64,000 nt of DNA, taken from assembly GCA_040752695.1 (NCBI GenBank), contig JBFMGO010000015.1:12022-76021 (forward strand), in the 5' to 3' direction. Below the pieces are notes generated by a model that was not told the DNA's origin, did not search any database, and saw only the letters and a list, made by a program, of their open reading frames with translations. Each line of letters begins with the position of its first letter. Positions within the stretch are counted from its first letter, which is position 1. Position numbers and translations under genes: made by a program. This DNA is from a bacterium (GTDB taxonomy: Bacteria; SZUA-182; DTGQ01). Shown piece after piece: positions 1 to 64,000 of this stretch.

Positions 1-1
1 G

Positions 2-1978
<1,977 letters not shown>

Positions 1979-1990
1979 AGGAGAGACATC

Positions 1991-2314
1991 GTGGACCGGC
2001 AAAAGGCGTTACCTGGAAAGAAACCGTATCTTCTGGACCTTTTTCATACCGATCAGCCTGAGTCAAAAAGCACTCCTGGCTTAAAAGGCATTCCTGGATC
2101 GAAAGGCATCACCGGATCGAAAGGCAAACCTGAAAAGGATCCATTTCCCATCAAACGGGATAAATCCATGCATGCGGACAACGAGCCCCCGTCTTTACGT
2201 CTGAGTGCTTTCAGAAAGGAAGTCCAGACTGAAAAGATAGATTTTGTTACCTATACCGAAGAAATCAGCTTTGAAAATTTTTGCAGGTACAGGCCGGATA
2301 AAGAAAATCGCTAA
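1991..2314 (+). CDS. Hypothetical protein, Lys/Gly/Pro-rich
   Basis: GTG start after aaggagag RBS, directly downstream of the ATPase; 18-bp internal repeats (KGIPGS/KGITGS); no family recognised. Confidence 0.45.
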   Translation: MDRQKALPGKKPYLLDLFHTDQPESKSTPGLKGIPGSKGITGSKGKPEKDPFPIKRDKSMHADNEPPSLRLSAFRKEVQTEKIDFVTYTEEISFENFCRYRPDKENR

Positions 2315-2405
2315 GACAGCCGCATCATCGTTTCCGTTCTCTCTGAGAACACCTGATTAACCTTAAGAATACCCGGTTGACTTTAAGAAAATCCAATTAA
2401 CCTTT

Positions 2406-2466
2406 GCTGTTTTGAAAAACCTGAAGCTGTTTTGAAAAATCCGAAGCAGGTATAAAAAACCTGAAT
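2406..2466 (+). repeat. Three about 20-bp direct repeats (gctgttttgaaaaacctgaa-like) upstream of the ATP synthase operon
   Basis: gctgttttgaaaaacctgaa-gctgttttgaaaaatccgaa-gcaggtataaaaaacctgaa. Confidence 0.7.
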
Positions 2467-2500
2467 ATGAAACCCTGGATTGGTACAGGAGTAAACACAT

Positions 2501-2839
2501 ATGGAAGGGGTACCCGAAAGCAGCAGCGTGGTTGAAGAGATATTGGGAGTGGAAAAAAATGCTGGCAGGGCTTTGGAAGAGGCCAAAGAAAAAGCAATCC
2601 AGATGATTCTTCAGGCGAAAAGTGCCTCGCGCAGGCAGATCGACAAAACCAGAGAGGATCTGCAAAAAAAGCGAGAGACTCTGGAGCACAGGCTCCACGC
2701 AGAAGGAGAGGCGGAGGTGACCCGGATTATCATCGAGAAAGAGCAGGCTATTCAACGAATCAAAGAAAAAGCCGATCAGCGGCGTGAACTGGTAATGAAA
2801 GAGCTTCGAGAGATACTATTTGGTGATCTGGAATGTTGA
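2501..2839 (+). CDS. V/A-type ATP synthase peripheral stalk subunit G/H
   Basis: 112-aa E/K/A-rich coiled coil, AGGAG RBS, first gene of the operon. Confidence 0.75.
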   Translation: MEGVPESSSVVEEILGVEKNAGRALEEAKEKAIQMILQAKSASRRQIDKTREDLQKKRETLEHRLHAEGEAEVTRIIIEKEQAIQRIKEKADQRRELVMKELREILFGDLEC

Positions 2840-3897
2840 AAGCGGCTATCCAATATGCCTACATCAATGCCAAAATCCGGGCATTGAAAAGCCGAATGCT
2901 GTGCGGGGCCGATTACGAAAACCTGCTCGGCGTCTCCGGTTACTGCGGTATGGCCGAGTGTCTCAAGACTACCTGGTATGGTGCGGCCTTAAGCCAGTTC
3001 CCGGCCTCTTTCGACGGATTGATCCGGTTGTTCTATCAGGATCTGTTTGATTGCTATGGAAAGGTTATCCTCTCCCTGTCCGGGAACCGGAAATTGCTGA
3101 TACAGCATCTGTACCAAAAATACGAGTTGGAAAATCTCAAAGCCATCCTGAGAATCATTTGTCAGGCCAAGCCAAAGGAGAGCATGGAGCAGCTTCTGCT
3201 CCCGACAGGTGAGCGTCAGAGCTTTTCTCCCCAGGCATTACTCCAGGCGGGGAGTCTGGAGGAAGTCCTCCTCAAGTTGAAGGGAACCGGTTACTACAGG
3301 CCGCTGAAGAACGCATTCCACCGATTCGAGGAAGAGAAGGAAACCTTCCCCCTGGAAATGGCACTGGACTTGAGTTATTACAGCCACTTGTGGAAAATCG
3401 TCTCCTCCCTTGGCCGTCGGGATCAAAAGATTGTCAAAAGTATTCTTGGTGTTCAGATGGATGTCTTGAATATCACCTGGATTTTTCGATTCAAGGAAAT
3501 ATATCACTTTTCACCGGAGGAGATCCTCAATTATGGGCTGACACAAGGGCGCTACATCTCGTCCGAGCTTCGGAAAAAGATGGCCTACTCGGTTGATCGA
3601 AAAGATGCGGTGGCTCATCTGACAGGGACGCCTTATAAAGCTTTACTGACCGATCCCGCGTCAGCGACCGTCGAGGATAATCCCGAGGCATGCTCAATTC
3701 AGCTATGGCGCTACCTTTTGGCAGTAATTAAAAAGAACTGGCAGGGATTTCCCTTCCACATAGGCATAATCCTGGATTATGTACTCTTCAGAGAGATCGA
3801 AGTCAAGGATCTTGTCAGTATCACTGAAGCAAAACGCATGAACCTTTCTCGTGAGCTGGTGAGTAAATACCTGATCCAAACGGTGCCTTATGATTAA
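2833..3897 (+). CDS. atpC: V/A-type ATP synthase subunit C (d)
   Basis: YAYINAKIRALKSRML N-terminal motif, YELENLK, LEMALDLSYY; operon position. Confidence 0.9.
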   Translation: MLKAAIQYAYINAKIRALKSRMLCGADYENLLGVSGYCGMAECLKTTWYGAALSQFPASFDGLIRLFYQDLFDCYGKVILSLSGNRKLLIQHLYQKYELENLKAILRIICQAKPKESMEQLLLPTGERQSFSPQALLQAGSLEEVLLKLKGTGYYRPLKNAFHRFEEEKETFPLEMALDLSYYSHLWKIVSSLGRRDQKIVKSILGVQMDVLNITWIFRFKEIYHFSPEEILNYGLTQGRYISSELRKKMAYSVDRKDAVAHLTGTPYKALLTDPASATVEDNPEACSIQLWRYLLAVIKKNWQGFPFHIGIILDYVLFREIEVKDLVSITEAKRMNLSRELVSKYLIQTVPYD

Positions 3898-4116
3898 GGA
3901 ATCGATATGGTTAGAGAATCGATGAACCTATTTGCTCAAACACCTGCTCCCCCCTTTGCTCAATACCTGCTCCTCTCCCTTTCTCAAGGGGAATAGGGGG
4001 ATTTTGGGATAAGTTCATGAGAGAACCGAACCCAGGAAATGAAGCCGGAAAAGTATGGCCGCAGATAAAGCGGATTGCTCATAATTATAAGACAATACAC
4101 CTAAGGCATTAGATTT

Positions 4117-4144
4117 CGTCATTCCCGCGAAGGGGGGAATGACG
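4117..4144. repeat. Palindromic REP/dRS3-like element cgtcATTCCC-N8-GGGAATgacg
   Basis: Perfect inverted repeat cgtcattccc/gggaatgacg with an 8-nt core. Confidence 0.7.
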
Positions 4145-4390
4145 AAGAGCGGCTATGATGGCTACTATATGAGCGAAGCGGATTCAGATGACACGGATGT
4201 TGATGGCAAGGATGCAGATGGAAAGAACAGAGATGATATAAATGTAGATGGCACTGGCATAGATGAAGAAGATGTTGATGATGCGAAGACAGATAACACG
4301 GATGTTGATGATACGAATGTAGATAACTCGAATGCAGATGATACGAATGCAGATAACACGGATGTTGATGAAATGGAATCGGAGAGCTGA
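4139..4390 (+). CDS. Putative very acidic low-complexity peptide (15-bp repeats, TDVDD/TNADN) within the ATP synthase operon
   Basis: Open frame ending 5 nt before atpI; could be a non-coding tandem repeat. Confidence 0.35.
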   Translation: MTKSGYDGYYMSEADSDDTDVDGKDADGKNRDDINVDGTGIDEEDVDDAKTDNTDVDDTNVDNSNADDTNADNTDVDEMESES

Positions 4391-4395
4391 ATAAT

Positions 4396-6513
4396 ATGTT
4401 TAGACCTGCTAAAATGGCGAAAATCGATCTACAGGTTCCCCAGGACCATGTTGCCAAAACAACCCACATCGTTGCCAATCTCGAGGTACTGCACCTGATG
4501 AATGTCCGGAAAACCCGGATGGGAGAGCTGGAATCACACGCAGACAGTAATCTGCTGCATAAGTATACGGCTCTGAAAAGGCGGCTTGAGAAAATTTTCC
4601 CCGTGCTGAAAATTGATCAGGGCAATACCGGCAGCGCTTCATCCTCGTCTTCATCAATGAATTCAGATAACTCATCACTGAATTCAGCCATGGAGATAAT
4701 TCCCGATGAAGAATTGAATCCCCACAAAGATATCCTCAGGATCGATCAGGAGGTTCAGCGCCTGGAAGAGATAATTTCCGGTTTAGCCAGAGAAGCGGAA
4801 AACATCGAGAAGACCAGGAAAGAAAAAGAACAACTCCTGAGGCAATTGGAAATCCTTTCCACTACAGGGATAGACATCAACCGGTTCCATGAGTGCCGGT
4901 TTCTGTATGCAGAAGCAGGATTGATACCCATGGAGAACCTGGGGCGGCTGGAGTTCAGCTTGTCAAACGTCTATCACCTGATTGTCCCCTCCATCTGTTT
5001 TGATAAGCAGCGCCTGATCTTCGTTTTTGGTTCGCGCAAGGACCGGCATAACATCGAAAAGGCATTGAAGAGTGCTTATTTTGAAAGAATGGAGGTGCTC
5101 AGGCTCAACCCGGATCACAACAGCCACAGCGCAGGTTTTAAAAGCACCCGCAGCACAGATTTTAAAGGCCCCCACAGTGCAAACCTCTGCACTGACAGCA
5201 GTGATAACCTGGATGATGTGGGCAGACAGATCCGGGAATTGGATGCGGAAAAAGCCCTGATCCAGGACAGACTGGAAGCAGTGAAAAAACAATCAACCGG
5301 CCAAATGCGGCAATTGATGCGAAAGATCATTTTAGCCATTACTGTTTTGGAGATTGAAAAATCCTATGACCAGGTTGACCATATCTATCACATTTCCGGA
5401 TGGGTCCCGTTGAACGTGTTTCCCTCTCTGGAGAAAAAGATCGCGGAAGCAACCGGTCATCAGGTAATAATTACCGTCGCATCTCCAAATGATATATGCC
5501 AGGCAGGTGATTTTTTTAAAATTCCCACCTGCTTTCAGAATCCATTCCTGTTGAAGCCATTTGAAAAACTGGTTGCCGGATATGGCATTCCCTCCTACGG
5601 GGAGGTAGAGCCGACCTTTTTCTTCGCGCTGATATTCCTGCTCATGTTTGGCGTCATGTTCGGTGATGTGGGCCAGGGGATCGTCCTGTTTCTTCTGGGT
5701 TTTTTAGCCTTCAAGCAGTCCGGCAGGGAGAATATACAGGACATGGGCCTGATTGTCATGGAATGCGGAATTATGTCCACTGCTTTCGGCTTCCTCTACG
5801 GCTCCGTATTCGGCTTCGAGCATCTTATCCCTGCTCTCTGGTTCAATCCTATGAAAAATATCTCTTACTTCATGGAAGTGACCATAGGCTTTGGTATGGC
5901 TATTATCAGTATCGGGCTGGTCTTAAACATTATCAACTCCATCAGGAACAGAGATTACAAAGGGGGAATCTTCGGCGAATTCGGTATTATGGGCCTTGTG
6001 TTTTATTGGGGATGCATCGGCCTGGTTCTCTCCTGCCTGGCCACGGGAAAAGTACCCATTCATTTTGGTCACTTGCCGCTGATCCTGTGTCTTCCCCTTT
6101 TGGCCATATTTCTGAAAGAACCCTTATTCAACCTGTACGGCAGGCTGATGCTCAAGAAAAATCAGCCGATCATCCCTGAAAAACCGGGCATCTACTTCAT
6201 GGAGTCGCTGATTGAAGTAGGAGACACGATCATTGCCTTCCTTTCTCATACGGTCTCCTTTATCCGCGTATCCGCATTTGCCCTGGCCCATGCCGGCTTG
6301 TTTCTGGCAGTTTTTACTCTGGCCAGAACCCTGCAAAATCATACAGGCGGGGTTGTGTGGTACTGGCTCACCATGGTCCTGGGAAACATCGGAATTATCA
6401 CCGTAGAGGGGCTTGTTGTCTCTATTCAGACCATCCGCCTGGAGTACTACGAGTTCTTCACTAAATTTTTCCATGGAGGAGGGGAGATATACAGCCCGCT
6501 CAGGGGGATTTAG
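4396..6513 (+). CDS. atpI: V/A-type ATP synthase subunit I (a)
   Basis: MFRPAKM start, GWVP, PFEKLVAGYGIPSYGEVEP, MFGDVGQG, SFIRVSAFALAH (essential Arg), RLEYYEFF. Confidence 0.96.
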   Translation: MFRPAKMAKIDLQVPQDHVAKTTHIVANLEVLHLMNVRKTRMGELESHADSNLLHKYTALKRRLEKIFPVLKIDQGNTGSASSSSSSMNSDNSSLNSAMEIIPDEELNPHKDILRIDQEVQRLEEIISGLAREAENIEKTRKEKEQLLRQLEILSTTGIDINRFHECRFLYAEAGLIPMENLGRLEFSLSNVYHLIVPSICFDKQRLIFVFGSRKDRHNIEKALKSAYFERMEVLRLNPDHNSHSAGFKSTRSTDFKGPHSANLCTDSSDNLDDVGRQIRELDAEKALIQDRLEAVKKQSTGQMRQLMRKIILAITVLEIEKSYDQVDHIYHISGWVPLNVFPSLEKKIAEATGHQVIITVASPNDICQAGDFFKIPTCFQNPFLLKPFEKLVAGYGIPSYGEVEPTFFFALIFLLMFGVMFGDVGQGIVLFLLGFLAFKQSGRENIQDMGLIVMECGIMSTAFGFLYGSVFGFEHLIPALWFNPMKNISYFMEVTIGFGMAIISIGLVLNIINSIRNRDYKGGIFGEFGIMGLVFYWGCIGLVLSCLATGKVPIHFGHLPLILCLPLLAIFLKEPLFNLYGRLMLKKNQPIIPEKPGIYFMESLIEVGDTIIAFLSHTVSFIRVSAFALAHAGLFLAVFTLARTLQNHTGGVVWYWLTMVLGNIGIITVEGLVVSIQTIRLEYYEFFTKFFHGGGEIYSPLRGI

Positions 6514-6622
6514 AATCAGAGTGGTCAGGTCAGAGTGACTCGAAGTCGAGGGATGTGAGGTAAGGGGAATTTGAAATCAAGGAGATTTTAAGACAATTCA
6601 TTCTAGGGAAAGGAGCTGATGA

Positions 6623-6994
<372 letters not shown>

Positions 6995-6998
6995 GGCG

Positions 6999-7307
6999 AT
7001 GAAATTTTTTCTGGTTGGGGACAAAGAGACGGTCCTGGGCTTTTCTCTGGCCGGGGTAGAAGGGGTGGCAGCAGAGACGGACTCAGAAATTCTGAGCGCC
7101 CTTCGCAAGGCGGCCCGGCGCAGTGACATAGGCATTTGTCTGATCACGGAGAAACTGGCCGAGCGGGTGAGGCCGTTCCTGGACAAGATGCTGCTTCGCA
7201 AAAAAGGCGGGACACTGATTCTGGAGATTCCGGATCGCCTCGGCCCTTTGCCGCAAAGACGGTCGGTTGAGGATTTCGCCCTCTCGGCCCTGGGAATCAA
7301 GGTCTGA
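6999..7307 (+). CDS. atpF: V/A-type ATP synthase subunit F
   Basis: GDKETVLGFSLAGV, LILEIP, ALGIKV. Confidence 0.95.
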   Translation: MKFFLVGDKETVLGFSLAGVEGVAAETDSEILSALRKAARRSDIGICLITEKLAERVRPFLDKMLLRKKGGTLILEIPDRLGPLPQRRSVEDFALSALGIKV

Positions 7308-7490
7308 TGCAAGGTCTGATGCGGGGGGGGTATTGACAGGCAGAGGATCGGCAGAGGAAACGGTGTAACAGGATCGGCAGAGGATATGGTGTAACAGGGT
7401 CGGTCAGCGGAGGAAACATTGGTTTGGGTATCGTCAAGATGTGGATAATTCGGTAAGGGCACACACAACTTCGGTATTCGGTAAGGGTAG

Positions 7491-8138
7491 GTGATTATGT
7501 TAAGCAATAATGGAGAAATACTAGCCAGGGTAATCATGGGCGATGCGTTTCAGGAGGCTGAGGCGATTTTAGAGAAAGCGGAAAAGGAGGCGGTCTCCAT
7601 TCGCCAGGAATCGGTGCGGATGCAGGCAGAGATGAGGCGTCAGGCCGAGAGTGATCAGAATCAGTTGGACATATTCCTGGCCAAGGCCAAGATGATATCT
7701 CAGGCAGAGTTGCAGGCGAGGATGGAGCTCATTGATCAGAAGGAGGAGATTTTGCAGGGGGTACTGGATACTTTGCGGAAGGAGTTTTTCTCTTTGCCCG
7801 GCCATCCTGACTATCCTTCCATATTGATGCGGCTGACACTTCAGGGGCTGGCGTGGCTGGAGGGGGATGATTTCATCTGCCAGGTCAACAGCCGGGACCG
7901 CGTCTGGTTCACTGCTCCAGTGCTTGAGAGCATGAGTGCGGAGAGCAGGAAGAAGCTCTCTTTGGACGAGCAGGTGATTGATATTGAGGGCGGGGTAGTA
8001 ATTGTCCGCCGTGATGGCAGGCTTTTGTATGATAATTCCCTTGGTGCCATTTTCCAGCGCAAGGAGGAGGCCATGCGCTCTGCTGCTGCCAGGCAGTTTT
8101 TCAGGGATGAAGAGTCAGGGATGAAGAGTCAGGGATGA
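7491..8138 (+). CDS. atpE: V/A-type ATP synthase subunit E
   Basis: N-terminal coiled coil, GGVVI...YDNSL C-terminal motif. Confidence 0.88.
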   Translation: MIMLSNNGEILARVIMGDAFQEAEAILEKAEKEAVSIRQESVRMQAEMRRQAESDQNQLDIFLAKAKMISQAELQARMELIDQKEEILQGVLDTLRKEFFSLPGHPDYPSILMRLTLQGLAWLEGDDFICQVNSRDRVWFTAPVLESMSAESRKKLSLDEQVIDIEGGVVIVRRDGRLLYDNSLGAIFQRKEEAMRSAAARQFFRDEESGMKSQG

Positions 8139-8482
8139 AGGGCTTGATGCTGCACGGAGCAGGATGAAAGGCTTGATGCTGCACGGAGCAGGATGAAGGG
8201 CTTGATGCTGCACGGAGCAGGGGGGTGCTTGGGCGCATATAAGCGCACGGTGCTTGGGTGTACATAAGCGCATGGTGCTTGGGTGCACATAAGCGCATGG
8301 TGCTTGGGTGCACATAAGCGCACGGTGGCGGGCAGGGTACGATAAGAGCAGGAGGCAGAGGGCAGGGCTGGGCAAGGGCTTTAAGGTAAGGATAAAGGGC
8401 TGGGCAGGGCTTTAAGGTGAGGATAAAGGGCTGGGCAGGGCTTTAAGGTGAGGATAAAGAGCTGGGCAGGGCTTTAAGGTAA
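8103..8482 (+). repeat. Compound intergenic tandem-repeat block (about 14-bp x2-3, 30-bp x3, 25-bp x4, 31-bp x3-4)
   Basis: Units agggatgaagagtc; gggcttgatgctgcacggagcaggatgaa; gtgcttgggtgcacataagcgcatg; gggctgggcagggctttaaggtgaggataaa. Confidence 0.92.
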
Positions 8483-8540
8483 GGTAAAGGTAAGGACAAA
8501 GGGGCAGGACTCACAAAAGGACGGAGAGGTGTGAATAGCG

Positions 8541-10325
8541 ATGTCGAAGTTGTCGAAGGTAGTAGGAGTAGTGGATTGGATCAATGGGCCGGTGGTGAAG
8601 GCGGTTGAGATACATTCCGTAGAGATGATGGAGTTGGTGGAGATAGGCGAGGATCGGCTGATTGGGGAGATCATAGAGCTTGACGAGGACCGGGCCACCA
8701 TACAGGTGTATGAGAGCACCACCGGGTTAAAGCCAGGATCTCAGGTATATGGCACGGGGATACCGCTTTCGGTGGAGTTGGGGCCTGGGTTGATAGGCAA
8801 CATATATGACGGGATACAGCGGCCGTTGAAGAAGATCCACGAGCGGAGCGGAAATTTCATTGGCAAGGGGGTCAAGATATCGCCTCTTGACCGGCAGAGA
8901 GTGTGGCCATTTGTGCCGGTAGCCAAAGAGGGCGAGTATGTGGGGCCTGGGAGCGTATTGGGGCTTGTGCGGGAGACTCCGCTGTTTGAGCACCGGGTGT
9001 TAGTGCCGCCGCAGGTAGAGGGCAGGGTAGAGTACATCAAGAGGGAGGGTGAGTATGGGATAGACGATGCGGTAGCCGGACTTCGCACCCAGCAGGGAGT
9101 GATAGAGGTGAGCATGGTTCATCGCTGGCCGGTACGTCTGGCCAGGCCGTATTTACGCAGGCTGATGCCTGATGAGCCACTGATTACGGGCCAGCGGGTC
9201 ATCGACACCTTCTTTCCGATTGCCAAGGGGGGCACGGCCGGGATTCCGGGCGGGTTTGGCACGGGGAAAACCATCACCCAGCATCAGCTTTCCAAGTGGT
9301 GCGATGCGGACATAATCGTGTACATCGGCTGCGGTGAGCGGGGCAACGAGATGACGGGAGTATTGATGGATTTTCCCAAGCTGATGGATTTAAAGAGGGG
9401 TCGTCCCCTGCTCGAGCGGACCATTCTGATCGCCAACACCTCGGATATGCCCCTGGCGGCCAGGGAGGCCAGCATTTATACGGGCATCACCATTGCCGAG
9501 TATTTCAGGGACATGGGCTATGACGTAGCCCTCATGGCAGATTCGACATCGCGCTGGGCCGAGGCGCTGCGGGAGATATCGGGCAGGCTCGAGGAGATGC
9601 CCGCAGAGGAAGGCTTCCCTGCCTACCTTGCCACGCGGCTTGCCAAGTTCTACGAGCGTGCGGGCAGGGTGCAGACCTTCGGCGAGCGGACCGGATCGGT
9701 CAGCGCCATTTGTGCGGTGTCGCCGCCGGGCGGTGACTTTTCCGAGCCCGTCACCCAGCACACCAAGCGCTTTGTGCGCTCTTTTTGGGGATTGAACAAG
9801 GAGTTGGCCAGCGCCCGCTACTTTCCTGCCATCCATTACATGGAAAGCTACAGCGAGTACCTGGACTTTATCCAGAGCTGGTGGACCAAGGAAGTGGACT
9901 CAAACTGGAAGACGCTCAGGGATGAGGCCATGCAGGTCTTGCAGCAGGACTACAAACTGCAGCGAATCGTCAAGCTGATCGGCGAGGATGCCCTGCCCGA
10001 TGCCCAGAGGCTGGTCCTTGAGGGCGCGCGCATACTCAAGAACGCCTTCCTGCAGCAAAGCGCCTTCGACGAGGTGGATATGTACGCCGTACCCCGCAAG
10101 CAGTTCCTGATGCTCAAGGCCATCATGCACTTTTATCACCGCGCCCGGGATGTGATCAAAGCCCATATTCCGATCCTGCGCATCATGCAGCTTCCGGTCA
10201 TCAACGAGATCAACCGCATGAAGGAGAAAATACCAAACAATAAGTGCGAGCAGTTCGACCTTTTGCTGCAACAGATCGATACCTGCATGGATGAGCTGGA
10301 AAAGGAGAGCATGGCTATCCTGTAA
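8541..10325 (+). CDS. atpA: V/A-type ATP synthase catalytic subunit A
   Basis: PGGFGTGKT Walker [35 protein letters not shown]; no intein. Confidence 0.98.
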
Positions 10326-10374
10326 CCATGGCTATCCTGGAGGCATGGCTATCCTGGAGGCACGGCTATCCTGT
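10309..10374 (+). repeat. Four copies of ca(t/c)ggctatcctg spanning the atpA stop codon
   Basis: catggctatcctgtaac-catggctatcctggagg-catggctatcctggagg-cacggctatcctgtaaa. Confidence 0.85.
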
Positions 10375-10449
10375 AAACAAAAGAAGCGGTCAGCAGTAAT
10401 AATGATAAGGATATATAGCGAGAAGAGCGAGAAGAGAGGAGCAGCAAAA

Positions 10450-11901
10450 ATGGCAGCGCCGAGTAGTGCTAGTGCAAACAGTGTATTGGGAAAAGAGTAT
10501 GTGGGGGTCTCGAAAGTGGCCGGGCCTCTATTATTCATCGAAGGGATCAGCGGCATAGGGTATGACGAGGTGGTGGAAATACGCATGAAGAGCAATGAGC
10601 TGCGCCACGGACGGGTACTGATCACCAGCCGCTCCACAGCCCTGATCGAGGTATTTGAAGGTACCGGGGGTCTGACCATTTCCACCACCAGAGTGCGGTT
10701 TCAGGGAAAGCCCCTGCAGATTCCGGTCTCAACGGACATGCTGGGCAGAGTGTTCAACGGGCTTGGCATCCCCATCGACGGCGGGCCTTTGCCGATCTAC
10801 CAGGAAAAACGCGACATCAACGGCGCCCCGATCAATCCGGTGGTCAGGGACTACCCCGAGGACTTCATCCAGACGGGCATCTCCACCATAGACTGCATGA
10901 ATACCCTGGTGCGGGGACAGAAGCTGCCGATTTTCTCGGGAAGCGGCCTGCCCCACAACGAATTGGCCGCCCAGATCGTGCGCCAGGCCAGCGTCTGCGG
11001 CCGGAGCGAGCGCTTTGTGGTGGTCTTCGCAGCCATGGGAGTCAAAAACGATGTGGCCCAGATGTTTCGAAAAAGCTTCGAGGAAAGCGGGGTGCTCTCG
11101 CGGGTGGTCATGTTCCTGAACCTGGCCAACGATCCTTCCATCGAGCGGCTGGTGGCACCGCGCTCGGCCCTGACCATAGCCGAGTACCTGGCCTTCGAGC
11201 AGGGCATGCACGTTCTGGTCATCCTCACCGATATGACCAATTACTGCGAGGCCCTGCGGGAGATCTCCACCTCCAAGGGCGAGGTGCCGAGCCGAAAAGG
11301 CTACCCCGGCTACCTGTACAGCGATCTGGCCTCGATCTACGAGCGCGCGGGCCGCATCATAGGATGCCCGGGCTCCATCACCCAGATCCCCATCCTGACC
11401 ATGCCCAATGACGATATCACTCACCCCATCCCCGATCTGACCGGATACATCACCGAAGGCCAGATCGTGCTCGACCGCGAACTGGCTAAAAAGAATATCT
11501 ACCCCCCCATCAATGTGCTGCCCTGCCTGTCGCGGCTGATGAACGACGGCATCGGAGCGGCCAAAACCAGGGAGGACCACGCCAATATCTCGAACCAGCT
11601 CTACGCAGCCTACTCCTATGTGAAAAAGGTGGAAACCCTGGCCTCGATCATCGGAGAGAGCGAACTGTCCGACCGCGATAGACAGTACCTGGAGTTTGGC
11701 AGACAGTTCGAAGAAAATTTCGTGCGACAGGGCCAAAACGAGAACCGCTCCATCGTGAAGACCCTCGACCTGGCCTGGAAAACCGCCTCCTGCCTGCCCA
11801 AGGAAGAATTGATCAGGGTCTCGGAAGCCCAGATCCAAAAGTACTACCCCAAAAACGACACTCCCGACGACAGCCAGTGCAGCGAGGACGATACGGTATA
11901 A
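10450..11901 (+). CDS. atpB: V/A-type ATP synthase subunit B
   Basis: [49 protein letters not shown]; start moved to the ATG after the GAGGAG RBS. Confidence 0.98.
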
Positions 11902-11958
11902 CCAGATGATACAGGTTTGCGCTAAGAGGAACAGTCATGTTGTATAAGAGGAACAGCT

Positions 11959-12597
11959 ATGTCGAATAAATTGAATCTTTCAGTAACCAGAAGTAACCTG
12001 CTGCGACTGAGAGAAGAGCTCGATTTTGCCCAGGAAGGCTACGAATTGCTGGAGCAGAAGCGGGAGGTTCTGGTCATGGAGGTCATGTCCCTGATCGAAA
12101 AACTCAGGGAGTGGAAAAAACAGGCCGAAACAAGCCTTCAGGCAGCCTACCGTGCGCTGGAGGAGGCCAATATCGTCTTGGGTAAAGAAAGCGTGACCAG
12201 AGCCTCTTTGGCCATTCAGTCCGTTGAGAAAATCAGGGTGCGGGAGCGAAGCATCATGGGTGTGTCCATACCCCAGGTGGCCTTCAGCCGCTGCCAGGGC
12301 CCTTGCCACCACCAGTACGGTTTTGCAGGAACCTCGCCCAGCCTGGACAAGGCTGTGTACCTCTTCAGCTCCGCACTGGAAAAACTGGCCAAACTGGCCG
12401 AGGCCGAAGTCTCCCTCTTTCGCCTGGCCACTGAACTGAAAAAAACTCAGCGCCGCGCTAACTCCCTGCACTATATGTTCATCCCCGAATACCGCGAAAC
12501 AATCAGATACCTGGAAAATACACTCGAAGAAAAAGAACGCGAAGAATTCTTCCAACTCAAACGCGCTAAGGAGTCGCATCAGAAGCAGGTAGAGTGA
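11959..12597 (+). CDS. atpD: V/A-type ATP synthase subunit D
   Basis: TRSNLL, GYELLEQKREVL, ELKKTQRRANSL, LEEKEREEFFQLK. Confidence 0.96.
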   Translation: MSNKLNLSVTRSNLLRLREELDFAQEGYELLEQKREVLVMEVMSLIEKLREWKKQAETSLQAAYRALEEANIVLGKESVTRASLAIQSVEKIRVRERSIMGVSIPQVAFSRCQGPCHHQYGFAGTSPSLDKAVYLFSSALEKLAKLAEAEVSLFRLATELKKTQRRANSLHYMFIPEYRETIRYLENTLEEKEREEFFQLKRAKESHQKQVE

Positions 12598-13339
12598 AAA
12601 AATTCGCCTGGGAAAGATGAGTGATTTTCCATCCTCCCGCAGCATCGGTAATTGTCAGGGTAAATGAAAGGAACCATTGGCGATCAGTGTCAGTGCTTAC
12701 TCTGTCCAGTTTCGGGTTTGATCTACCCAGTTCAGGATAAACAGTGGCTGCCAGGGGAGAAGGAGAGATTTTGATCCTGACCTGTGTAGTGAACGGGCCG
12801 CAATATCCAAAAGATGCAACGGCCGCAGAGGATGCGTTAGAAAAACAAGGGGAATCGGCAGACGCGGGGCAGCAGTGTATCTCTGATTTTTCTGACACGT
12901 TGAGGCGGCGAAAGATTATGGTCAGTTCCCTGAGGCGGTCAATGCATTGTCGAATCAGCTTATCGCGCTGCAACCTCACCTCGCTTTGCCCGCGGGGCGA
13001 GAGGATAGCAAAGAGGGGGCGCTGTTGTTCTTTTGAAAGTGGTGGAATTTCACAGTGATCCAGGAGGGTACAGATATCACCCTTGAGGATTAATCTCATA
13101 AGTTCCTGAAATACTTGCTGCCGGACTGTATGCGGCCAGGCATCCAGATGTCTGAGGTCGGCCAGGGTGGGTTTCGTTTGATCATGTGGCATGACCTGAG
13201 CCTGAGTCTGAACCTCTTGAGGTAAACAGAGCATAAGCAGTAAACAGAGCATGAGCACTAAAAAGTGTAGAACTGTTAAAAAAGGTGCCAGCCAAAGAAT
13301 CCGGACATTCTTCATAGAGCTTATTCCGTTCATAGTCAC
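12566..13339 (-). CDS. Hypothetical exported/membrane-anchored protein
   Basis: Hydrophobic N-terminus; co-oriented with the glycosyltransferase; no family recognised. Confidence 0.5.
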   Translation of the reverse strand: MTMNGISSMKNVRILWLAPFLTVLHFLVLMLCLLLMLCLPQEVQTQAQVMPHDQTKPTLADLRHLDAWPHTVRQQVFQELMRLILKGDICTLLDHCEIPPLSKEQQRPLFAILSPRGQSEVRLQRDKLIRQCIDRLRELTIIFRRLNVSEKSEIHCCPASADSPCFSNASSAAVASFGYCGPFTTQVRIKISPSPLAATVYPELGRSNPKLDRVSTDTDRQWFLSFTLTITDAAGGWKITHLSQANFFTLPASDATP

Positions 13340-13351
13340 CCAATAGTTATC

Positions 13352-14758
13352 TTAAGTATACGTCAGAAAGAAGGCTGCAAAGGAGAGTCCGAAGAGGCAC
13401 ATGAGCAAAAGAAATCCAATTGCTTCCACGCCCTTACTCTGTTGACGAAGCCATCGCAGCACCCCTTGACTCATGAAAATGGCCAGGGGAAGGGATGAAA
13501 CAAGGAAGTAGGATGCTTTGCCAGCAGAAAAATGCGGGGTTTTCAGGTTAAAGAAGATAAAAGAGCCAAGATTCAGGAAAAAGAGCACAAGGAGCGGCAG
13601 AGCAGGAGTATTGAGCTTTTGCCGGAGAGCCGACATGCTTTCCTTTCCGATCTGCGCACCAAGGAGTAATGTAGGTAAAATACCAAGCCAAAGCAGTATT
13701 TTTCCAAGCCGTTGACGCCAGGGATCGCAGTGCAGCAGAAAAAAGTGGCTGAACGATTCGAACCAGAAATTGGAGTAAACCAGTGTCCAGACATACCGTG
13801 ACCGTGTGTAAGGCATATCTTCCCTGACCTTGCGTATAATGGGATCGCGAAAGATCCGGAAGTCAAACCCAAGAAAATCCGTCCATCGCCTCTCTCCGGG
13901 AGGCTGCCTGCTCATTACCTCATTGACATAAGGATAATTCTGGCTTAAGGCAAAAGGGTGTCCGAAAAGGAATATATTCCGGCTATAAACGCCAGCCGTC
14001 AGAAGAAGGCAAAGTATGAGAACGATCACCAGGGCAAAACCGTGCTCTTTCCGGCTGCCGGCCTTAAAGCTGTAACCAGCAGCGGTTTTGAAAGATATTT
14101 TTGACAAAAGGCAGATGATCGTGGTCATGAAAAGAAGAATACCGCTATATTTTGTCAATAAGGCGAGGCCGCAGACAATGCCCATAGCTGCTGCCAGATG
14201 CAGGCGAAGTCTGGGCTTTTTATCGTACAAGATCAACAGGAAAAGGCCCATTGATGTCAGAAAGGCAACCATCTGTTCATTCCCGATCATGGAGCTTGTA
14301 TAGATATGGAGCGGCACAAAGAGGACAAAACAAAGGCCGAGGATCGACAGCGAAAAATCCCCCGGCCACAAAAGAGCAATCGAGAAAAGAACCAGTGCGG
14401 CCATACCAAGATTCAGGAGAGTAGAGACAAGGCGAAAGAGAAGATGTACCGGCCAGGGAGACAAGGGACCCAGGAACTTCCAGATACCTGCCATGATATA
14501 ATAGTAAAGGGGAGGATGAAAGGTTGACCACCCCTCATTGGCCAAGGGCGTACCCCAGCCGGCTTTTATCTGGCAGATATAGGATAGATGCCCACTGGCA
14601 TCGTAACCACAGGCCGGAGCAAACCGGATATTGTTATTAATACGAATAAAGGCGGCCAAAAGGAAACAGAGCAGAAGCGCGGCAGCCTGAAGGGTAATCT
14701 TTTTTTCCGATTCTTTGGCTGGCATGCCGGATGACGAAAACCATCGAAGGTGATTCAT
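13352..14758 (-). CDS. GT-C fold membrane glycosyltransferase (PMT/ArnT, family 39/83-like)
   Basis: YD..GH, FHPPLYY, GNE, LALLTKYSG, many TM helices. Confidence 0.8.
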   Translation of the reverse strand: MNHLRWFSSSGMPAKESEKKITLQAAALLLCFLLAAFIRINNNIRFAPACGYDASGHLSYICQIKAGWGTPLANEGWSTFHPPLYYYIMAGIWKFLGPLSPWPVHLLFRLVSTLLNLGMAALVLFSIALLWPGDFSLSILGLCFVLFVPLHIYTSSMIGNEQMVAFLTSMGLFLLILYDKKPRLRLHLAAAMGIVCGLALLTKYSGILLFMTTIICLLSKISFKTAAGYSFKAGSRKEHGFALVIVLILCLLLTAGVYSRNIFLFGHPFALSQNYPYVNEVMSRQPPGERRWTDFLGFDFRIFRDPIIRKVREDMPYTRSRYVWTLVYSNFWFESFSHFFLLHCDPWRQRLGKILLWLGILPTLLLGAQIGKESMSALRQKLNTPALPLLVLFFLNLGSFIFFNLKTPHFSAGKASYFLVSSLPLAIFMSQGVLRWLRQQSKGVEAIGFLLLMCLFGLSFAAFFLTYT

Positions 14759-14795
14759 AATCCTAGACTTTGAGCCGTAGAACGGCTATGATATT

Positions 14796-15230
14796 TCATG
14801 TGAGAATTTGATCCGCAATGCTGGAAACCGGTACTGAGGCATCGGTTGCTCCTTCGCTACAGGAGGATCGGATGCAGGAACAGGAACAGAAGCAGATAAG
14901 GTAGATGGAGCGATAGCCAATATTCTTGAAGGCGTGGGTAACAGCGGGTGGAATCAGAATCAATTCCTTGACGATTCCATCATAGACAAATTCTTCATAT
15001 ATGCCGGTAGCCCTGTTCCTGGTTGCTACCAGGCATTTTCCACCCAGGATGATTACCGCTTCAGAGTGATGTTCGTGGTAGTGATTCCCTCGGACAGCCT
15101 GGGGACGAAGACTGGGAATATGCATGTCGGCGCTGGCAAAGTCCTTGATCACAGGGGGAGTAATAATCCAGCCACGATCATCCTTTCTGGTTGGCAAAGG
15201 GATTCGTTCGATGTTTTGCATGAATCTCAT
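14796..15230 (-). CDS. Cupin-fold sugar-nucleotide modifying protein (WxcM/FdtA/CapF C-terminal-like)
   Basis: DDRG, VRGNHYH...E, IPPAVTHAFKN. Confidence 0.8.
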   Translation of the reverse strand: MRFMQNIERIPLPTRKDDRGWIITPPVIKDFASADMHIPSLRPQAVRGNHYHEHHSEAVIILGGKCLVATRNRATGIYEEFVYDGIVKELILIPPAVTHAFKNIGYRSIYLICFCSCSCIRSSCSEGATDASVPVSSIADQILT

Positions 15231-15358
15231 TATATAAATTTTTTCAGAAAAGGCAAGCTTGTTTATACCATAATTTCTCAGTATCAGTACAGGTCGCGTG
15301 AATTACGCAGCCAATAGATGTGTACTTCAAGGATGCCAATGCCAAGGATGGATTATCT

Positions 15359-17332
15359 ATGGATTCATTTTTCATAAAAGCTTTGGGACAGGAACTGAAG
15401 TCTGCAATTACGGGGGCCAGAGTAGGGATGCCCTTCCTTGAGGATCCTTTCCGGATTATCTTTCCTCTGACGGTTTCGGGGAAAAAAGTGTATCTGTACT
15501 GCTCGTGCCACCCTTCTCTTCCAGTTCTTTATCTTATGGAGGAAGAGCCTCCCTGCAAAGAGGAGAAAGGGCACGATCAGGCAGAAACGCTCATCCAAAA
15601 ATACCTGACCGGAGCCGACATTACCGAAATCCGGGTTGTAGAGATGGAGCGAATCCTGATTTTACGATTGCAGATAGACAGGCGGCATCGGGACCTTCCT
15701 CCTGAGTACCCTGCAATGTATTTGATCTTTGAACTCATAGGCAGGTATGCTAATGTTATCGTAACCGCAGAGCAGGGGGCGGGATTGTCTGCCGAGCCAG
15801 CATCGCTCATAGATTCAGCAAAGAACACCAGGCCATCAGCAGCTATTGTGCCATCAGTGACAACTGAACCGTTACCAACCGGCAAATCGCCGGCTACCAT
15901 GGGAAAGATTCTGGTAGCTCTGCGCTATGTTCCTGCATATAAAAACCGGTATCGCCAGATTCTCCTGGGACACCCCTACCGTTTTCCTCCGCCGCCAAAG
16001 GGTAAGGCAGATCCATTATCGCAGACCGAAGAGACTTTTTTCCGGTTTCTTGAGGCCTATGAATGTACGATCCCTTTGCCCGAATTTTTGCATCAACATA
16101 TGGCGGGTCTTGATCTTCTTGTTGCCAGGGAGATCTGCCAGAGAGCCAGGATCAGAAGTGATAACAGAAGGGATAACGGAAGGGATAAAATCCATGAAGA
16201 GAAAAAATCTCTTTGGACAGCTTTTCAGGAAGTTTTGGACATATATCGGGAGGGGATCTTTTCTCCCAGAATTCTGCATTTTGATAATGGAAGCGTGCGG
16301 CTGTTCTCCTTTCCTCTTGACAAGCATCCTGACAGGCCAGGCCAGGAGGGAAAAGAGCGCAGTGAAGAGTACATCGAAGAACACTCGGACAGTGTTTTCC
16401 AGAGTGCCAGTGAAGCAGCCAGACATTTTGAAAGGATAGAGCAAAAGCATGATGCTGCGCAAGTACTGCGTGATTTTCTCAGGCAAAGGATTCGTCTTGC
16501 CCTGGAGCGAGTCAGATCGCGGCAGTCTGCTCTTGAGGAAGATTTCATGAAGGCTGATCAGGCCGAGGAATACAGGCAAAAAGGTGATATCATTACCGCG
16601 AACCTGCACCAGCTCAAGAAAGGAATGGATCACCTTGAAGCAGAAAATTTCTTCGATCCCCGGCAGTCTGCTCTCATAACCATCCCCCTGGACCCGCTTT
16701 TGACTCCTGCCCAGAACGCTCAAAGTTACTACAGGAAGTATACCAAGGCCAAAAAATCGGCTGATATCGTTTTACAGCGCCTGGAAGCGGCTCAGGAAGA
16801 GGCGGCCTTTCTCTCTTCACTGAAAGATAAGATAGAGGCCGAAAGCAGGCTGCCCCTGCTGCATGAGCATGAGAGTCTTTTGAGAGAAAAAGGATTCCTT
16901 CATCTTGAAGGCAGTCAGGCATCTATTTCTCAGAGGACTGCCGGGAGGCGGTCTGATGAAAGATCGGTCTTCAAGGATATCCGCAGGTATGTATCAACCG
17001 ATGGGATGGAGATTCTGGTGGGGAAAAACGACCGGGGCAACGATGCCCTGACGTGCAAAATCGCCCAGAAGGATGACCTATGGCTTCATACGCAGGATGT
17101 GGCCGGGTCCCATGTCCTTATTCGGAACCCGGAGCGGCTGTCCCAGATTCCTTTTTCTACCATTTTACAGGCCGCCTCGCTGGCGGCCTATTTCAGCAAG
17201 GCCAGGAAGGATACCAAAGTGGCCGTAGATTATGCCTTCAGGAAATATATCACCAAACCGAAAGGGGCAAGGCCTGGCCTGGTCCTGATGACCCGCAAAA
17301 GCACCGTCTTAGTCCCTCCTCAATCTCTTTAA
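15359..17332 (+). CDS. rqcH: Rqc2/RqcH (FbpA, NFACT) ribosome quality control protein
   Basis: ERIL, ELIGRYANVI, NAQSYYRKYTKAK, VGKNDRGND, WLHTQDVAGSHV, AASLAAYFSKAR, KPKGARPG. Confidence 0.92.
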   Translation: MDSFFIKALGQELKSAITGARVGMPFLEDPFRIIFPLTVSGKKVYLYCSCHPSLPVLYLMEEEPPCKEEKGHDQAETLIQKYLTGADITEIRVVEMERILILRLQIDRRHRDLPPEYPAMYLIFELIGRYANVIVTAEQGAGLSAEPASLIDSAKNTRPSAAIVPSVTTEPLPTGKSPATMGKILVALRYVPAYKNRYRQILLGHPYRFPPPPKGKADPLSQTEETFFRFLEAYECTIPLPEFLHQHMAGLDLLVAREICQRARIRSDNRRDNGRDKIHEEKKSLWTAFQEVLDIYREGIFSPRILHFDNGSVRLFSFPLDKHPDRPGQEGKERSEEYIEEHSDSVFQSASEAARHFERIEQKHDAAQVLRDFLRQRIRLALERVRSRQSALEEDFMKADQAEEYRQKGDIITANLHQLKKGMDHLEAENFFDPRQSALITIPLDPLLTPAQNAQSYYRKYTKAKKSADIVLQRLEAAQEEAAFLSSLKDKIEAESRLPLLHEHESLLREKGFLHLEGSQASISQRTAGRRSDERSVFKDIRRYVSTDGMEILVGKNDRGNDALTCKIAQKDDLWLHTQDVAGSHVLIRNPERLSQIPFSTILQAASLAAYFSKARKDTKVAVDYAFRKYITKPKGARPGLVLMTRKSTVLVPPQSL

Positions 17333-17502
17333 GGAAAAATTTTAAAATTATTATCATGGTGTGAAGGCTCGGTTTCATCAAAACATACAAATTGTCGGCA
17401 TCTTCTCTCCGATTTATTATCTCGGCCATGCTTTAGTATTTTTCGGTAAGTGCTTGAAATATAGATAGTATCTTTGTACATAACAGCTAAACACCAAAAA
17501 GC

Positions 17503-18252
17503 TCACCCGATCTGGAGAAAGCGGTAGGAGCGGATTTCCTTATCCAGGTGATAAACGATGAAGGAGTGCAGCAGGCTCTGGAGTTCTTTCCTGTTGGCTG
17601 CGGTGAGGTGAAGACGGTCGGTCTTCAGGAGCTGAAATCGTATTGCCTGGCGAAGGAAATTCAAACTCCCCGGTGATACACCGATACCGGAGATATGCTT
17701 TTTCTGTGCGCATGCAGAGCAGACAATCCCCCCCATCGAGGGGATAAATCCGACTTTGAATGACAGGGGAGGGGCAGAACAAAACAGACATTTTTCAATC
17801 TGCGGCTGATATCCCAAGAGGGTCAGCAGGCGGACTTCGAAGACAAGGATCACCTTTTCCTTATCCTCACCCTTTTGGAGCATCTCCATTTGTCGCAGGA
17901 AGAGGGTCAGAATTTCCGGTCTTTTATCCTCGAGGGAGGTAAGCTCATAGATAAGTTCAGCCATATAAAAGGCCGCATACAAGCGGGGTGGATCATCGTA
18001 CAGGCGATGATATGATTGAGCAATGATCGCTTCACGAAGGGGATAGATATTTTTGATTCCCCGTTTCACGATAACCATTTCCGCGTGGGTGAGTAAATCT
18101 ATATTGGAGGTGAAATTGCTCTTTTGTTTTCTGGCTCTTTTGGCAATGCACTGAATTTTTCCGTATTCTTCCGTATAGCAGGTAATGATTCTATCGGTAT
18201 CGCTGTATTTGATACTTTTGAGAACAATTCCCTTCACTTTCTCAAGAGACAT
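17503..18252 (-). CDS. recO: DNA repair protein RecO
   Basis: GIVLKSIKYSDTDRII, CxxC...GGIVCxxC zinc site; follows era. Confidence 0.93.
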   Translation of the reverse strand: MSLEKVKGIVLKSIKYSDTDRIITCYTEEYGKIQCIAKRARKQKSNFTSNIDLLTHAEMVIVKRGIKNIYPLREAIIAQSYHRLYDDPPRLYAAFYMAELIYELTSLEDKRPEILTLFLRQMEMLQKGEDKEKVILVFEVRLLTLLGYQPQIEKCLFCSAPPLSFKVGFIPSMGGIVCSACAQKKHISGIGVSPGSLNFLRQAIRFQLLKTDRLHLTAANRKELQSLLHSFIVYHLDKEIRSYRFLQIG

Positions 18253-18369
18253 GATTTAACTGAATACTTCTTTCTCGGATCGTAGTAATGTAATTGATAA
18301 TAATACAATTGATTATAAAATAATCGACAGCCGTATAATCGCCGGTCATCAGTAGCCGAATATCGGTCA

Positions 18370-19263
18370 TCAGTAACCGAGTTCATTCAAAGATCTTTCA
18401 TTATCGGGCCAATCCCTGTTCACCTTTACCCATAGTTCGAGAAATACCTTTGCGTCGAGGTAGTGCTCGATCTCAAGACGGGCCGACTGGCCGATTTGTT
18501 TCAGCATTTTTCCTCCCTTGCCGATCAGTATCCCTTTTTGAGACTCACGTTCTACGAAAATGGTGGCTGAAATCCGGATAACTCCATTGGGAGTATTCTC
18601 TTCGAAGGATTCGATCGCCACTGCCGTGGAATAGGGAATTTCCTGCATGGTCATGCAGATGACCTGCTCTCTGATCATTTCAGCCACGATAAAGCGGGTT
18701 GACCGGTCAGTCAGGGTATCATCCGGGTAGTAGTGCGGGCTTGAGGGAAGATAATGGATAATTTTGGGAACGAGCTCTTCCATGTTTTCTCCTTTCAGTG
18801 CGGAGATGGGGAAGATATCAGCCAGGTTGAGCTGCGAGTTGTATTTATCCATAATGGGCAGGAGGGCGCCTTTGGAAACCAGATCGATTTTATTGATGAT
18901 TAAAATGATCGGGCATTTGGTTTTTTGCAGGACCGTGACAAGATATCCTTCATCCGGCTGATGAGGTCTGGAGGCATCGGTTATGAAAAGTATCAAATCC
19001 GATTCGCCAATGGCTTCAAGGGCGCGTTTGATCATTCTCTGGTTGAGTCTGATTTTGGATTGATGGATTCCCGGAGTATCAAAAAAAATCATCTGGGCCT
19101 GACCTTCCGTCCTGACGCCCAGAATCTTGTTTCTTGTCGTCTGCGGCTTGTGAGTAACAATAGCCAGCCTTTCTCCTACCAGCAGATTGAGGAGAGTGGA
19201 TTTGCCGACATTCGGAGCTCCGACAATGGAAATATAGCCTGATTTGGAAAGTTTTGTGCTCAT
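18370..19263 (-). CDS. era: GTPase Era
   Basis: GAPNVGKST, KPQTTR, DTPG, NKID, KH domain GILIGKGG, LELWVKV. Confidence 0.97.
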   Translation of the reverse strand: MSTKLSKSGYISIVGAPNVGKSTLLNLLVGERLAIVTHKPQTTRNKILGVRTEGQAQMIFFDTPGIHQSKIRLNQRMIKRALEAIGESDLILFITDASRPHQPDEGYLVTVLQKTKCPIILIINKIDLVSKGALLPIMDKYNSQLNLADIFPISALKGENMEELVPKIIHYLPSSPHYYPDDTLTDRSTRFIVAEMIREQVICMTMQEIPYSTAVAIESFEENTPNGVIRISATIFVERESQKGILIGKGGKMLKQIGQSARLEIEHYLDAKVFLELWVKVNRDWPDNERSLNELGY

Positions 19264-19515
19264 TATAAAACATCCAATAAGTTAACAAGTTATGTCTAAA
19301 ACAATAGCACAGATTCACTAAAAACTCAATACGGCTTTTTTTTGGCAGGTCGGCTGGCCTGAAGAGACAAAAGGAAGGGAAATTTTCATACCGTTGACTT
19401 CCGATGCAGTGAGGACAGGGATTCCGATAAGAATAATATAGTCTTTGGTGAGGTTTTTTGCCTTGAAACCTGACAGGGGATATTGAAAAAAGGCAACGGC
19501 AGAAGGAAATACCTA

Positions 19516-19833
19516 ATGGGCAATCTCATAGGAGAGTGGTTGGGGGTTATTCCCGGGGCTTATCTGTGGGAAAACAGCCTCGTAGTTCCCCTATGGCAAA
19601 TGGGGCTTTACATAATCGTTATATCTTTTTGTTTACTTTTCAAAAGGTATCGCCTGGGCTTATCGACTTCCTTTATTTTTTGTTTCTATTGGGGATTTGT
19701 GGCCAATAGAAGCCTGCTTGTGGAGTGTACGAAAAGTGCCGACCGTTTTTCCCTCCCTTTTTTTCTGTATGTTGCAGGTGGCTTTGTGCTGGTCGTATTA
19801 TCGGTGATTGCCTTTTTTTCCTCTGATGATTAA
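19516..19833 (+). CDS. Small membrane protein (about 3 TM)
   Basis: Hydrophobic ORF, AAGGA RBS. Confidence 0.6.
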   Translation: MGNLIGEWLGVIPGAYLWENSLVVPLWQMGLYIIVISFCLLFKRYRLGLSTSFIFCFYWGFVANRSLLVECTKSADRFSLPFFLYVAGGFVLVVLSVIAFFSSDD

Positions 19834-19840
19834 GAGATTG

Positions 19841-21601
19841 TCACGCATCAGGACATGCACTTGATTGGATGCAGGCGAGGAATGATCGGACCTTATGCAG
19901 GGTCTCCATGTATTCCAGATAGGGACTTGAGTCCGTAACCACACCGCCGCCGGCATTAAACCAGATGTTAGGTCCCTGCTTGAGTATGGTCCGGATAGGG
20001 ATATTGAAATCCGAGACCTGATTGAAGCCGAAGTAGCCGAGAGCTCCGCAATAGACGCTTCGTCTGACATTTTCAAGTTCGGCAATGATTTGCATGGCCC
20101 TGATCTTGGGTGTGCCGGTAATCGATCCGCCTGGAAAGCAGGCCCGAAGGCATTCAAGGTGATCGATTCCCGGTCGCAGACGGCCGCTCACCGTAGAGAC
20201 CAGGTGAAAAACAGTGGCGTATTTTTCCACCTCGAAAAGCTGATCCACGCACACGGAGTTAAGAGCACAGACCTTTGCGAGATCGTTTCTCTCCATATCC
20301 ACGACCATCAGCAATTCTGCCTGGTCCTTTTCGCTCTGCCATAGTTGTTTGGCCAGGATAAGATCCTCCTGTTCCGTTCGCCCCCTTGGCACCGTGCCTT
20401 TAATCGGCCTGGTCTGGACTCTGTCTCCTTCCATGCGCAGGAAGCGCTCCATGGAAAAGCACAGGATTTCTCTCTGCTCGAATCGAAGGTATCCTCCATA
20501 AGGGACGCGATTTATCTTACGGATCTTTCGGTAAAGGTCGAATCCTTCTTCTGTCGTTTCGGTGGAAAATTGCTGGGAGAGATTTACCTGATAGACATCT
20601 CCACGGGCAATATAGTCTTTGATGGTCCCGACCGCTTTTTGATAAGTGCTGGAGGTGAAGTTGGAGCGTAGATCCGTTTTCGCTGAGAGATTCCAGAAAC
20701 TGCTTCCTGAAGCACCATCTGATATATTTTCCGAAGCCGCTCCTGAAAAAACTTTTTGAGACCTCCTTGAAAAATCACCTGCAAGATCGCCTGTACCACC
20801 CCCTGAAGCCACCCCGAAAGTAACTTCCGAAGGAGTGATCAACACATGGCCGCCGGTATTTGAGCAGCTTGGAAAGAAATTGCCAGCAAAGATTTGTTCC
20901 TCATAATGTTGCGCATCTTTTGCCGGTATCTTTTCCAGCAAAGAAAGGAAATGAGAAAACCGCTCATGAGCCCATCGATCCTGCATGGCGCCAAGGAAGG
21001 GAAACCCGGTGGAAACAAGAGTGAGTATCCTCCGGCGATGGTCAAAGACTAAAAGGGTGTCATAAAATCTCCATTCCATCTGCGGCCAGTCCTCGAATCC
21101 CTGAAGAGGCGGGATGCCAGCTTCCCATGATGCACCAAAGTCATAGGAGATGTATCCTATGGCTGCTCCCAGCGGCAGGAGAGAATCCAAAGACCCCTGG
21201 TGTGAAAGGGGGGGAGATGATGGGGAGGAGGGAAGGGGGACCCGGAACCTGTTTATAAGTTCCCTGAGTGTACGGAAAGGATCGCCCTCACTGGCGGCCA
21301 CCTTGAACTGGTCAATCCAGGAGGTCCGGTCAAGCGGGTCCCCGGAAAAGACCGGACTTTCGCCGCCCTGACCCTGGCAGGATATACCAGAAGGGTCTTC
21401 GCAAATATGACCGGGGCAAGACAGGTGACTTTTCCCCTTATGCCAGGAAAACTTCAGGAATGGCTCAAGAGCTATCAGGGAGTAACGGGCAAGGCCGTGC
21501 TGATGATCGCTGCTGTCAAGGAAAGCGAAGTCGGGCCGGTCAGCCAGATGCGAGGCTACCTGCAAAGGATCGGGGTAATAGTTCAGGGGTTGAATAATCA
21601 T
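19841..21601 (-). CDS. pabB: Aminodeoxychorismate synthase component I (PabB-like chorismate-binding enzyme) with internal insertions
   Basis: FLDS, GDVYQVNLSQ, PIKGT (K typical of PabB), AELLMVVDMERND, FPGGSITGTPK. Confidence 0.88.
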   Translation of the reverse strand: MIIQPLNYYPDPLQVASHLADRPDFAFLDSSDHQHGLARYSLIALEPFLKFSWHKGKSHLSCPGHICEDPSGISCQGQGGESPVFSGDPLDRTSWIDQFKVAASEGDPFRTLRELINRFRVPLPSSPSSPPLSHQGSLDSLLPLGAAIGYISYDFGASWEAGIPPLQGFEDWPQMEWRFYDTLLVFDHRRRILTLVSTGFPFLGAMQDRWAHERFSHFLSLLEKIPAKDAQHYEEQIFAGNFFPSCSNTGGHVLITPSEVTFGVASGGGTGDLAGDFSRRSQKVFSGAASENISDGASGSSFWNLSAKTDLRSNFTSSTYQKAVGTIKDYIARGDVYQVNLSQQFSTETTEEGFDLYRKIRKINRVPYGGYLRFEQREILCFSMERFLRMEGDRVQTRPIKGTVPRGRTEQEDLILAKQLWQSEKDQAELLMVVDMERNDLAKVCALNSVCVDQLFEVEKYATVFHLVSTVSGRLRPGIDHLECLRACFPGGSITGTPKIRAMQIIAELENVRRSVYCGALGYFGFNQVSDFNIPIRTILKQGPNIWFNAGGGVVTDSSPYLEYMETLHKVRSFLACIQSSACPDA

Positions 21602-22047
21602 ATTCTAAAAATACCACAAATTTCATTCTGGTTCCACTATCAAATATCAAAATAAATTTGTCAACTAGTATTTTAAAGGTATATAATATAAAGAGGTAAT
21701 TATCGCTCTGACTTTCCAGTTTTAAGGAGGATGGCATGATGAGCTAGTCCAGGTTATTGAAAAAAAACAGGCTCCTATTCTTTTAATCTCATTCTCCAGC
21801 ATTCAATAGCCTTTCACCTTTTCTCTTTCGTAGGCTGTACTTCCCGCTTTTATTGAACTTCATGCAGTAATTTTCAGGATAATTTCTTAAGCACCATCGC
21901 TCGTGTAGCTTAAAAGACAAAATACAGTTGTGTATTTTGTGTCAAAGGAGGTGGTGAGATAAGGCAAATTTTACACTTTCTCATTTCGTCTATTATCATT
22001 AAAGGCTTATTGATAATACTTGGCATTACAGTCTTAAGGAGGTAGTT

Positions 22048-22956
22048 ATGCGTCTATCCAAAGTGAAGTTTTTAGCTATTACGCTCTTTTGTATATCGGT
22101 TCTGTTTTGTATGCCCCTGAATGGACAGGCTTACTATGGTAGCTTGTATGGCAGTTATGGTTTGTATGGTGGTCTGTATGGTGGTCTGTACGGTGGTCTG
22201 TATGGCGGGCTCTATGGCGGCCTGTACGGCGGCAGCTATGGCCTCTATGGCGGGCTGTATGGCGGCCTGTACGGCAGCTATGGCTTGTATGGCGGTTTGT
22301 ATGGCAGCTATGGCTTGTATGGCGGTTTGTATGGCAGCTATGGCTTGTATGGCGGGCTATACGGCAGCTATGGCCTCTATGGCGGCCTGTACGGCGGCCT
22401 CTATGGCAGCTATGGCCTCTATGGCGGCCTGTACGGCGGCCTCTATGGCAGCTATGGCCTGTATGGTGGTCTATATGGTGGTCTGTATGGCGGGTTGTCG
22501 CGCTACCCGTTTGAGTCAGCATCAACACCACTGGTAGAGCCTGTACGCACTTCGGCTGCCCTGACAACACTTCTGGGCGGAGGAGGTGGAGGTTTGAGTC
22601 CAGCCGGAACCTGGAGTGGTACCTGGCTCAGCTATATCAGCCTCAAGGGTGGTATCTGCAACATGAACCTGCTCTACAACTCACTCACCAGAACGGTTTC
22701 AGGAACCGCCGGTTTGCTTCTGAATAAACTGATCCCGCTTCCCATCAATGTATCCGGCTTATACCTTGGGAGCCCCTTTACCCTGAGCGGCTCTTATCTT
22801 GATCCTGTATCTTTAGTTACCTATTATGAAGATTTGACCTGCACGCTGGTCTCTGCTTCCTTCATGACCGGCACGTATTTAATTCATGACGCTCTTTATC
22901 TCAAATCGGACGCTGGAGAATTTAACGTAAGCCTGGCTGTTGCTCCGGTCATATAA
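22048..22956 (+). CDS. Secreted Gly-Leu-Tyr repeat protein: signal peptide, about 34 tandem YG motifs (GLYG/SYG), C-terminal beta-rich domain
   Basis: AGGAGG RBS; Sec signal ending GQA; synonymous codon variation across repeats indicates protein-level selection; followed by a terminator. Confidence 0.85.
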   Translation: MRLSKVKFLAITLFCISVLFCMPLNGQAYYGSLYGSYGLYGGLYGGLYGGLYGGLYGGLYGGSYGLYGGLYGGLYGSYGLYGGLYGSYGLYGGLYGSYGLYGGLYGSYGLYGGLYGGLYGSYGLYGGLYGGLYGSYGLYGGLYGGLYGGLSRYPFESASTPLVEPVRTSAALTTLLGGGGGGLSPAGTWSGTWLSYISLKGGICNMNLLYNSLTRTVSGTAGLLLNKLIPLPINVSGLYLGSPFTLSGSYLDPVSLVTYYEDLTCTLVSASFMTGTYLIHDALYLKSDAGEFNVSLAVAPVI

Positions 22957-22999
22957 CCGGCAGCGGGAAAATCCGATCTTCGGTTTTTGGAAGAGAATG

Positions 23000-23040
23000 A
23001 AAGGGGTGAGCCTCTTTATGAGGCTCACCCCTTTTTGTTT
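23000..23040 (+). terminator. Rho-independent terminator
   Basis: aaaggggtgagcctc-ttat-gaggctcacccc-tttttgttt. Confidence 0.85.
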
Positions 23041-23218
23041 AAGCGGGCAGTGATTTGGGGTGAGGAGGGTGGAGGTGTTTTCAGGATATGCTTTATGAAG
23101 AGGATATCCTTCTTTTTCCTGTAGACGGTTCTGTTTTTTTTATGATAAATTAGCGATTTATGTAAGGGTTTACCTTTTGAATTCTCACACAAAAATCATA
23201 GGAAGGAGAGAGAGCGAT

Positions 23219-24340
23219 ATGCTTCAGAGAAAAAAATGGAGTGCTTTTGGACATATTCAAATAACTGGCCTTTTGTTGGCGATTTGGATTTCCCTGGCCC
23301 TGACCGGCTGCGGTACCGTGACTCAACAGGTCAAATCCTCGCTCGGATTTTATCCAGAGCAGGAACTGGCACAAGCTTTGACCCGCACGCCGGAGCAGTG
23401 GAAGACTGCCATGGGGCAGGCTGCTGCCGTAGATCCCAAAGTAACCGAGGGCCAGCGCCTGAATAAAGATCCTGCCCTCAACAAAAGGCTGCAAGCCATG
23501 GCGGACCGCTTACGGGCCGTTTCCCATGCACCTGAAATTCCGTTTCAGGTTAAGATTATCGAAAGCAAGCAGATCAACGCCTTCAACACGGGCGGGGAGC
23601 TTTTGTATGTTTATACCGGCCTCATTGATTATGTCAAGAGCGACGATGAACTGGCCGGTATTCTGGCTCATGAGATGGCTCATGGAATCGGTGCTCACTT
23701 GCAGAGAGAGCAAAAATCCATGTTTCTTCCGACTATTGGCGCAATCCTGGCTGACGTGGCTTTTCAGAACCAAACCGCGGACCAACTGATCGGTCTGACC
23801 AATCAGGCGATCTCCTCCGGGTACTCACGAAGGCATGAACGGGAGGCGGACATTCTGGCCGTTGTATATACCTATCGGGCAGGTTATAATCCTCTCAGCT
23901 TTGAAGAATTTTTCGAGAGGATGAGCCAAAAAGCCAGTCAGGTAAAGCAGGAGAAAGAGAAGGAGTTGCGCCAAAGCTATGCCAGCTTTCGGCAGACGGC
24001 TCAAAAGGTGAATCAGGAGAAGCAACGATACGCGACTTCTTACCACCGTTTCCAGGCTGATCCCGATTCTCCTGTGGCACGTCAGGAATTCCAGCAGGCT
24101 AAAAAGCAACTGGAGAAAAGCCAAAATCAATATGACAGCCAATCCCAGCAGTATCGCAAGGCTTATCAGAACTATGCCCAATCCATCAATGAGTTGTTTC
24201 CTATATTCCAATCTCATCCATCCGATCCGGAACGGATTGATATCATCACCAGGACGTTGAAATACTTAAAGAAGGAAATACCCCTTTCTCAGACACCTCC
24301 TTCTGTCCAGTACGTAATCGAAGCTATAGGGGAAATTTGA
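23219..24340 (+). CDS. M48 family zinc metalloprotease lipoprotein with a Gln/Lys-rich coiled-coil insertion
   Basis: Lipobox LTGC, INAF, HEMAH, YSRRHEREAD, SHPSDPER. Confidence 0.9.
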   Translation: MLQRKKWSAFGHIQITGLLLAIWISLALTGCGTVTQQVKSSLGFYPEQELAQALTRTPEQWKTAMGQAAAVDPKVTEGQRLNKDPALNKRLQAMADRLRAVSHAPEIPFQVKIIESKQINAFNTGGELLYVYTGLIDYVKSDDELAGILAHEMAHGIGAHLQREQKSMFLPTIGAILADVAFQNQTADQLIGLTNQAISSGYSRRHEREADILAVVYTYRAGYNPLSFEEFFERMSQKASQVKQEKEKELRQSYASFRQTAQKVNQEKQRYATSYHRFQADPDSPVARQEFQQAKKQLEKSQNQYDSQSQQYRKAYQNYAQSINELFPIFQSHPSDPERIDIITRTLKYLKKEIPLSQTPPSVQYVIEAIGEI

Positions 24341-24360
24341 GTATGTAGTGTAAATTAAGC

Positions 24361-24403
24361 GGGGGCCATCCGTGGCCAAAAGCTTGACTGGATGGCCCCC
24401 TTC
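24361..24403 (+). terminator. GC-rich hairpin after the M48 gene, probable terminator
   Basis: gggggccatcc...ggatggccccc-ttct. Confidence 0.6.
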
Positions 24404-24608
24404 TAGGGGATGATAAATGGGAGTGTTTAACTCCTTTATCAAGGGAGGGCAAATGGAAACTTATATATTCACTTTATTTTATTTTCAATTTATTTGCTGT
24501 TGAAAGCGTATTTGACCTTATAGACGTTGTTTTTGGATATTCATTACGAAAAATATCATAATTTTTATGAATAGGGATCACTGTGGATGAGCAGGGTCTT
24601 TTCACGGA

Positions 24609-24655
24609 CAGGCGAAGCCTTTGACATCTCCAGCAATGTCAAAGGCTTTCGCCTG
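24609..24655 (-). terminator. Long hairpin after the precursor gene
   Basis: caggcgaagcctttgacat...atgtcaaaggctttcgcctg. Confidence 0.65.
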
Positions 24656-24675
24656 ATATTCAATCTCCCTCCCCA

Positions 24676-25380
24676 TTAATAGGTAAGGGCGGAAGGCCAG
24701 GAAGCGGGCCAGGAAGTGGAAGAAGTCGTCGGCAGACTTATTCCGTAGAGAGCCCAGACGGTAGATCCAGGCGGTGTATAGGATGTATCAGGAAGAGTAG
24801 GTGCGGAGATCCCATACAAGGGGCCGAAAGCAGTAGTCGGGGGAGAATAGATTGTTTTTGGCGTAGGTATATTGACACCATAATAGGTAGTCGGGCTGGG
24901 GACTTGCGCGGCATAGAGAGGCACGATTTGCCCGGGAGAAGTATTTCCGGAATTACCGGGATAGGTGCCCCAGGGATAAGATCCAAAAAATCCTCCCAGG
25001 ATATTCCACAAGGGAGAAAGAAAGCTGTTGACGCTGCCCCATAGATTCGTGATTGGACTTGACCAGGGAGAGGTATAGGATGTGATGGGATTGTTCCAGA
25101 AAGGGAGCGTGTTGTAGGGAGAATAACTGCCAAATCCGTAGGGATTATATCCATAGCCATATCCGCCCCAGCCTCCCCACGGGTACCAGCTTGTGGGAGA
25201 AATGCGGTTATATTCATAAGGCAGTGGAAATTCATAATACTTTTTCAGTTCACTGATAGGTGTAGGCGCTCCATAATAAAGTCTGAATTCGCTGTCGGGT
25301 GTGCTATATCCACTGTATCCACTATACAGCGATTGAGTGCTTCGCCGGTTTTCCAGTTTTTCGAAAAAAATATGAGCCAT
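24676..25380 (-). CDS. Putative radical-SAM-modified precursor protein, Tyr/Pro/Ser/Gly/Trp-rich with 7 YG motifs
   Basis: Strong GGAAAGGAGGT RBS overlapping the rSAM stop region; last gene of the operon; motifs LYYGA, PYG, TYYGV, PLYGI, ALYGI (plus PLYAA). Confidence 0.75.
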   Translation of the reverse strand: MAHIFFEKLENRRSTQSLYSGYSGYSTPDSEFRLYYGAPTPISELKKYYEFPLPYEYNRISPTSWYPWGGWGGYGYGYNPYGFGSYSPYNTLPFWNNPITSYTSPWSSPITNLWGSVNSFLSPLWNILGGFFGSYPWGTYPGNSGNTSPGQIVPLYAAQVPSPTTYYGVNIPTPKTIYSPPTTAFGPLYGISAPTLPDTSYTPPGSTVWALYGISLPTTSSTSWPASWPSALTY

Positions 25381-25385
25381 AATGA

Positions 25386-26492
25386 TTACCTCCTTTCCTT
25401 TGCCATTTTTTCCACACGGTAAAGGCAATAAGGATTGTTGAAGATCGATCCTGAAAAGCAAAAAGCCGTGGACTTACAGCCTCCCCGGCAGACATGGTTA
25501 TACTCACATTCTTGGCAGTCACCTTCGAGCAGGCCGGTACGGAAGTTGCGATTGTAGGCGAAATTCCCCGGTTTGTTCCAGATGTCGGCCAAAGGCTCCT
25601 TGCGGATGTTACCTTCGATGAATTCGGGGCTGGAAGGCATGGACAGGCAGCCCTTAATGTCTCCGTTGGCTTCGACGCCAAGAGCCTGTATTCCGGCAAA
25701 GCAGCCGGTCCAGAAGGGAAGCCTGCCGGGTACGCTTTGCCGCAGAACTTCTTCATTGCGGCCAAAATAGCCGATGTTATCGGCAATATCAAGGCGGAGC
25801 CGGCTCTCCTGCCTGACCTTGAGTACAAATTGTTCGAGGAGGAAAAGGTCCTGCGGCTGAATGATGTAATCGGAGTGCTCGCATAGTCTCCCGCGCGGGA
25901 CGCCGATTTGCAGTTGCCAGATTTCCACACCCTCCTCCAGTGCCACCAGGTAGATCCGGTCAAGCTCAACCAGGTTGTCTTTGCAGACCGTAGTGACCAG
26001 GGCAGAAGAGACTCCGTTTTGGCGGAGCAGGGACAGGCTGTTGAGAACCCTTTGATATGCCCCTGTCTTTCGCCTAATTTTTTCATGGGTTTGCTGGAGG
26101 CCGTCCAGGCTTACGGCAACATTGGCAAGCTGAGCCTTTTTGATCCGCTCAACCAGGGCCTGATCCATAAGATAGCCGTTGGTAATGGCATTGACCTTGA
26201 CACCATACCCTTCAAGGCACAGGGCCAGATCATCCCAGTCTTCCCGCATGAAGGGCTCGCCACCCAAAAGGGTCAGGACTTCACAGCCCATCCGGCCTAA
26301 CTGATGGCATAGGTCCAGGGCTTCCTCATGGTCGAGTTCCTGGCCTCGCTCCGGCCCTGCTTCGGAGCCGCAATGAGCACAATTCATGTTACAGCGTAAG
26401 GTTAATTCCCAGACTACACTTCTGGGATAATACTTCATCTTATCCAGGTAATATCTGGGATTTTCCTTCAGTAGCTTGAGGATATAGCGCAT
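25386..26492 (-). CDS. Radical SAM/SPASM peptide maturase, PlpX/TIGR03913 (splicease)-like
   Basis: VWELTLRCNMNCAHCGS, GGEP, WQLQ, NIGYFG, FWTGCFAG..LGVEANGDIKGC, CxxC...CRGGC, NNPYC. Confidence 0.88.
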   Translation of the reverse strand: MRYILKLLKENPRYYLDKMKYYPRSVVWELTLRCNMNCAHCGSEAGPERGQELDHEEALDLCHQLGRMGCEVLTLLGGEPFMREDWDDLALCLEGYGVKVNAITNGYLMDQALVERIKKAQLANVAVSLDGLQQTHEKIRRKTGAYQRVLNSLSLLRQNGVSSALVTTVCKDNLVELDRIYLVALEEGVEIWQLQIGVPRGRLCEHSDYIIQPQDLFLLEQFVLKVRQESRLRLDIADNIGYFGRNEEVLRQSVPGRLPFWTGCFAGIQALGVEANGDIKGCLSMPSSPEFIEGNIRKEPLADIWNKPGNFAYNRNFRTGLLEGDCQECEYNHVCRGGCKSTAFCFSGSIFNNPYCLYRVEKMAKERR

Positions 26493-28566
26493 AAGAAATC
26501 TCCTGATAGACGTGTTCTGCCTCCGGAAGGAAACAGGGGTTTAACCCTTGAGCACGAAAAAGCCAGCAGCCTCCCCGGCACATTGGAAGGTGTTCACACT
26601 TTTGGCAGGCTTCGAAAAGCCCGTCCGGCACATTCTGTCGGAAAGCGGCAAATTTTTGTTCCCAGATTTCCTTGAGGAGATCGGTTCGGATATTTCCTTC
26701 TTTCTGGCCGGAAAACTTGGACATTGCACAGCCCAAAACATCCCCCTCGTGGGTGATGCAAAGGGTGTTCCATCCGCAGCCGCAAAAGAACGGCCCGCTC
26801 CGGATAAACGGCTCTAGCGGTCCGAGATAGCCGAAAGATTCCGATGGCTCTACAGGGAATCCGCGCTTTCTTGCCTCCAGCACGAAACGAAAGGCATTTT
26901 TGACAAGTTCGGAGCTGTTTCGTGCTGGTCTGCCATGCTGAAAGAGGAGTGGCTGAAGCTGAAGGCTCTGTGCTCCGGCACGAAAAACTTCCTCGGTCAA
27001 TTGCGGAAGCTCCATGATGTTTTCAGCAAGCAGGGTGGTGCTTACCGCAATGGAAGGGGCGCCTAGATCATGGAAAAATTCGATGGTTCGGATTCCCCGC
27101 TCAAAGGAGCCTTCATCGTTAGTTTCTCCCGTAGATGGCCGGTCAACACCACGCAGGCGGTTTTGTGTACTTTTAAAGCCATCGAGAGTGATGATCACAG
27201 AATCAAAGCGCGCCTGCTCCAGTGCCAGGAGGTTTTCTTCCGTGGCCTGGCCATTGGTAGTGAGCCCCACTTTCATTCCCCGCTGATGAGCGTGGCGGGC
27301 AATGGAAAAGATGTCGGGACGCAGGAGGGGCTCTCCGCCGGTAATAGAAAAGAATTCACATCCCATCGATGCAAGTTCATCCAGAGCTTTTTGGACTGCA
27401 TCCATACTCAGCTCCTTCGGACTGGCCTGGCTGGACGTGGTTTCGCAGTGAGCGCAGCGAAACTGGCAGCGGTCCGTGCTCAGCCATTGCACATACAGGG
27501 GCTGCAGCCGGCCGTCCCGCCACTCTTTTTGGTATTGAGTAAGCAGCATCTTATGCGGCGGGATCTGTTGGGATGCCTGCTGTGAAACCTGCTGAGATGA
27601 CTGCGGTGGAACCTGCCGGGATGCCTGCTGTGAAACCTGGCGAGGCCGGGGTTTCTGATTCCGTGAAGCGGAGTCATCCGGCACGGATTCATTCACAGAA
27701 GCCGGTGCTGTAGGTATTTCCTCAGGCAGGGGAGGCATACTACTCTCCACCTCCTGGATCGTTTTTTCCTGTTTATCGCTCTGAGGCTCATTTTTCTCTT
27801 TATGCAAAAATTCTTTAATTCCATCCGTAAAGGGGCCGACCAGGTCCAGGGGAAAGGGAAAAAGGATGGTGGAGCTTTTTTGGGTGGAGATTTGCCTCAG
27901 GGTCTGGAGATAGCGTAATTGAAGGCTTTGCGGATTGCCGGACAGAATCTGACCGGCTTTGGCCAGAGTTTGAGCTGCCTGAAACTCACCCTGTGCATCG
28001 ATCAGGAGCGCGCGCCTCTCCCTTTCGGTCTCCGCCTGTTTAGCCATGGCGCGCTTCATCTCTTCGGGCAGGGTAACTTCCTTGATTTCGACAATGGGAA
28101 TGGCGATTCCCCAGGGGGCTGTGGTAATAGTGATGATTTGCTGCAACCTTTGATTGATACTGGTCTGCTGACTGAGCAGGTCATCCAGCTCCACCTGGCC
28201 AAGGACACTGCGCAAAGTGGTCTGGGCGATCAGGAATGTGGACTGGTAGATGTTTTGAATGCCAACGACCGCTCTGGCCGGATCAGTGATATTGAAGTAA
28301 ACGACCGCATCCACCGTTACCGGAACATTATCTTTGGTCATGATGTCCTGGCGGGGAACATCTACGGATACCAGCCGTAAGTCGATCCTCTGCATCCGGT
28401 CAACCAGCGGTATCAGGAAAACCAATCCAGGCCCCTTGGTGCCTGCCAATTTTCCCAGCCGAAAGATGACTGCACGCTCATATTCTTTCAGTATCCTGAC
28501 AGCAGAGCAAACAAGGGCGGCCAAAGCCATGAGATAAAGAAAAGTCTTTAAATATTCCAACTGCAT
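26440..28566 (-). CDS. Fusion: N-terminal stomatin-like SPFH domain + Gln/Pro linker + radical SAM/SPASM domain
   Basis: SPFH: EYERAVIFRLG, TKDNVPVTVDAVVY, AQTTLRSVLG, LRYLQTL; rSAM: CQFRCAHC, TGGEPLLR, FCGCG...GC, CQKC...CRGGC; one uninterrupted frame. Confidence 0.88.
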   Translation of the reverse strand: MQLEYLKTFLYLMALAALVCSAVRILKEYERAVIFRLGKLAGTKGPGLVFLIPLVDRMQRIDLRLVSVDVPRQDIMTKDNVPVTVDAVVYFNITDPARAVVGIQNIYQSTFLIAQTTLRSVLGQVELDDLLSQQTSINQRLQQIITITTAPWGIAIPIVEIKEVTLPEEMKRAMAKQAETERERRALLIDAQGEFQAAQTLAKAGQILSGNPQSLQLRYLQTLRQISTQKSSTILFPFPLDLVGPFTDGIKEFLHKEKNEPQSDKQEKTIQEVESSMPPLPEEIPTAPASVNESVPDDSASRNQKPRPRQVSQQASRQVPPQSSQQVSQQASQQIPPHKMLLTQYQKEWRDGRLQPLYVQWLSTDRCQFRCAHCETTSSQASPKELSMDAVQKALDELASMGCEFFSITGGEPLLRPDIFSIARHAHQRGMKVGLTTNGQATEENLLALEQARFDSVIITLDGFKSTQNRLRGVDRPSTGETNDEGSFERGIRTIEFFHDLGAPSIAVSTTLLAENIMELPQLTEEVFRAGAQSLQLQPLLFQHGRPARNSSELVKNAFRFVLEARKRGFPVEPSESFGYLGPLEPFIRSGPFFCGCGWNTLCITHEGDVLGCAMSKFSGQKEGNIRTDLLKEIWEQKFAAFRQNVPDGLFEACQKCEHLPMCRGGCWLFRAQGLNPCFLPEAEHVYQEISYALYPQATEGKSQILPG

Positions 28567-28579
28567 AGGCATCTCCTCA

Positions 28580-29545
28580 TCAACGAAGGAAAGGAAGAAT
28601 AAACTTTCCCAGAATATTGGCAGCGAACCAGACAAGGCCCATTATGGAAAGGAGAGAAAAGATCAAGGAGAGCAACCCATACAGGGAAAGCCAGTGAAAT
28701 TCTCCCTTGACCAGGCGCTCCCGCCCCCTTTGCCGCAGGTTGACGGTTTTGGAAAGATCTGACAACAGCCAGTACCCATCTCCATTGACCATGGGGTTGA
28801 GAATAATGGTCCAGCGGGTGTATTGAAGGATCAATAAAGGGGTAACGTAATATTCCAGGGGAGGGGAATAGAGAACGAGAGCTACCAAAAGAGCGTTAAA
28901 AATCAGGTCTGCCAGAAGGCCGGCAGAATTAATGAGTAGTCTGACGTTTTGCGGCAGACACCAGGCCGGGTGAGTATCCATGTACACGGCCGGGAAAAAA
29001 AGGAGGTGGGTAAAACCCAGCCGGGGTGAAAAATAGGATCTGGCTACCAGGTAATGCCCCAGTTCATGCAGAATAATGGGTAAAAGACCGAAAAGACCGA
29101 TCACCAACCCTTCGTACCCGCGATTCAGGGTGACTGTGCGGGCCAGGGTTCGGAAATATTCGACCTGGACAGCGGCAAGCAGTAGGAAAAGAAAGATAAA
29201 GGGCAAAAGATGAATGTCGTCTCTCTGCCGTCCCATGGTGATTTTCCCCTGGCGGGCAGGAACGATTGCACCTTCCTTCTCAAGACTCACGATAAGGGAG
29301 CGCAATTCCTGCTGCTCGACTTTGTACTTTTGGGCAGCGCCGCTTACCGACACCCCGCCGTTCAGCTCCAGAAGAATCCGCAGCGTCAGCCAGTCTACGT
29401 GAAAAAGTCCCCGGTTGGGTGTGCGTATCCAGAGGGTTCCGTCATCCAGGGGGCCATACTCGAAACGGAAACAGAGGCGGTAATTTTCCTGCTCTGCTGA
29501 ATGGGGCGAAAGGGGAGGAGAGGTTTGGGGCGAAGAATTCTTCAT
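28580..29545 (-). CDS. M50 (site-2) family membrane metalloprotease with N-terminal PqqD/RRE-like domain
   Basis: LHELGH, NPMVNGDGY (NPxxxxDG), several TM helices; N-terminus three strands plus helices ending LEKEGAI; GGAGG RBS before the Met at 29545. Confidence 0.82.
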   Translation of the reverse strand: MKNSSPQTSPPLSPHSAEQENYRLCFRFEYGPLDDGTLWIRTPNRGLFHVDWLTLRILLELNGGVSVSGAAQKYKVEQQELRSLIVSLEKEGAIVPARQGKITMGRQRDDIHLLPFIFLFLLLAAVQVEYFRTLARTVTLNRGYEGLVIGLFGLLPIILHELGHYLVARSYFSPRLGFTHLLFFPAVYMDTHPAWCLPQNVRLLINSAGLLADLIFNALLVALVLYSPPLEYYVTPLLILQYTRWTIILNPMVNGDGYWLLSDLSKTVNLRQRGRERLVKGEFHWLSLYGLLSLIFSLLSIMGLVWFAANILGKFILPFLR

Positions 29546-29811
29546 CTCCTTATCCTCCTTCAATAGGGAAGTTTGATTGTCATGTCGAAATCTCAGTAAA
29601 CCTAAGGCTGCCACAAGAAACGTACAATACACAACAAGTGATACCGGTAATACATGCACATCAATACTTTTACATCGGGGGGATTTTTTGCCGGATATCT
29701 ATGCATCTACAGTAGACGACGGTTTTGAGAGAAAAACATTATGGAGAAAATTCCTTACGGAAGCAATTCCTGCCGGAAAAATTATCCCGATCCTGCCATT
29801 CTCCTTTGTTA

Positions 29812-30459
29812 TTACCCGTAAAAAAGGGAATAAGAAGGGCACAGTTCCGCCACAGGGCATCGGGGACAGAGGGGTTTTGGTGCCTTGCAGATTTGCCGGC
29901 CATGAAAGATGAGAAGATGGGAAAACAAGGTCCACTCTTCCCGTGGGATGATTTTCATTAATTCCTGCTCGATCTTATCAGGATCTTTTTGGCTGGTCAG
30001 CCCGAGTCTTGCCGCCACGCGCTTGACGTGGGTATCCACAACCAGTGCCGGGATGTGAAAAGCATTGCCGAGAACTACATTGGCGGTTTTGCGGCCTACT
30101 CCGGGCAATCGGGTCAGATCCTCGATCTTTTCGGGAACCTCGCCATGGAATTTACTCTCCAGCAGTTCACAGCAGGCCTTGATGTTTTTGGCCTTATTAT
30201 GGAAAAATCCAGTGGGCCGGATATCCTGCTCCAGCTCGGTGAGGTCAGCCTTTGCATATGCCTTTGCAGAAGGATATTTGACAAATAGTTTTTCGCTTAC
30301 CTCATTTACCCGCGTATCCGTGCATTGGGCCGAGAGAATGGTAGCAATGAGCAGTTCCAGCGCAGAAGAAAAATGCAGAGCGGTTTTGGCATCAGGATAG
30401 GTTTTTTTTAATATGGAGATGATTTTTGCGATCCTCTCCGGTTCAGCATCTATTTTCAT
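29812..30459 (-). CDS. nth: Endonuclease III
   Basis: LIATILSAQCTD, HhH LPGVGRKTANVV, VDTHV, C-x6-C-x2-C-x5-C cluster. Confidence 0.97.
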   Translation of the reverse strand: MKIDAEPERIAKIISILKKTYPDAKTALHFSSALELLIATILSAQCTDTRVNEVSEKLFVKYPSAKAYAKADLTELEQDIRPTGFFHNKAKNIKACCELLESKFHGEVPEKIEDLTRLPGVGRKTANVVLGNAFHIPALVVDTHVKRVAARLGLTSQKDPDKIEQELMKIIPREEWTLFSHLLIFHGRQICKAPKPLCPRCPVAELCPSYSLFYG

Positions 30460-30586
30460 AATTTCATAATTATATTATAATTATATAATTCATGATACAC
30501 CATATGTTTTTAGATCCTCCGGATCATATGGTTCTTAAACCTATTCTAACCAACAGGCCCTCACCCTGTCAACCTGTTCTCTCACG

Positions 30587-31741
30587 TTATTTTCCTGTTT
30601 TATCCTTTTTGTGCTTATGGCTGCTGCCGCCGTGTTCCTGTTCACAGGTACAGGAGCTGCAACCGGCCCGCTCCAAAGAAGAAGGACGAGTCATCCTTGC
30701 CCAGCATCGGCCCAATCCCTCCTGGATATGCCCGATGGGGCCGGTACAGCCGTATTTGCAGACTGATCCGTCCGGCATGATAGTGCACAGATGACTGTCC
30801 CTGGAAAGAATTTCATTGCTGCTGTGGATGCTTTCTCCAAAGGCTAATTTTAAACAGGGAGCGATCCGCCCGGCAGTGAGCCCATAAAAACGGCATTTTT
30901 CTTCAGCGTTGTTGTCCCTTGGAACATTGATTCCCCACTCCTTCACTCCCATCTTATGGAGGAGAAAGGAGAGTTGCTCGATTTCATCAAGATTATCCTG
31001 GTGAAGAGTCGTAGCCACGGAGACCACGAACCCCTCACTGCGGCACAGACCAATAGAATCGAGAGCCTGCTCGAAGGTTCCTTCCCCCCGGAGGCGTTCA
31101 TGCCCCTTTTTCAGGCCATCCAGGCTGATTCGTACTTCCTGAATCCCCTTGAGAAGACGAAGCACCTCTAAAGTGACCGGCGTGTCGATGATCTGGATTA
31201 TCTTTCGAAGCTTCATGCTGCTCATAAGTTCCAGGATTTGTTCTCTATCGGGGTGGAGCAGCGGCTGACCGGAAATGATTACCTTAAGGCCCTGGAGGTG
31301 ATAAAATTCGATCAATAATGTTTGGATATCAGCCGGTGACAGGTCCTGTAGCCGGGGTACATCAAGGTTGCAGTGGCTGGACTGGAAGCTTCGTCTTGAA
31401 GTGATCTTAAGGTCCAGATAGCGTAAGGATGGAGAAAACAAAAGTACAGGCTCCATGGGCCTGGGCTGAGCGTCGGTCCGCAGCTCCGGGTGCAGTTTCA
31501 GGATTCCTTCTTGCAGGCAAAAACGAAAAAATTCGGGCTCTGGCTTGAGCTGATCGATCCTTCGACTTCCATCGCATTGAATTAAAAATGCAAAGGCTGC
31601 ATTATCGATTTCATAAAGTACGTCTTTCTGGATATTATAGAGATGAGGTCTCTCCAAAAGGCGGATAGTGCAGTCCGGAGAGAGAGATACGTACCTTTCC
31701 TGTTTTCTTAAGATATCTTTGCTCTTTGTTGTGTCAGCCAT
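30587..31741 (-). CDS. Degenerate radical SAM/SPASM-like protein with N-terminal RRE-like domain; CxxxCxxC motif lost
   Basis: LRYLDLKITSRRSFQSSHC in place of CxxxCxxC, SGQP for GGEP, ISLDG..HERLRGEGTF retained; ORF intact. Confidence 0.7.
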   Translation of the reverse strand: MADTTKSKDILRKQERYVSLSPDCTIRLLERPHLYNIQKDVLYEIDNAAFAFLIQCDGSRRIDQLKPEPEFFRFCLQEGILKLHPELRTDAQPRPMEPVLLFSPSLRYLDLKITSRRSFQSSHCNLDVPRLQDLSPADIQTLLIEFYHLQGLKVIISGQPLLHPDREQILELMSSMKLRKIIQIIDTPVTLEVLRLLKGIQEVRISLDGLKKGHERLRGEGTFEQALDSIGLCRSEGFVVSVATTLHQDNLDEIEQLSFLLHKMGVKEWGINVPRDNNAEEKCRFYGLTAGRIAPCLKLAFGESIHSSNEILSRDSHLCTIMPDGSVCKYGCTGPIGHIQEGLGRCWARMTRPSSLERAGCSSCTCEQEHGGSSHKHKKDKTGK

Positions 31742-32172
31742 GGTATGTACTCCTTACCTATTCGGGCATCACAGGCCGCTTTTGTCCGGCCGGAAAGTTC
31801 CTATGATGCCCGATAAAAAATCCCTTTATGGCATGGCTTACGAAAAGCCATCTCACTAGCCGAACTTTTGAGCACATTTTTATTTTCCCGATTCCTCATT
31901 TCCTCAACCTCCGTTCTTACGTTAACCTGTTCAGGTTTCTCTTCCAGATTTCTTTCTTTTTCTGTTTATTACTCGGCCCTCACCTTGAGAGGGAGCTACC
32001 CAAAGAGCAGGACAAGAGTTCTCTTCTGAATGCTTTGATTGCAACGGCGTGTTCAGGATGGAGTTCATTTTTTCATCATTGACTTTTCTGCAACATTTTG
32101 TCATTATGTTATATAAATACATCTGACCTACAAATTCATGTCATTTATCATGCCCCCAGCATAAGGAAGGTT

Positions 32173-33222
32173 ATGAAAAAAATAGTCGCCATAATGATGA
32201 GAGGCTTCCTTTCCGCAATAATAATTCTGTTCGTTGTTCATAGTGCAGCGGCAAAGATCACTTCTGATTTAGAGAAGAAGCCACCTAAAGAGAATACCAA
32301 AGAGAAGAGTGCTCCCTCTTCGAAGGATGATTCCGCCCAGGCAAAGGAGCATTTTCAAAAAGGCGTGGAATATTCCCGATCTGATAAAGCAGATCTGGCT
32401 ATCCTTGAATACCGCAAGGCATTGGAATTTGATCCTAACTTATCCCTGGCCTATGTGAATATCGGCATGAGCTATATTCAAAAGAAAGATTTTGATACTG
32501 CCGTGCAGGAATTGAAAAAGGCAATCGGAAGGGATCCGAAATTAAAAATTGCTCGTTTTAACCTCTGGTGGGCCTATCGGCAAAAGGGCAAGTACGATGA
32601 GGGAATCAGCGAGCTCAAAAAGGTCCTCGAGATAGATCCAAATGATGGTAATGCTTACCAAAACCTGGGAGACAGCTATCTGTCCGACAAGAAGGTGTTT
32701 CCTGATGCTATACGTGCCTATGCGAAAGGACTGGCTCTCAATAAGGAGAGCGTTGCACTCCGCCAGAAACTTGGCAAGGCGTACGAGCTCAACGGTGAGT
32801 GGAGTAAAGCTGTCGAGCAGTTTCAACAGGCTATAGATTTGAACAGGACTAATCTTTATAGTTATTTATTTCTTTATATTACACTTATGAAGACCAAGGA
32901 ACATGCCAAGGCACAAGAGGTTATCAAGAAGGGCCTTGCTGTCTTTCAGAGCGATCCCCTTCTGGCCGATTCGTCTTACAAAGATATCGCCCACCTTTTA
33001 GAGTATCTCTTGGGAAAATACCCTGAGAAGGATCTGTTGTCCATCAAAAACCCCATTATTGCATGCCAGGCCAGTTATTACATCGGGATGAATTATCTGT
33101 TTCAGAACAAGAGCAAAGAGGCTATCCAACATTTAGAAAAAGCGATTAATGACCAGATAAATTTCATTTCCGAATATGAATATGCAAAGATCGAGTTAGG
33201 GCTGATCCAGGTACAAAAATAA
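32173..33222 (+). CDS. Exported TPR protein with an NlpI-like C-terminus
   Basis: Signal peptide, several TPRs (YRKALEFDP, LKKVLEIDP), C-terminal CQASYYIG...EYEYAKIEL. Confidence 0.85.
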   Translation: MKKIVAIMMRGFLSAIIILFVVHSAAAKITSDLEKKPPKENTKEKSAPSSKDDSAQAKEHFQKGVEYSRSDKADLAILEYRKALEFDPNLSLAYVNIGMSYIQKKDFDTAVQELKKAIGRDPKLKIARFNLWWAYRQKGKYDEGISELKKVLEIDPNDGNAYQNLGDSYLSDKKVFPDAIRAYAKGLALNKESVALRQKLGKAYELNGEWSKAVEQFQQAIDLNRTNLYSYLFLYITLMKTKEHAKAQEVIKKGLAVFQSDPLLADSSYKDIAHLLEYLLGKYPEKDLLSIKNPIIACQASYYIGMNYLFQNKSKEAIQHLEKAINDQINFISEYEYAKIELGLIQVQK

Positions 33223-33493
33223 TACTGATAACATCGCCCTTTCCTTCCGATTTATAAATATCCAGAGGGAAAAGACTGACCATATGCCGAAAATCTGCCT
33301 TGAGGCAGGCTTTTAAGGGATATTCTCTCTGGGAAGAGGGAAGATTCGGAAAAATTGAAGCAGGGCTTGACAACCACCTGGACTTTCAAATAAGATGATC
33401 TCGACTAAAAGATCATCTTAATAGACAAAGAATGCGTACCTTGACATCCTTGGGGTGTAGGGAAAATACCCTGGATTGAAGGAGGAAAAGAAG

Positions 33494-33940
33494 ATGTTTG
33501 GCATAGGGACCGGAGAGCTTCTTATTATCCTTGTGGTAGCCCTGATCATTATCGGGCCAAACAAACTGCCGGAGTTAGCCAGAGTACTGGGCAGGGGTCT
33601 TGCGGAATTCAGAAAGGCCGCCGATGATCTGAAATATTCCGTATCGAAGGAAATGCATATTGAGGAGGAGAAACGCAAACTGGTGGATATCCAAAGCAGT
33701 CAGGTAATTAAGGAGACGGACAGTCAAGCAGAGAATAAAACGGAGGGTGTACAGACTGAAGGCAGATCTTCAGAGCCGGCGGCAGGAAATCCTGGTGAGC
33801 CAGGAGACGCTGGTGAGCACGTACATGGAGTTGGACACGTACATGGAGTTGAGTCAGTAAATCACTATGCGCCTGTGAAACCAACCGATGAGAAAGGAGA
33901 TAAACCCGAGGATGCTGAAAAACCAGAAGATATCCTTTGA
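33494..33940 (+). CDS. tatB: Twin-arginine translocase TatA/TatB subunit
   Basis: [30 protein letters not shown]; next to tatC. Confidence 0.88.
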
Positions 33941-34673
33941 TGATAAACTTCCCGTTACGCAGCACCTGGCTGAGATTCGTCATCGGCTGATTATTGTCCT
34001 CATTGTAGTGGCGGTTTTTTTTGCCATAGTCTATACCTTCTCAGAATATATCCTGGCCTTTATCAAAGGCCCTCTTCAGGATAGTGCGTGCGAATTTATC
34101 TTCACCTCTCCTACGGAAGTTTTTTACGCACATGTAAAGATGTCGTTTTTCGTTGCCATAGCTCTTTCAGCTCCCCTCATTTTTTATCAGATCTGGGCGT
34201 TTATCGCGCCTGGACTCCATCAAAGGGAAAAACAATACACTTTTCCCGTTATCATCTTTACCTCGGTATTTTTTATCATCGGCCTGATCTTTGGTTCTCT
34301 GGTTATCGTGCCGTATGGCATGCGATTTTTACTGACTTATAAGGTTTCGCCTGAATTGGTGTCGGCAAAAATCAAAATAAGTGAATATCTCGATTTTTAT
34401 GGCCTGACCGTATTAATCAACGGGGTTATTTTCGAGTTGCCATTTGTCGTTTTATTCCTTACCAAAGTTGGTCTGCTTACACCGGACATGCTGACCAGAA
34501 ATCATAAATGGGCTATTCTCGTCATTTTTATTGTCTCCGCGATTCTTACGCCTCCGGATATATTCTCCCAGTTTCTCATGGCTATTCCATTAGTCATTTT
34601 GTATGAAATCAGCATCGTAGGAAGCAAGCTTGTCCACTGGCAAAAACGAAAGTCGAGCGCAAGCGAAGCTTAG
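33912..34673 (+). CDS. tatC: Twin-arginine translocase TatC
   Basis: [36 protein letters not shown]. Confidence 0.96.
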
Positions 34674-34750
34674 CCCGGCAGGCAAATCCTTTACGGAATT
34701 GACATACTGTTTGCATCAATAACCTGAAGAAAAAGAGAGGAAGTCTTGTT

Positions 34751-35839
34751 ATGAGTCACAAAATTACCCTGATTCCCGGAGATGGCATTGGCCCGGAGAT
34801 CAGCCAGGCTACCAGGATGGTCCTGGAAGCGACCGGGGTTTCTTTCGATTGGGAAGTCGTCCATGCCGGAGCCGAGGTGATGGACCGATACGGCACACCG
34901 CTGCCGAATGAGGTTTTGGAATCCATCCGCAGGAATAAGGTGGCCATCAAAGGACCGATCACGACTCCGGTCGGGAGCGGTTTTCGCAGTGTAAACGTTG
35001 CCCTTCGCAAGGAGTTGAATTTATATGCGTGCTTGCGCCCCTGCAAGACCTACCCCGGTGTCCGGTCCAAATATCAGGATATCGATCTGGTCATTGTCCG
35101 GGAAAATACCGAGGATTTATATGCAGGGATCGAGTTTGAACAGGGCAGCCCGGATACCCTTAAGCTTATCCAGCTTGTCAATCAGGCTAAAGGGCTCAGT
35201 ATCAGTGAAGATTCGGGAATCAGCCTTAAAAATATTTCGGTCAGGGCCACGGAGAGAATCGTGCATTATGCCTTTTTGTATGCACGGGAAAACAATCGCC
35301 GGAAAGTGACCATTATCCATAAGGCCAATATTCTTAAGTACTCGGATGGACTTTTCCTAAAGGTTGGCCGCCAGGTGGCGGAGCATTATCCGGACATCGA
35401 AGCGGAAGACCGCATTGTGGATAACATCTGTATGCAACTGGTCCAGAAGCCGCACCTGTATGATGTGCTCGTTTTGCCTAACCTCTATGGGGATATCATC
35501 TCCGACCTTGGAGCAGGACTCGTCGGCGGACTGGGTCTGTCGCCAGGGGCCAATATCGGGGATGGAGTGGCTGTTTTCGAGCCTACACACGGCAGCGCAC
35601 CAAAATATAAAGGCATGAACAAGGTCAACCCCATGGCCATGATGCTTTCGGGGGTTTTGATGCTGCGCTACCTGAAAGAGCTGGATGCTGCGGACCGGCT
35701 GGAAAAGGCTATTGCCGCCGTGATTCGAAAAGGAGAGAGGGTAACCTATGATTTATTACCCGATCTGGATATGCAAAAGGCGGCATCCACCTCTGATGTG
35801 GCTGAGGCAGTAATCCAGGTCCTTGCATCGTTATCGTGA
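34751..35839 (+). CDS. icd: Isocitrate dehydrogenase (NAD-type, isocitrate/isopropylmalate family)
   Basis: [53 protein letters not shown]; adjacent to mdh. Confidence 0.88.
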
Positions 35840-35888
35840 AACCCATTAAGACCCGCTAATGGAAAGAGTCAAAAAGAGTGAGGGAAAT

Positions 35889-36848
35889 ATGCAGAAAGAG
35901 AAAATTGCCATCATCGGTGCCGGGCATGTAGGTGCCACTACGGCTTATCTGTGCAGTTTGCAGGAACTTGGCGAGGTGGTACTGGTCGATATCGTTGAAG
36001 GACTTGCTCAGGGTAAGGCCCTGGATATCGAGCAGTCTCTCGCCGTTCTCCAGCGTGACACCACCATTACGGGAACGACCGACATTTCTCAAATAGCCGG
36101 CTCCAGGGTGGTGGTGATCACTGCCGGTCTTGCCCGCAAGCCCGGCATGAGCCGGGATGATCTGGTAAAGGTCAATGGTGAAATCATCCGCGGTATTGCA
36201 GAAAAAGTAGCTGCCTCCGCTCCCGACGCCATCATTATCAATGTTACCAACCCCATGGACGCTATGACCTATCTTGTGCAAAAGGTGAGCCAGATTCCAT
36301 CGCACAGGGTGCTGGGAATGGGGGGAGTTTTGGACAGCGGCCGGTTCGCAGCCGCGATCGCCCGGAAAACCAATGTATCGACAAGCCAGATATTCGCCCT
36401 GGCCATTGGCATGCATGGAGATTTAATGGTGCCCCTGCCGCGACATTCCACCATCTACGGTCAACCCCTGCCATCGGTGCTTTCCCACGATGCAATCGAG
36501 GATTTGATCAGCCAGACCATACACGGCGGAGCCAGGATCGTCAAGCTCCTTCAAACCGGCAGCGCCTATATCGCTCCGGCAGCGGCTATCGTGGAAATGC
36601 TGCGGTGCATTCTGCATGACAGAAAGAAAATTCTTCCCTGTGCAGCTTATCTTCAGGGTGAATACGGGCAGAGAGACATTTATCTTGGGGTTCCGATACG
36701 CCTGGGCTCCCATGGGCTTGAAAAGATCGTGGAACTGGAACTGGATCCTTCGGAAAAAACAGCCTTCGAGCGGTCTGCCGAATCGGTAAGGGGAATGATT
36801 CAGGTGCTGAAAAATTCGTCCATTCTTCCAGGGCAGCATCTGAAATAA
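35889..36848 (+). CDS. mdh: Malate dehydrogenase (LDH-like)
   Basis: GAGHVG, TAGLARKPGMSRDDL, VTNPMD, LDSGRF, HGD. Confidence 0.95.
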   Translation: MQKEKIAIIGAGHVGATTAYLCSLQELGEVVLVDIVEGLAQGKALDIEQSLAVLQRDTTITGTTDISQIAGSRVVVITAGLARKPGMSRDDLVKVNGEIIRGIAEKVAASAPDAIIINVTNPMDAMTYLVQKVSQIPSHRVLGMGGVLDSGRFAAAIARKTNVSTSQIFALAIGMHGDLMVPLPRHSTIYGQPLPSVLSHDAIEDLISQTIHGGARIVKLLQTGSAYIAPAAAIVEMLRCILHDRKKILPCAAYLQGEYGQRDIYLGVPIRLGSHGLEKIVELELDPSEKTAFERSAESVRGMIQVLKNSSILPGQHLK

Positions 36849-36908
36849 AAGGGGCGGTTGTCATTTATCATTAATTAATATATGAAACTCTCATAGCATG
36901 GAGGAGCA

Positions 36909-37328
36909 ATGGAAAAAACACTTATTATGGTTAAGCCTGATGGCGTAATCAAGGGTTCTGTCGGGAAGGTCTTGACCCACTTTGAAGAAAAAGGATTGAA
37001 GATTGTCGCAGCCAGGATGGTGTACCTCAGTAAAGATGATGCCAAAAAGTTCTATTTTGTCCATCGTGAGCGGCCCTTCTATGATTCTTTGACCGATTTC
37101 ATGTCCTCTGCCCCAATTCTGGCGGCAGTTCTGGAAGGGGAAAACGCCATCAGCCGCGTTCGGGAGATTATGGGAGCAACCAACCCGAAAGATGCCAAGC
37201 CGGGAACGATCCGCAGCACTCTGGCGGAAAACGTAGAACGAAATGTCGTGCATGGATCAGACTCGCCGGAGTCGGCAGCCTGTGAAATCCCCTTCTTCTT
37301 CAACCAACTGGAGTTATGCTCGTATTAA
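36909..37328 (+). CDS. ndk: Nucleoside diphosphate kinase
   Basis: KPDG, PGTIR, NVVHGSDS. Confidence 0.98.
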   Translation: MEKTLIMVKPDGVIKGSVGKVLTHFEEKGLKIVAARMVYLSKDDAKKFYFVHRERPFYDSLTDFMSSAPILAAVLEGENAISRVREIMGATNPKDAKPGTIRSTLAENVERNVVHGSDSPESAACEIPFFFNQLELCSY

Positions 37329-37346
37329 CTCCTTCGAGATAAAAAG

Positions 37347-38282
37347 ATGAAAAAGGGAATAACAATTGTTGCACTCTTAGCAGTGCTCATCACCCTGTAT
37401 GAGGTAGCGGACTTTCTTACCCATGGAAATATCATAGGCTATTTTTTTCAAAAAAAAGCCTCGGTTTTTCAATCTGCGTCTGATTTTACTCCCAAATACC
37501 TGGGGCTGTGGACACAGGGCGGATTGGAAATCCAAAAGTGCCGTGTGGGCAGTGTGCTTGATTTCACCGGCCTTGATCCTGCTGCGATTGTAAAGCAGGG
37601 ATCACGGCTGATCTATGCAAAGAGTGATGGGAGTAATGTCGATGCATTGATGCTGACCCGCCTGGAGTGGTCGGAATCGAAAGAGGTATATATGGAAGGG
37701 GACACCATTCCCTTTCATATTGCCCCTGGGTATAAAATGAAACCCAATATGTATGAGATCATTTTCGATCCTGTTTTGAGGCAAGGCTATTATGCCTTGC
37801 ATTTTGGACAGAATACGGCTGGTTATGCCTATGGGTTCATCGTTATTGATGATGCCGAGGAATCCCGATATACTGATGCGATAGGGGTCTGTGAAAATTT
37901 CTGGAAATATCTGCTGGCCGAAAAGTATTCGAAGCTGTCAGACCTTTTGAGCAGCGACTTGGCCGGAAGAGGCTCCGCTCAGGGAGCTGAACCTGCAAAG
38001 TTCAGAAGCGAAATTTTGGACAAGGTGCTCATAGCCATTAAGGGGAAATGTGAGCAGACAGACCCCTTTTGGGTGAACTTCCCTCAATATGAGGCCAAAA
38101 AAGACACACTGGAATACTCGCCTGCCCTCAGGCTGGACAAAATCCGGCCTATCAATGCAGTGAGGGGCAAGATCGTGATACCATATGAGGTGAACGTCAT
38201 CTCGGATAAGCAAACCCGCAGCGGAGCGGAGGCGGATATAGAGGTAATGGATGGGAAAATAAGCGGCTACGAGATCTTTTAA
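37347..38282 (+). CDS. Hypothetical protein with N-terminal membrane anchor
   Basis: 311-aa ORF co-oriented after ndk; no family recognised. Confidence 0.7.
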   Translation: MKKGITIVALLAVLITLYEVADFLTHGNIIGYFFQKKASVFQSASDFTPKYLGLWTQGGLEIQKCRVGSVLDFTGLDPAAIVKQGSRLIYAKSDGSNVDALMLTRLEWSESKEVYMEGDTIPFHIAPGYKMKPNMYEIIFDPVLRQGYYALHFGQNTAGYAYGFIVIDDAEESRYTDAIGVCENFWKYLLAEKYSKLSDLLSSDLAGRGSAQGAEPAKFRSEILDKVLIAIKGKCEQTDPFWVNFPQYEAKKDTLEYSPALRLDKIRPINAVRGKIVIPYEVNVISDKQTRSGAEADIEVMDGKISGYEIF

Positions 38283-38367
38283 TATATTTATCTGAAGGTA
38301 TTGGCTTTTATAAGAACTTGTAGTTGATCACCTTGACAGAAGTTTTTGTGATACCTTGGAGCCCAGA

Positions 38368-38802
38368 ATGGCCAAAGTCGTTGATTTCTCTGGTGCCAGC
38401 AAACGGCATTACCATGATGCAGAACTGCTTTTAACAAATAGTCGAATTCCTAATGCCGGGCATCTCTTCGGATTTGCCGCAGAATGTGGCATAAAGGCAT
38501 TATTGGTTTCTTATGGGTTGCAGGTTGATAAAACAACCGGGGATATTATTGAAAAGAAACCTTTTAAATACAAAACACATATCAATGTTCTCATAAACAA
38601 TGTGCAAACCTTCCCAGGCAGCCCAGCATATTTCCAGTACGTACAAATGATGCCCAAGCTTATGGCATTCTCAAATTGGCATACAAGCCATCGGTATCAC
38701 GAGGAATCTTCTATTCCGGGTTCACATAATAATTGGCATGAAGCCGCAAAGGAAGTTATAAAAATGCTCGATCAGGCACTGGCTGACGGGGTGATCGTAT
38801 GA
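38368..38802 (+). CDS. HEPN-like domain protein
   Basis: Helical pattern RHYHDAELLL...AGHLFGFAAECGIKALL...TH...W..SHRY typical of HEPN. Confidence 0.65.
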   Translation: MAKVVDFSGASKRHYHDAELLLTNSRIPNAGHLFGFAAECGIKALLVSYGLQVDKTTGDIIEKKPFKYKTHINVLINNVQTFPGSPAYFQYVQMMPKLMAFSNWHTSHRYHEESSIPGSHNNWHEAAKEVIKMLDQALADGVIV

Positions 38803-40130
38803 GAAAAAAGATTATTTTTTTCAATGATATATTAAAAAATACGGCAGACATCTTGTCAAAGCTATCATTCAAAGAAGCTCCACTCATTATTCGCGACATT
38901 TACGGACGTATTCGCCTGGCCTTTGATCGAGAAGGTAAGGATATTCGGGAATACGAGGAAGCAATTGTTAAAGAATGGAGTAATCTCGGATCTTATGGAG
39001 AACACGAAGGTAAAAAAGTTCTCTCAAGAGATGATTTTTTCGATCCTGATAGTATATTCAAGAGTGCCGATATCCTCGATTATCAGGTTCCGGAAACTGG
39101 AAATACGATTAGAATTCTCGACCGGCCAATTACTGGCCAAGATTGGACTCGCCTTGCTTCTTCGGACATTACCCGGATTGGTGGGACATCGCGGCTGGTT
39201 TTCTATGGACTTAAGGGCGGCGTCGGTCGATCAACGGCTATGGCTATTCTGGCTTATCACCTGGCAAAGAAAGGAAAAGACGTTCTCCTTATTGACTTTG
39301 ATCTCGAATCTCCCGGTTTGTCCGGGTTGATGCTGCCACCCGATCGCATGGCAGAATTCGGCATCGTAGATTGGTTTGTTGAAGACGCGATTGGGCAGGG
39401 GAATGAAATACTTCCGGCCATGATGTCGATCTGTCCCCTATCGCAGGCGGAAGGGGTAACGGGCAAAATTCACGTCGCGGCAGCATCAGGAATGAATGAA
39501 CCCGCCTACCTTGCCAAACTTTCCCGCGTATACGCGGATATACCCGGCAAGGAGGGAGGCATAGAGCGCTTTCCAGAACGTATGGTCAGGCTTGTAAAAG
39601 CCCTTGAAGAACAGGTAAAACCAGATGTTATTCTAATTGACAGCCGAGCCGGACTGCATGATCTTGCTGCTGTGAGTGTTGTCGGCCTTGGAACAAAAAC
39701 CTTTCTTTTTGCTGTCAATTCGGCTCAGACGTGGCAGGGATATCGCCTGTTATTCTCCCATTGGCAGTTTTATCCCGCTATTGCAATAAAAGTAAGGGAA
39801 CACCTAAAAATTGTCGGGACCCTTTTCCCGGAGACGAATCAGGAATCGCACGCCCGCAGTTTCCTGGAACATTCCTATGACCTTTTTTCCTCAACTCTTT
39901 ATGATGAAATTCCACCTGGCAGTGATAGCCTGAGTCCTGATGTCTTCAACTTCGATATAGGTGATCCTGAAGCTCCCCATTACCCGCTCCGTATCAAGTG
40001 GAATGCTCGTTTTCAGGAGTTCAGTGTGAATCTCTTATCCGAAAAAATTCTTACCCATGCCGATATTGAGGCGGCCTACGGTGATTTTTTGTCCGGTGCG
40101 GAATTACTCATTGAGGAAGAATACCTATGA
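38799..40130 (+). CDS. ParA/MinD-like ATPase with deviant Walker A (KGGVGRS)
   Basis: FYGLKGGVGRST, LLIDFDLESPG, ILIDSRAGLHD; ATGA overlap with the upstream gene. Confidence 0.85.
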   Translation: MRKKIIFFNDILKNTADILSKLSFKEAPLIIRDIYGRIRLAFDREGKDIREYEEAIVKEWSNLGSYGEHEGKKVLSRDDFFDPDSIFKSADILDYQVPETGNTIRILDRPITGQDWTRLASSDITRIGGTSRLVFYGLKGGVGRSTAMAILAYHLAKKGKDVLLIDFDLESPGLSGLMLPPDRMAEFGIVDWFVEDAIGQGNEILPAMMSICPLSQAEGVTGKIHVAAASGMNEPAYLAKLSRVYADIPGKEGGIERFPERMVRLVKALEEQVKPDVILIDSRAGLHDLAAVSVVGLGTKTFLFAVNSAQTWQGYRLLFSHWQFYPAIAIKVREHLKIVGTLFPETNQESHARSFLEHSYDLFSSTLYDEIPPGSDSLSPDVFNFDIGDPEAPHYPLRIKWNARFQEFSVNLLSEKILTHADIEAAYGDFLSGAELLIEEEYL

Positions 40131-41605
40131 AAAATCCTTTCCCAAGAGAAGAAACAAGACAGGCATTGCAGGATGCGTTGCCCGATACTGACCAGGCAGA
40201 CTCAACACCGCAACAGGCAGCCCAGTTTACTTATGTTCCGCCAGGCCACGCGCTTGCATTGGATCCTGCAAATCCGATTGTCGAGGGGATTAGGGGCGCA
40301 GGAAAAAGCTTCTGGTGGGCTGCACTCAATTCGGAATCACACCGGCTGTTTGTTGCTTCGGCTTTTCCGAAGGCGAAAATCGACAATAATATTATACCCT
40401 CACAAGGTTTCGGGGGCAGTCCCTCTCCTGCCATGTATCCTGGTAAGGATACCATTGCAGGACTAGCGAATGAATTCGATGCGAGGCACATATGGCGGGC
40501 TATTATTGCTGCTCATATACAATTACCTGCTCCATTTCCTCAACAAAGCATAAACTGGCAGGAGAGAGTACGATGGGGGAAAGAACATCCAGAAGAACTT
40601 GATAATTTGCTCTATAAGAAAAATGAGGAACTTACACAACAAAACAAAGTCAGACTGATCCTTTTCGATGCACTTGATCGGCTCGCTGACGATTGGGCTG
40701 CTATCAGACCTCTTGCACGATCCCTATTTCAAGTGGCGCTTGACTTTCGGGGGTATCGGAACATTCGTCTGAAAATATTTGTACGTCCCGATATGCTTGA
40801 AGATAGAGATATCCTGGCGTTCCCTGACTCTTCCAAGCTGCTGGCTGGCAAGACCGAGCTTGTCTGGCATCGTGCCGATTTTTACGCCCTGGTATTCCAG
40901 TGCCTGGGAAACGCAGAACCAGGGGGAGATACGTTCAGAAATCATTGCCACAGCGAATTTGGTTTATCCTGGAACCGTGCCGCAGATAACATCGCTTGGG
41001 TGCTTCCAGGTGATTTGCGCACCGATGAGAGCCTTCAGAAAGAAGTATTTCACGCTATCGCAGGTCCGGCTATGGCAAAAGGAACCAGCGGCCACAAGCG
41101 AGGGTATCCTTACACCTGGCTTCCTAATCACCTGATGGATGGGAGAAACCAGGTGAGCCCCCGCAGTTTCTGCGCTGCCCTGCGCCTCGCCTCCCGGCAG
41201 GATGTACTCAAGGATTGGAAATATCCCCTTGATTATAAGGCTATCCAGGCTGGTGTCAAGGAAGCTTCCCGTATTCGTGTTAATGAAATTCATGAGGATT
41301 ATCCCTGGATAGCGAAAGTCATATCCCCTTTGCGGAATAAAATTACTGTTCCCTGCGCGGTAAGCGATATTATTACCCTCTGGAAAGATGAACGTGTTAT
41401 TGATGAATTGAGAAGTGGAATAGAAGCGGGCGATATTGTTAAGCTGCCACCTCAGCATATCGATGAAGGCGCTAAGGGTGTTCTGAGAGATTTGGAAACG
41501 CTGGGTATCATTCAGTTTCTTTCAAACAATCGTATTCAAATGCCCGACGTTTATCGAATTGCTTTCAGCCTTGGCCGCAAAGGAGGCGTTAAACCTTTAA
41601 GGTAA
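40127..41605 (+). CDS. P-loop NTPase (STAND-like/Sll1717-like) with C-terminal winged helix
   Basis: GIRGAGKS Walker A, LILFDALD Walker B, SPR motif, LETLGII; ATGA overlap. Confidence 0.78.
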   Translation: MKNPFPREETRQALQDALPDTDQADSTPQQAAQFTYVPPGHALALDPANPIVEGIRGAGKSFWWAALNSESHRLFVASAFPKAKIDNNIIPSQGFGGSPSPAMYPGKDTIAGLANEFDARHIWRAIIAAHIQLPAPFPQQSINWQERVRWGKEHPEELDNLLYKKNEELTQQNKVRLILFDALDRLADDWAAIRPLARSLFQVALDFRGYRNIRLKIFVRPDMLEDRDILAFPDSSKLLAGKTELVWHRADFYALVFQCLGNAEPGGDTFRNHCHSEFGLSWNRAADNIAWVLPGDLRTDESLQKEVFHAIAGPAMAKGTSGHKRGYPYTWLPNHLMDGRNQVSPRSFCAALRLASRQDVLKDWKYPLDYKAIQAGVKEASRIRVNEIHEDYPWIAKVISPLRNKITVPCAVSDIITLWKDERVIDELRSGIEAGDIVKLPPQHIDEGAKGVLRDLETLGIIQFLSNNRIQMPDVYRIAFSLGRKGGVKPLR

Positions 41606-41662
41606 TCTACTGTCGCGAAAGATTGGGGGATTGCTTTGTCTCCTGTCCTTCTTACGATTTTT

Positions 41663-43360
41663 CTACCACCAGAGAAAATTGATCATTCCGCCAATGGTTA
41701 TAGCCACAGCTACCATGATGAGCGAGGCTTTGATCATATCTTTCAATCCCAGTTCCTTGAGCAGGATAAAGAACGTGGCCACACAGGGAAAGTAAACCGT
41801 CAGTATGGTCGAAGCAGTGACTAACTGTTTTACGGAGAGGTGCAAAGGCTCCAGCATTCCCACGGCCACATCTTTTCTCAAGAATCCGATGATCATGGCT
41901 GGCACGACCTCCTGAGGAAGGCCCCAAACCTTTGTCGCTACCGGTGCAGCCACAAGGCTGATGAATTTCATGACACCGATGGCATTCAAAACATTAATGA
42001 TAAAAATGCCGAGCAGCACCAGGGGCACGGCCTCGTCTAAAAATTCGAATACCCGCACCCTCAGTTTTTTAATGAGAGCACCGAGGTGCGGCACATGGTA
42101 AGAGGGAATTTCCATGAAGATTTCGGGGCTTCCGCCTTTGAGGACCTTGTCCAGGATTGTGCCGGTCACGATGCCGATGGCCATTAATATCCCATAGACC
42201 AAAAAGACATAAACAAGTCCGTACCTTCCGACCAGACCGATAATCATGGCACTCTGGGCCATGCAGGGCACCGAGATGCACAAAAGGGTCGAGGCGATGA
42301 ATTTTTCTCTCCGCGTTTCCAAAACACGGGTAGATAGGGCGCCGGGAACATTGCATCCAAGGCCCAGGACAATCGAGATGATGGCAAAGCCGTGCAACCC
42401 TACCCGGTGCATGATGGTATCGGCCAGAACCGCCAGCCGCGGAAGGTATCCCACATCCTCCAGAATGCCAAGAATAAGGTAAAAAGAGAAAATATAGGGA
42501 AGCACCATTCCAAGGGGCACATAAAGCCCTGTGGTTAGAAGCCCCAGAGATTCGATAAAGTTGGTCGAATTCCCGATCAGAATATTGTACATCATCCCTG
42601 AAGGGAAGGCGATTTTTACCAGCCTGATAATCCAGGGGCCATAAACCCGGTAGAAAAAAGGGTCCATAACGTAATGGATCAGTGATTCTCCCAGAAATCG
42701 AATGATGGCAAAACAGAGGAGTAAGATCAGGATGGCAAGAGGAATTCCGGTATGGGGCATGAGGCTGGCATCGCTAATTTTCTCTAAGAAGGTATGGTGG
42801 CGATGGGTGATAAGCTGGACATCCATGATGATTTTCCCGATATCGACCCATCGCTCTTCATCGGAGTGCTGACGAACGTGAGGAGCCCTGGCCTGGCTGA
42901 TATGGGCCACCAGTTCCTTAATGCCTTCTCCAGCCACGGCAACTGTCGGAATAATCGGGACCTGCAAAAACTCTCTCAATTTTTCAAGGTCAAGATTGAT
43001 CCCCTTGTGTTTGACATCGTCCCACATATTCAGAGCCAGAACCATGGGGATGCCCCGCTCCATCAACTGCATGGTGAGGTAGAGGCTTCGCTCCAGGTTG
43101 GTGGCGTCCACGACATTGATGATAATGTCTCCCTCAGCCAGCATCTTTACCGCCACTTCATCCGCCCTGGACAGGGGCTCGAGGCGGTAAATGCCGGGAA
43201 CGTCGATTATTTCGGCTTCATTTCCTTCGATCCATATTCGCCCTTTCGTGAATCCTACCGTAGTACCGGGATAGTTGGAAGATACCACATGGGCACCGGT
43301 AAGGCGGGAAAAAATAACGCTCTTACCTACATTCGGGTTGCCCATGAGCAGGATCTTCAT
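41663..43360 (-). CDS. feoB: Ferrous iron transporter FeoB
   Basis: GNPNVGKS, NYPGTTV, DVPG, NMWD, LEDVGYLPR, GLGCNVP, YFPCVAT. Confidence 0.95.
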   Translation of the reverse strand: MKILLMGNPNVGKSVIFSRLTGAHVVSSNYPGTTVGFTKGRIWIEGNEAEIIDVPGIYRLEPLSRADEVAVKMLAEGDIIINVVDATNLERSLYLTMQLMERGIPMVLALNMWDDVKHKGINLDLEKLREFLQVPIIPTVAVAGEGIKELVAHISQARAPHVRQHSDEERWVDIGKIIMDVQLITHRHHTFLEKISDASLMPHTGIPLAILILLLCFAIIRFLGESLIHYVMDPFFYRVYGPWIIRLVKIAFPSGMMYNILIGNSTNFIESLGLLTTGLYVPLGMVLPYIFSFYLILGILEDVGYLPRLAVLADTIMHRVGLHGFAIISIVLGLGCNVPGALSTRVLETRREKFIASTLLCISVPCMAQSAMIIGLVGRYGLVYVFLVYGILMAIGIVTGTILDKVLKGGSPEIFMEIPSYHVPHLGALIKKLRVRVFEFLDEAVPLVLLGIFIINVLNAIGVMKFISLVAAPVATKVWGLPQEVVPAMIIGFLRKDVAVGMLEPLHLSVKQLVTASTILTVYFPCVATFFILLKELGLKDMIKASLIMVAVAITIGGMINFLWW

Positions 43361-43589
43361 CCACCACCTCCAGGAAAATTTTCCGGGCCATACCCATCCC
43401 GATAGCTACCAGAGTATTATCAACTTCAACCACTACCGGGCTGTTCAGGATCGATTTGCCGATTTTTTTTATTCGTTTCCCGATCCGGAAATTCAAAGAA
43501 TTCATTTTGGCCTGAAATTGAGCTCCTTCACCCAACTGTCTGATAACACCGATCGTATTAATTTTCATTTCCGCGAGAGAAATCATCAT
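43323..43589 (-). CDS. feoA: FeoA family protein
   Basis: SH3-like PVVVEVDNTLVAIGMGMARKI; directly upstream of feoB. Confidence 0.9.
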   Translation of the reverse strand: MMISLAEMKINTIGVIRQLGEGAQFQAKMNSLNFRIGKRIKKIGKSILNSPVVVEVDNTLVAIGMGMARKIFLEVVDEDPAHGQPECR

Positions 43590-43752
43590 TAAGAGGACCT
43601 TTTTCCATGTCAATATTTGGTATTATTGACCGAGTCACAATATTAGTATTATTGACTGAAGATAATTCAGTGCATAATAAACAAATTTTCCATTACTTAG
43701 CGATTGTATTATAATGGCTAAGAACTTTTTTAGCAAGGGATAAATTCTCTCC

Positions 43753-43782
43753 TTGACAATCTGAAAGAGACTCCTTTAGAAT
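43753..43782 (+). promoter_or_regulatory. Sigma70-type promoter for xseA
   Basis: TTGACA-N18-TAGAAT. Confidence 0.65.
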
Positions 43783-43789
43783 GGGGCAC

Positions 43790-45136
43790 ATGCCCACGCA
43801 GGTTAAGATCTATTCAATTTCTCAAATTACTTCCCGTATCAGAAATAATCTGGAATCAGAATTTGGCGATGTCTGGATCGAGGGAGAAATCTCCAATCTG
43901 AAGGCCCCTTTTTCCGGCCATATATATTTCATTTTAAAGGATTCAGCCAGCCAGATACGGGCCGTCGCCTTCCGCTACCAATGCCGCTCTTTTACCTTCC
44001 GGCCCCAGGATGGCATGAAGGTTTTAGTGCGAGGCAGAATTACGGTTTACGATGCCCGGGGCGAATATCAGATTGTCGTAGAGCGGATGGAAGTGCGAGG
44101 GGCCGGAGCGCTCCAGGCTGCATTCGAGCAGCTCAAGGCAAAGCTCCAGGCCGAAGGGCTCTTTGCTCCCGAGGCGAAAAAGCCGATACCCCTTTATCCG
44201 CAAACCATCGGTATTGTCACCTCTCCGACCGGAGCGGCCATCCGGGACATTTTACAGGTTATCCGCCGCCGGTTTTCCACCGTTTCGATCGTTATTTACC
44301 CGGTGCGGGTCCAGGGTGAGGAAGCCCCAGGGGAAATTGCCCGGGCTGTCCGCGAGTTTAACGAATGGCCGGACATCGATGTCCTTATCGTCGGCCGTGG
44401 AGGAGGCTCCATCGAAGACCTGTGGGCCTTTAACGAGGAAGTCGTGGCCAGAGCCATTTTTGAATCCCGCATTCCGATTATCTCCGCGGTAGGGCATGAG
44501 ATCGATTTTACGATTGCCGATTTCGTGGCTGACTTAAGAGCCCCTACTCCTTCTGCGGCTGCTGAACTGGTTGTCAAAAATAAAAAAGATCTTCTCGATC
44601 GCATCGAGGCTGTTCAAAAAAAGATGCACCGCATTCTGCGGCACAAGGTAGATCTTTATACAAGCCGCGTTCAGCGCTACAGCCAGACCTTGGTATCGCC
44701 CCGTTCCCTGGACCGGTTTTTTCAAGGGCATCAGCAGACAGTGGATACTCTGGAATTGCGTTTGCGAAAATCCCTTGGGCACAAACTTTCATTGGCCAGA
44801 GGGCAGGCACAGCACACCATGGATACCTTTTATCGGTTCACTCCCCTGGCCCGTATCCGCGCCTGGCAGGAGAGGGTAGGGCTCCTTGGGCAAGAGCTCT
44901 ATCGGCGGCAGGAGAAGTATCTGGAAAATCGAAAAGCGCGCCTTTGCACCGCAGCGGCAAAACTCGACTCCTTAAGTCCACTGGCAGTATTGAAGCGAGG
45001 GTATGGCATCTGTCGAAAATTACCGGATCTTACCATTATCACTGACTCAAAGAGCCTTGGTCCCAGAGATTTAGTAAATATTAAGCTGTTTTGCGGAGAA
45101 ATTATTTGCGAGGTAAAAAATAATGGCGAAATTTAA
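43790..45136 (+). CDS. xseA: Exodeoxyribonuclease VII large subunit
   Basis: WIEGEISN, SGHIYF, VTSPTGAAIRD, GRGGGSIEDLWAFN, SAVGHEID, APTPSAAAE; start at 43781 or 43790. Confidence 0.97.
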   Translation: MPTQVKIYSISQITSRIRNNLESEFGDVWIEGEISNLKAPFSGHIYFILKDSASQIRAVAFRYQCRSFTFRPQDGMKVLVRGRITVYDARGEYQIVVERMEVRGAGALQAAFEQLKAKLQAEGLFAPEAKKPIPLYPQTIGIVTSPTGAAIRDILQVIRRRFSTVSIVIYPVRVQGEEAPGEIARAVREFNEWPDIDVLIVGRGGGSIEDLWAFNEEVVARAIFESRIPIISAVGHEIDFTIADFVADLRAPTPSAAAELVVKNKKDLLDRIEAVQKKMHRILRHKVDLYTSRVQRYSQTLVSPRSLDRFFQGHQQTVDTLELRLRKSLGHKLSLARGQAQHTMDTFYRFTPLARIRAWQERVGLLGQELYRRQEKYLENRKARLCTAAAKLDSLSPLAVLKRGYGICRKLPDLTIITDSKSLGPRDLVNIKLFCGEIICEVKNNGEI

Positions 45137-45419
45137 ATTCGAGGAAGCCCTGGAGCGGTTAGAGCAGATTGTCCGCCAGTTGGAGGAGGGGTCTTTAGGC
45201 CTGGACGAATCCCTGAAGATATTTGACGAGGGGATCAAGCTTACTCAAGCCTGCACGAAAAAGCTGGAGGAATCGGAGAGGAAAATTCAGATCCTCCTGA
45301 GAAACGAACAGGGAGAACAATCCCTTCAGCCCTTTGTGATTGGTGATGATGACGGCTCCGTCTCTTCGGTCGATGAGGCTGAAGAAACAGCGTTGAAGAA
45401 CGAGGAGAGTTTCGAGTGA
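45123..45419 (+). CDS. xseB: Exodeoxyribonuclease VII small subunit
   Basis: FEEALERLEQIVRQLE, LDESLKIFDEG. Confidence 0.95.
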   Translation: MAKFKFEEALERLEQIVRQLEEGSLGLDESLKIFDEGIKLTQACTKKLEESERKIQILLRNEQGEQSLQPFVIGDDDGSVSSVDEAEETALKNEESFE

Positions 45420-46018
45420 TCCTTCTGGCCGGGGCAGATCTCAAGGCCGCTGCTCGCATCCACTCCCCAGGGTCGGACAAACTGAATGGCCTGGGCTACA
45501 TTGACCGGATTCAGCCCTCCTGAAAGGATAATCCGTCCATAGCGTTTAGCCGATATGGCCAATCTCCAGTCGAATGTCTGGCCAGTGCCCCCCATTCTGT
45601 CCACGGTAAAGGTGTCCAGTAAATAAACGGGAAGCGAATAATCCGCAAGGCTGGCAAGATCGCTTTCTTTTTGAATCCGAAAGGCCTTGATACCCCTGCG
45701 AGGAAACTTGCGGCAATACTCCGGGGTCTCGTGGCCGTGAAACTGAAGGTAATCCAGCGAGCAATAATCAAGGATTTCACGCACAAGCCGAATGTCCTCA
45801 TCGACAAACACTCCTACCCGGCTCACCCAGGGGGGGAGCAACTCGATAATCTGCCGGGCCGCTTCAGGGGTAACCTTTCGGGGGCTTTCAGCAAAGATAA
45901 ACCCGACCGCATCGGCACCTAACTCCGCCGCCTTGAACGCGTCTTCTGACCGGGTGATCCCGCAAATCTTCACCCTGGTTTTCGGTTTTCCTGGTGATTC
46001 TTTAATCATCATCATCAT
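45326..46018 (-). CDS. trpF: Phosphoribosylanthranilate isomerase
   Basis: VKICGIT, QFHGHE, GGTGQTFDW, LSGGL, GVDASSG. Confidence 0.96.
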   Translation of the reverse strand: MMMMIKESPGKPKTRVKICGITRSEDAFKAAELGADAVGFIFAESPRKVTPEAARQIIELLPPWVSRVGVFVDEDIRLVREILDYCSLDYLQFHGHETPEYCRKFPRRGIKAFRIQKESDLASLADYSLPVYLLDTFTVDRMGGTGQTFDWRLAISAKRYGRIILSGGLNPVNVAQAIQFVRPWGVDASSGLEICPGQKDHSKLSSFFNAVSSASSTEETEPSSSPITKG

Positions 46019-46057
46019 AATTCCCTCAAAGAAAGTAGGCACGTTACTCCACGTTAC

Positions 46058-46852
46058 TCATGGACGGCCCCTTAGTTCCTGAATTGCCCGGCCGATATCC
46101 TCTTTGGCCATGAAAGCTTCACCGACCAGGACGGCATGTACCCCCAAGGACTTCAAAAAATGCAGGTCTTGCGCATGGTGGATACCGCTTTCACTTACGA
46201 TAACGCGATCGTGGGGGATGAGGGGGGCAAGCCGGCCAGTGACCGACAGGTCCACCTGGAAGGTTTTCAGGTCACGGTTATTGATTCCGATGATCGGCGC
46301 TTCGGTCATGAGAGCTTTTTCCAGTTCTTCCTGATTATGAACTTCCAGAAGAACATGGAGGCCAAGACTCGAAGAAAGGGCGAGAAAATCGGAAAGCTCG
46401 GCCCTAGACAAAGCTGCCGCAATCAGTAAAAGAGCGTCCGCTCCGGCCACTTTCGCCTCATAGATCTGATAGGCATCTATGATAAAGTCTTTCCGCAGCA
46501 GGGGGATGGAGGTAATGTCCCGGACCATTTGAAGGTAGGCCAGATCTCCCTGAAAGAATTTCCGGTCAGTCAGGATGGAAATAGCTGCTGCACCATTTTG
46601 CTGGTAACACTCGGCTATGGAGAGGGGATCGAAGTCCTTCCGGATGACTCCCCGGGAAGGTGATGCCTTCTTGATTTCGGCAATGATGGATATCTCATCC
46701 TGTTCATTTGACCCCTTCAGTGCTTTTTGGAAGTCTCGGGCTGGAGGCGAAGCTTTGGATTTTTCCTCCAGTTCCCGAAGAGGAACCGAGAGTTTTTTTC
46801 GGGCTACTTCACTCCTTTTATGGGCCAGGATTTCGTCAAGCATTGCTTTCAT
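46058..46852 (-). CDS. trpC: Indole-3-glycerol phosphate synthase
   Basis: IAEIKKASPSRG, LRKDFI, GINNRDL, SESGI. Confidence 0.97.
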   Translation of the reverse strand: MKAMLDEILAHKRSEVARKKLSVPLRELEEKSKASPPARDFQKALKGSNEQDEISIIAEIKKASPSRGVIRKDFDPLSIAECYQQNGAAAISILTDRKFFQGDLAYLQMVRDITSIPLLRKDFIIDAYQIYEAKVAGADALLLIAAALSRAELSDFLALSSSLGLHVLLEVHNQEELEKALMTEAPIIGINNRDLKTFQVDLSVTGRLAPLIPHDRVIVSESGIHHAQDLHFLKSLGVHAVLVGEAFMAKEDIGRAIQELRGRP

Positions 46853-47861
46853 TTTTCCCCTGGATACATTGCCGCAAGGAATCCAGTTTGGCCAGGGCTG
46901 CGCCGGTGTCGATGGACTGGGCAGCCAGTTTGATGCTTTCGGCCAGATTTTCGGCTTTTCCATAGACATAGAGAGCGGCTCCGGCATTGAGCAGAACGAT
47001 GTCCCTGGCCGGGCCTTTTTTCCCTCCCAGGATGTCCAGTATCAGTCTGGCGTTTTCTTCGGCAGTCCCGCCGGTAAGGTCCTCTTTTTTGGCCAGCGGG
47101 ATTCCAAAATCTTCGGGATTCAGCTCGTAATCGACGACCTGACCATCTTTCAGTTCCGATACCCAGGTACGGGTGGTGGTAGTGATCTCATCAAAACCAT
47201 CGAGCCCGTGAACCACCATGGCCCGGGTGCTTCCCAGATTTTTGAGTACATTGGCCAGCGGTTTGACCAGCGCTACGTCGTAGACCCCCAGCAATTGGCA
47301 TTGAGCCCCTGCCGGGTTGGTCATTGGGCCGAGGATATTAAAGACTGTCCGAATGCCAATTTCTTTTCTGGGTCCAATCGCATATCGCATGGACTTATGC
47401 CAGATCGGGGCAAAGAAAAAGCCTATTCCTGCTTCCTTAAGACATTTCTCCACAACGGGCGGTTCGGCCGTAAGATCGATTCCGAGGGCAGACAGGCAAT
47501 CCGCACTGCCGCATTTACTGGAGACCGACCGGTTTCCATGCTTGGCAACGACAGCGCCCGCCCCTGCGGCCACAAGAGCTGCCGCAGTGGAAATATTAAA
47601 GGTGTGGGCACCGTCTCCGCCGGTTCCGCAGGTATCCAGCACCGGTGAATCCACTGTTACCCTTTCGACTTTCTCCCGCATGACCTGAGTGAACCCGGTG
47701 ATTTCCTCTACGGTTTCCCCCTTCATACGCAAGGCGGTAATAAAGCAGGCGATCTGAGCATCAGTAGCCATGCCTTCCATGATCTGTCTCATCACTTCGG
47801 TCGCTTCCTGACGGGACAGATCTCCTCCTGCTACAACCTGAGCAATAGCCTCCTTGAGCAT
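46836..47861 (-). CDS. trpD: Anthranilate phosphoribosyltransferase
   Basis: DTCGTGGDG, NISTA, KHGNRSVSSKCGSAD, RTVFNILGP. Confidence 0.98.
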   Translation of the reverse strand: MLKEAIAQVVAGGDLSRQEATEVMRQIMEGMATDAQIACFITALRMKGETVEEITGFTQVMREKVERVTVDSPVLDTCGTGGDGAHTFNISTAAALVAAGAGAVVAKHGNRSVSSKCGSADCLSALGIDLTAEPPVVEKCLKEAGIGFFFAPIWHKSMRYAIGPRKEIGIRTVFNILGPMTNPAGAQCQLLGVYDVALVKPLANVLKNLGSTRAMVVHGLDGFDEITTTTRTWVSELKDGQVVDYELNPEDFGIPLAKKEDLTGGTAEENARLILDILGGKKGPARDIVLLNAGAALYVYGKAENLAESIKLAAQSIDTGAALAKLDSLRQCIQGKNESNA

Positions 47862-47899
47862 AGCGGTATGTTCCTCCTATTTCTTACATTTTCTGGTTC

Positions 47900-48475
47900 T
47901 TACATTTCCAGAAAGTTTTTCAAAAGCAGTTTTCCTTCCTTGGTCAAAATAGACTCCGGATGGAACTGAACTCCTTCAATGGGGAGATCCCTGTGCCGGA
48001 TTCCCATGATTTCTCCTTCTTCGGTACGGGCAGTAATCTGAAGGCATGGGGGAAGAGTGTCACTCTTAACGATCAGGGAATGATAGCGGGTGGCGATAAA
48101 AGGGTTACTCAACCCTCTGAACAATTTTTGTCCATCGTGATAAATCATCGAGGTTTTCCCGTGCATCAGCCGGTCGGCTCTTACCACTTCACCACCAAAA
48201 CAATGGGCAATGCATTGATGTCCAAGGCAAACGCCAAGGGTCGGGATGGAGGGGCCTAACTCCTTGATTACTTCATTCGAAATTCCTGCTTCACGTGGCG
48301 TACAGGGCCCGGGTGAGATGACGATCTTGTCGAGAGCGAGCTCCATAATGTGCTCCAGCGTAAGATCATCATTGCGGAATACCAGAACTTCTGCCCCTAA
48401 TTCTCCCAGGTATTGAACAATATTATAGGTGAAAGAATCATAATTATCGATCATGAGAACATTCGGACGAATCAC
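47900..48475 (-). CDS. trpG: Anthranilate synthase component II (glutamine amidotransferase)
   Basis: [32 protein letters not shown]. Confidence 0.96.
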
Positions 48476-49973
48476 TGTTTACCTTTCTAATAGCCTCAAT
48501 CAAGGCCCTTGCTTTGTTTAACGTTTCCTGATATTCCAATTGAGGGTCGGAATCAGCTACGATTCCAGCGCCAGCCTGTATATAAGCGGTGCTTCCCTTG
48601 ATAACGATCGTGCGAATAGTAATACAGGTATCCATATTCCCGGAAAAGCCGAAATAACCAACCGCTCCGGCGTAGGGACCTCTTTTGACCGGCTCAAGCT
48701 CTTCGATAATCTGCATGGCCCGCACCTTGGGTGCCCCGGATACGGTCCCTGCAGGGAAGCATGCGGTAAGCGCGTCATAGCAGTCCTTGTCATCCCTCAG
48801 TATTCCTTTGACATTAGAGACAATATGCATAACGTGAGAATATCTTTCAATCACCATCAGTTCGGTCACGTGAACGGTACCGGGCCGACAGACGCGGCCC
48901 ATGTCATTTCTTCCCAGATCTACTAGCATAATATGTTCCGCACGCTCTTTGGGGTCTGCCAGAAGGTTTTCAGCCAAAAACCGGTCTTCCTCCTCCGTAG
49001 TGCCCCGTTTCCGGGTGCCGGCGATGGGACGTTCTTCTACGACGCCATCCTCGACCCGGACAAGGAGTTCCGGAGACGCTCCTACGATCCTGAAGTCTTC
49101 ATGCTGTAGGTAATACATATAAGGTGATGGGTTTAAAAGCCGAAGCGCCCGGTAGAGGTCAAAAGAATTACAGGAAATCCCGGTGGATAACCGCTGGGAG
49201 AGGACGACTTGAAAAATATCTCCTGCCGCGATATATTCCTTTGCGGTTTTTACGCATTGTTCAAAATCGGCCTGTGTGTAATTCGAGGAGATATTGAGCT
49301 GTCCCAGGACGGTATCGGTCGATGGGTGCGTTCGATTCATGACATCGCCATCAAGGATCTGGAATGTAGCCGCTGCCGGGGATTGCAGTTTTTTATAGAG
49401 CTGATTAATCTTTTCAATAGCCTGCTCATAGGCCCGATCAACCGAATCCTCGATAAAGGCATTGGAAATTATTTTGATCGTATGGGCCATATGGTCAAAG
49501 ATGAGAAGAGTGTCGGTAATAAAAAATAAGAATTCCGGCACATTCAATTCGTCCGGATTTTCCTCCGGTATGGGCTCAAAGCTGCGGACATGGTCATAAC
49601 CGATATATCCAACCGCTCCTCCAAAGAATCGCGGCAGCCCGGCCACTGGTGCGGTTCGAAATCTGGCCATCTGCTCTTTTAATACTTTCAGGGGATTTTC
49701 CGTGGAAATCACAGTGCTTGGATGAGACTTTTCCTGAATTTCCACTTGACCTTTACGGCCCAGGATAACTACCATCGGATCAGAGCCCAGGAAAGAGTAT
49801 CGGGCGATTTTTTCACCACCATCCACACTTTCGAGAAGGAAAGACTTGCCGCTGTCGATTTTTTTGAAAGCTGAGACAGGGGTGTCCATATCAGCACAGA
49901 TCTCCCGATAGACAGGGATTAAATTACCCCTTTGGGCTATTTTTTGAAATGTTCCTTTGTCTGGGTAATACAT
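48444..49973 (-). CDS. trpE: Anthranilate synthase component I
   Basis: [41 protein letters not shown]. Confidence 0.97.
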
Positions 49974-50086
49974 ATATCCTCACGTATCTTCAATTGATTT
50001 GAAAAGGTTACTTTTCAGTCCGCCCCAAAAGAACAAAAAGGAAAAAATTATACTGTAAAAATTATGCGCTGGGATGACTAAGGTCT

Positions 50087-50178
50087 AAAAAGCAAAAAGC
50101 CACAGAATCCCCTTGTAAGGACCCTATGGCTTAAGAGCCTTCTTTGTGAAATCAGGCAGCCAAAAGGGACCCTTATTA
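50087..50178 (-). promoter_or_regulatory. trp attenuator: terminator hairpin with U-tract and an overlapping antiterminator
   Basis: Minus strand AAGCCATAGGGTCCTT-ACA-AGGGGATTCTGTGGCTT-TTTGCTTTTT; upstream TAAGGGTCCCTTTTGGCT can pair with the terminator 5' arm. Confidence 0.8.
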
Positions 50179-50244
50179 AGCCAAAAACCGCCACCCTTTC
50201 CATTCCCTCCCTTTTTTCAAGAGGGATGGAGGGATTTTCAACAT
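50176..50244 (-). CDS. trpL: trp leader peptide MLKIPPSLLKKGREWKGWRFLA
   Basis: GGAGGT RBS 7 nt upstream; two Trp codons just before the stop, adjacent to the attenuator. Confidence 0.78.
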   Translation of the reverse strand: MLKIPPSLLKKGREWKGWRFLA

Positions 50245-50669
50245 TGAACATACCTCCCGAACATATATTTACATTCAGATGGATCTACTTTTATTTCTTT
50301 TTACAAAAAATTACTTCCTTTTTCAAAATAATTAGAATAACCAAAAGCCTTTCATTTGTCAAGGATAATCAGCATCTTTTCGGTAGAAAGACCGTAACCG
50401 TTTTTTATCTTGCATTTTTTCCTCTCCTTACATGCAAGTATTTACAAGATGTGAATATGATTTCATAGTTCATAACATATTGAATTACAATGGCAAAAAA
50501 AATGCTGTCTGGACCATGAAATATCTTGCATACTTTTTTCCCCAACCTTCTTTTTTCCGTGATGAGCACACCTCTTTATCATTTTGAAAAAGATGCCATA
50601 ATGCAAATCTCTTATCTCCGTCTTGTTTAGGTATAAGGATAGTATGTTCTCCTTTTCAGGAAGAAAAGC

Positions 50670-50685
50670 AGGCATATATATTGCA
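50670..50685 (+). promoter_or_regulatory. Sigma54 -24/-12 promoter
   Basis: AGGCATATATATTGCA (GG-N10-GC), 230 bp upstream of the secreted repeat protein. Confidence 0.6.
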
Positions 50686-50911
50686 AAGTCTTTTTATAGT
50701 CTTTTTATAACCTTAAGACGGGTGATAACAAGTGATTTTTCTTGTTTTTTTATTTCCAGGAATGAGAAGCCATAAAAGTGCCTGGTACTTTTGAAGAGGA
50801 GGTGAACATATAGGGGTCTTTTGTCCTGCATAATAATTCGTAATGAATCTTCACCGAGCGTAACAGCGTGCGACATATCCCAATGAGGATATTTATTGAG
50901 GAGGGAACTTA

Positions 50912-52411
50912 ATGAAAAAAATATGGTTTTTGAAGGCGTTGGGAATGGTCCTTTTTCTTTTTACCGCTTTATTTTTTACAGCCAACCAGATTCTGGCTGC
51001 TACTACCGACACGTATATTGAGTTTGATAATATAGACGAGTCTGCCCAAAATGCGCAATACATTCGATGGGAAGCCAAAGCCAAGCTGGCTTATGACGTA
51101 GTGGTTACCATGATTGATGATGACGGTAATAAATTTACGGTAACTTTCTCAACGAAAGATGACAGCAATCCCTATACGGTGTCGTCTTCATCATATGTCA
51201 ATAACATCGGAACCAGCTACTATAATACCAATCCAAGCATCCAGACATTCGAGGCAAGCTTTAACACTCTCATGAGCAATTTCTTTATCCTGGGAGGAAC
51301 CCATTTCTATACTCCCGGAAATTCACGGGCCAAGATTGATAAAATCCGTATTTACGGTGATGACATTTACCTTTATTACTTCGGCCTGGCAAACGGTTTG
51401 GGTTCCCCTGTCTGGGAAATCGATGATTCTGATTTCAGCAGTTGGTCGGATGTTTCCGATTTCAAATCTGATGACGGAGATTTATCGGATACGGCAACGA
51501 TCGATTTCCAGGATACTTACCTGCGTTTGACCAAAAAAGTGGCTAGCGTGACTACCGGTACCACCTATCAGATCGATCCGGCCACAGGACTTCCCTATGG
51601 TTATGGAACAAGCGGTTATCCGACCACTGGTTATTATCCCTACGGCTATTATCCGACTACTGGCTATCCAACGACCTATCCGACTACTGGCTATCCAACT
51701 ACTGGCTATCCGACGACGACCGGCTACGCAACCTATGTCGATCCACGCACCGGACAGCAATATCTTGTTCCTACTACGGGTTCTACGACTACAGGTTATC
51801 CGACTACAACAGGATATTACCCGACCACCACTGGCACGGGATATTATCCGACCACTGGCACGGGATATTATCCGACCACAGGCACAGGATACTATCCGAC
51901 TATGGGTACTGGGTACTACCCAACCACGAGTACGGGTACGGGGTACTACCCGACCACAGGCACAGGATATTATCCGACAACAGGTACAGGGTATTATCCA
52001 ACTACAGGTACGGGATACTACCCGACCACAGGTACTGGATATTATCCAACCACAGGCACAGGCGCGGGGTATTACCCGGCAACCGGTGGAGTATCACCCG
52101 GCTATGGCCAGCAATATGCTGCTGCTGGTGCTGGCTATGGTCAACAATATCTCGGTGGTTATGGGTACGGCACCGGTCGTGGAATGAATCTTGGCCTTCA
52201 GACCGCCGGACTGCTTTCGCCCACTATGTATCCTCCACTGGGGTTGACGATTCCTCCTGCGGGCATGAATACGGGGCTTGGCTTCGATCCCTTTGGTTTT
52301 GGCCTTGGGCTGACCGGCCTTGGAGCTTTCGATCCCCTCAGCATAGCAGCTTTGGCTAATGGCTACCCTGGCCTTGGACTGATGGGTTTGGGAGGATTGG
52401 GTCTGTTCTAA
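50912..52411 (+). CDS. Secreted protein: N-terminal beta domain, about 11 GYYPTTGT repeats, Gly/Leu-rich tail
   Basis: Sec signal ending ILA; tandem 24-bp repeats with synonymous variation at about 51810-52090. Confidence 0.85.
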   Translation: MKKIWFLKALGMVLFLFTALFFTANQILAATTDTYIEFDNIDESAQNAQYIRWEAKAKLAYDVVVTMIDDDGNKFTVTFSTKDDSNPYTVSSSSYVNNIGTSYYNTNPSIQTFEASFNTLMSNFFILGGTHFYTPGNSRAKIDKIRIYGDDIYLYYFGLANGLGSPVWEIDDSDFSSWSDVSDFKSDDGDLSDTATIDFQDTYLRLTKKVASVTTGTTYQIDPATGLPYGYGTSGYPTTGYYPYGYYPTTGYPTTYPTTGYPTTGYPTTTGYATYVDPRTGQQYLVPTTGSTTTGYPTTTGYYPTTTGTGYYPTTGTGYYPTTGTGYYPTMGTGYYPTTSTGTGYYPTTGTGYYPTTGTGYYPTTGTGYYPTTGTGYYPTTGTGAGYYPATGGVSPGYGQQYAAAGAGYGQQYLGGYGYGTGRGMNLGLQTAGLLSPTMYPPLGLTIPPAGMNTGLGFDPFGFGLGLTGLGAFDPLSIAALANGYPGLGLMGLGGLGLF

Positions 52412-52442
52412 TTTTTTCACTGTCAACTATGATGTGATACAT

Positions 52443-52483
52443 AAGGGGATAAGATTATTATTTTAATAACCTTATCCCCTTTT
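52443..52483. terminator. Hairpin between convergent genes, probable terminator
   Basis: aaggggataag...cttatccccttttc. Confidence 0.75.
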
Positions 52484-52484
52484 C

Positions 52485-53522
52485 TTATTTTGCCGTGCCA
52501 AACAGCTCCTTCTGGATTCGAAATACGCCGTGATACACTACTTCCCCTACACTTTGCAGGCTGTCAGCACTGATCTTGTCCAGGGTGTCCTGAGCAGTAT
52601 GCCAGTACAAACCGGGAGATTCGGATCCGCCGTATTGAAAGTCGATAATGTCTATAGCCGATATTCCCAATTGAAGAAACGGCCAATGATCATCCATAAC
52701 CTGTTTATTGCATTCCTGGAAATATCTTTGGTAATTCATCTCCGAAGCCACTGACCAGAGCACATCCTGAAGCCATCTGGTTGAGAAATCCTCCCGGCAG
52801 ATGGTAAGGTCCTTATCCCCGACCATATCCAAAAGTATGAATGACCGGACCCTTTGGAGTACCCCTTCAGCCTGCAATTCACTGGCTAGATACCTGCTGC
52901 CGTAAAGACTGTCAGAAGGAGACCACTGAACAAAGGCTTCCTCCCCGTCAAAAAACACAAACCAGATCGTACACTCGAGGTCGTTCCGTACCTTTGAGAG
53001 TGCAGTAGCCAGTTCTAATAACAAGCCTGTCCCGGAGCAGCCATCGTTTGCTCCGGTAAACTCGAACTCAGTAAAGAATTTGGTCTCGTAATGGGTTGCC
53101 AGCATAATAATTTCCTCTCTCTTTCCCGGCAGTACTCCCAGGATGTTCTTCATCGGGACGTTGCCAAGAGGAGTAGCGGCAACGAAGCCTTTTTCCACTA
53201 CCTGTAACCCGACCTGGATCATGTGGTTCTGGATGTACTGCTGAACTTCTCCAATGGCCCTGGAACCTGAAGGGTGGGGGCCAAAGCCTGCCAGTTTTTC
53301 AACATGTAAAAAGGCTCTTTTCCCATCGATAGAGGCTTTTGATGTCCCCCTGCATCCGCCGACGAAGCTGAGGCACAGCGTGAGGGATACCATCAGGGAG
53401 CAGGAAAGAATGAGAGGGGTGAAGGGTAAAAAAAACACCAATGTCTGCTGGCATATGAGAAGTTTTACCCTTCCGGATTTTCTTCTTTGGATGACATTTA
53501 TGACTGGAAGATGATTGCCCAT
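52485..53522 (-). CDS. M28 family zinc peptidase / glutaminyl cyclase-like lipoprotein
   Basis: [34 protein letters not shown]; lipobox-like VGGC; true start may be further downstream. Confidence 0.85.
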
Positions 53523-53788
53523 GATCTATTCTCCTTGAGAAAAAGTGAAATGAGTATACATAACTGCTATTGGTTTAGTTCGATGTTGTCAAGTCATACG
53601 CATGCTGCGATTTCAAAGCACCCGCAAGACATTCGGAGTAACTTGCAAGTATCTGGCGTAGCCTATTGATGATAAATCATCCGATAGAATAAGGAAAGAA
53701 TAAAAACAGGAGATGGGAAACAGGAGCCGAGGCTGGAGAGTGGACATAATGCTTTCTTCTTATAGCATGAATTTAGATCATTTTTTTG

Positions 53789-53817
53789 TTGACTTTGGAT
53801 AAATTTTTTTGTAAACT
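53789..53817 (+). promoter_or_regulatory. Sigma70-type promoter
   Basis: TTGACT-N17-TAAACT. Confidence 0.55.
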
Positions 53818-53946
53818 AATTGGCTAAAATTACAATGCTTAAATCAGTCTTGAATTAGAAATGCAAAGTATCGAGACAAAATACGAGTTCTATTTTTAGT
53901 TTCTGTCAACTAATCACTTTTGTAATCAGCCATAGGAGGGTATAAG

Positions 53947-54072
53947 ATGCCACAACTCATTGTGGACAGAATGAAATTTCTTTTTATAAATCAGGATCTG
54001 TATCATACCTTTGTCTACCTGCCAATAATACCTACCCATCATCCCTATCAAGTCTATGATGCCTATCAGTAA
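53947..54072 (+). CDS. Possible 41-aa small protein upstream of sbtA
   Basis: AGGAGG RBS 7 nt before ATG; MPQLIVDRMKFLF...YDAYQ. Confidence 0.35.
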   Translation: MPQLIVDRMKFLFINQDLYHTFVYLPIIPTHHPYQVYDAYQ

Positions 54073-54286
54073 AAAGGTTTAACTTATTCTTATACTACTC
54101 CCGGTTATAAATAAAGTATAGAGGGATATTGACCTATATTTTATGTATATTTCCGCTCTCTATCGAGAGATAGAGTGGGGGGAGAAGTATTTGTAATTCC
54201 TAATATATATTATATAAAAAATTCACATAAAAAATTATAATTTATACAAAGGCATAAAACTATTTTGTGGCTAAAGGGGATTTTTT

Positions 54287-55390
54287 ATGTTTATTCTTAT
54301 TGTTTTAGTTGGAAGTTTTGCACTTGGTGTTCTACTTCAGTTGACCATCAATCATTTTTACAATTCTAAATCCAACACACCTCAGCTTATAAATAATTGG
54401 AATTTTATCAGAAATAAACTACATATATTCGTCGTGGCCTATTTGCTCATCCACATCGGTCTGGTTGGAGGGGCTGAGGTTGCTCATGAAGGGTTGGCCA
54501 GTCTGGCTGTTCCGGGCATGATCAGTATTGGCCTGGCCATGACGCTTTTCGTCGTGACCATGCTGGCCTTAATGTGTCTCCAGATCACTGATCGGGAGAC
54601 AAGTATCAGCCTGGCGGCGCATTTTGGTTCGGTAAGCGTTGGAACATTTGCCGCGGCGCAGGCATTTCTCAACAGCAGAGGTATTCCCTTTGCTTCATCC
54701 ACAGCGGCCTGGCTGGCCCTGATGGAAGTGCCGTCCATATTAGCAGGTGCGGTTATGCTCGGTGGTGGATTCAAGTCCATCAAGGATACTCTGGGTGATC
54801 GGGATATACTCCTTCTGCTTGGTACACTCGTTATGGGTTATGTCTTAGGTCCGCGTCTGGTCCATAGACTTGATTTTCTCATTGTCGCTCCATTCGAAGC
54901 TGTATTGGCCTACTTTCTCTTTGATATGGGCCAGCACGCAGGGGGCCATATCACTCAACTCCGGGATGGCGGGGTGAAGTTAATTGGCTTCGGCATTCTC
55001 ATGGCTCTCTTTGGTGGAATTCTAGGAGGATTGGCTGGTACGCTTTTCGGTATGAGCATAGGGAATGTGGCCATTCTCAGCACCTTAAGTGCATCCGCAT
55101 CCTATGTGGCAGCTACCGCTGTCATGAGCAAGCTCGTTTCTGCCAGGGCGATTGCGACAACCCTTACGGTATCGCTCGGTATTACTCTGCCGTGGAATAT
55201 CCTTCTTGGCATCCAGTTATATACGTTCGTGGCGCGAGAGCTCAGTAACATGCATTTAAGCCCTCATGTATTGGGATCAATGCTGGCCGGATGGCTGAGT
55301 ATCGTATGCGGCATTCTGCTCTTATGGTCAAGATGGAATCTGGCCAAAAAGGAGACGTATTGGGAAGAGGCTGGCCAGGAAGGACTATAG
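54287..55390 (+). CDS. sbtA: SbtA (DUF897) sodium-dependent bicarbonate transporter family permease
   Basis: AAHFGSVSVGTF, LMEVP, FLFDMG, SASYVAA, LGITLPWNILLGI. Confidence 0.85.
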   Translation: MFILIVLVGSFALGVLLQLTINHFYNSKSNTPQLINNWNFIRNKLHIFVVAYLLIHIGLVGGAEVAHEGLASLAVPGMISIGLAMTLFVVTMLALMCLQITDRETSISLAAHFGSVSVGTFAAAQAFLNSRGIPFASSTAAWLALMEVPSILAGAVMLGGGFKSIKDTLGDRDILLLLGTLVMGYVLGPRLVHRLDFLIVAPFEAVLAYFLFDMGQHAGGHITQLRDGGVKLIGFGILMALFGGILGGLAGTLFGMSIGNVAILSTLSASASYVAATAVMSKLVSARAIATTLTVSLGITLPWNILLGIQLYTFVARELSNMHLSPHVLGSMLAGWLSIVCGILLLWSRWNLAKKETYWEEAGQEGL

Positions 55391-55437
55391 ATTTTTAATC
55401 AGTGTTTATGGGTGCGGGTGGGGCATAATCAGTTAAA

Positions 55438-55471
55438 AATCCCCCCCCGCCCCCTTTACAAAAGGGGGAGT
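55438..55471. repeat. REP-like palindrome CCCCCTTT-x-AAAGGGGG
   Basis: aatccccccccgccccctttacaaaagggggag; related copies near 3950-4005 and 63625-63670. Confidence 0.6.
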
Positions 55472-55520
55472 AATTGATACCCCTTTAAGGGAAGTGATGA
55501 GTGCCTTTGAGAAAGATTGA

Positions 55521-57770
55521 TTAGAAGCTCCACCAGGGAGTGACATCCAGTACAAAGCTTTGAATCACGTAACCGCCCAGGCTGTCATAGCCGGTGATCT
55601 GAACCGAATACTGGCCGGGGAATTGGGTTTGGAAAGTGAAGACGCCATTATCGCTGACTGCTCCGATGTTGCAGGAATAAAAAAGTTTTTGCCCGTCCGG
55701 ATCGAACATCCGGAGTTCGGAGAGGGTAAAAAGTTCGCCAGCCCGGCACTGTTGCGGGGATTGGATGGTTTCAAGGATAATAGGCGGATGATTGAGCCAG
55801 GACCCTGAATTTATGCAGAATATATTAAACGATCCCATTGCTGACAATCCTCTTGAGTCGCGGACAGTGACAACACATTGAAAAACTCCCTCGAACTGCG
55901 GATTAAAGGAGATGACGCCCCTATAGGGGTCGATAATATTCTCCATCCAGGGGCCATATTGATAAGAGGGCAATCCGTTGAGAGTTATTGAGTAAATCAA
56001 TATGTCACCCGGATCGGGGTCAGTAGCCGTTACGGTATAAACATTGGTAATCGCCTGGTCAGGCATGGCCTGGCTGATCTGAACGGTCTGTCCAGGCAGA
56101 GTGAATCCCCCCATGATACGGTCCCTTTGGCTGGGGATTTTCCCGACTTCGAAGCATTGATCGGAAAGCTGCTCGATCCTCGGAGGATGATTGGTAACCG
56201 GATAATTCACTACGGAAACGGGGAAGGTCTCTATATCCGAAAGCCTCCCGTCGGTTACCTCACAGGTGACGATCAAATCTTCCAGCACCTGCTCCTGCAT
56301 ACGTAAAACGACCACATTGGGCAGATAGGAAAATCCGCTGTTCAGTAAGGCATATTGCAGATTTTTTAAACAATCGTCCCCGGCAAGCCATTGGGTCAGG
56401 GGAACCCGCCATTTTGGCAAGGCGCTGATGCCGTAATAATTCCGGAGGAAATTGCCGAAGTCCGGTATGGGCAACTGGAGGCCGCTCGTAGGATCCTGAT
56501 AGGTCAGGGGAATTCTGCTGATCAGTGAAGAGGCTTCAATTCCATTGGCGCCCGCTCCGCCCACGGTAATGCGGAAGGTGAGGGGATCTCCCTTACTGCC
56601 ATCGACAAAGTGCCTTTTACCTTCCGAATCGGTATAGTAGAGCAGATTTTCATCTTTATAATTCCTGTACACTTCATCGGGAACATCGAGCATCGTGAGT
56701 TTTCTGGTATCCTGATCTCTTGGCGTATCATAGCAAAGTGCCTTACCGTTCGGATCGAAACACCATAACCCCAGGTCAGGATCTTCGGCAAAAATCAGTC
56801 GTGTGCTGTATTGGCCTGTCTGGTCGAACAGCAGGGGATAGAAAGACCCGATTCGAAACAGGTAAGGTGCACGATTTTCATACGGGGATTTTTTGAAAAA
56901 GATGATGTCATCCAGCCGGTATTGATTTCCCCTTACCTGAATAGCGGAAATCTCCTTGAGGCTCTCGCCTGTAGCCTTATCAACCGCATTTTTAATATCG
57001 ATGGTTACCGCGTGCCAGGTTCCATCCTGAAATTGCCTGCCCAGATAGACCATAATAGTCGGATCAACTTCAAGACGCACGCTGTTGGGATCAAGAGCGT
57101 TGATTCCTGTGCCGGGATTTCCGTTCGGAGATTCACGGGGGATCAAGACGAGTTGGAAAGAGTGATTCTGTCCTGCGTTTGAACCGGAGGCAAACACTTT
57201 TTGCGTGGTCCCAAAGATGATAAAACTGAAAGTATTAAAAGAGTCGAAAGCGATAGGAGCCCGAACCTTGAAGCTCAGTTCGGCATTGTTGGCATCTATG
57301 GGGCTGATTGAGTCCCCATTCGGATAGTATGTCGATTTGGTAATGGTATAGGGCATATATTGGGAGTCAAAGGGCAAAAAAACGGATGCCGGCCGATAGA
57401 CATCCAAAACCTTGCTCCCTTCTTCGAAATCGATAACGCAGTTGAGCATCCCGTAACCGACACCTCCGCCAAAGACGGGATAAGAAGGCTCCTCCGTATG
57501 CCAGCCATGATTCAAAGGACTATCCCAGTATTCAAAGTTATCGAGCAGGATATCGCCCCTGGCGGTTTTGAGAGCATTCCCCATCATTGGCAATTGCATA
57601 TCTAAAGGAGGCGATTCAATGGCGAGGGCCGCCGGTACCTGCCAGTCAATGAAAAGGGCTGCTAATCCAATCAATGCACTTAATGCAATCAATGGCATCA
57701 GTGCAGGGAAGAAAAACGAACGGAACTTTATCCCTTTCATCATAATATTGAAAAGCTCCCTTCCTGACAA
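55521..57770 (-). CDS. Large secreted protein with carbohydrate-binding-like N-terminus and cadherin/Ig-like C-terminal repeats
   Basis: Signal peptide; NRAP/NHPP...ATDPDPGD.L.YS and DPDGQKLFYS Ca-binding Ig motifs. Confidence 0.8.
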   Translation of the reverse strand: MSGRELFNIMMKGIKFRSFFFPALMPLIALSALIGLAALFIDWQVPAALAIESPPLDMQLPMMGNALKTARGDILLDNFEYWDSPLNHGWHTEEPSYPVFGGGVGYGMLNCVIDFEEGSKVLDVYRPASVFLPFDSQYMPYTITKSTYYPNGDSISPIDANNAELSFKVRAPIAFDSFNTFSFIIFGTTQKVFASGSNAGQNHSFQLVLIPRESPNGNPGTGINALDPNSVRLEVDPTIMVYLGRQFQDGTWHAVTIDIKNAVDKATGESLKEISAIQVRGNQYRLDDIIFFKKSPYENRAPYLFRIGSFYPLLFDQTGQYSTRLIFAEDPDLGLWCFDPNGKALCYDTPRDQDTRKLTMLDVPDEVYRNYKDENLLYYTDSEGKRHFVDGSKGDPLTFRITVGGAGANGIEASSLISRIPLTYQDPTSGLQLPIPDFGNFLRNYYGISALPKWRVPLTQWLAGDDCLKNLQYALLNSGFSYLPNVVVLRMQEQVLEDLIVTCEVTDGRLSDIETFPVSVVNYPVTNHPPRIEQLSDQCFEVGKIPSQRDRIMGGFTLPGQTVQISQAMPDQAITNVYTVTATDPDPGDILIYSITLNGLPSYQYGPWMENIIDPYRGVISFNPQFEGVFQCVVTVRDSRGLSAMGSFNIFCINSGSWLNHPPIILETIQSPQQCRAGELFTLSELRMFDPDGQKLFYSCNIGAVSDNGVFTFQTQFPGQYSVQITGYDSLGGYVIQSFVLDVTPWWSF

Positions 57771-57975
57771 AATGTGTTCAATGAGTTACCTCTTTGAAAA
57801 AGCTCAATAACAGAACAGGCAGGAATGGCAAAATCCGTACAGGTTCTCGATGCTGAATTACACATTCTAAGACGCTCCGTTGACAGTATAGAGAGTATTC
57901 AGGCCATACTGCTGAAACTGCGCTCCCTGATTTGTACAAAAACAATGCACTGAAAAGACATTATCCTGATAGAAT

Positions 57976-57991
57976 TGCAAGCAGCATGCCG
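57976..57991 (-). promoter_or_regulatory. Sigma54 -24/-12 promoter
   Basis: Minus strand CGGCATGCTGCTTGCA (GG-N10-GC). Confidence 0.7.
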
Positions 57992-58205
57992 CAGGACCCA
58001 GGGTGCATAAGACCGGATATCCGCTACTTCTTGTAAATTGCCGGGATCTGACTCCCTGTCTTCTTGTTACCGGAAAAAAAAGAGAAAATGTCAATCTTCC
58101 CTCTTGATGGTTTATTGCCGAAACGATACACTATAAATATGCAGTACTGGCCGATAGGTTTTTTCCTGCTCATGAAAAATTTAAACTCTCTTTTAATACA
58201 GTCTG

Positions 58206-58679
58206 ATGGAGCCACCTTTGAAATCTTTCTCCAATAGTCGAACCGGCGACCGCCGTATGGGTAAAGACAGGCGGTCAGGGGCTACTCCTGCCTTGAGTAA
58301 ATACACACTGTCAGGCCAAAGGAAGGGAAGCCGCAGAGCGAGCGATAATGCGCAGATTTACGTGGATCTATACAGCCATAAACTTTTTCTCACGATATGC
58401 GTGATCCTGCTTCTGTGTGTTGCCGATGGATATTTTACCCTTTTCAATGTTTTTTGCCTGAATATACCGGAGCTGAATCCGATCATGGCCTATTTGCTGG
58501 ATAAGAGTTGCTCATGTTTTTTCATGGTAAAGTATGCGCTTACCAGTTTAGGATTGACCTTTTTATGTGTTCAGATCAATTTCAAGTTTGTACGGTCAAC
58601 ACTTCTGGCCATTCTGGGGTTTTATCTCTTTATACTCTGCTCTCATCTCTATATTTTCTCCTCTCTATCCCCCCTTTAA
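58206..58679 (+). CDS. DUF5658-like membrane protein
   Basis: Arg-rich DRR..DRR N-terminus; D.YFTL...ELNPIM...KYALT. Confidence 0.7.
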   Translation: MEPPLKSFSNSRTGDRRMGKDRRSGATPALSKYTLSGQRKGSRRASDNAQIYVDLYSHKLFLTICVILLLCVADGYFTLFNVFCLNIPELNPIMAYLLDKSCSCFFMVKYALTSLGLTFLCVQINFKFVRSTLLAILGFYLFILCSHLYIFSSLSPL

Positions 58680-59140
58680 CCCCTTTTCCTTAACCATAGA
58701 TAGCGCAGGAAATGCCTCTTCATCACATCCGGTGCTTCCTCCATCGTGATTTTTTACACCATTAATTCTATTTTTAAAGTTGACAGGGTAGTAGTTACTC
58801 TTGATTTATGAAAATCGTGCTGCTTGCTTCCTGGCAGGGATATCGCCAGTATTCCCAAACGTGAAGACTGAGTAGTGTACCGGATCTTTTTGAATGTGCC
58901 TGAATCCTGGCAATATCGCTCGAAGGATGGCAGGTGCCTTGACATTTTCCTCTGTTTTTGGGGAGCCGGTTGTCTTTTAGGGATCTTGAAAGTGCCTGAA
59001 TTCTGGCAGTATGCCAGTTCGTTGGCATGTATTTAAACGGTGGGGTCTGGAGGCGCAAAAGGTCTTGAAAAAATTGTATTGATAAGAAAGACAACCACTT
59101 ATCATAAAGTCTCCCAAATCAATTTTTTATAATCATCACC

Positions 59141-59156
59141 CGGCACGGCCCTTGCT
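59141..59156 (+). promoter_or_regulatory. Sigma54 -24/-12 promoter
   Basis: CGGCACGGCCCTTGCT (GG-N10-GC), 100 bp upstream of the permease. Confidence 0.78.
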
Positions 59157-59254
59157 CAAATAAGGTGTAGAAAGAGAAAGTCATTTTTAAGTTTTGCATA
59201 TGAATACCGATTTATCAGGTGATGTACAGGAAAAATAACACAAGGAGATTATCT

Positions 59255-61135
59255 ATGGCAGAAAACCAGGTACAAACATGTGCTCCAACAATAAAACCCA
59301 CGCTTGGGCTGCTCGGTGCTACGGTAAATGCCATGGCACTGATTGCGCCTGGAGCCTTTTTGTGGATTACGTATCAGTTGCAGGCTGCCGCAACAGCGCC
59401 CAATGGGGCCTCGGTTGCCAGTGATATATGGGCAGGGATTGTTCTTGCGCTGATCGTGGCCTTTCTCACGGCATTATCCTACGCGCAACTCGCCAAGATT
59501 TATCCGGAGGCTGGTTTCGCGAGCTGTTGCTACTTTGCGGAAAAGGCATTCAAGGATCGCAAGGGCATCAAACACAGTACACCGATGTCCCAATCACGGC
59601 TGGCCAAACTCCTGACAGCCTGGTCAGCTCATCTTTTCTATTGGGTTTATCCGGGAGTCATGGTGGCTTTTATGGCTACCTTGATCGGCTATATATACAC
59701 GCAGCTTACGGGTGCCACCCTATCCCCGATGGAATTGACCGTGATCGGTGTGGCATTTGCCTTTGTTGCCGGATACATCGCGTTTCGCGGGGTAAGCGGA
59801 TCGACGAAGACCGCGTTATTGATTAATGTCATCCAGCTTGTCACGCTGGTTATTTTCAGTGCCCTGGCCATATACTACCGGGTGACCAATCCCCAGGTCG
59901 CAACCCAATGGACTTTTGCCGGATCCTGGGATATTATTCGTCCCCATTCGTTTCAGGGAGTGTTGATTCAATCCACGCTGGCGATTTTGATTCTCGTCGG
60001 ATTTGAAAGCTGCACAGCCTTAGCCGCTGAAACAAGGAATCCCGAAAAAACGATTCCGAAGGCGATCATTCTTTCACTCATTATTCAGGGAGTTTTCGCT
60101 TATCTTCTCCAGTATTTTGCAGCGGGCTGCATGCTCAGCGAAAAATTGACCGCGGTTGCCGATGGAAAGATCGTGACCGGTATGGCTGCGGCTGCCGCTT
60201 CGAGCGCGCCGATCGGCGATCTTGCCAAACTTATCGGTGACCATGTTCTTCATGGTGTGGGTTTCGGGCTGATGATAACCATGGCTATTACCGTGGCCAT
60301 TGCGATCGTCGGGACTACATTGAGTTGTATGAATACGGCCATGCGAGTTACCTGCGGTATGGCCGAAAGCGGGGAACTGCCGGAAATGCTGAGCTTTCTG
60401 CATGGTAAGTTCAGTACACCCCACATCGCACTTTGGGCGCTGGTCGGGGTTTCTTCACTGATCGCAGCGATAGGAGTAAGGTCCGTGGTGGGATTGACGG
60501 GAATTACTCTGGCATCGAACTTTGGCACGTTCATTCTGTACGGCCTGACCTGCGTCTGGACAATTGTAGCGTTCAAAGGCCGTAAGGAGTTTAATTTTAT
60601 AAAGCATGGCATAATACCGACCCTCGGGATCATTGCCAACGTCCTTATGGTGGTGTCGATTCTTTATCTCTATTCCATCGGGAATGCAGACGCCGTAGCT
60701 GAGGCAAAGATTTGTTTTATCATAGCAGGTATATGGGCTGCCGTGAGCCTTCTTTACGTTGCCTTGACCAGCGTCCAGAAGTCTTATCGCGTACGGCTGG
60801 TGACCTGCCTGATCCGCCCAGAACAGCTTGGCGACGTTGTTTCGGCTTTGAGAAGAGAAAATCTGATCATGGGAATGACCGTCATGGATGTACGAGGTTT
60901 TGGCCGTCAGAGGGGCGAGAAGGATAATGGGGATCTTGTCACCCTGGAAACGATTCGTTTTTTGCCAAAAGTAAAATTGGAAGTTATTGTCAAAGATTGG
61001 GATGTCGAACGGACCATGAAAGTTATCAGTGAATCGGCACGTACGGGAAACATCGGCGATGGAAAGATCCTTGTACTGGAAGCATCGGCAGCCATGCGCA
61101 TCCGTACCGGAGAAAAGGGAGTGTACGCCGTGTGA
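59255..61135 (+). CDS. APC family amino acid/amine permease fused to a C-terminal PII (GlnB-like) domain
   Basis: About 12 TMs, GFES...AAETRNPEKTIPKA; C-terminal IRPEQL, GFGRQRG, FLPKVKLEV, TGNIGDGKI, RIRTGE. Confidence 0.9.
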   Translation: MAENQVQTCAPTIKPTLGLLGATVNAMALIAPGAFLWITYQLQAAATAPNGASVASDIWAGIVLALIVAFLTALSYAQLAKIYPEAGFASCCYFAEKAFKDRKGIKHSTPMSQSRLAKLLTAWSAHLFYWVYPGVMVAFMATLIGYIYTQLTGATLSPMELTVIGVAFAFVAGYIAFRGVSGSTKTALLINVIQLVTLVIFSALAIYYRVTNPQVATQWTFAGSWDIIRPHSFQGVLIQSTLAILILVGFESCTALAAETRNPEKTIPKAIILSLIIQGVFAYLLQYFAAGCMLSEKLTAVADGKIVTGMAAAAASSAPIGDLAKLIGDHVLHGVGFGLMITMAITVAIAIVGTTLSCMNTAMRVTCGMAESGELPEMLSFLHGKFSTPHIALWALVGVSSLIAAIGVRSVVGLTGITLASNFGTFILYGLTCVWTIVAFKGRKEFNFIKHGIIPTLGIIANVLMVVSILYLYSIGNADAVAEAKICFIIAGIWAAVSLLYVALTSVQKSYRVRLVTCLIRPEQLGDVVSALRRENLIMGMTVMDVRGFGRQRGEKDNGDLVTLETIRFLPKVKLEVIVKDWDVERTMKVISESARTGNIGDGKILVLEASAAMRIRTGEKGVYAV

Positions 61136-61203
61136 CCGGAGAATGCTGACTCTTTTTGGTTATCGAAAATCAGAAAGGTTAATTATAGGGCAATGCACTA
61201 CAT

Positions 61204-61232
61204 GGCAGCCGCACGTTAAACATGCGGCTGCC
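61204..61232 (+). other. Strong intergenic hairpin between the permease and the PII gene
   Basis: ggcagccgca-cgttaaaca-tgcggctgcc. Confidence 0.6.
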
Positions 61233-61383
61233 GCCTATTTGGATAATGACTGGCCGCATAGGTGATGGCCGGGATATTGCCTGAGAGAATACAAGAGAAG
61301 CCGTTTAACATATGAAAAGTATCAAACGGCACGTATCGAAAACATGAATCACGTATTGAAAGCCTGAACTAAGGAGATCAGCC

Positions 61384-61722
61384 ATGAAAAAGTTAGAGAT
61401 CATCATTCAGCCAGGGAAATGCGAAGCAGTGCGCAAGGCAATGGATAAGGTAGGCTGCGCCGGTATGACCATCTCACAAGCGGAAGGACATGGTACTCAA
61501 AAGGGCCTGGCGAAGGTGAAACTGAGCGGGAGTTACCTGATGGAAATGGTCCCTAAGACGCGTATTGTGGCCATTGTTAAAGATAGTGACGTCGAGACAA
61601 TGATCGAAGCGATCATCAAGGAAGCCAGGACGGGCCAGCACGGTGACGGGAAGATATTCATCTCTGATATCAATGATGCTGTCCGTATCCGCACCGGGGA
61701 AAGAGGGGAAACGGCAGTCTGA
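61384..61722 (+). CDS. glnK: PII nitrogen regulatory protein (GlnB/GlnK family)
   Basis: GHGTQKG, PK, TGQHGDGKIF, VRIRTGERG; 112 aa. Confidence 0.93.
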   Translation: MKKLEIIIQPGKCEAVRKAMDKVGCAGMTISQAEGHGTQKGLAKVKLSGSYLMEMVPKTRIVAIVKDSDVETMIEAIIKEARTGQHGDGKIFISDINDAVRIRTGERGETAV

Positions 61723-61779
61723 ACACGAAAGAAAGGAAACGACAGTCTGAGCACGGTTTTTTGCGGACGTTTTTTGCGT

Positions 61780-63441
61780 CTAGGCTTCTTTTTCGACAAA
61801 TAGACCGGTGAAAGAAAAAGTATCACCGTCAAAAAGGCCGATATCGCCAATCTTGAGATGGGGGATTACCAGTAAGCTCATAAAGCTCAAGGTCATGTAT
61901 GGTGCCTGAAGAGTCGCACCCATTTTTTTGGACATCGCATCCAAAGCAGCATACTGTTCCGCCACGGTCAATCCATCCCGATGGCTCATAATACCTGCTA
62001 CTGGCAGAGGGATGACCATCCGGCTGCCACTTCCGTCGACAGCCGCCATTCCACCCCGGTTATCGATAATGAGGTTGAGCACATCGGCGATAGCTTTATC
62101 GGATGTTCCTACTGCAACCAGGTTGTGGGAATCATGGGAAACCGAACTTGCAATCGCGCCCTCATCAAGGCCGAATCCGGTGACAAAGCCAACGGTAGGC
62201 GAGGCTTTGGAGTAACGATTAACCACAGCTATCTTGAGGACATCATTTTCGACATCGGGTACTGCGTACCCTTCGACTTCTTTTGTGGCTGCCTTCATGC
62301 AGTCAGTGACGATCTGCCCATCCATTACCCCGATAGCCTGGATGCAAGGTCCTTCGGCCAGAACGGCCAAATCTTCGGGTCTGATATGTTCTGTCACCCC
62401 GAAATTATTGGGGGTATCAAAAGGAACGCTCTCTATAAGGGATTTATCGCACCGGGCGACGGGCTGACCCTTGATGAAGGCAGCGATAATCTTGAACTCT
62501 TTCAGGTTATTGACGATCAGGAAGTCTGCCGGATCTCCCCGCTGTAAAAGTCCTATATCAAGGCCATAGTGCCTGACAGGGTTGAGGCTGGCAGCCCGGA
62601 GTACGTTCATGAGATCCAACCCGCGCTCTACAGAACGGCGTACAAGATCATTGATGTGCCCTTTGACGAGGTCATCAGGGTGTTTATCGTCGCTGCAGAA
62701 CATGACTAGATCAGGATACAGATCGATGAGGCCGGCGAGTTCCTCGAAGTTCTTTGCTGCAGACCCTTCCCGGATGAGAATTTTCATCCCGCAGTCTATC
62801 TTTTCAAGAGCCTCGTCTAAGGACACGGACTCATGGTCCGTTGTGATTCCAGCCTCGAAGTAGGTCTGCAAGTCCTTACCCCTCAAAAGAGGGGCATGTC
62901 CGTCAATGATTTTGCCACGGCTGTGAGCCAGGTTAATCTTTGCCCAAATGTCCGGATCTTTATAAATAACGCCTGGATAATTCATCACCTCGCTCATGGA
63001 AAGAATATCATCGTTCGAAAGCAGCTCTTCCATCTCCGGTATACCGATGACGGCACCGGATGTTTCAAAGCAAGTTGCAGGAACGCAGCAAGGTGCACCA
63101 AAATAGAATTTAAAGGGGACCTGTTTGCCGTTCTCGATCATGTAATAGACTCCATCGACACCAAGCACGTTGGCAATCTCATGGGGATCGGATACCGCTG
63201 CAATAGTCCCGTGTCTGACTGCGATTCTTGCAAATTCGGACGGTACGAGCAGAGAGCTTTCTATATGGACGTGTGCATCGATGAAACCGGGGATAATATA
63301 CCTTCCCAAATAAGGTCTGTTACCAAGACGGTAAATCTTTTGTATATATCCATCACGAATTTTTAAGCAGCCTGGATAAATATCCTTACTGATAACATCG
63401 ACGATATTTCCCCACACCCATCGCTGCTTTCTCTGTGCCAC
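61780..63441 (-). CDS. ade: Adenine deaminase
   Basis: PGFIDAHVHIESS, DPHEIANV, DGHAP, TDHE, REGSAA, CSDDKH, SHDSHN; GTG start after a GGAGG RBS. Confidence 0.95.
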   Translation of the reverse strand: MAQRKQRWVWGNIVDVISKDIYPGCLKIRDGYIQKIYRLGNRPYLGRYIIPGFIDAHVHIESSLLVPSEFARIAVRHGTIAAVSDPHEIANVLGVDGVYYMIENGKQVPFKFYFGAPCCVPATCFETSGAVIGIPEMEELLSNDDILSMSEVMNYPGVIYKDPDIWAKINLAHSRGKIIDGHAPLLRGKDLQTYFEAGITTDHESVSLDEALEKIDCGMKILIREGSAAKNFEELAGLIDLYPDLVMFCSDDKHPDDLVKGHINDLVRRSVERGLDLMNVLRAASLNPVRHYGLDIGLLQRGDPADFLIVNNLKEFKIIAAFIKGQPVARCDKSLIESVPFDTPNNFGVTEHIRPEDLAVLAEGPCIQAIGVMDGQIVTDCMKAATKEVEGYAVPDVENDVLKIAVVNRYSKASPTVGFVTGFGLDEGAIASSVSHDSHNLVAVGTSDKAIADVLNLIIDNRGGMAAVDGSGSRMVIPLPVAGIMSHRDGLTVAEQYAALDAMSKKMGATLQAPYMTLSFMSLLVIPHLKIGDIGLFDGDTFSFTGLFVEKEA

Positions 63442-63866
63442 CAATGTGCCTCCCGCCCTTTTGAATGTTCGAGACAGAGAATACGTATCGTACGAAATAC
63501 TCACCGTATGGTGATGTTCAATCATGATGATGTGCAATCAAGCGCATCTTTTCGTATTATACTCTTTTATCGATTTTCTCTTCCACTATAAAGTTCAATG
63601 AATATGAATGCTTCAAATACTCTTTTCTTTCTCAAGGGGACAGGCCCCTTTTCAAGGGGGGGAGGGGGCCGGCCTTTCCAACCGGTCGCGAATTCCTTGC
63701 CCTTGGCTTGAATCTCTTTGCCTTAAATCTGGCAGTGTTGTCCGCTAATTGGCAGAGGACGCAACGCCGGGATCTGGAAGGGAAAAATGTCCGACGTACA
63801 GATTATCAATAATAAAAATAATCACTTACCTTCGTGCATTGTTCGCCGTTTTTCCTTTTGCAACTC

Positions 63867-63882
63867 CGGCACATCCCTTGCT
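63867..63882 (+). promoter_or_regulatory. Sigma54 -24/-12 promoter
   Basis: CGGCACATCCCTTGCT (GG-N10-GC). Confidence 0.75.
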
Positions 63883-63991
63883 CTTATAAAAAATCAAAGA
63901 AGAAAGAAAGCGAGATTTTATGAATTTTATAAACCATTCCTGGCCAGGAAGATAACTTTTTCGGTTAAACCTTCAAGGAGGTGTTGTCAAG

Positions 63992-64000: not shown

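Follow-up and report, generated by a model that had tools for sequence, protein, structure and literature searches.

What might a stomatin-type scaffold do when an enzyme is built into its own chain? This question is raised by a gene in the 64,000-nucleotide stretch of bacterial DNA that we analysed (hereafter the window), in which an SPFH (stomatin) domain, a linker and a radical SAM/SPASM enzyme form a single protein. To our knowledge, bacterial stomatins have few known clients, and the role of SPFH rings for the proteins they enclose is still debated. Within the accessible portions of the literature on SPFH or stomatin proteins with radical SAM, SPASM or RiPP, we found no description of the fused architecture; in the accessible part of PMC7159879, SPFH and radical SAM both occur, unconnected. 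We find that the architecture is conserved and that it belongs to a conserved operon. The reading we prefer, with somewhat better than even confidence, is a membrane-anchored peptide maturase in a RiPP-like operon, in which a stomatin ring would tether many radical SAM domains beside a leader-binding protease.

Architecture of the fusion protein

The open reading frame of the fusion spans 26440..28635 from a TTG (731 residues). The ATG at 28566, which gives one chain of 708 residues (26440..28566, reverse strand, as for all operon features below), agrees with the starts of the relatives. In the 731-residue numbering, the Pfam matches are Band_7 (PF01145, residues 48-217, E 8e-36, 124 bits against a cut-off of 23.6), Radical_SAM (PF04055, 386-546, E 3e-21) and SPASM (PF13186, 618-681, E 5e-9).

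A hydropathy scan of the 708-residue chain gives a single hydrophobic segment, the N-terminal membrane segment at residues 5-27 (28486..28554), which the predicted model renders as a helix over residues 2-28. It is followed by the SPFH core, which together with the wall and cap helices and the ring strand spans residues 25-243 (27838..28494), as delimited by the Band_7 match, the stomatin match and the model. In sequence searches, the human stomatin chains in 16-chain cage entries align with residues 15-243 (E 1e-63), and the SPFH part also matches the PH stomatin (1e-49), E. coli QmcA (2e-35) and HflK (2e-10). The stomatin-matching stretch takes in the LQLRYLQTL helix and then a strand with prolines P237 and P239, both invariant in an alignment of 19 sequences. 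The model places helices at 168-208 and 212-226 in this part, and Foldseek matches it to 9z7u_B (1e-18). According to the part of PMC12344292 available to us, the ring of the human 16-mer is built by wall and cap helices and by a strand with two prolines at its end. Judged by its sequence, the SPFH part of the fusion retains all elements that build stomatin rings. This agrees with the first-pass annotation, which had recognised a complete stomatin-like domain with a membrane anchor and an LRYLQTL tail. That annotation had also remarked on the absence of the usual NfeD partner; no NfeD gene lies beside the fusion, and the search of this genome placed NfeD on another contig only, C54.

The two domains are joined by a low-complexity linker (residues about 244-336, 27559..27837) with a model pLDDT below 50 (residues 223-334). 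Among the 19 relatives the linker varies widely in sequence and in length, the shortest having a few tens of residues and the longest over 200. The Q/P/S repeat that had been seen here (QVSQQAS) is a 24-nucleotide tandem repeat of 3.1 copies (TRF, 27565-27639), and the frame runs open through it.

The radical SAM core and SPASM domain occupy 26533..27480, with the CxxxCxxC motif at 27445-27468 and SPASM at 26533-26784, an assignment based on Pfam, cysteines and folds. The cysteines had been called intact from the single sequence, and all of them are invariant in 19/19 sequences: C367, C371 and C374 of the CxxxCxxC motif, together with the GGEP motif, and C595, C603, C613, C654, C657, C663, C667 and C678 of SPASM. 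Foldseek matches of the model comprise SkfB (1e-12), CteB (4e-12), SuiB (9e-12) and PqqE, within a range of 1e-12 to 3e-11, and also anSME; on this model, the enzyme domain belongs to the peptide-maturase fold class. None of the named maturase models of NCBIfam (TIGR04133, TIGR04103, mycofactocin MftC, StsB, PqqE and others) reached its cut-off for the fusion, the best being TIGR04133 with 120 bits against 425.

Spread and ancestry of the fused gene

A search of domain architectures in NCBI, JGI, ENA and Logan assemblies yielded 18 further full-length or near-full-length Band_7 and Radical_SAM (with or without SPASM) fusions of 619-884 residues, 54-75% identical, and the frame is open in all 19 independent sequences (mean column identity in the alignment, 54%). 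At a threshold of E<=1e-50, the fused radical SAM is found in 11 of the 20 genomes of its small phylum, all within one order: 3/5 in family f1, 6/6 in f2, 1/1 in f3 and 0/8 in the other families. The window's own genome carries a second fusion cassette, on contig C18. The 19 fused radical SAM domains form one clade (support 100/99), which is sister (100/98) to unfused paralogues that adjoin precursors with the same leader. By this tree, the fusion arose once.

Among the 120 SPFH relatives listed, Radical_SAM appears only in this fusion family (P0001-P0021). From the side of the enzyme, we inspected the best 150 of 33,482 radical SAM relatives, found among 1.84 billion representatives; the match starts after residue 300 in seven of these 150, and a domain scan covered 12 of the 150. 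Among the seven, Band_7 is found only in P0018. The other candidates for further SPFH fusions (P0186, P0200, P0218, P0230, P0271 and P0274) are tandem radical SAM proteins or glycosyltransferase fusions.

The first-pass annotation had proposed a true fusion, and had held that relatives always carrying two separate, unlinked genes would count against it. Within the order the relatives are fused, and in the sole distant relative with separate genes that we found, on Elusimicrobiota contig L198, these genes are neighbours. We find it barely credible that the fusion stems from misassembly or faulty gene calling, is a pseudogene in decay or belongs to a viperin-like anti-phage system. The tandem repeat inside the linker might favour an artefact, but the 19 open frames, the conservation of both domains and the spread over about half of the phylum's genomes argue against artefact and decay alike. 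The viperin reading draws on PADLOC pVip models that match the radical SAM core at 3e-17; of the roughly 260 profile positions these matches cover about 115-135, no more than the generic radical SAM core. As no full-length pVip match was found, we rejected a defence system of this kind, and PADLOC matched no module protein other than the radical SAM core of the fusion.

The operon around the fusion

The fusion is the second gene of a tight, conserved four-gene operon that runs, on the reverse strand, from a HExxH protease bearing an RRE-like domain through the fusion and a second radical SAM/SPASM enzyme (rSAM2) to a 234-residue precursor-like protein. Of this setting the first-pass annotation had named the protease; the precursor, rSAM2, the RRE-like domain, the paralogous C18 cassette and the unfused genes of L198 are additions of the present analysis. 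Thirteen fusion loci have sequence upstream. By tblastn, a full-length protease with the RRE-like domain lies directly upstream of the fusion in 13/13 of them, in keeping with the earlier remark that SPFH proteins often partner membrane proteases, and rSAM2 lies directly downstream in 10/13. A leader-bearing precursor is present in 10/13 by motif scan and tblastn; none was detected in the sequence examined at L182, L188 and L185. The window holds no exporter in the operon. Beside the operon here and in L181 lie genes for a secreted protein with GLYGG repeats and for an M48 lipoprotein peptidase; an M48 gene also adjoins it in L185. We dismissed two other neighbours as module members: a degenerate radical SAM gene (30587-31741), seen at no other locus, and the upstream endonuclease III gene, which recurs only in L181.

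rSAM2 (368 residues, 25386..26492, identified by Pfam) overlaps the 3' end of the fusion by 53 nucleotides. It matches the NCBIfam nif11-class maturase 3 at 1e-84, yet with 284 bits against a cut-off of 725. Neither enzyme has room for an RRE, with CteB aligning from its residue 105 and SkfB from its residue 113. Because rSAM2 has neither an RRE nor a membrane anchor, the pathway cannot depend on tethering for all of its enzymes.

The precursor (24676..25380) has an AAGGAGG 8 nucleotides before its ATG, a leader and an aromatic core. The leader, about 19 residues (25324-25380), is conserved in an alignment of 14 sequences with the consensus M-x-HIFFE-x-LE-x-R-x-STQ; ten positions are invariant in 14/14, and the cores diverge. 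In the window, the core is rich in Tyr, Trp, Phe, Gly, Ser and Pro and has six Y[GA]x(2-3)P motifs. Across the family the cores are 150-240 residues long, 13-23% aromatic and poor in charged residues; they share conserved inner motifs, and the precursors hold between zero and three cysteines. YG[IVAP] occurs 3-6 times in 9/9 full-size precursors of fusion modules, where shuffled sequences would give 0.3-1.2, and the unfused clusters have SPW motifs. No Pfam, NCBIfam or PADLOC family matched the precursor, and no signal peptide was found in it. These features give the precursor, as far as its sequence tells, a leader/core organisation. An operon of this type encodes one or two precursors. The multi-site substrate that had been suggested for the fusion fits these long, repeat-bearing proteins at the end of the operon.

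At 150-260 residues the precursors are far above the usual length for RiPPs; what they yield may therefore be a protein in modified form and not a small peptide. It is conceivable, if rather unlikely, that the operon matures a protein-sized structural product, cross-linked Tyr-rich material of the envelope or matrix, with the scaffold serving envelope assembly, and makes no diffusible bioactive peptide. The long, aromatic, charge-poor cores with their inner motifs are what such a product would call for, and the GLYGG-repeat protein and M48 peptidase next to the operon at some loci could be seen in the same light. However, the layout of leader and core, an RRE-like domain and a candidate leader protease are typical of RiPP pathways, the precursor lacks a signal peptide, and the RND efflux system at the split locus L198, described below, suits a small product.

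The protease (321 residues, 28580..29545) ends 13 nucleotides ahead of the fusion's ATG. Its listed reading frame begins at GTG 29659, and its likely start is the ATG at 29545. The HExGH and NPxVxGDGYW motifs are invariant in 12/12 sequences, and hydrophobic segments lie at 108-135, 203-230 and 283-320 in a hydropathy scan; a HExxH in a membrane helix and a third-ligand motif of the NxxPxxxxDG type are what we take to be the marks of peptidase M50 (site-2 protease). Of the earlier call of an M50 protease upstream, the membrane-embedded HExxH protease stands, and the family name has to be loosened to M50-like, the match to Pfam M50 (PF02163) being weak and under the cut-off (E 4e-4, 20 bits against 27.2). 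Also far below their cut-offs are the NCBIfam matches to YydH/LiaK (NF058609, 3e-11, 43 bits against 225) and to the daptide HExxH protein (NF041824, 7e-11, 42 bits against 300).

Ahead of its first membrane segment, the protease has a predicted RRE-like domain (residues about 20-100, 29246..29488) of three strands followed by three helices. In the AF2 model this part has a pLDDT of 66-87; the model has a mean of 51.8 and is poor outside it. The best fold match of the domain among 48,161 chains is 6jx3_B, a lasso-peptide B1 bound to its leader (Z 9.0, rmsd 2.4, 74/85 aligned), followed by TigE (Z 7.8), TbiB1 (Z 7.5), ThcOx (Z 7.2), PqqD (Z 7.1) and CteB (Z 6.2). Foldseek with the protease model gave nothing at E<=0.001, its top rows (E >1) being PqqD, McbBCD, TbiB1, lasso B1 and TigE; Pfam at E<=10 had no match on the N-domain and no PqqD profile, and a profile search of PDB sequences with the N-domain returned no PqqD family, just a weak winged-helix match (E 0.22). 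At the level of predicted fold, the N-domain of the protease resembles an RRE.

The predicted complex of this domain with the leader scored 0.32 (best control, 0.02), a pass that may reflect likeness to known structures rather than binding, since RRE-leader complexes have already been solved. Agreement of contacts between the runs is at least 77%, and the partner pLDDT is at least 47. In calibration, 58 of 80 solved complexes passed, as did 2 of 110 mismatched pairs; passes at 0.60 or below came from only 7 of the 80 solved complexes and from both of these mismatches. We take this prediction to lend weak support to pairing of the RRE-like domain and the leader. Basic residues follow the N-terminal hydrophobic segment of the fusion and the RRE-like domain precedes the first membrane segment of the protease, so a location on the cytoplasmic side would fit both this domain and the enzyme part of the fusion.

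An unfused counterpart is found at one locus only, L198. Here a stand-alone stomatin of 270 residues, 61% identical to the SPFH part of the fusion, lies next to, and in divergent orientation from, the gene of a precursor that has nine YG[IVAP] motifs; next come a radical SAM/SPASM gene (44% identical to the fused domain), an RRE-protease gene (46%) and then OEP, HlyD and AcrB genes, which make up an RND efflux system. The L198 radical SAM branches just outside the clade of fused domains and paralogues (0.967). At eight further loci with related radical SAM enzymes, from other phyla and several of them on short contigs, the sequence examined had no SPFH gene or RRE-protease.

These unfused loci bear on two alternatives. 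In one, the substrate of the radical SAM domain would be a membrane lipid, or a membrane protein held within the SPFH ring, in place of the precursor encoded next to it. An enzyme tethered to a membrane-microdomain scaffold invites this idea, and the lack of a family model at cut-off leaves the chemistry free. We nevertheless consider it very improbable: the nearest folds are maturases of peptides and proteins, the synteny with precursors is conserved, and the unfused sister paralogues and more distant radical SAM relatives likewise adjoin leader-bearing or YG-motif reading frames.

In the other, which we regard as unlikely, the SPFH part mainly regulates or anchors the M50-like protease and gates leader cleavage, and fusion to the enzyme gives co-expression and membrane location but no array. 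SPFH and protease do travel together, at all 13 loci and at L198, the eight loci of other phyla have related radical SAM enzymes with neither of the two in the sequence examined, and SPFH-protease pairs are established (HflK/C-FtsH, QmcA-YbbJ). The C18 cassette points the other way: a deletion has left an RRE-only protein there, and since the protease lost its membrane domain and the fusion stayed intact, the SPFH part does not seem to depend strictly on the adjacent protease. Moreover, the ring-forming elements are fully conserved, so assembly would by itself produce an array, be it the selected function or not.

A candidate maturation scaffold and its known counterparts

How might a membrane-anchored maturase of the preferred kind work? 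Whether it concerns the ring, its contact with the protease, the reactions, their order or what becomes of the product, the following scheme is inferred. On the cytoplasmic side of the membrane, the SPFH module would assemble as a ring or cage. The cytoplasmic RRE-like domain of the protease would first bind the conserved leader; with the stomatin ring around or beside the protease, many tethered radical SAM domains would then be within reach of the bound precursor. Both radical SAM enzymes could next modify the core by radical chemistry at its repeated Tyr-Gly motifs, the most likely outcome being carbon-carbon or carbon-oxygen cross-links, or epimerisation; thioether links would be excluded, as the cores are almost devoid of cysteine. 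Finally, the protease would cut off the leader at the membrane.

It is tempting to go further and picture the stomatin cage as a membrane "maturasome", in which a dozen or more radical SAM domains surround the RRE-bearing intramembrane protease and process Tyr/Trp-rich precursors of protein size, with their multiple motifs, at many sites before the leader is cleaved and the product released. This we put forward as a tentative proposal. If it is true, this would be the first SPFH ring with catalytic domains of its own, and its split counterpart in another phylum would demonstrate that bacterial stomatins can scaffold RiPP maturation as stand-alone proteins. In any case, the stomatin is covalently joined to an enzyme here, with a likely substrate, a predicted leader-binding domain and a protease in the same operon and an unfused version for comparison, which offers a defined, expressible system for asking whether an SPFH ring can be a reaction scaffold. 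From the side of natural products, the locus points to an uncharacterised radical SAM pathway with long, aromatic-rich, nearly cysteine-free precursors, repeated Tyr-Gly and an RRE-like domain on a protease.

With the known stomatin rings (the human 16-mer, QmcA-YbbJ and Pyrococcus PH1511) the fusion has in common the membrane segment, the SPFH core, the wall and cap helices and the two-proline strand. Unlike them, its C-terminus runs on into a variable linker and a 370-residue enzyme domain, and its locus differs from stomatin systems with NfeD in having no adjacent NfeD gene. SPFH rings form around or beside FtsH, NfeD proteins and channels, and the pairing of SPFH proteins with proteases is established for HflK/C-FtsH. 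As in that system, an SPFH protein is encoded with a membrane metalloprotease, a pairing kept at 13/13 fusion loci, and the fusion probably works beside its co-encoded protease. The partner here, however, is a small M50-like HExxH protease with an RRE-like domain and not an AAA+ protease.

CteB, SuiB, SkfB and PqqE with PqqD share with the locus a radical SAM core with a SPASM or twitch cluster domain and a precursor that bears a leader; their RRE has a putative counterpart here in the RRE-like domain. In those systems the RRE belongs to the radical SAM enzyme or to a free PqqD-like protein, whereas the RRE-like domain here is on the protease (C18 being the exception), and the N-terminus of the fused radical SAM, in contrast to CteB, SuiB and SkfB, bears an SPFH scaffold. 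Epipeptide (YydFGHIJ/LiaK) and daptide pathways, which are radical SAM-containing or RiPP pathways, use intramembrane HExxH leader proteases, as would be the case here. The locus differs from them by its SPFH fusion, by precursors 5-10 times the length of theirs and by protease scores far under the cut-offs. Finally, radical SAM cyclophane synthases, the source of triceptides, are radical SAM/SPASM enzymes that introduce cross-links at the aromatic residues of short repeated motifs, according to the part of PMC11499958 available to us. The aromatic-rich cores with repeated YG[IVAP], or with SPW in the unfused clusters, resemble their substrates; the motif differs, and the sequences do not by themselves place the enzymes in that class.

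A stomatin domain fused to a radical SAM/SPASM enzyme

The fusion is encoded by a single open frame on the minus strand (26440..28635) and comprises 708 residues from the ATG at 28566, a position that agrees in alignment with the start sites of all relatives. Pfam places Band_7 at residues 48-217 (8e-36), Radical_SAM at 386-546 (3e-21) and SPASM at 618-681 (5e-9) of a 731-residue form, all on the minus strand; other residue numbers refer to the 708-residue form. Among the sequences of solved structures, residues 15-243 match human stomatin (entries of 16 chains each, 1e-63), Pyrococcus stomatin (1e-49) and E. coli QmcA (2e-35), and the C-terminal part matches PqqE, SkfB and CteB. The AlphaFold2 model, built on an alignment of 19 sequences (mean pLDDT 66), has a membrane helix at residues 2-28, then the SPFH core and two long helices (168-208 and 212-226); residues 223-334 are unstructured, and the rSAM/SPASM domain at 337-694 is modelled with confidence. 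Foldseek matched the stomatin half to human stomatin (1e-18) and the enzyme half to the peptide maturases SkfB, CteB and SuiB (1e-12 to 9e-12), as well as to anSME and PqqE. A viperin-like role in defence is poorly supported.

All 19 aligned fusion proteins keep, without variation, the CxxxCxxC cysteines, eight cysteines of the SPASM region, the LQLRYLQTL helix and the pair of prolines at the end of the ring strand. The linker ranges from a few tens to more than 200 residues and has no conserved sequence; in the window's protein it contains a 24-nt repeat of 3.1 copies. The first-pass annotation had described a complete stomatin-like domain joined in frame by a repeat-bearing linker to an rSAM with intact cluster cysteines, and it proved right on every point that could be checked by Pfam, structure matches, the 19-sequence alignment and the linker repeat.

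The same architecture is found in 18 other proteins from four data sources, at 54-75% identity. Within this small phylum of 20 species genomes, a fused rSAM occurs in 11, every one from a single order (by family 3 of 5, 6 of 6 and 1 of 1), and in none of the eight genomes of the other families. In a maximum-likelihood tree the 19 fused rSAM domains form one clade (support 100/99), whose sister (100/98) consists of unfused paralogues of 356-405 aa, a topology that fits a single fusion event. The suggestion that the fusion is an assembly artefact is poorly supported, since the further fused proteins, their spread over genomes and their single clade bear it out as genuine. When the rSAM domain was scored against 1.84 billion representative proteins, seven of the listed matches began beyond residue 300, and among those seven Band_7 occurred only in the fusion family. 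Our literature search for SPFH/stomatin together with radical SAM/SPASM found no description of such a fusion, and database names of family members, where given, are only 'SPFH domain-containing protein', 'radical SAM protein' or 'hypothetical protein'.

The operon, its protease and its precursors

The fusion gene stands second in a compact operon. The gene before it, which ends 13 nt ahead of the fusion's ATG, encodes a 321-aa membrane protein with at least three hydrophobic segments; this protein matches the Pfam M50 and NCBIfam RiPP intramembrane HExxH protease models only weakly, and all 12 sequences compared keep its HExGH and NPxVxGDGYW motifs unchanged. On the downstream side, another rSAM/SPASM enzyme (rSAM2) overlaps the stop end of the fusion by 53 nt, and 5 nt past its own stop lies a 234-aa precursor ORF, preceded by a strong ribosome-binding site, for which no known family was matched. 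Wherever a locus includes DNA upstream of the fusion (13 of 13), tblastn and motif scan place a full protease directly before it; rSAM2 follows the fusion directly in 10 of 13 loci, and a leader-bearing precursor occurs in 10 of 13 within the locus DNA examined. A third, shorter rSAM (~301 aa) lies a few genes from the fusion in four loci (L187, L188, L189 and L190) from one family of the order.

Sequence profiles saw no RRE family in the N-terminal domain of the protease. Its first 100 residues are modelled as three strands followed by three helices (pLDDT 66-87), and in a structural search of 48,161 chains the best match was a lasso-peptide B1 protein with bound leader (Z 9.0, rmsd 2.4, 74 of 85 residues), followed by TigE, TbiB1, ThcOx, PqqD and CteB (Z 6.2-7.8), all of them, like lasso B1, RREs. 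Foldseek ranked the same RRE proteins first, without significance. Judged by its modelled fold, the domain is likely an RRE. It is the operon's only RRE-like domain; rSAM2 and the fusion have no room for one of their own, as CteB aligns from its residue 105 and SkfB from 113. A predicted complex of this domain with the leader scored 0.32 (best control 0.02), within the range up to 0.60 in which the mark was reached by only 7 of the 80 solved complexes of the benchmark and by both passing mismatches; over all scores, 58 of the 80 and 2 of 110 mismatched pairs reached it. Runs agreed in at least 77% of contacts, with a partner pLDDT of at least 47. The prediction weakly favours leader binding by the protease domain, and its pass may reflect likeness, not binding, because similar complexes have already been solved. 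Elsewhere in the window (30587-31741, minus strand), a 384-aa protein has a radical SAM fold (Pfam 3e-10, from profile position 23) without the CxxxCxxC triad; its N-terminal ~100 residues look RRE-like by eye, and it has no match in the 14 related loci compared.

An N-terminal leader in which ten positions never vary (M-x-HIFFE-x-LE-x-R-x-STQ) is common to 14 precursor ORFs of related loci, whose cores differ. Aromatic residues make up 13-23% of the cores; Gly, Ser and Pro are abundant, charged residues are scarce, and cysteines number 0-3. YG[IVAP] occurs 3-6 times in each of nine full-size fusion-module precursors, compared with 0.3-1.2 expected from shuffles; precursors of the unfused paralogue clusters have up to 18 SPW repeats instead. 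A lipid or membrane protein as the substrate is poorly supported. The unfused clusters (L191, L192, L193 and L186, from the same phylum) consist of an rSAM, a precursor and a second rSAM of 345-357 aa, and in L186, L191 and L192 the precursors end in a charged, conserved C-terminal tail, which is absent from those of the fusion module. An orphan third precursor of 152 aa with the same leader lies on another contig of the window's own genome (G000:C106:12034-12492, minus strand), with no rSAM gene nearby.

A second cassette and a split version

Sequence comparison places a paralogous cassette on contig C18 of the window's own genome (G000:C18:31113-35434, equal to L197 5114-9435). It keeps the fusion (73-84% identical) and rSAM2, along with a precursor of 99 aa that carries the same leader; a deletion has left its protease with the RRE-like domain alone (the tblastn match spans just residues 29-151). 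Further genes here encode a multihaem cytochrome, on the upstream side, and an S8 subtilase, on the downstream side.

Another branch of the protease family, at 42-49% identity, includes a member on an Elusimicrobiota contig (L198). There, an rSAM2-like gene and an unknown gene are followed by a stand-alone stomatin of 270 aa, which is encoded on the opposite strand and shares 61% identity with the SPFH part of the fusion; then come a precursor (174 aa, related leader, nine YG[IVAP] motifs), an rSAM/SPASM enzyme 44% identical to the fused domain, the RRE-protease and, at the end, an outer-membrane factor, a membrane-fusion protein and an AcrB-type pump. In the tree, the L198 rSAM joins immediately outside the clade that unites fused domains and paralogues (0.967). 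Parts that sit side by side in one phylum are thus joined into one protein in the other, a classic sign of a functional link between them.

Related rSAMs also occur at eight more loci, from Omnitrophota, Planctomycetota, Nitrospirota and archaeal bins, several of them on short contigs; in the DNA examined, these loci have no SPFH gene and no protease. From gene content, the SPFH link seems to go with the protease-bearing module, and as an alternative to a scaffolding role the SPFH part may chiefly regulate the protease. In some of the eight loci, small ORFs with YG motifs immediately precede the rSAM gene. On an archaeal MAG contig (L214 6024-6354), two small ORFs directly upstream of a related rSAM each have a membrane segment and end in LYGV or KYGPPP motifs, so the Tyr-Gly motif accompanies this rSAM clade beyond the SPFH-linked module.

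A candidate pathway organised at the membrane

The reading we favour is a membrane-organised pathway of RiPP-like type, for which we infer ring formation, chemistry and product alike. The ring would form at or around the protease, bringing the tethered maturase together with the RRE-bound substrate, and modification would thereby be coupled to leader removal. As the cores have no cysteine to speak of, thioether chemistry is excluded; Tyr-Gly cross-links or epimerisation would be the obvious candidates. Against a strict form of this model, the C18 cassette retains the fusion though its protease is an RRE-like domain only, with the subtilase downstream; rSAM2 is untethered; and no exporter was seen in the window.

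The product may instead be a structural, protein-sized material, a possibility favoured by a secreted GLYGG-repeat protein and an M48 lipoprotein-type peptidase that adjoin the operon here and in the closest relative. The repeat protein (22048-22956, plus strand, 302 aa) has ~30 GLYGG/SYGLYGG repeats and a conserved C-terminal domain, with tandem repeats at 22158-22491 inside its gene, and is followed by the peptidase (23177-24340, plus strand). Both lie beside the module in locus L181, and the M48 gene also in L185; the GLYGG repeats and the precursors have a common aromatic-Tyr-Gly theme. Further away are a V/A-type ATPase operon (2833-11901, plus strand; subunits C/AC39, I, E, A and B) and, in the remaining window scanned, housekeeping genes (RecO, Era, TatA/TatC, isocitrate and malate dehydrogenases, NDK, FeoB), which places the module amid core genes.

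We regard the scaffold fusion within this rSAM RiPP-type pathway as unprecedented; the pathway is further marked by precursors of unusual length and by a likely RRE that sits on the protease. Having both the fused and the split form offers a direct experimental handle on the role of bacterial stomatin rings, though the interest of the system is tempered by hosts that are few and uncultivated.

Returning to the membrane-organised pathway, the human stomatin ring has 16 subunits and is built by a membrane segment, the SPFH core, wall and cap helices and an apex strand ending in two prolines, past which the chain exits at the ring apex (PMC12344292). Since the fusion's stomatin part keeps the ring elements and the chain exits there, each subunit of a fusion ring would hold out its rSAM domain at the cytoplasmic apex on a flexible tether. 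By a rough volume estimate, sixteen 42-kDa domains are too bulky for a cage of stomatin size and would be expected on its outside. Compared with the human ring, the stomatin part of the fusion retains every ring-building element, both by sequence match and in the 19-sequence alignment.
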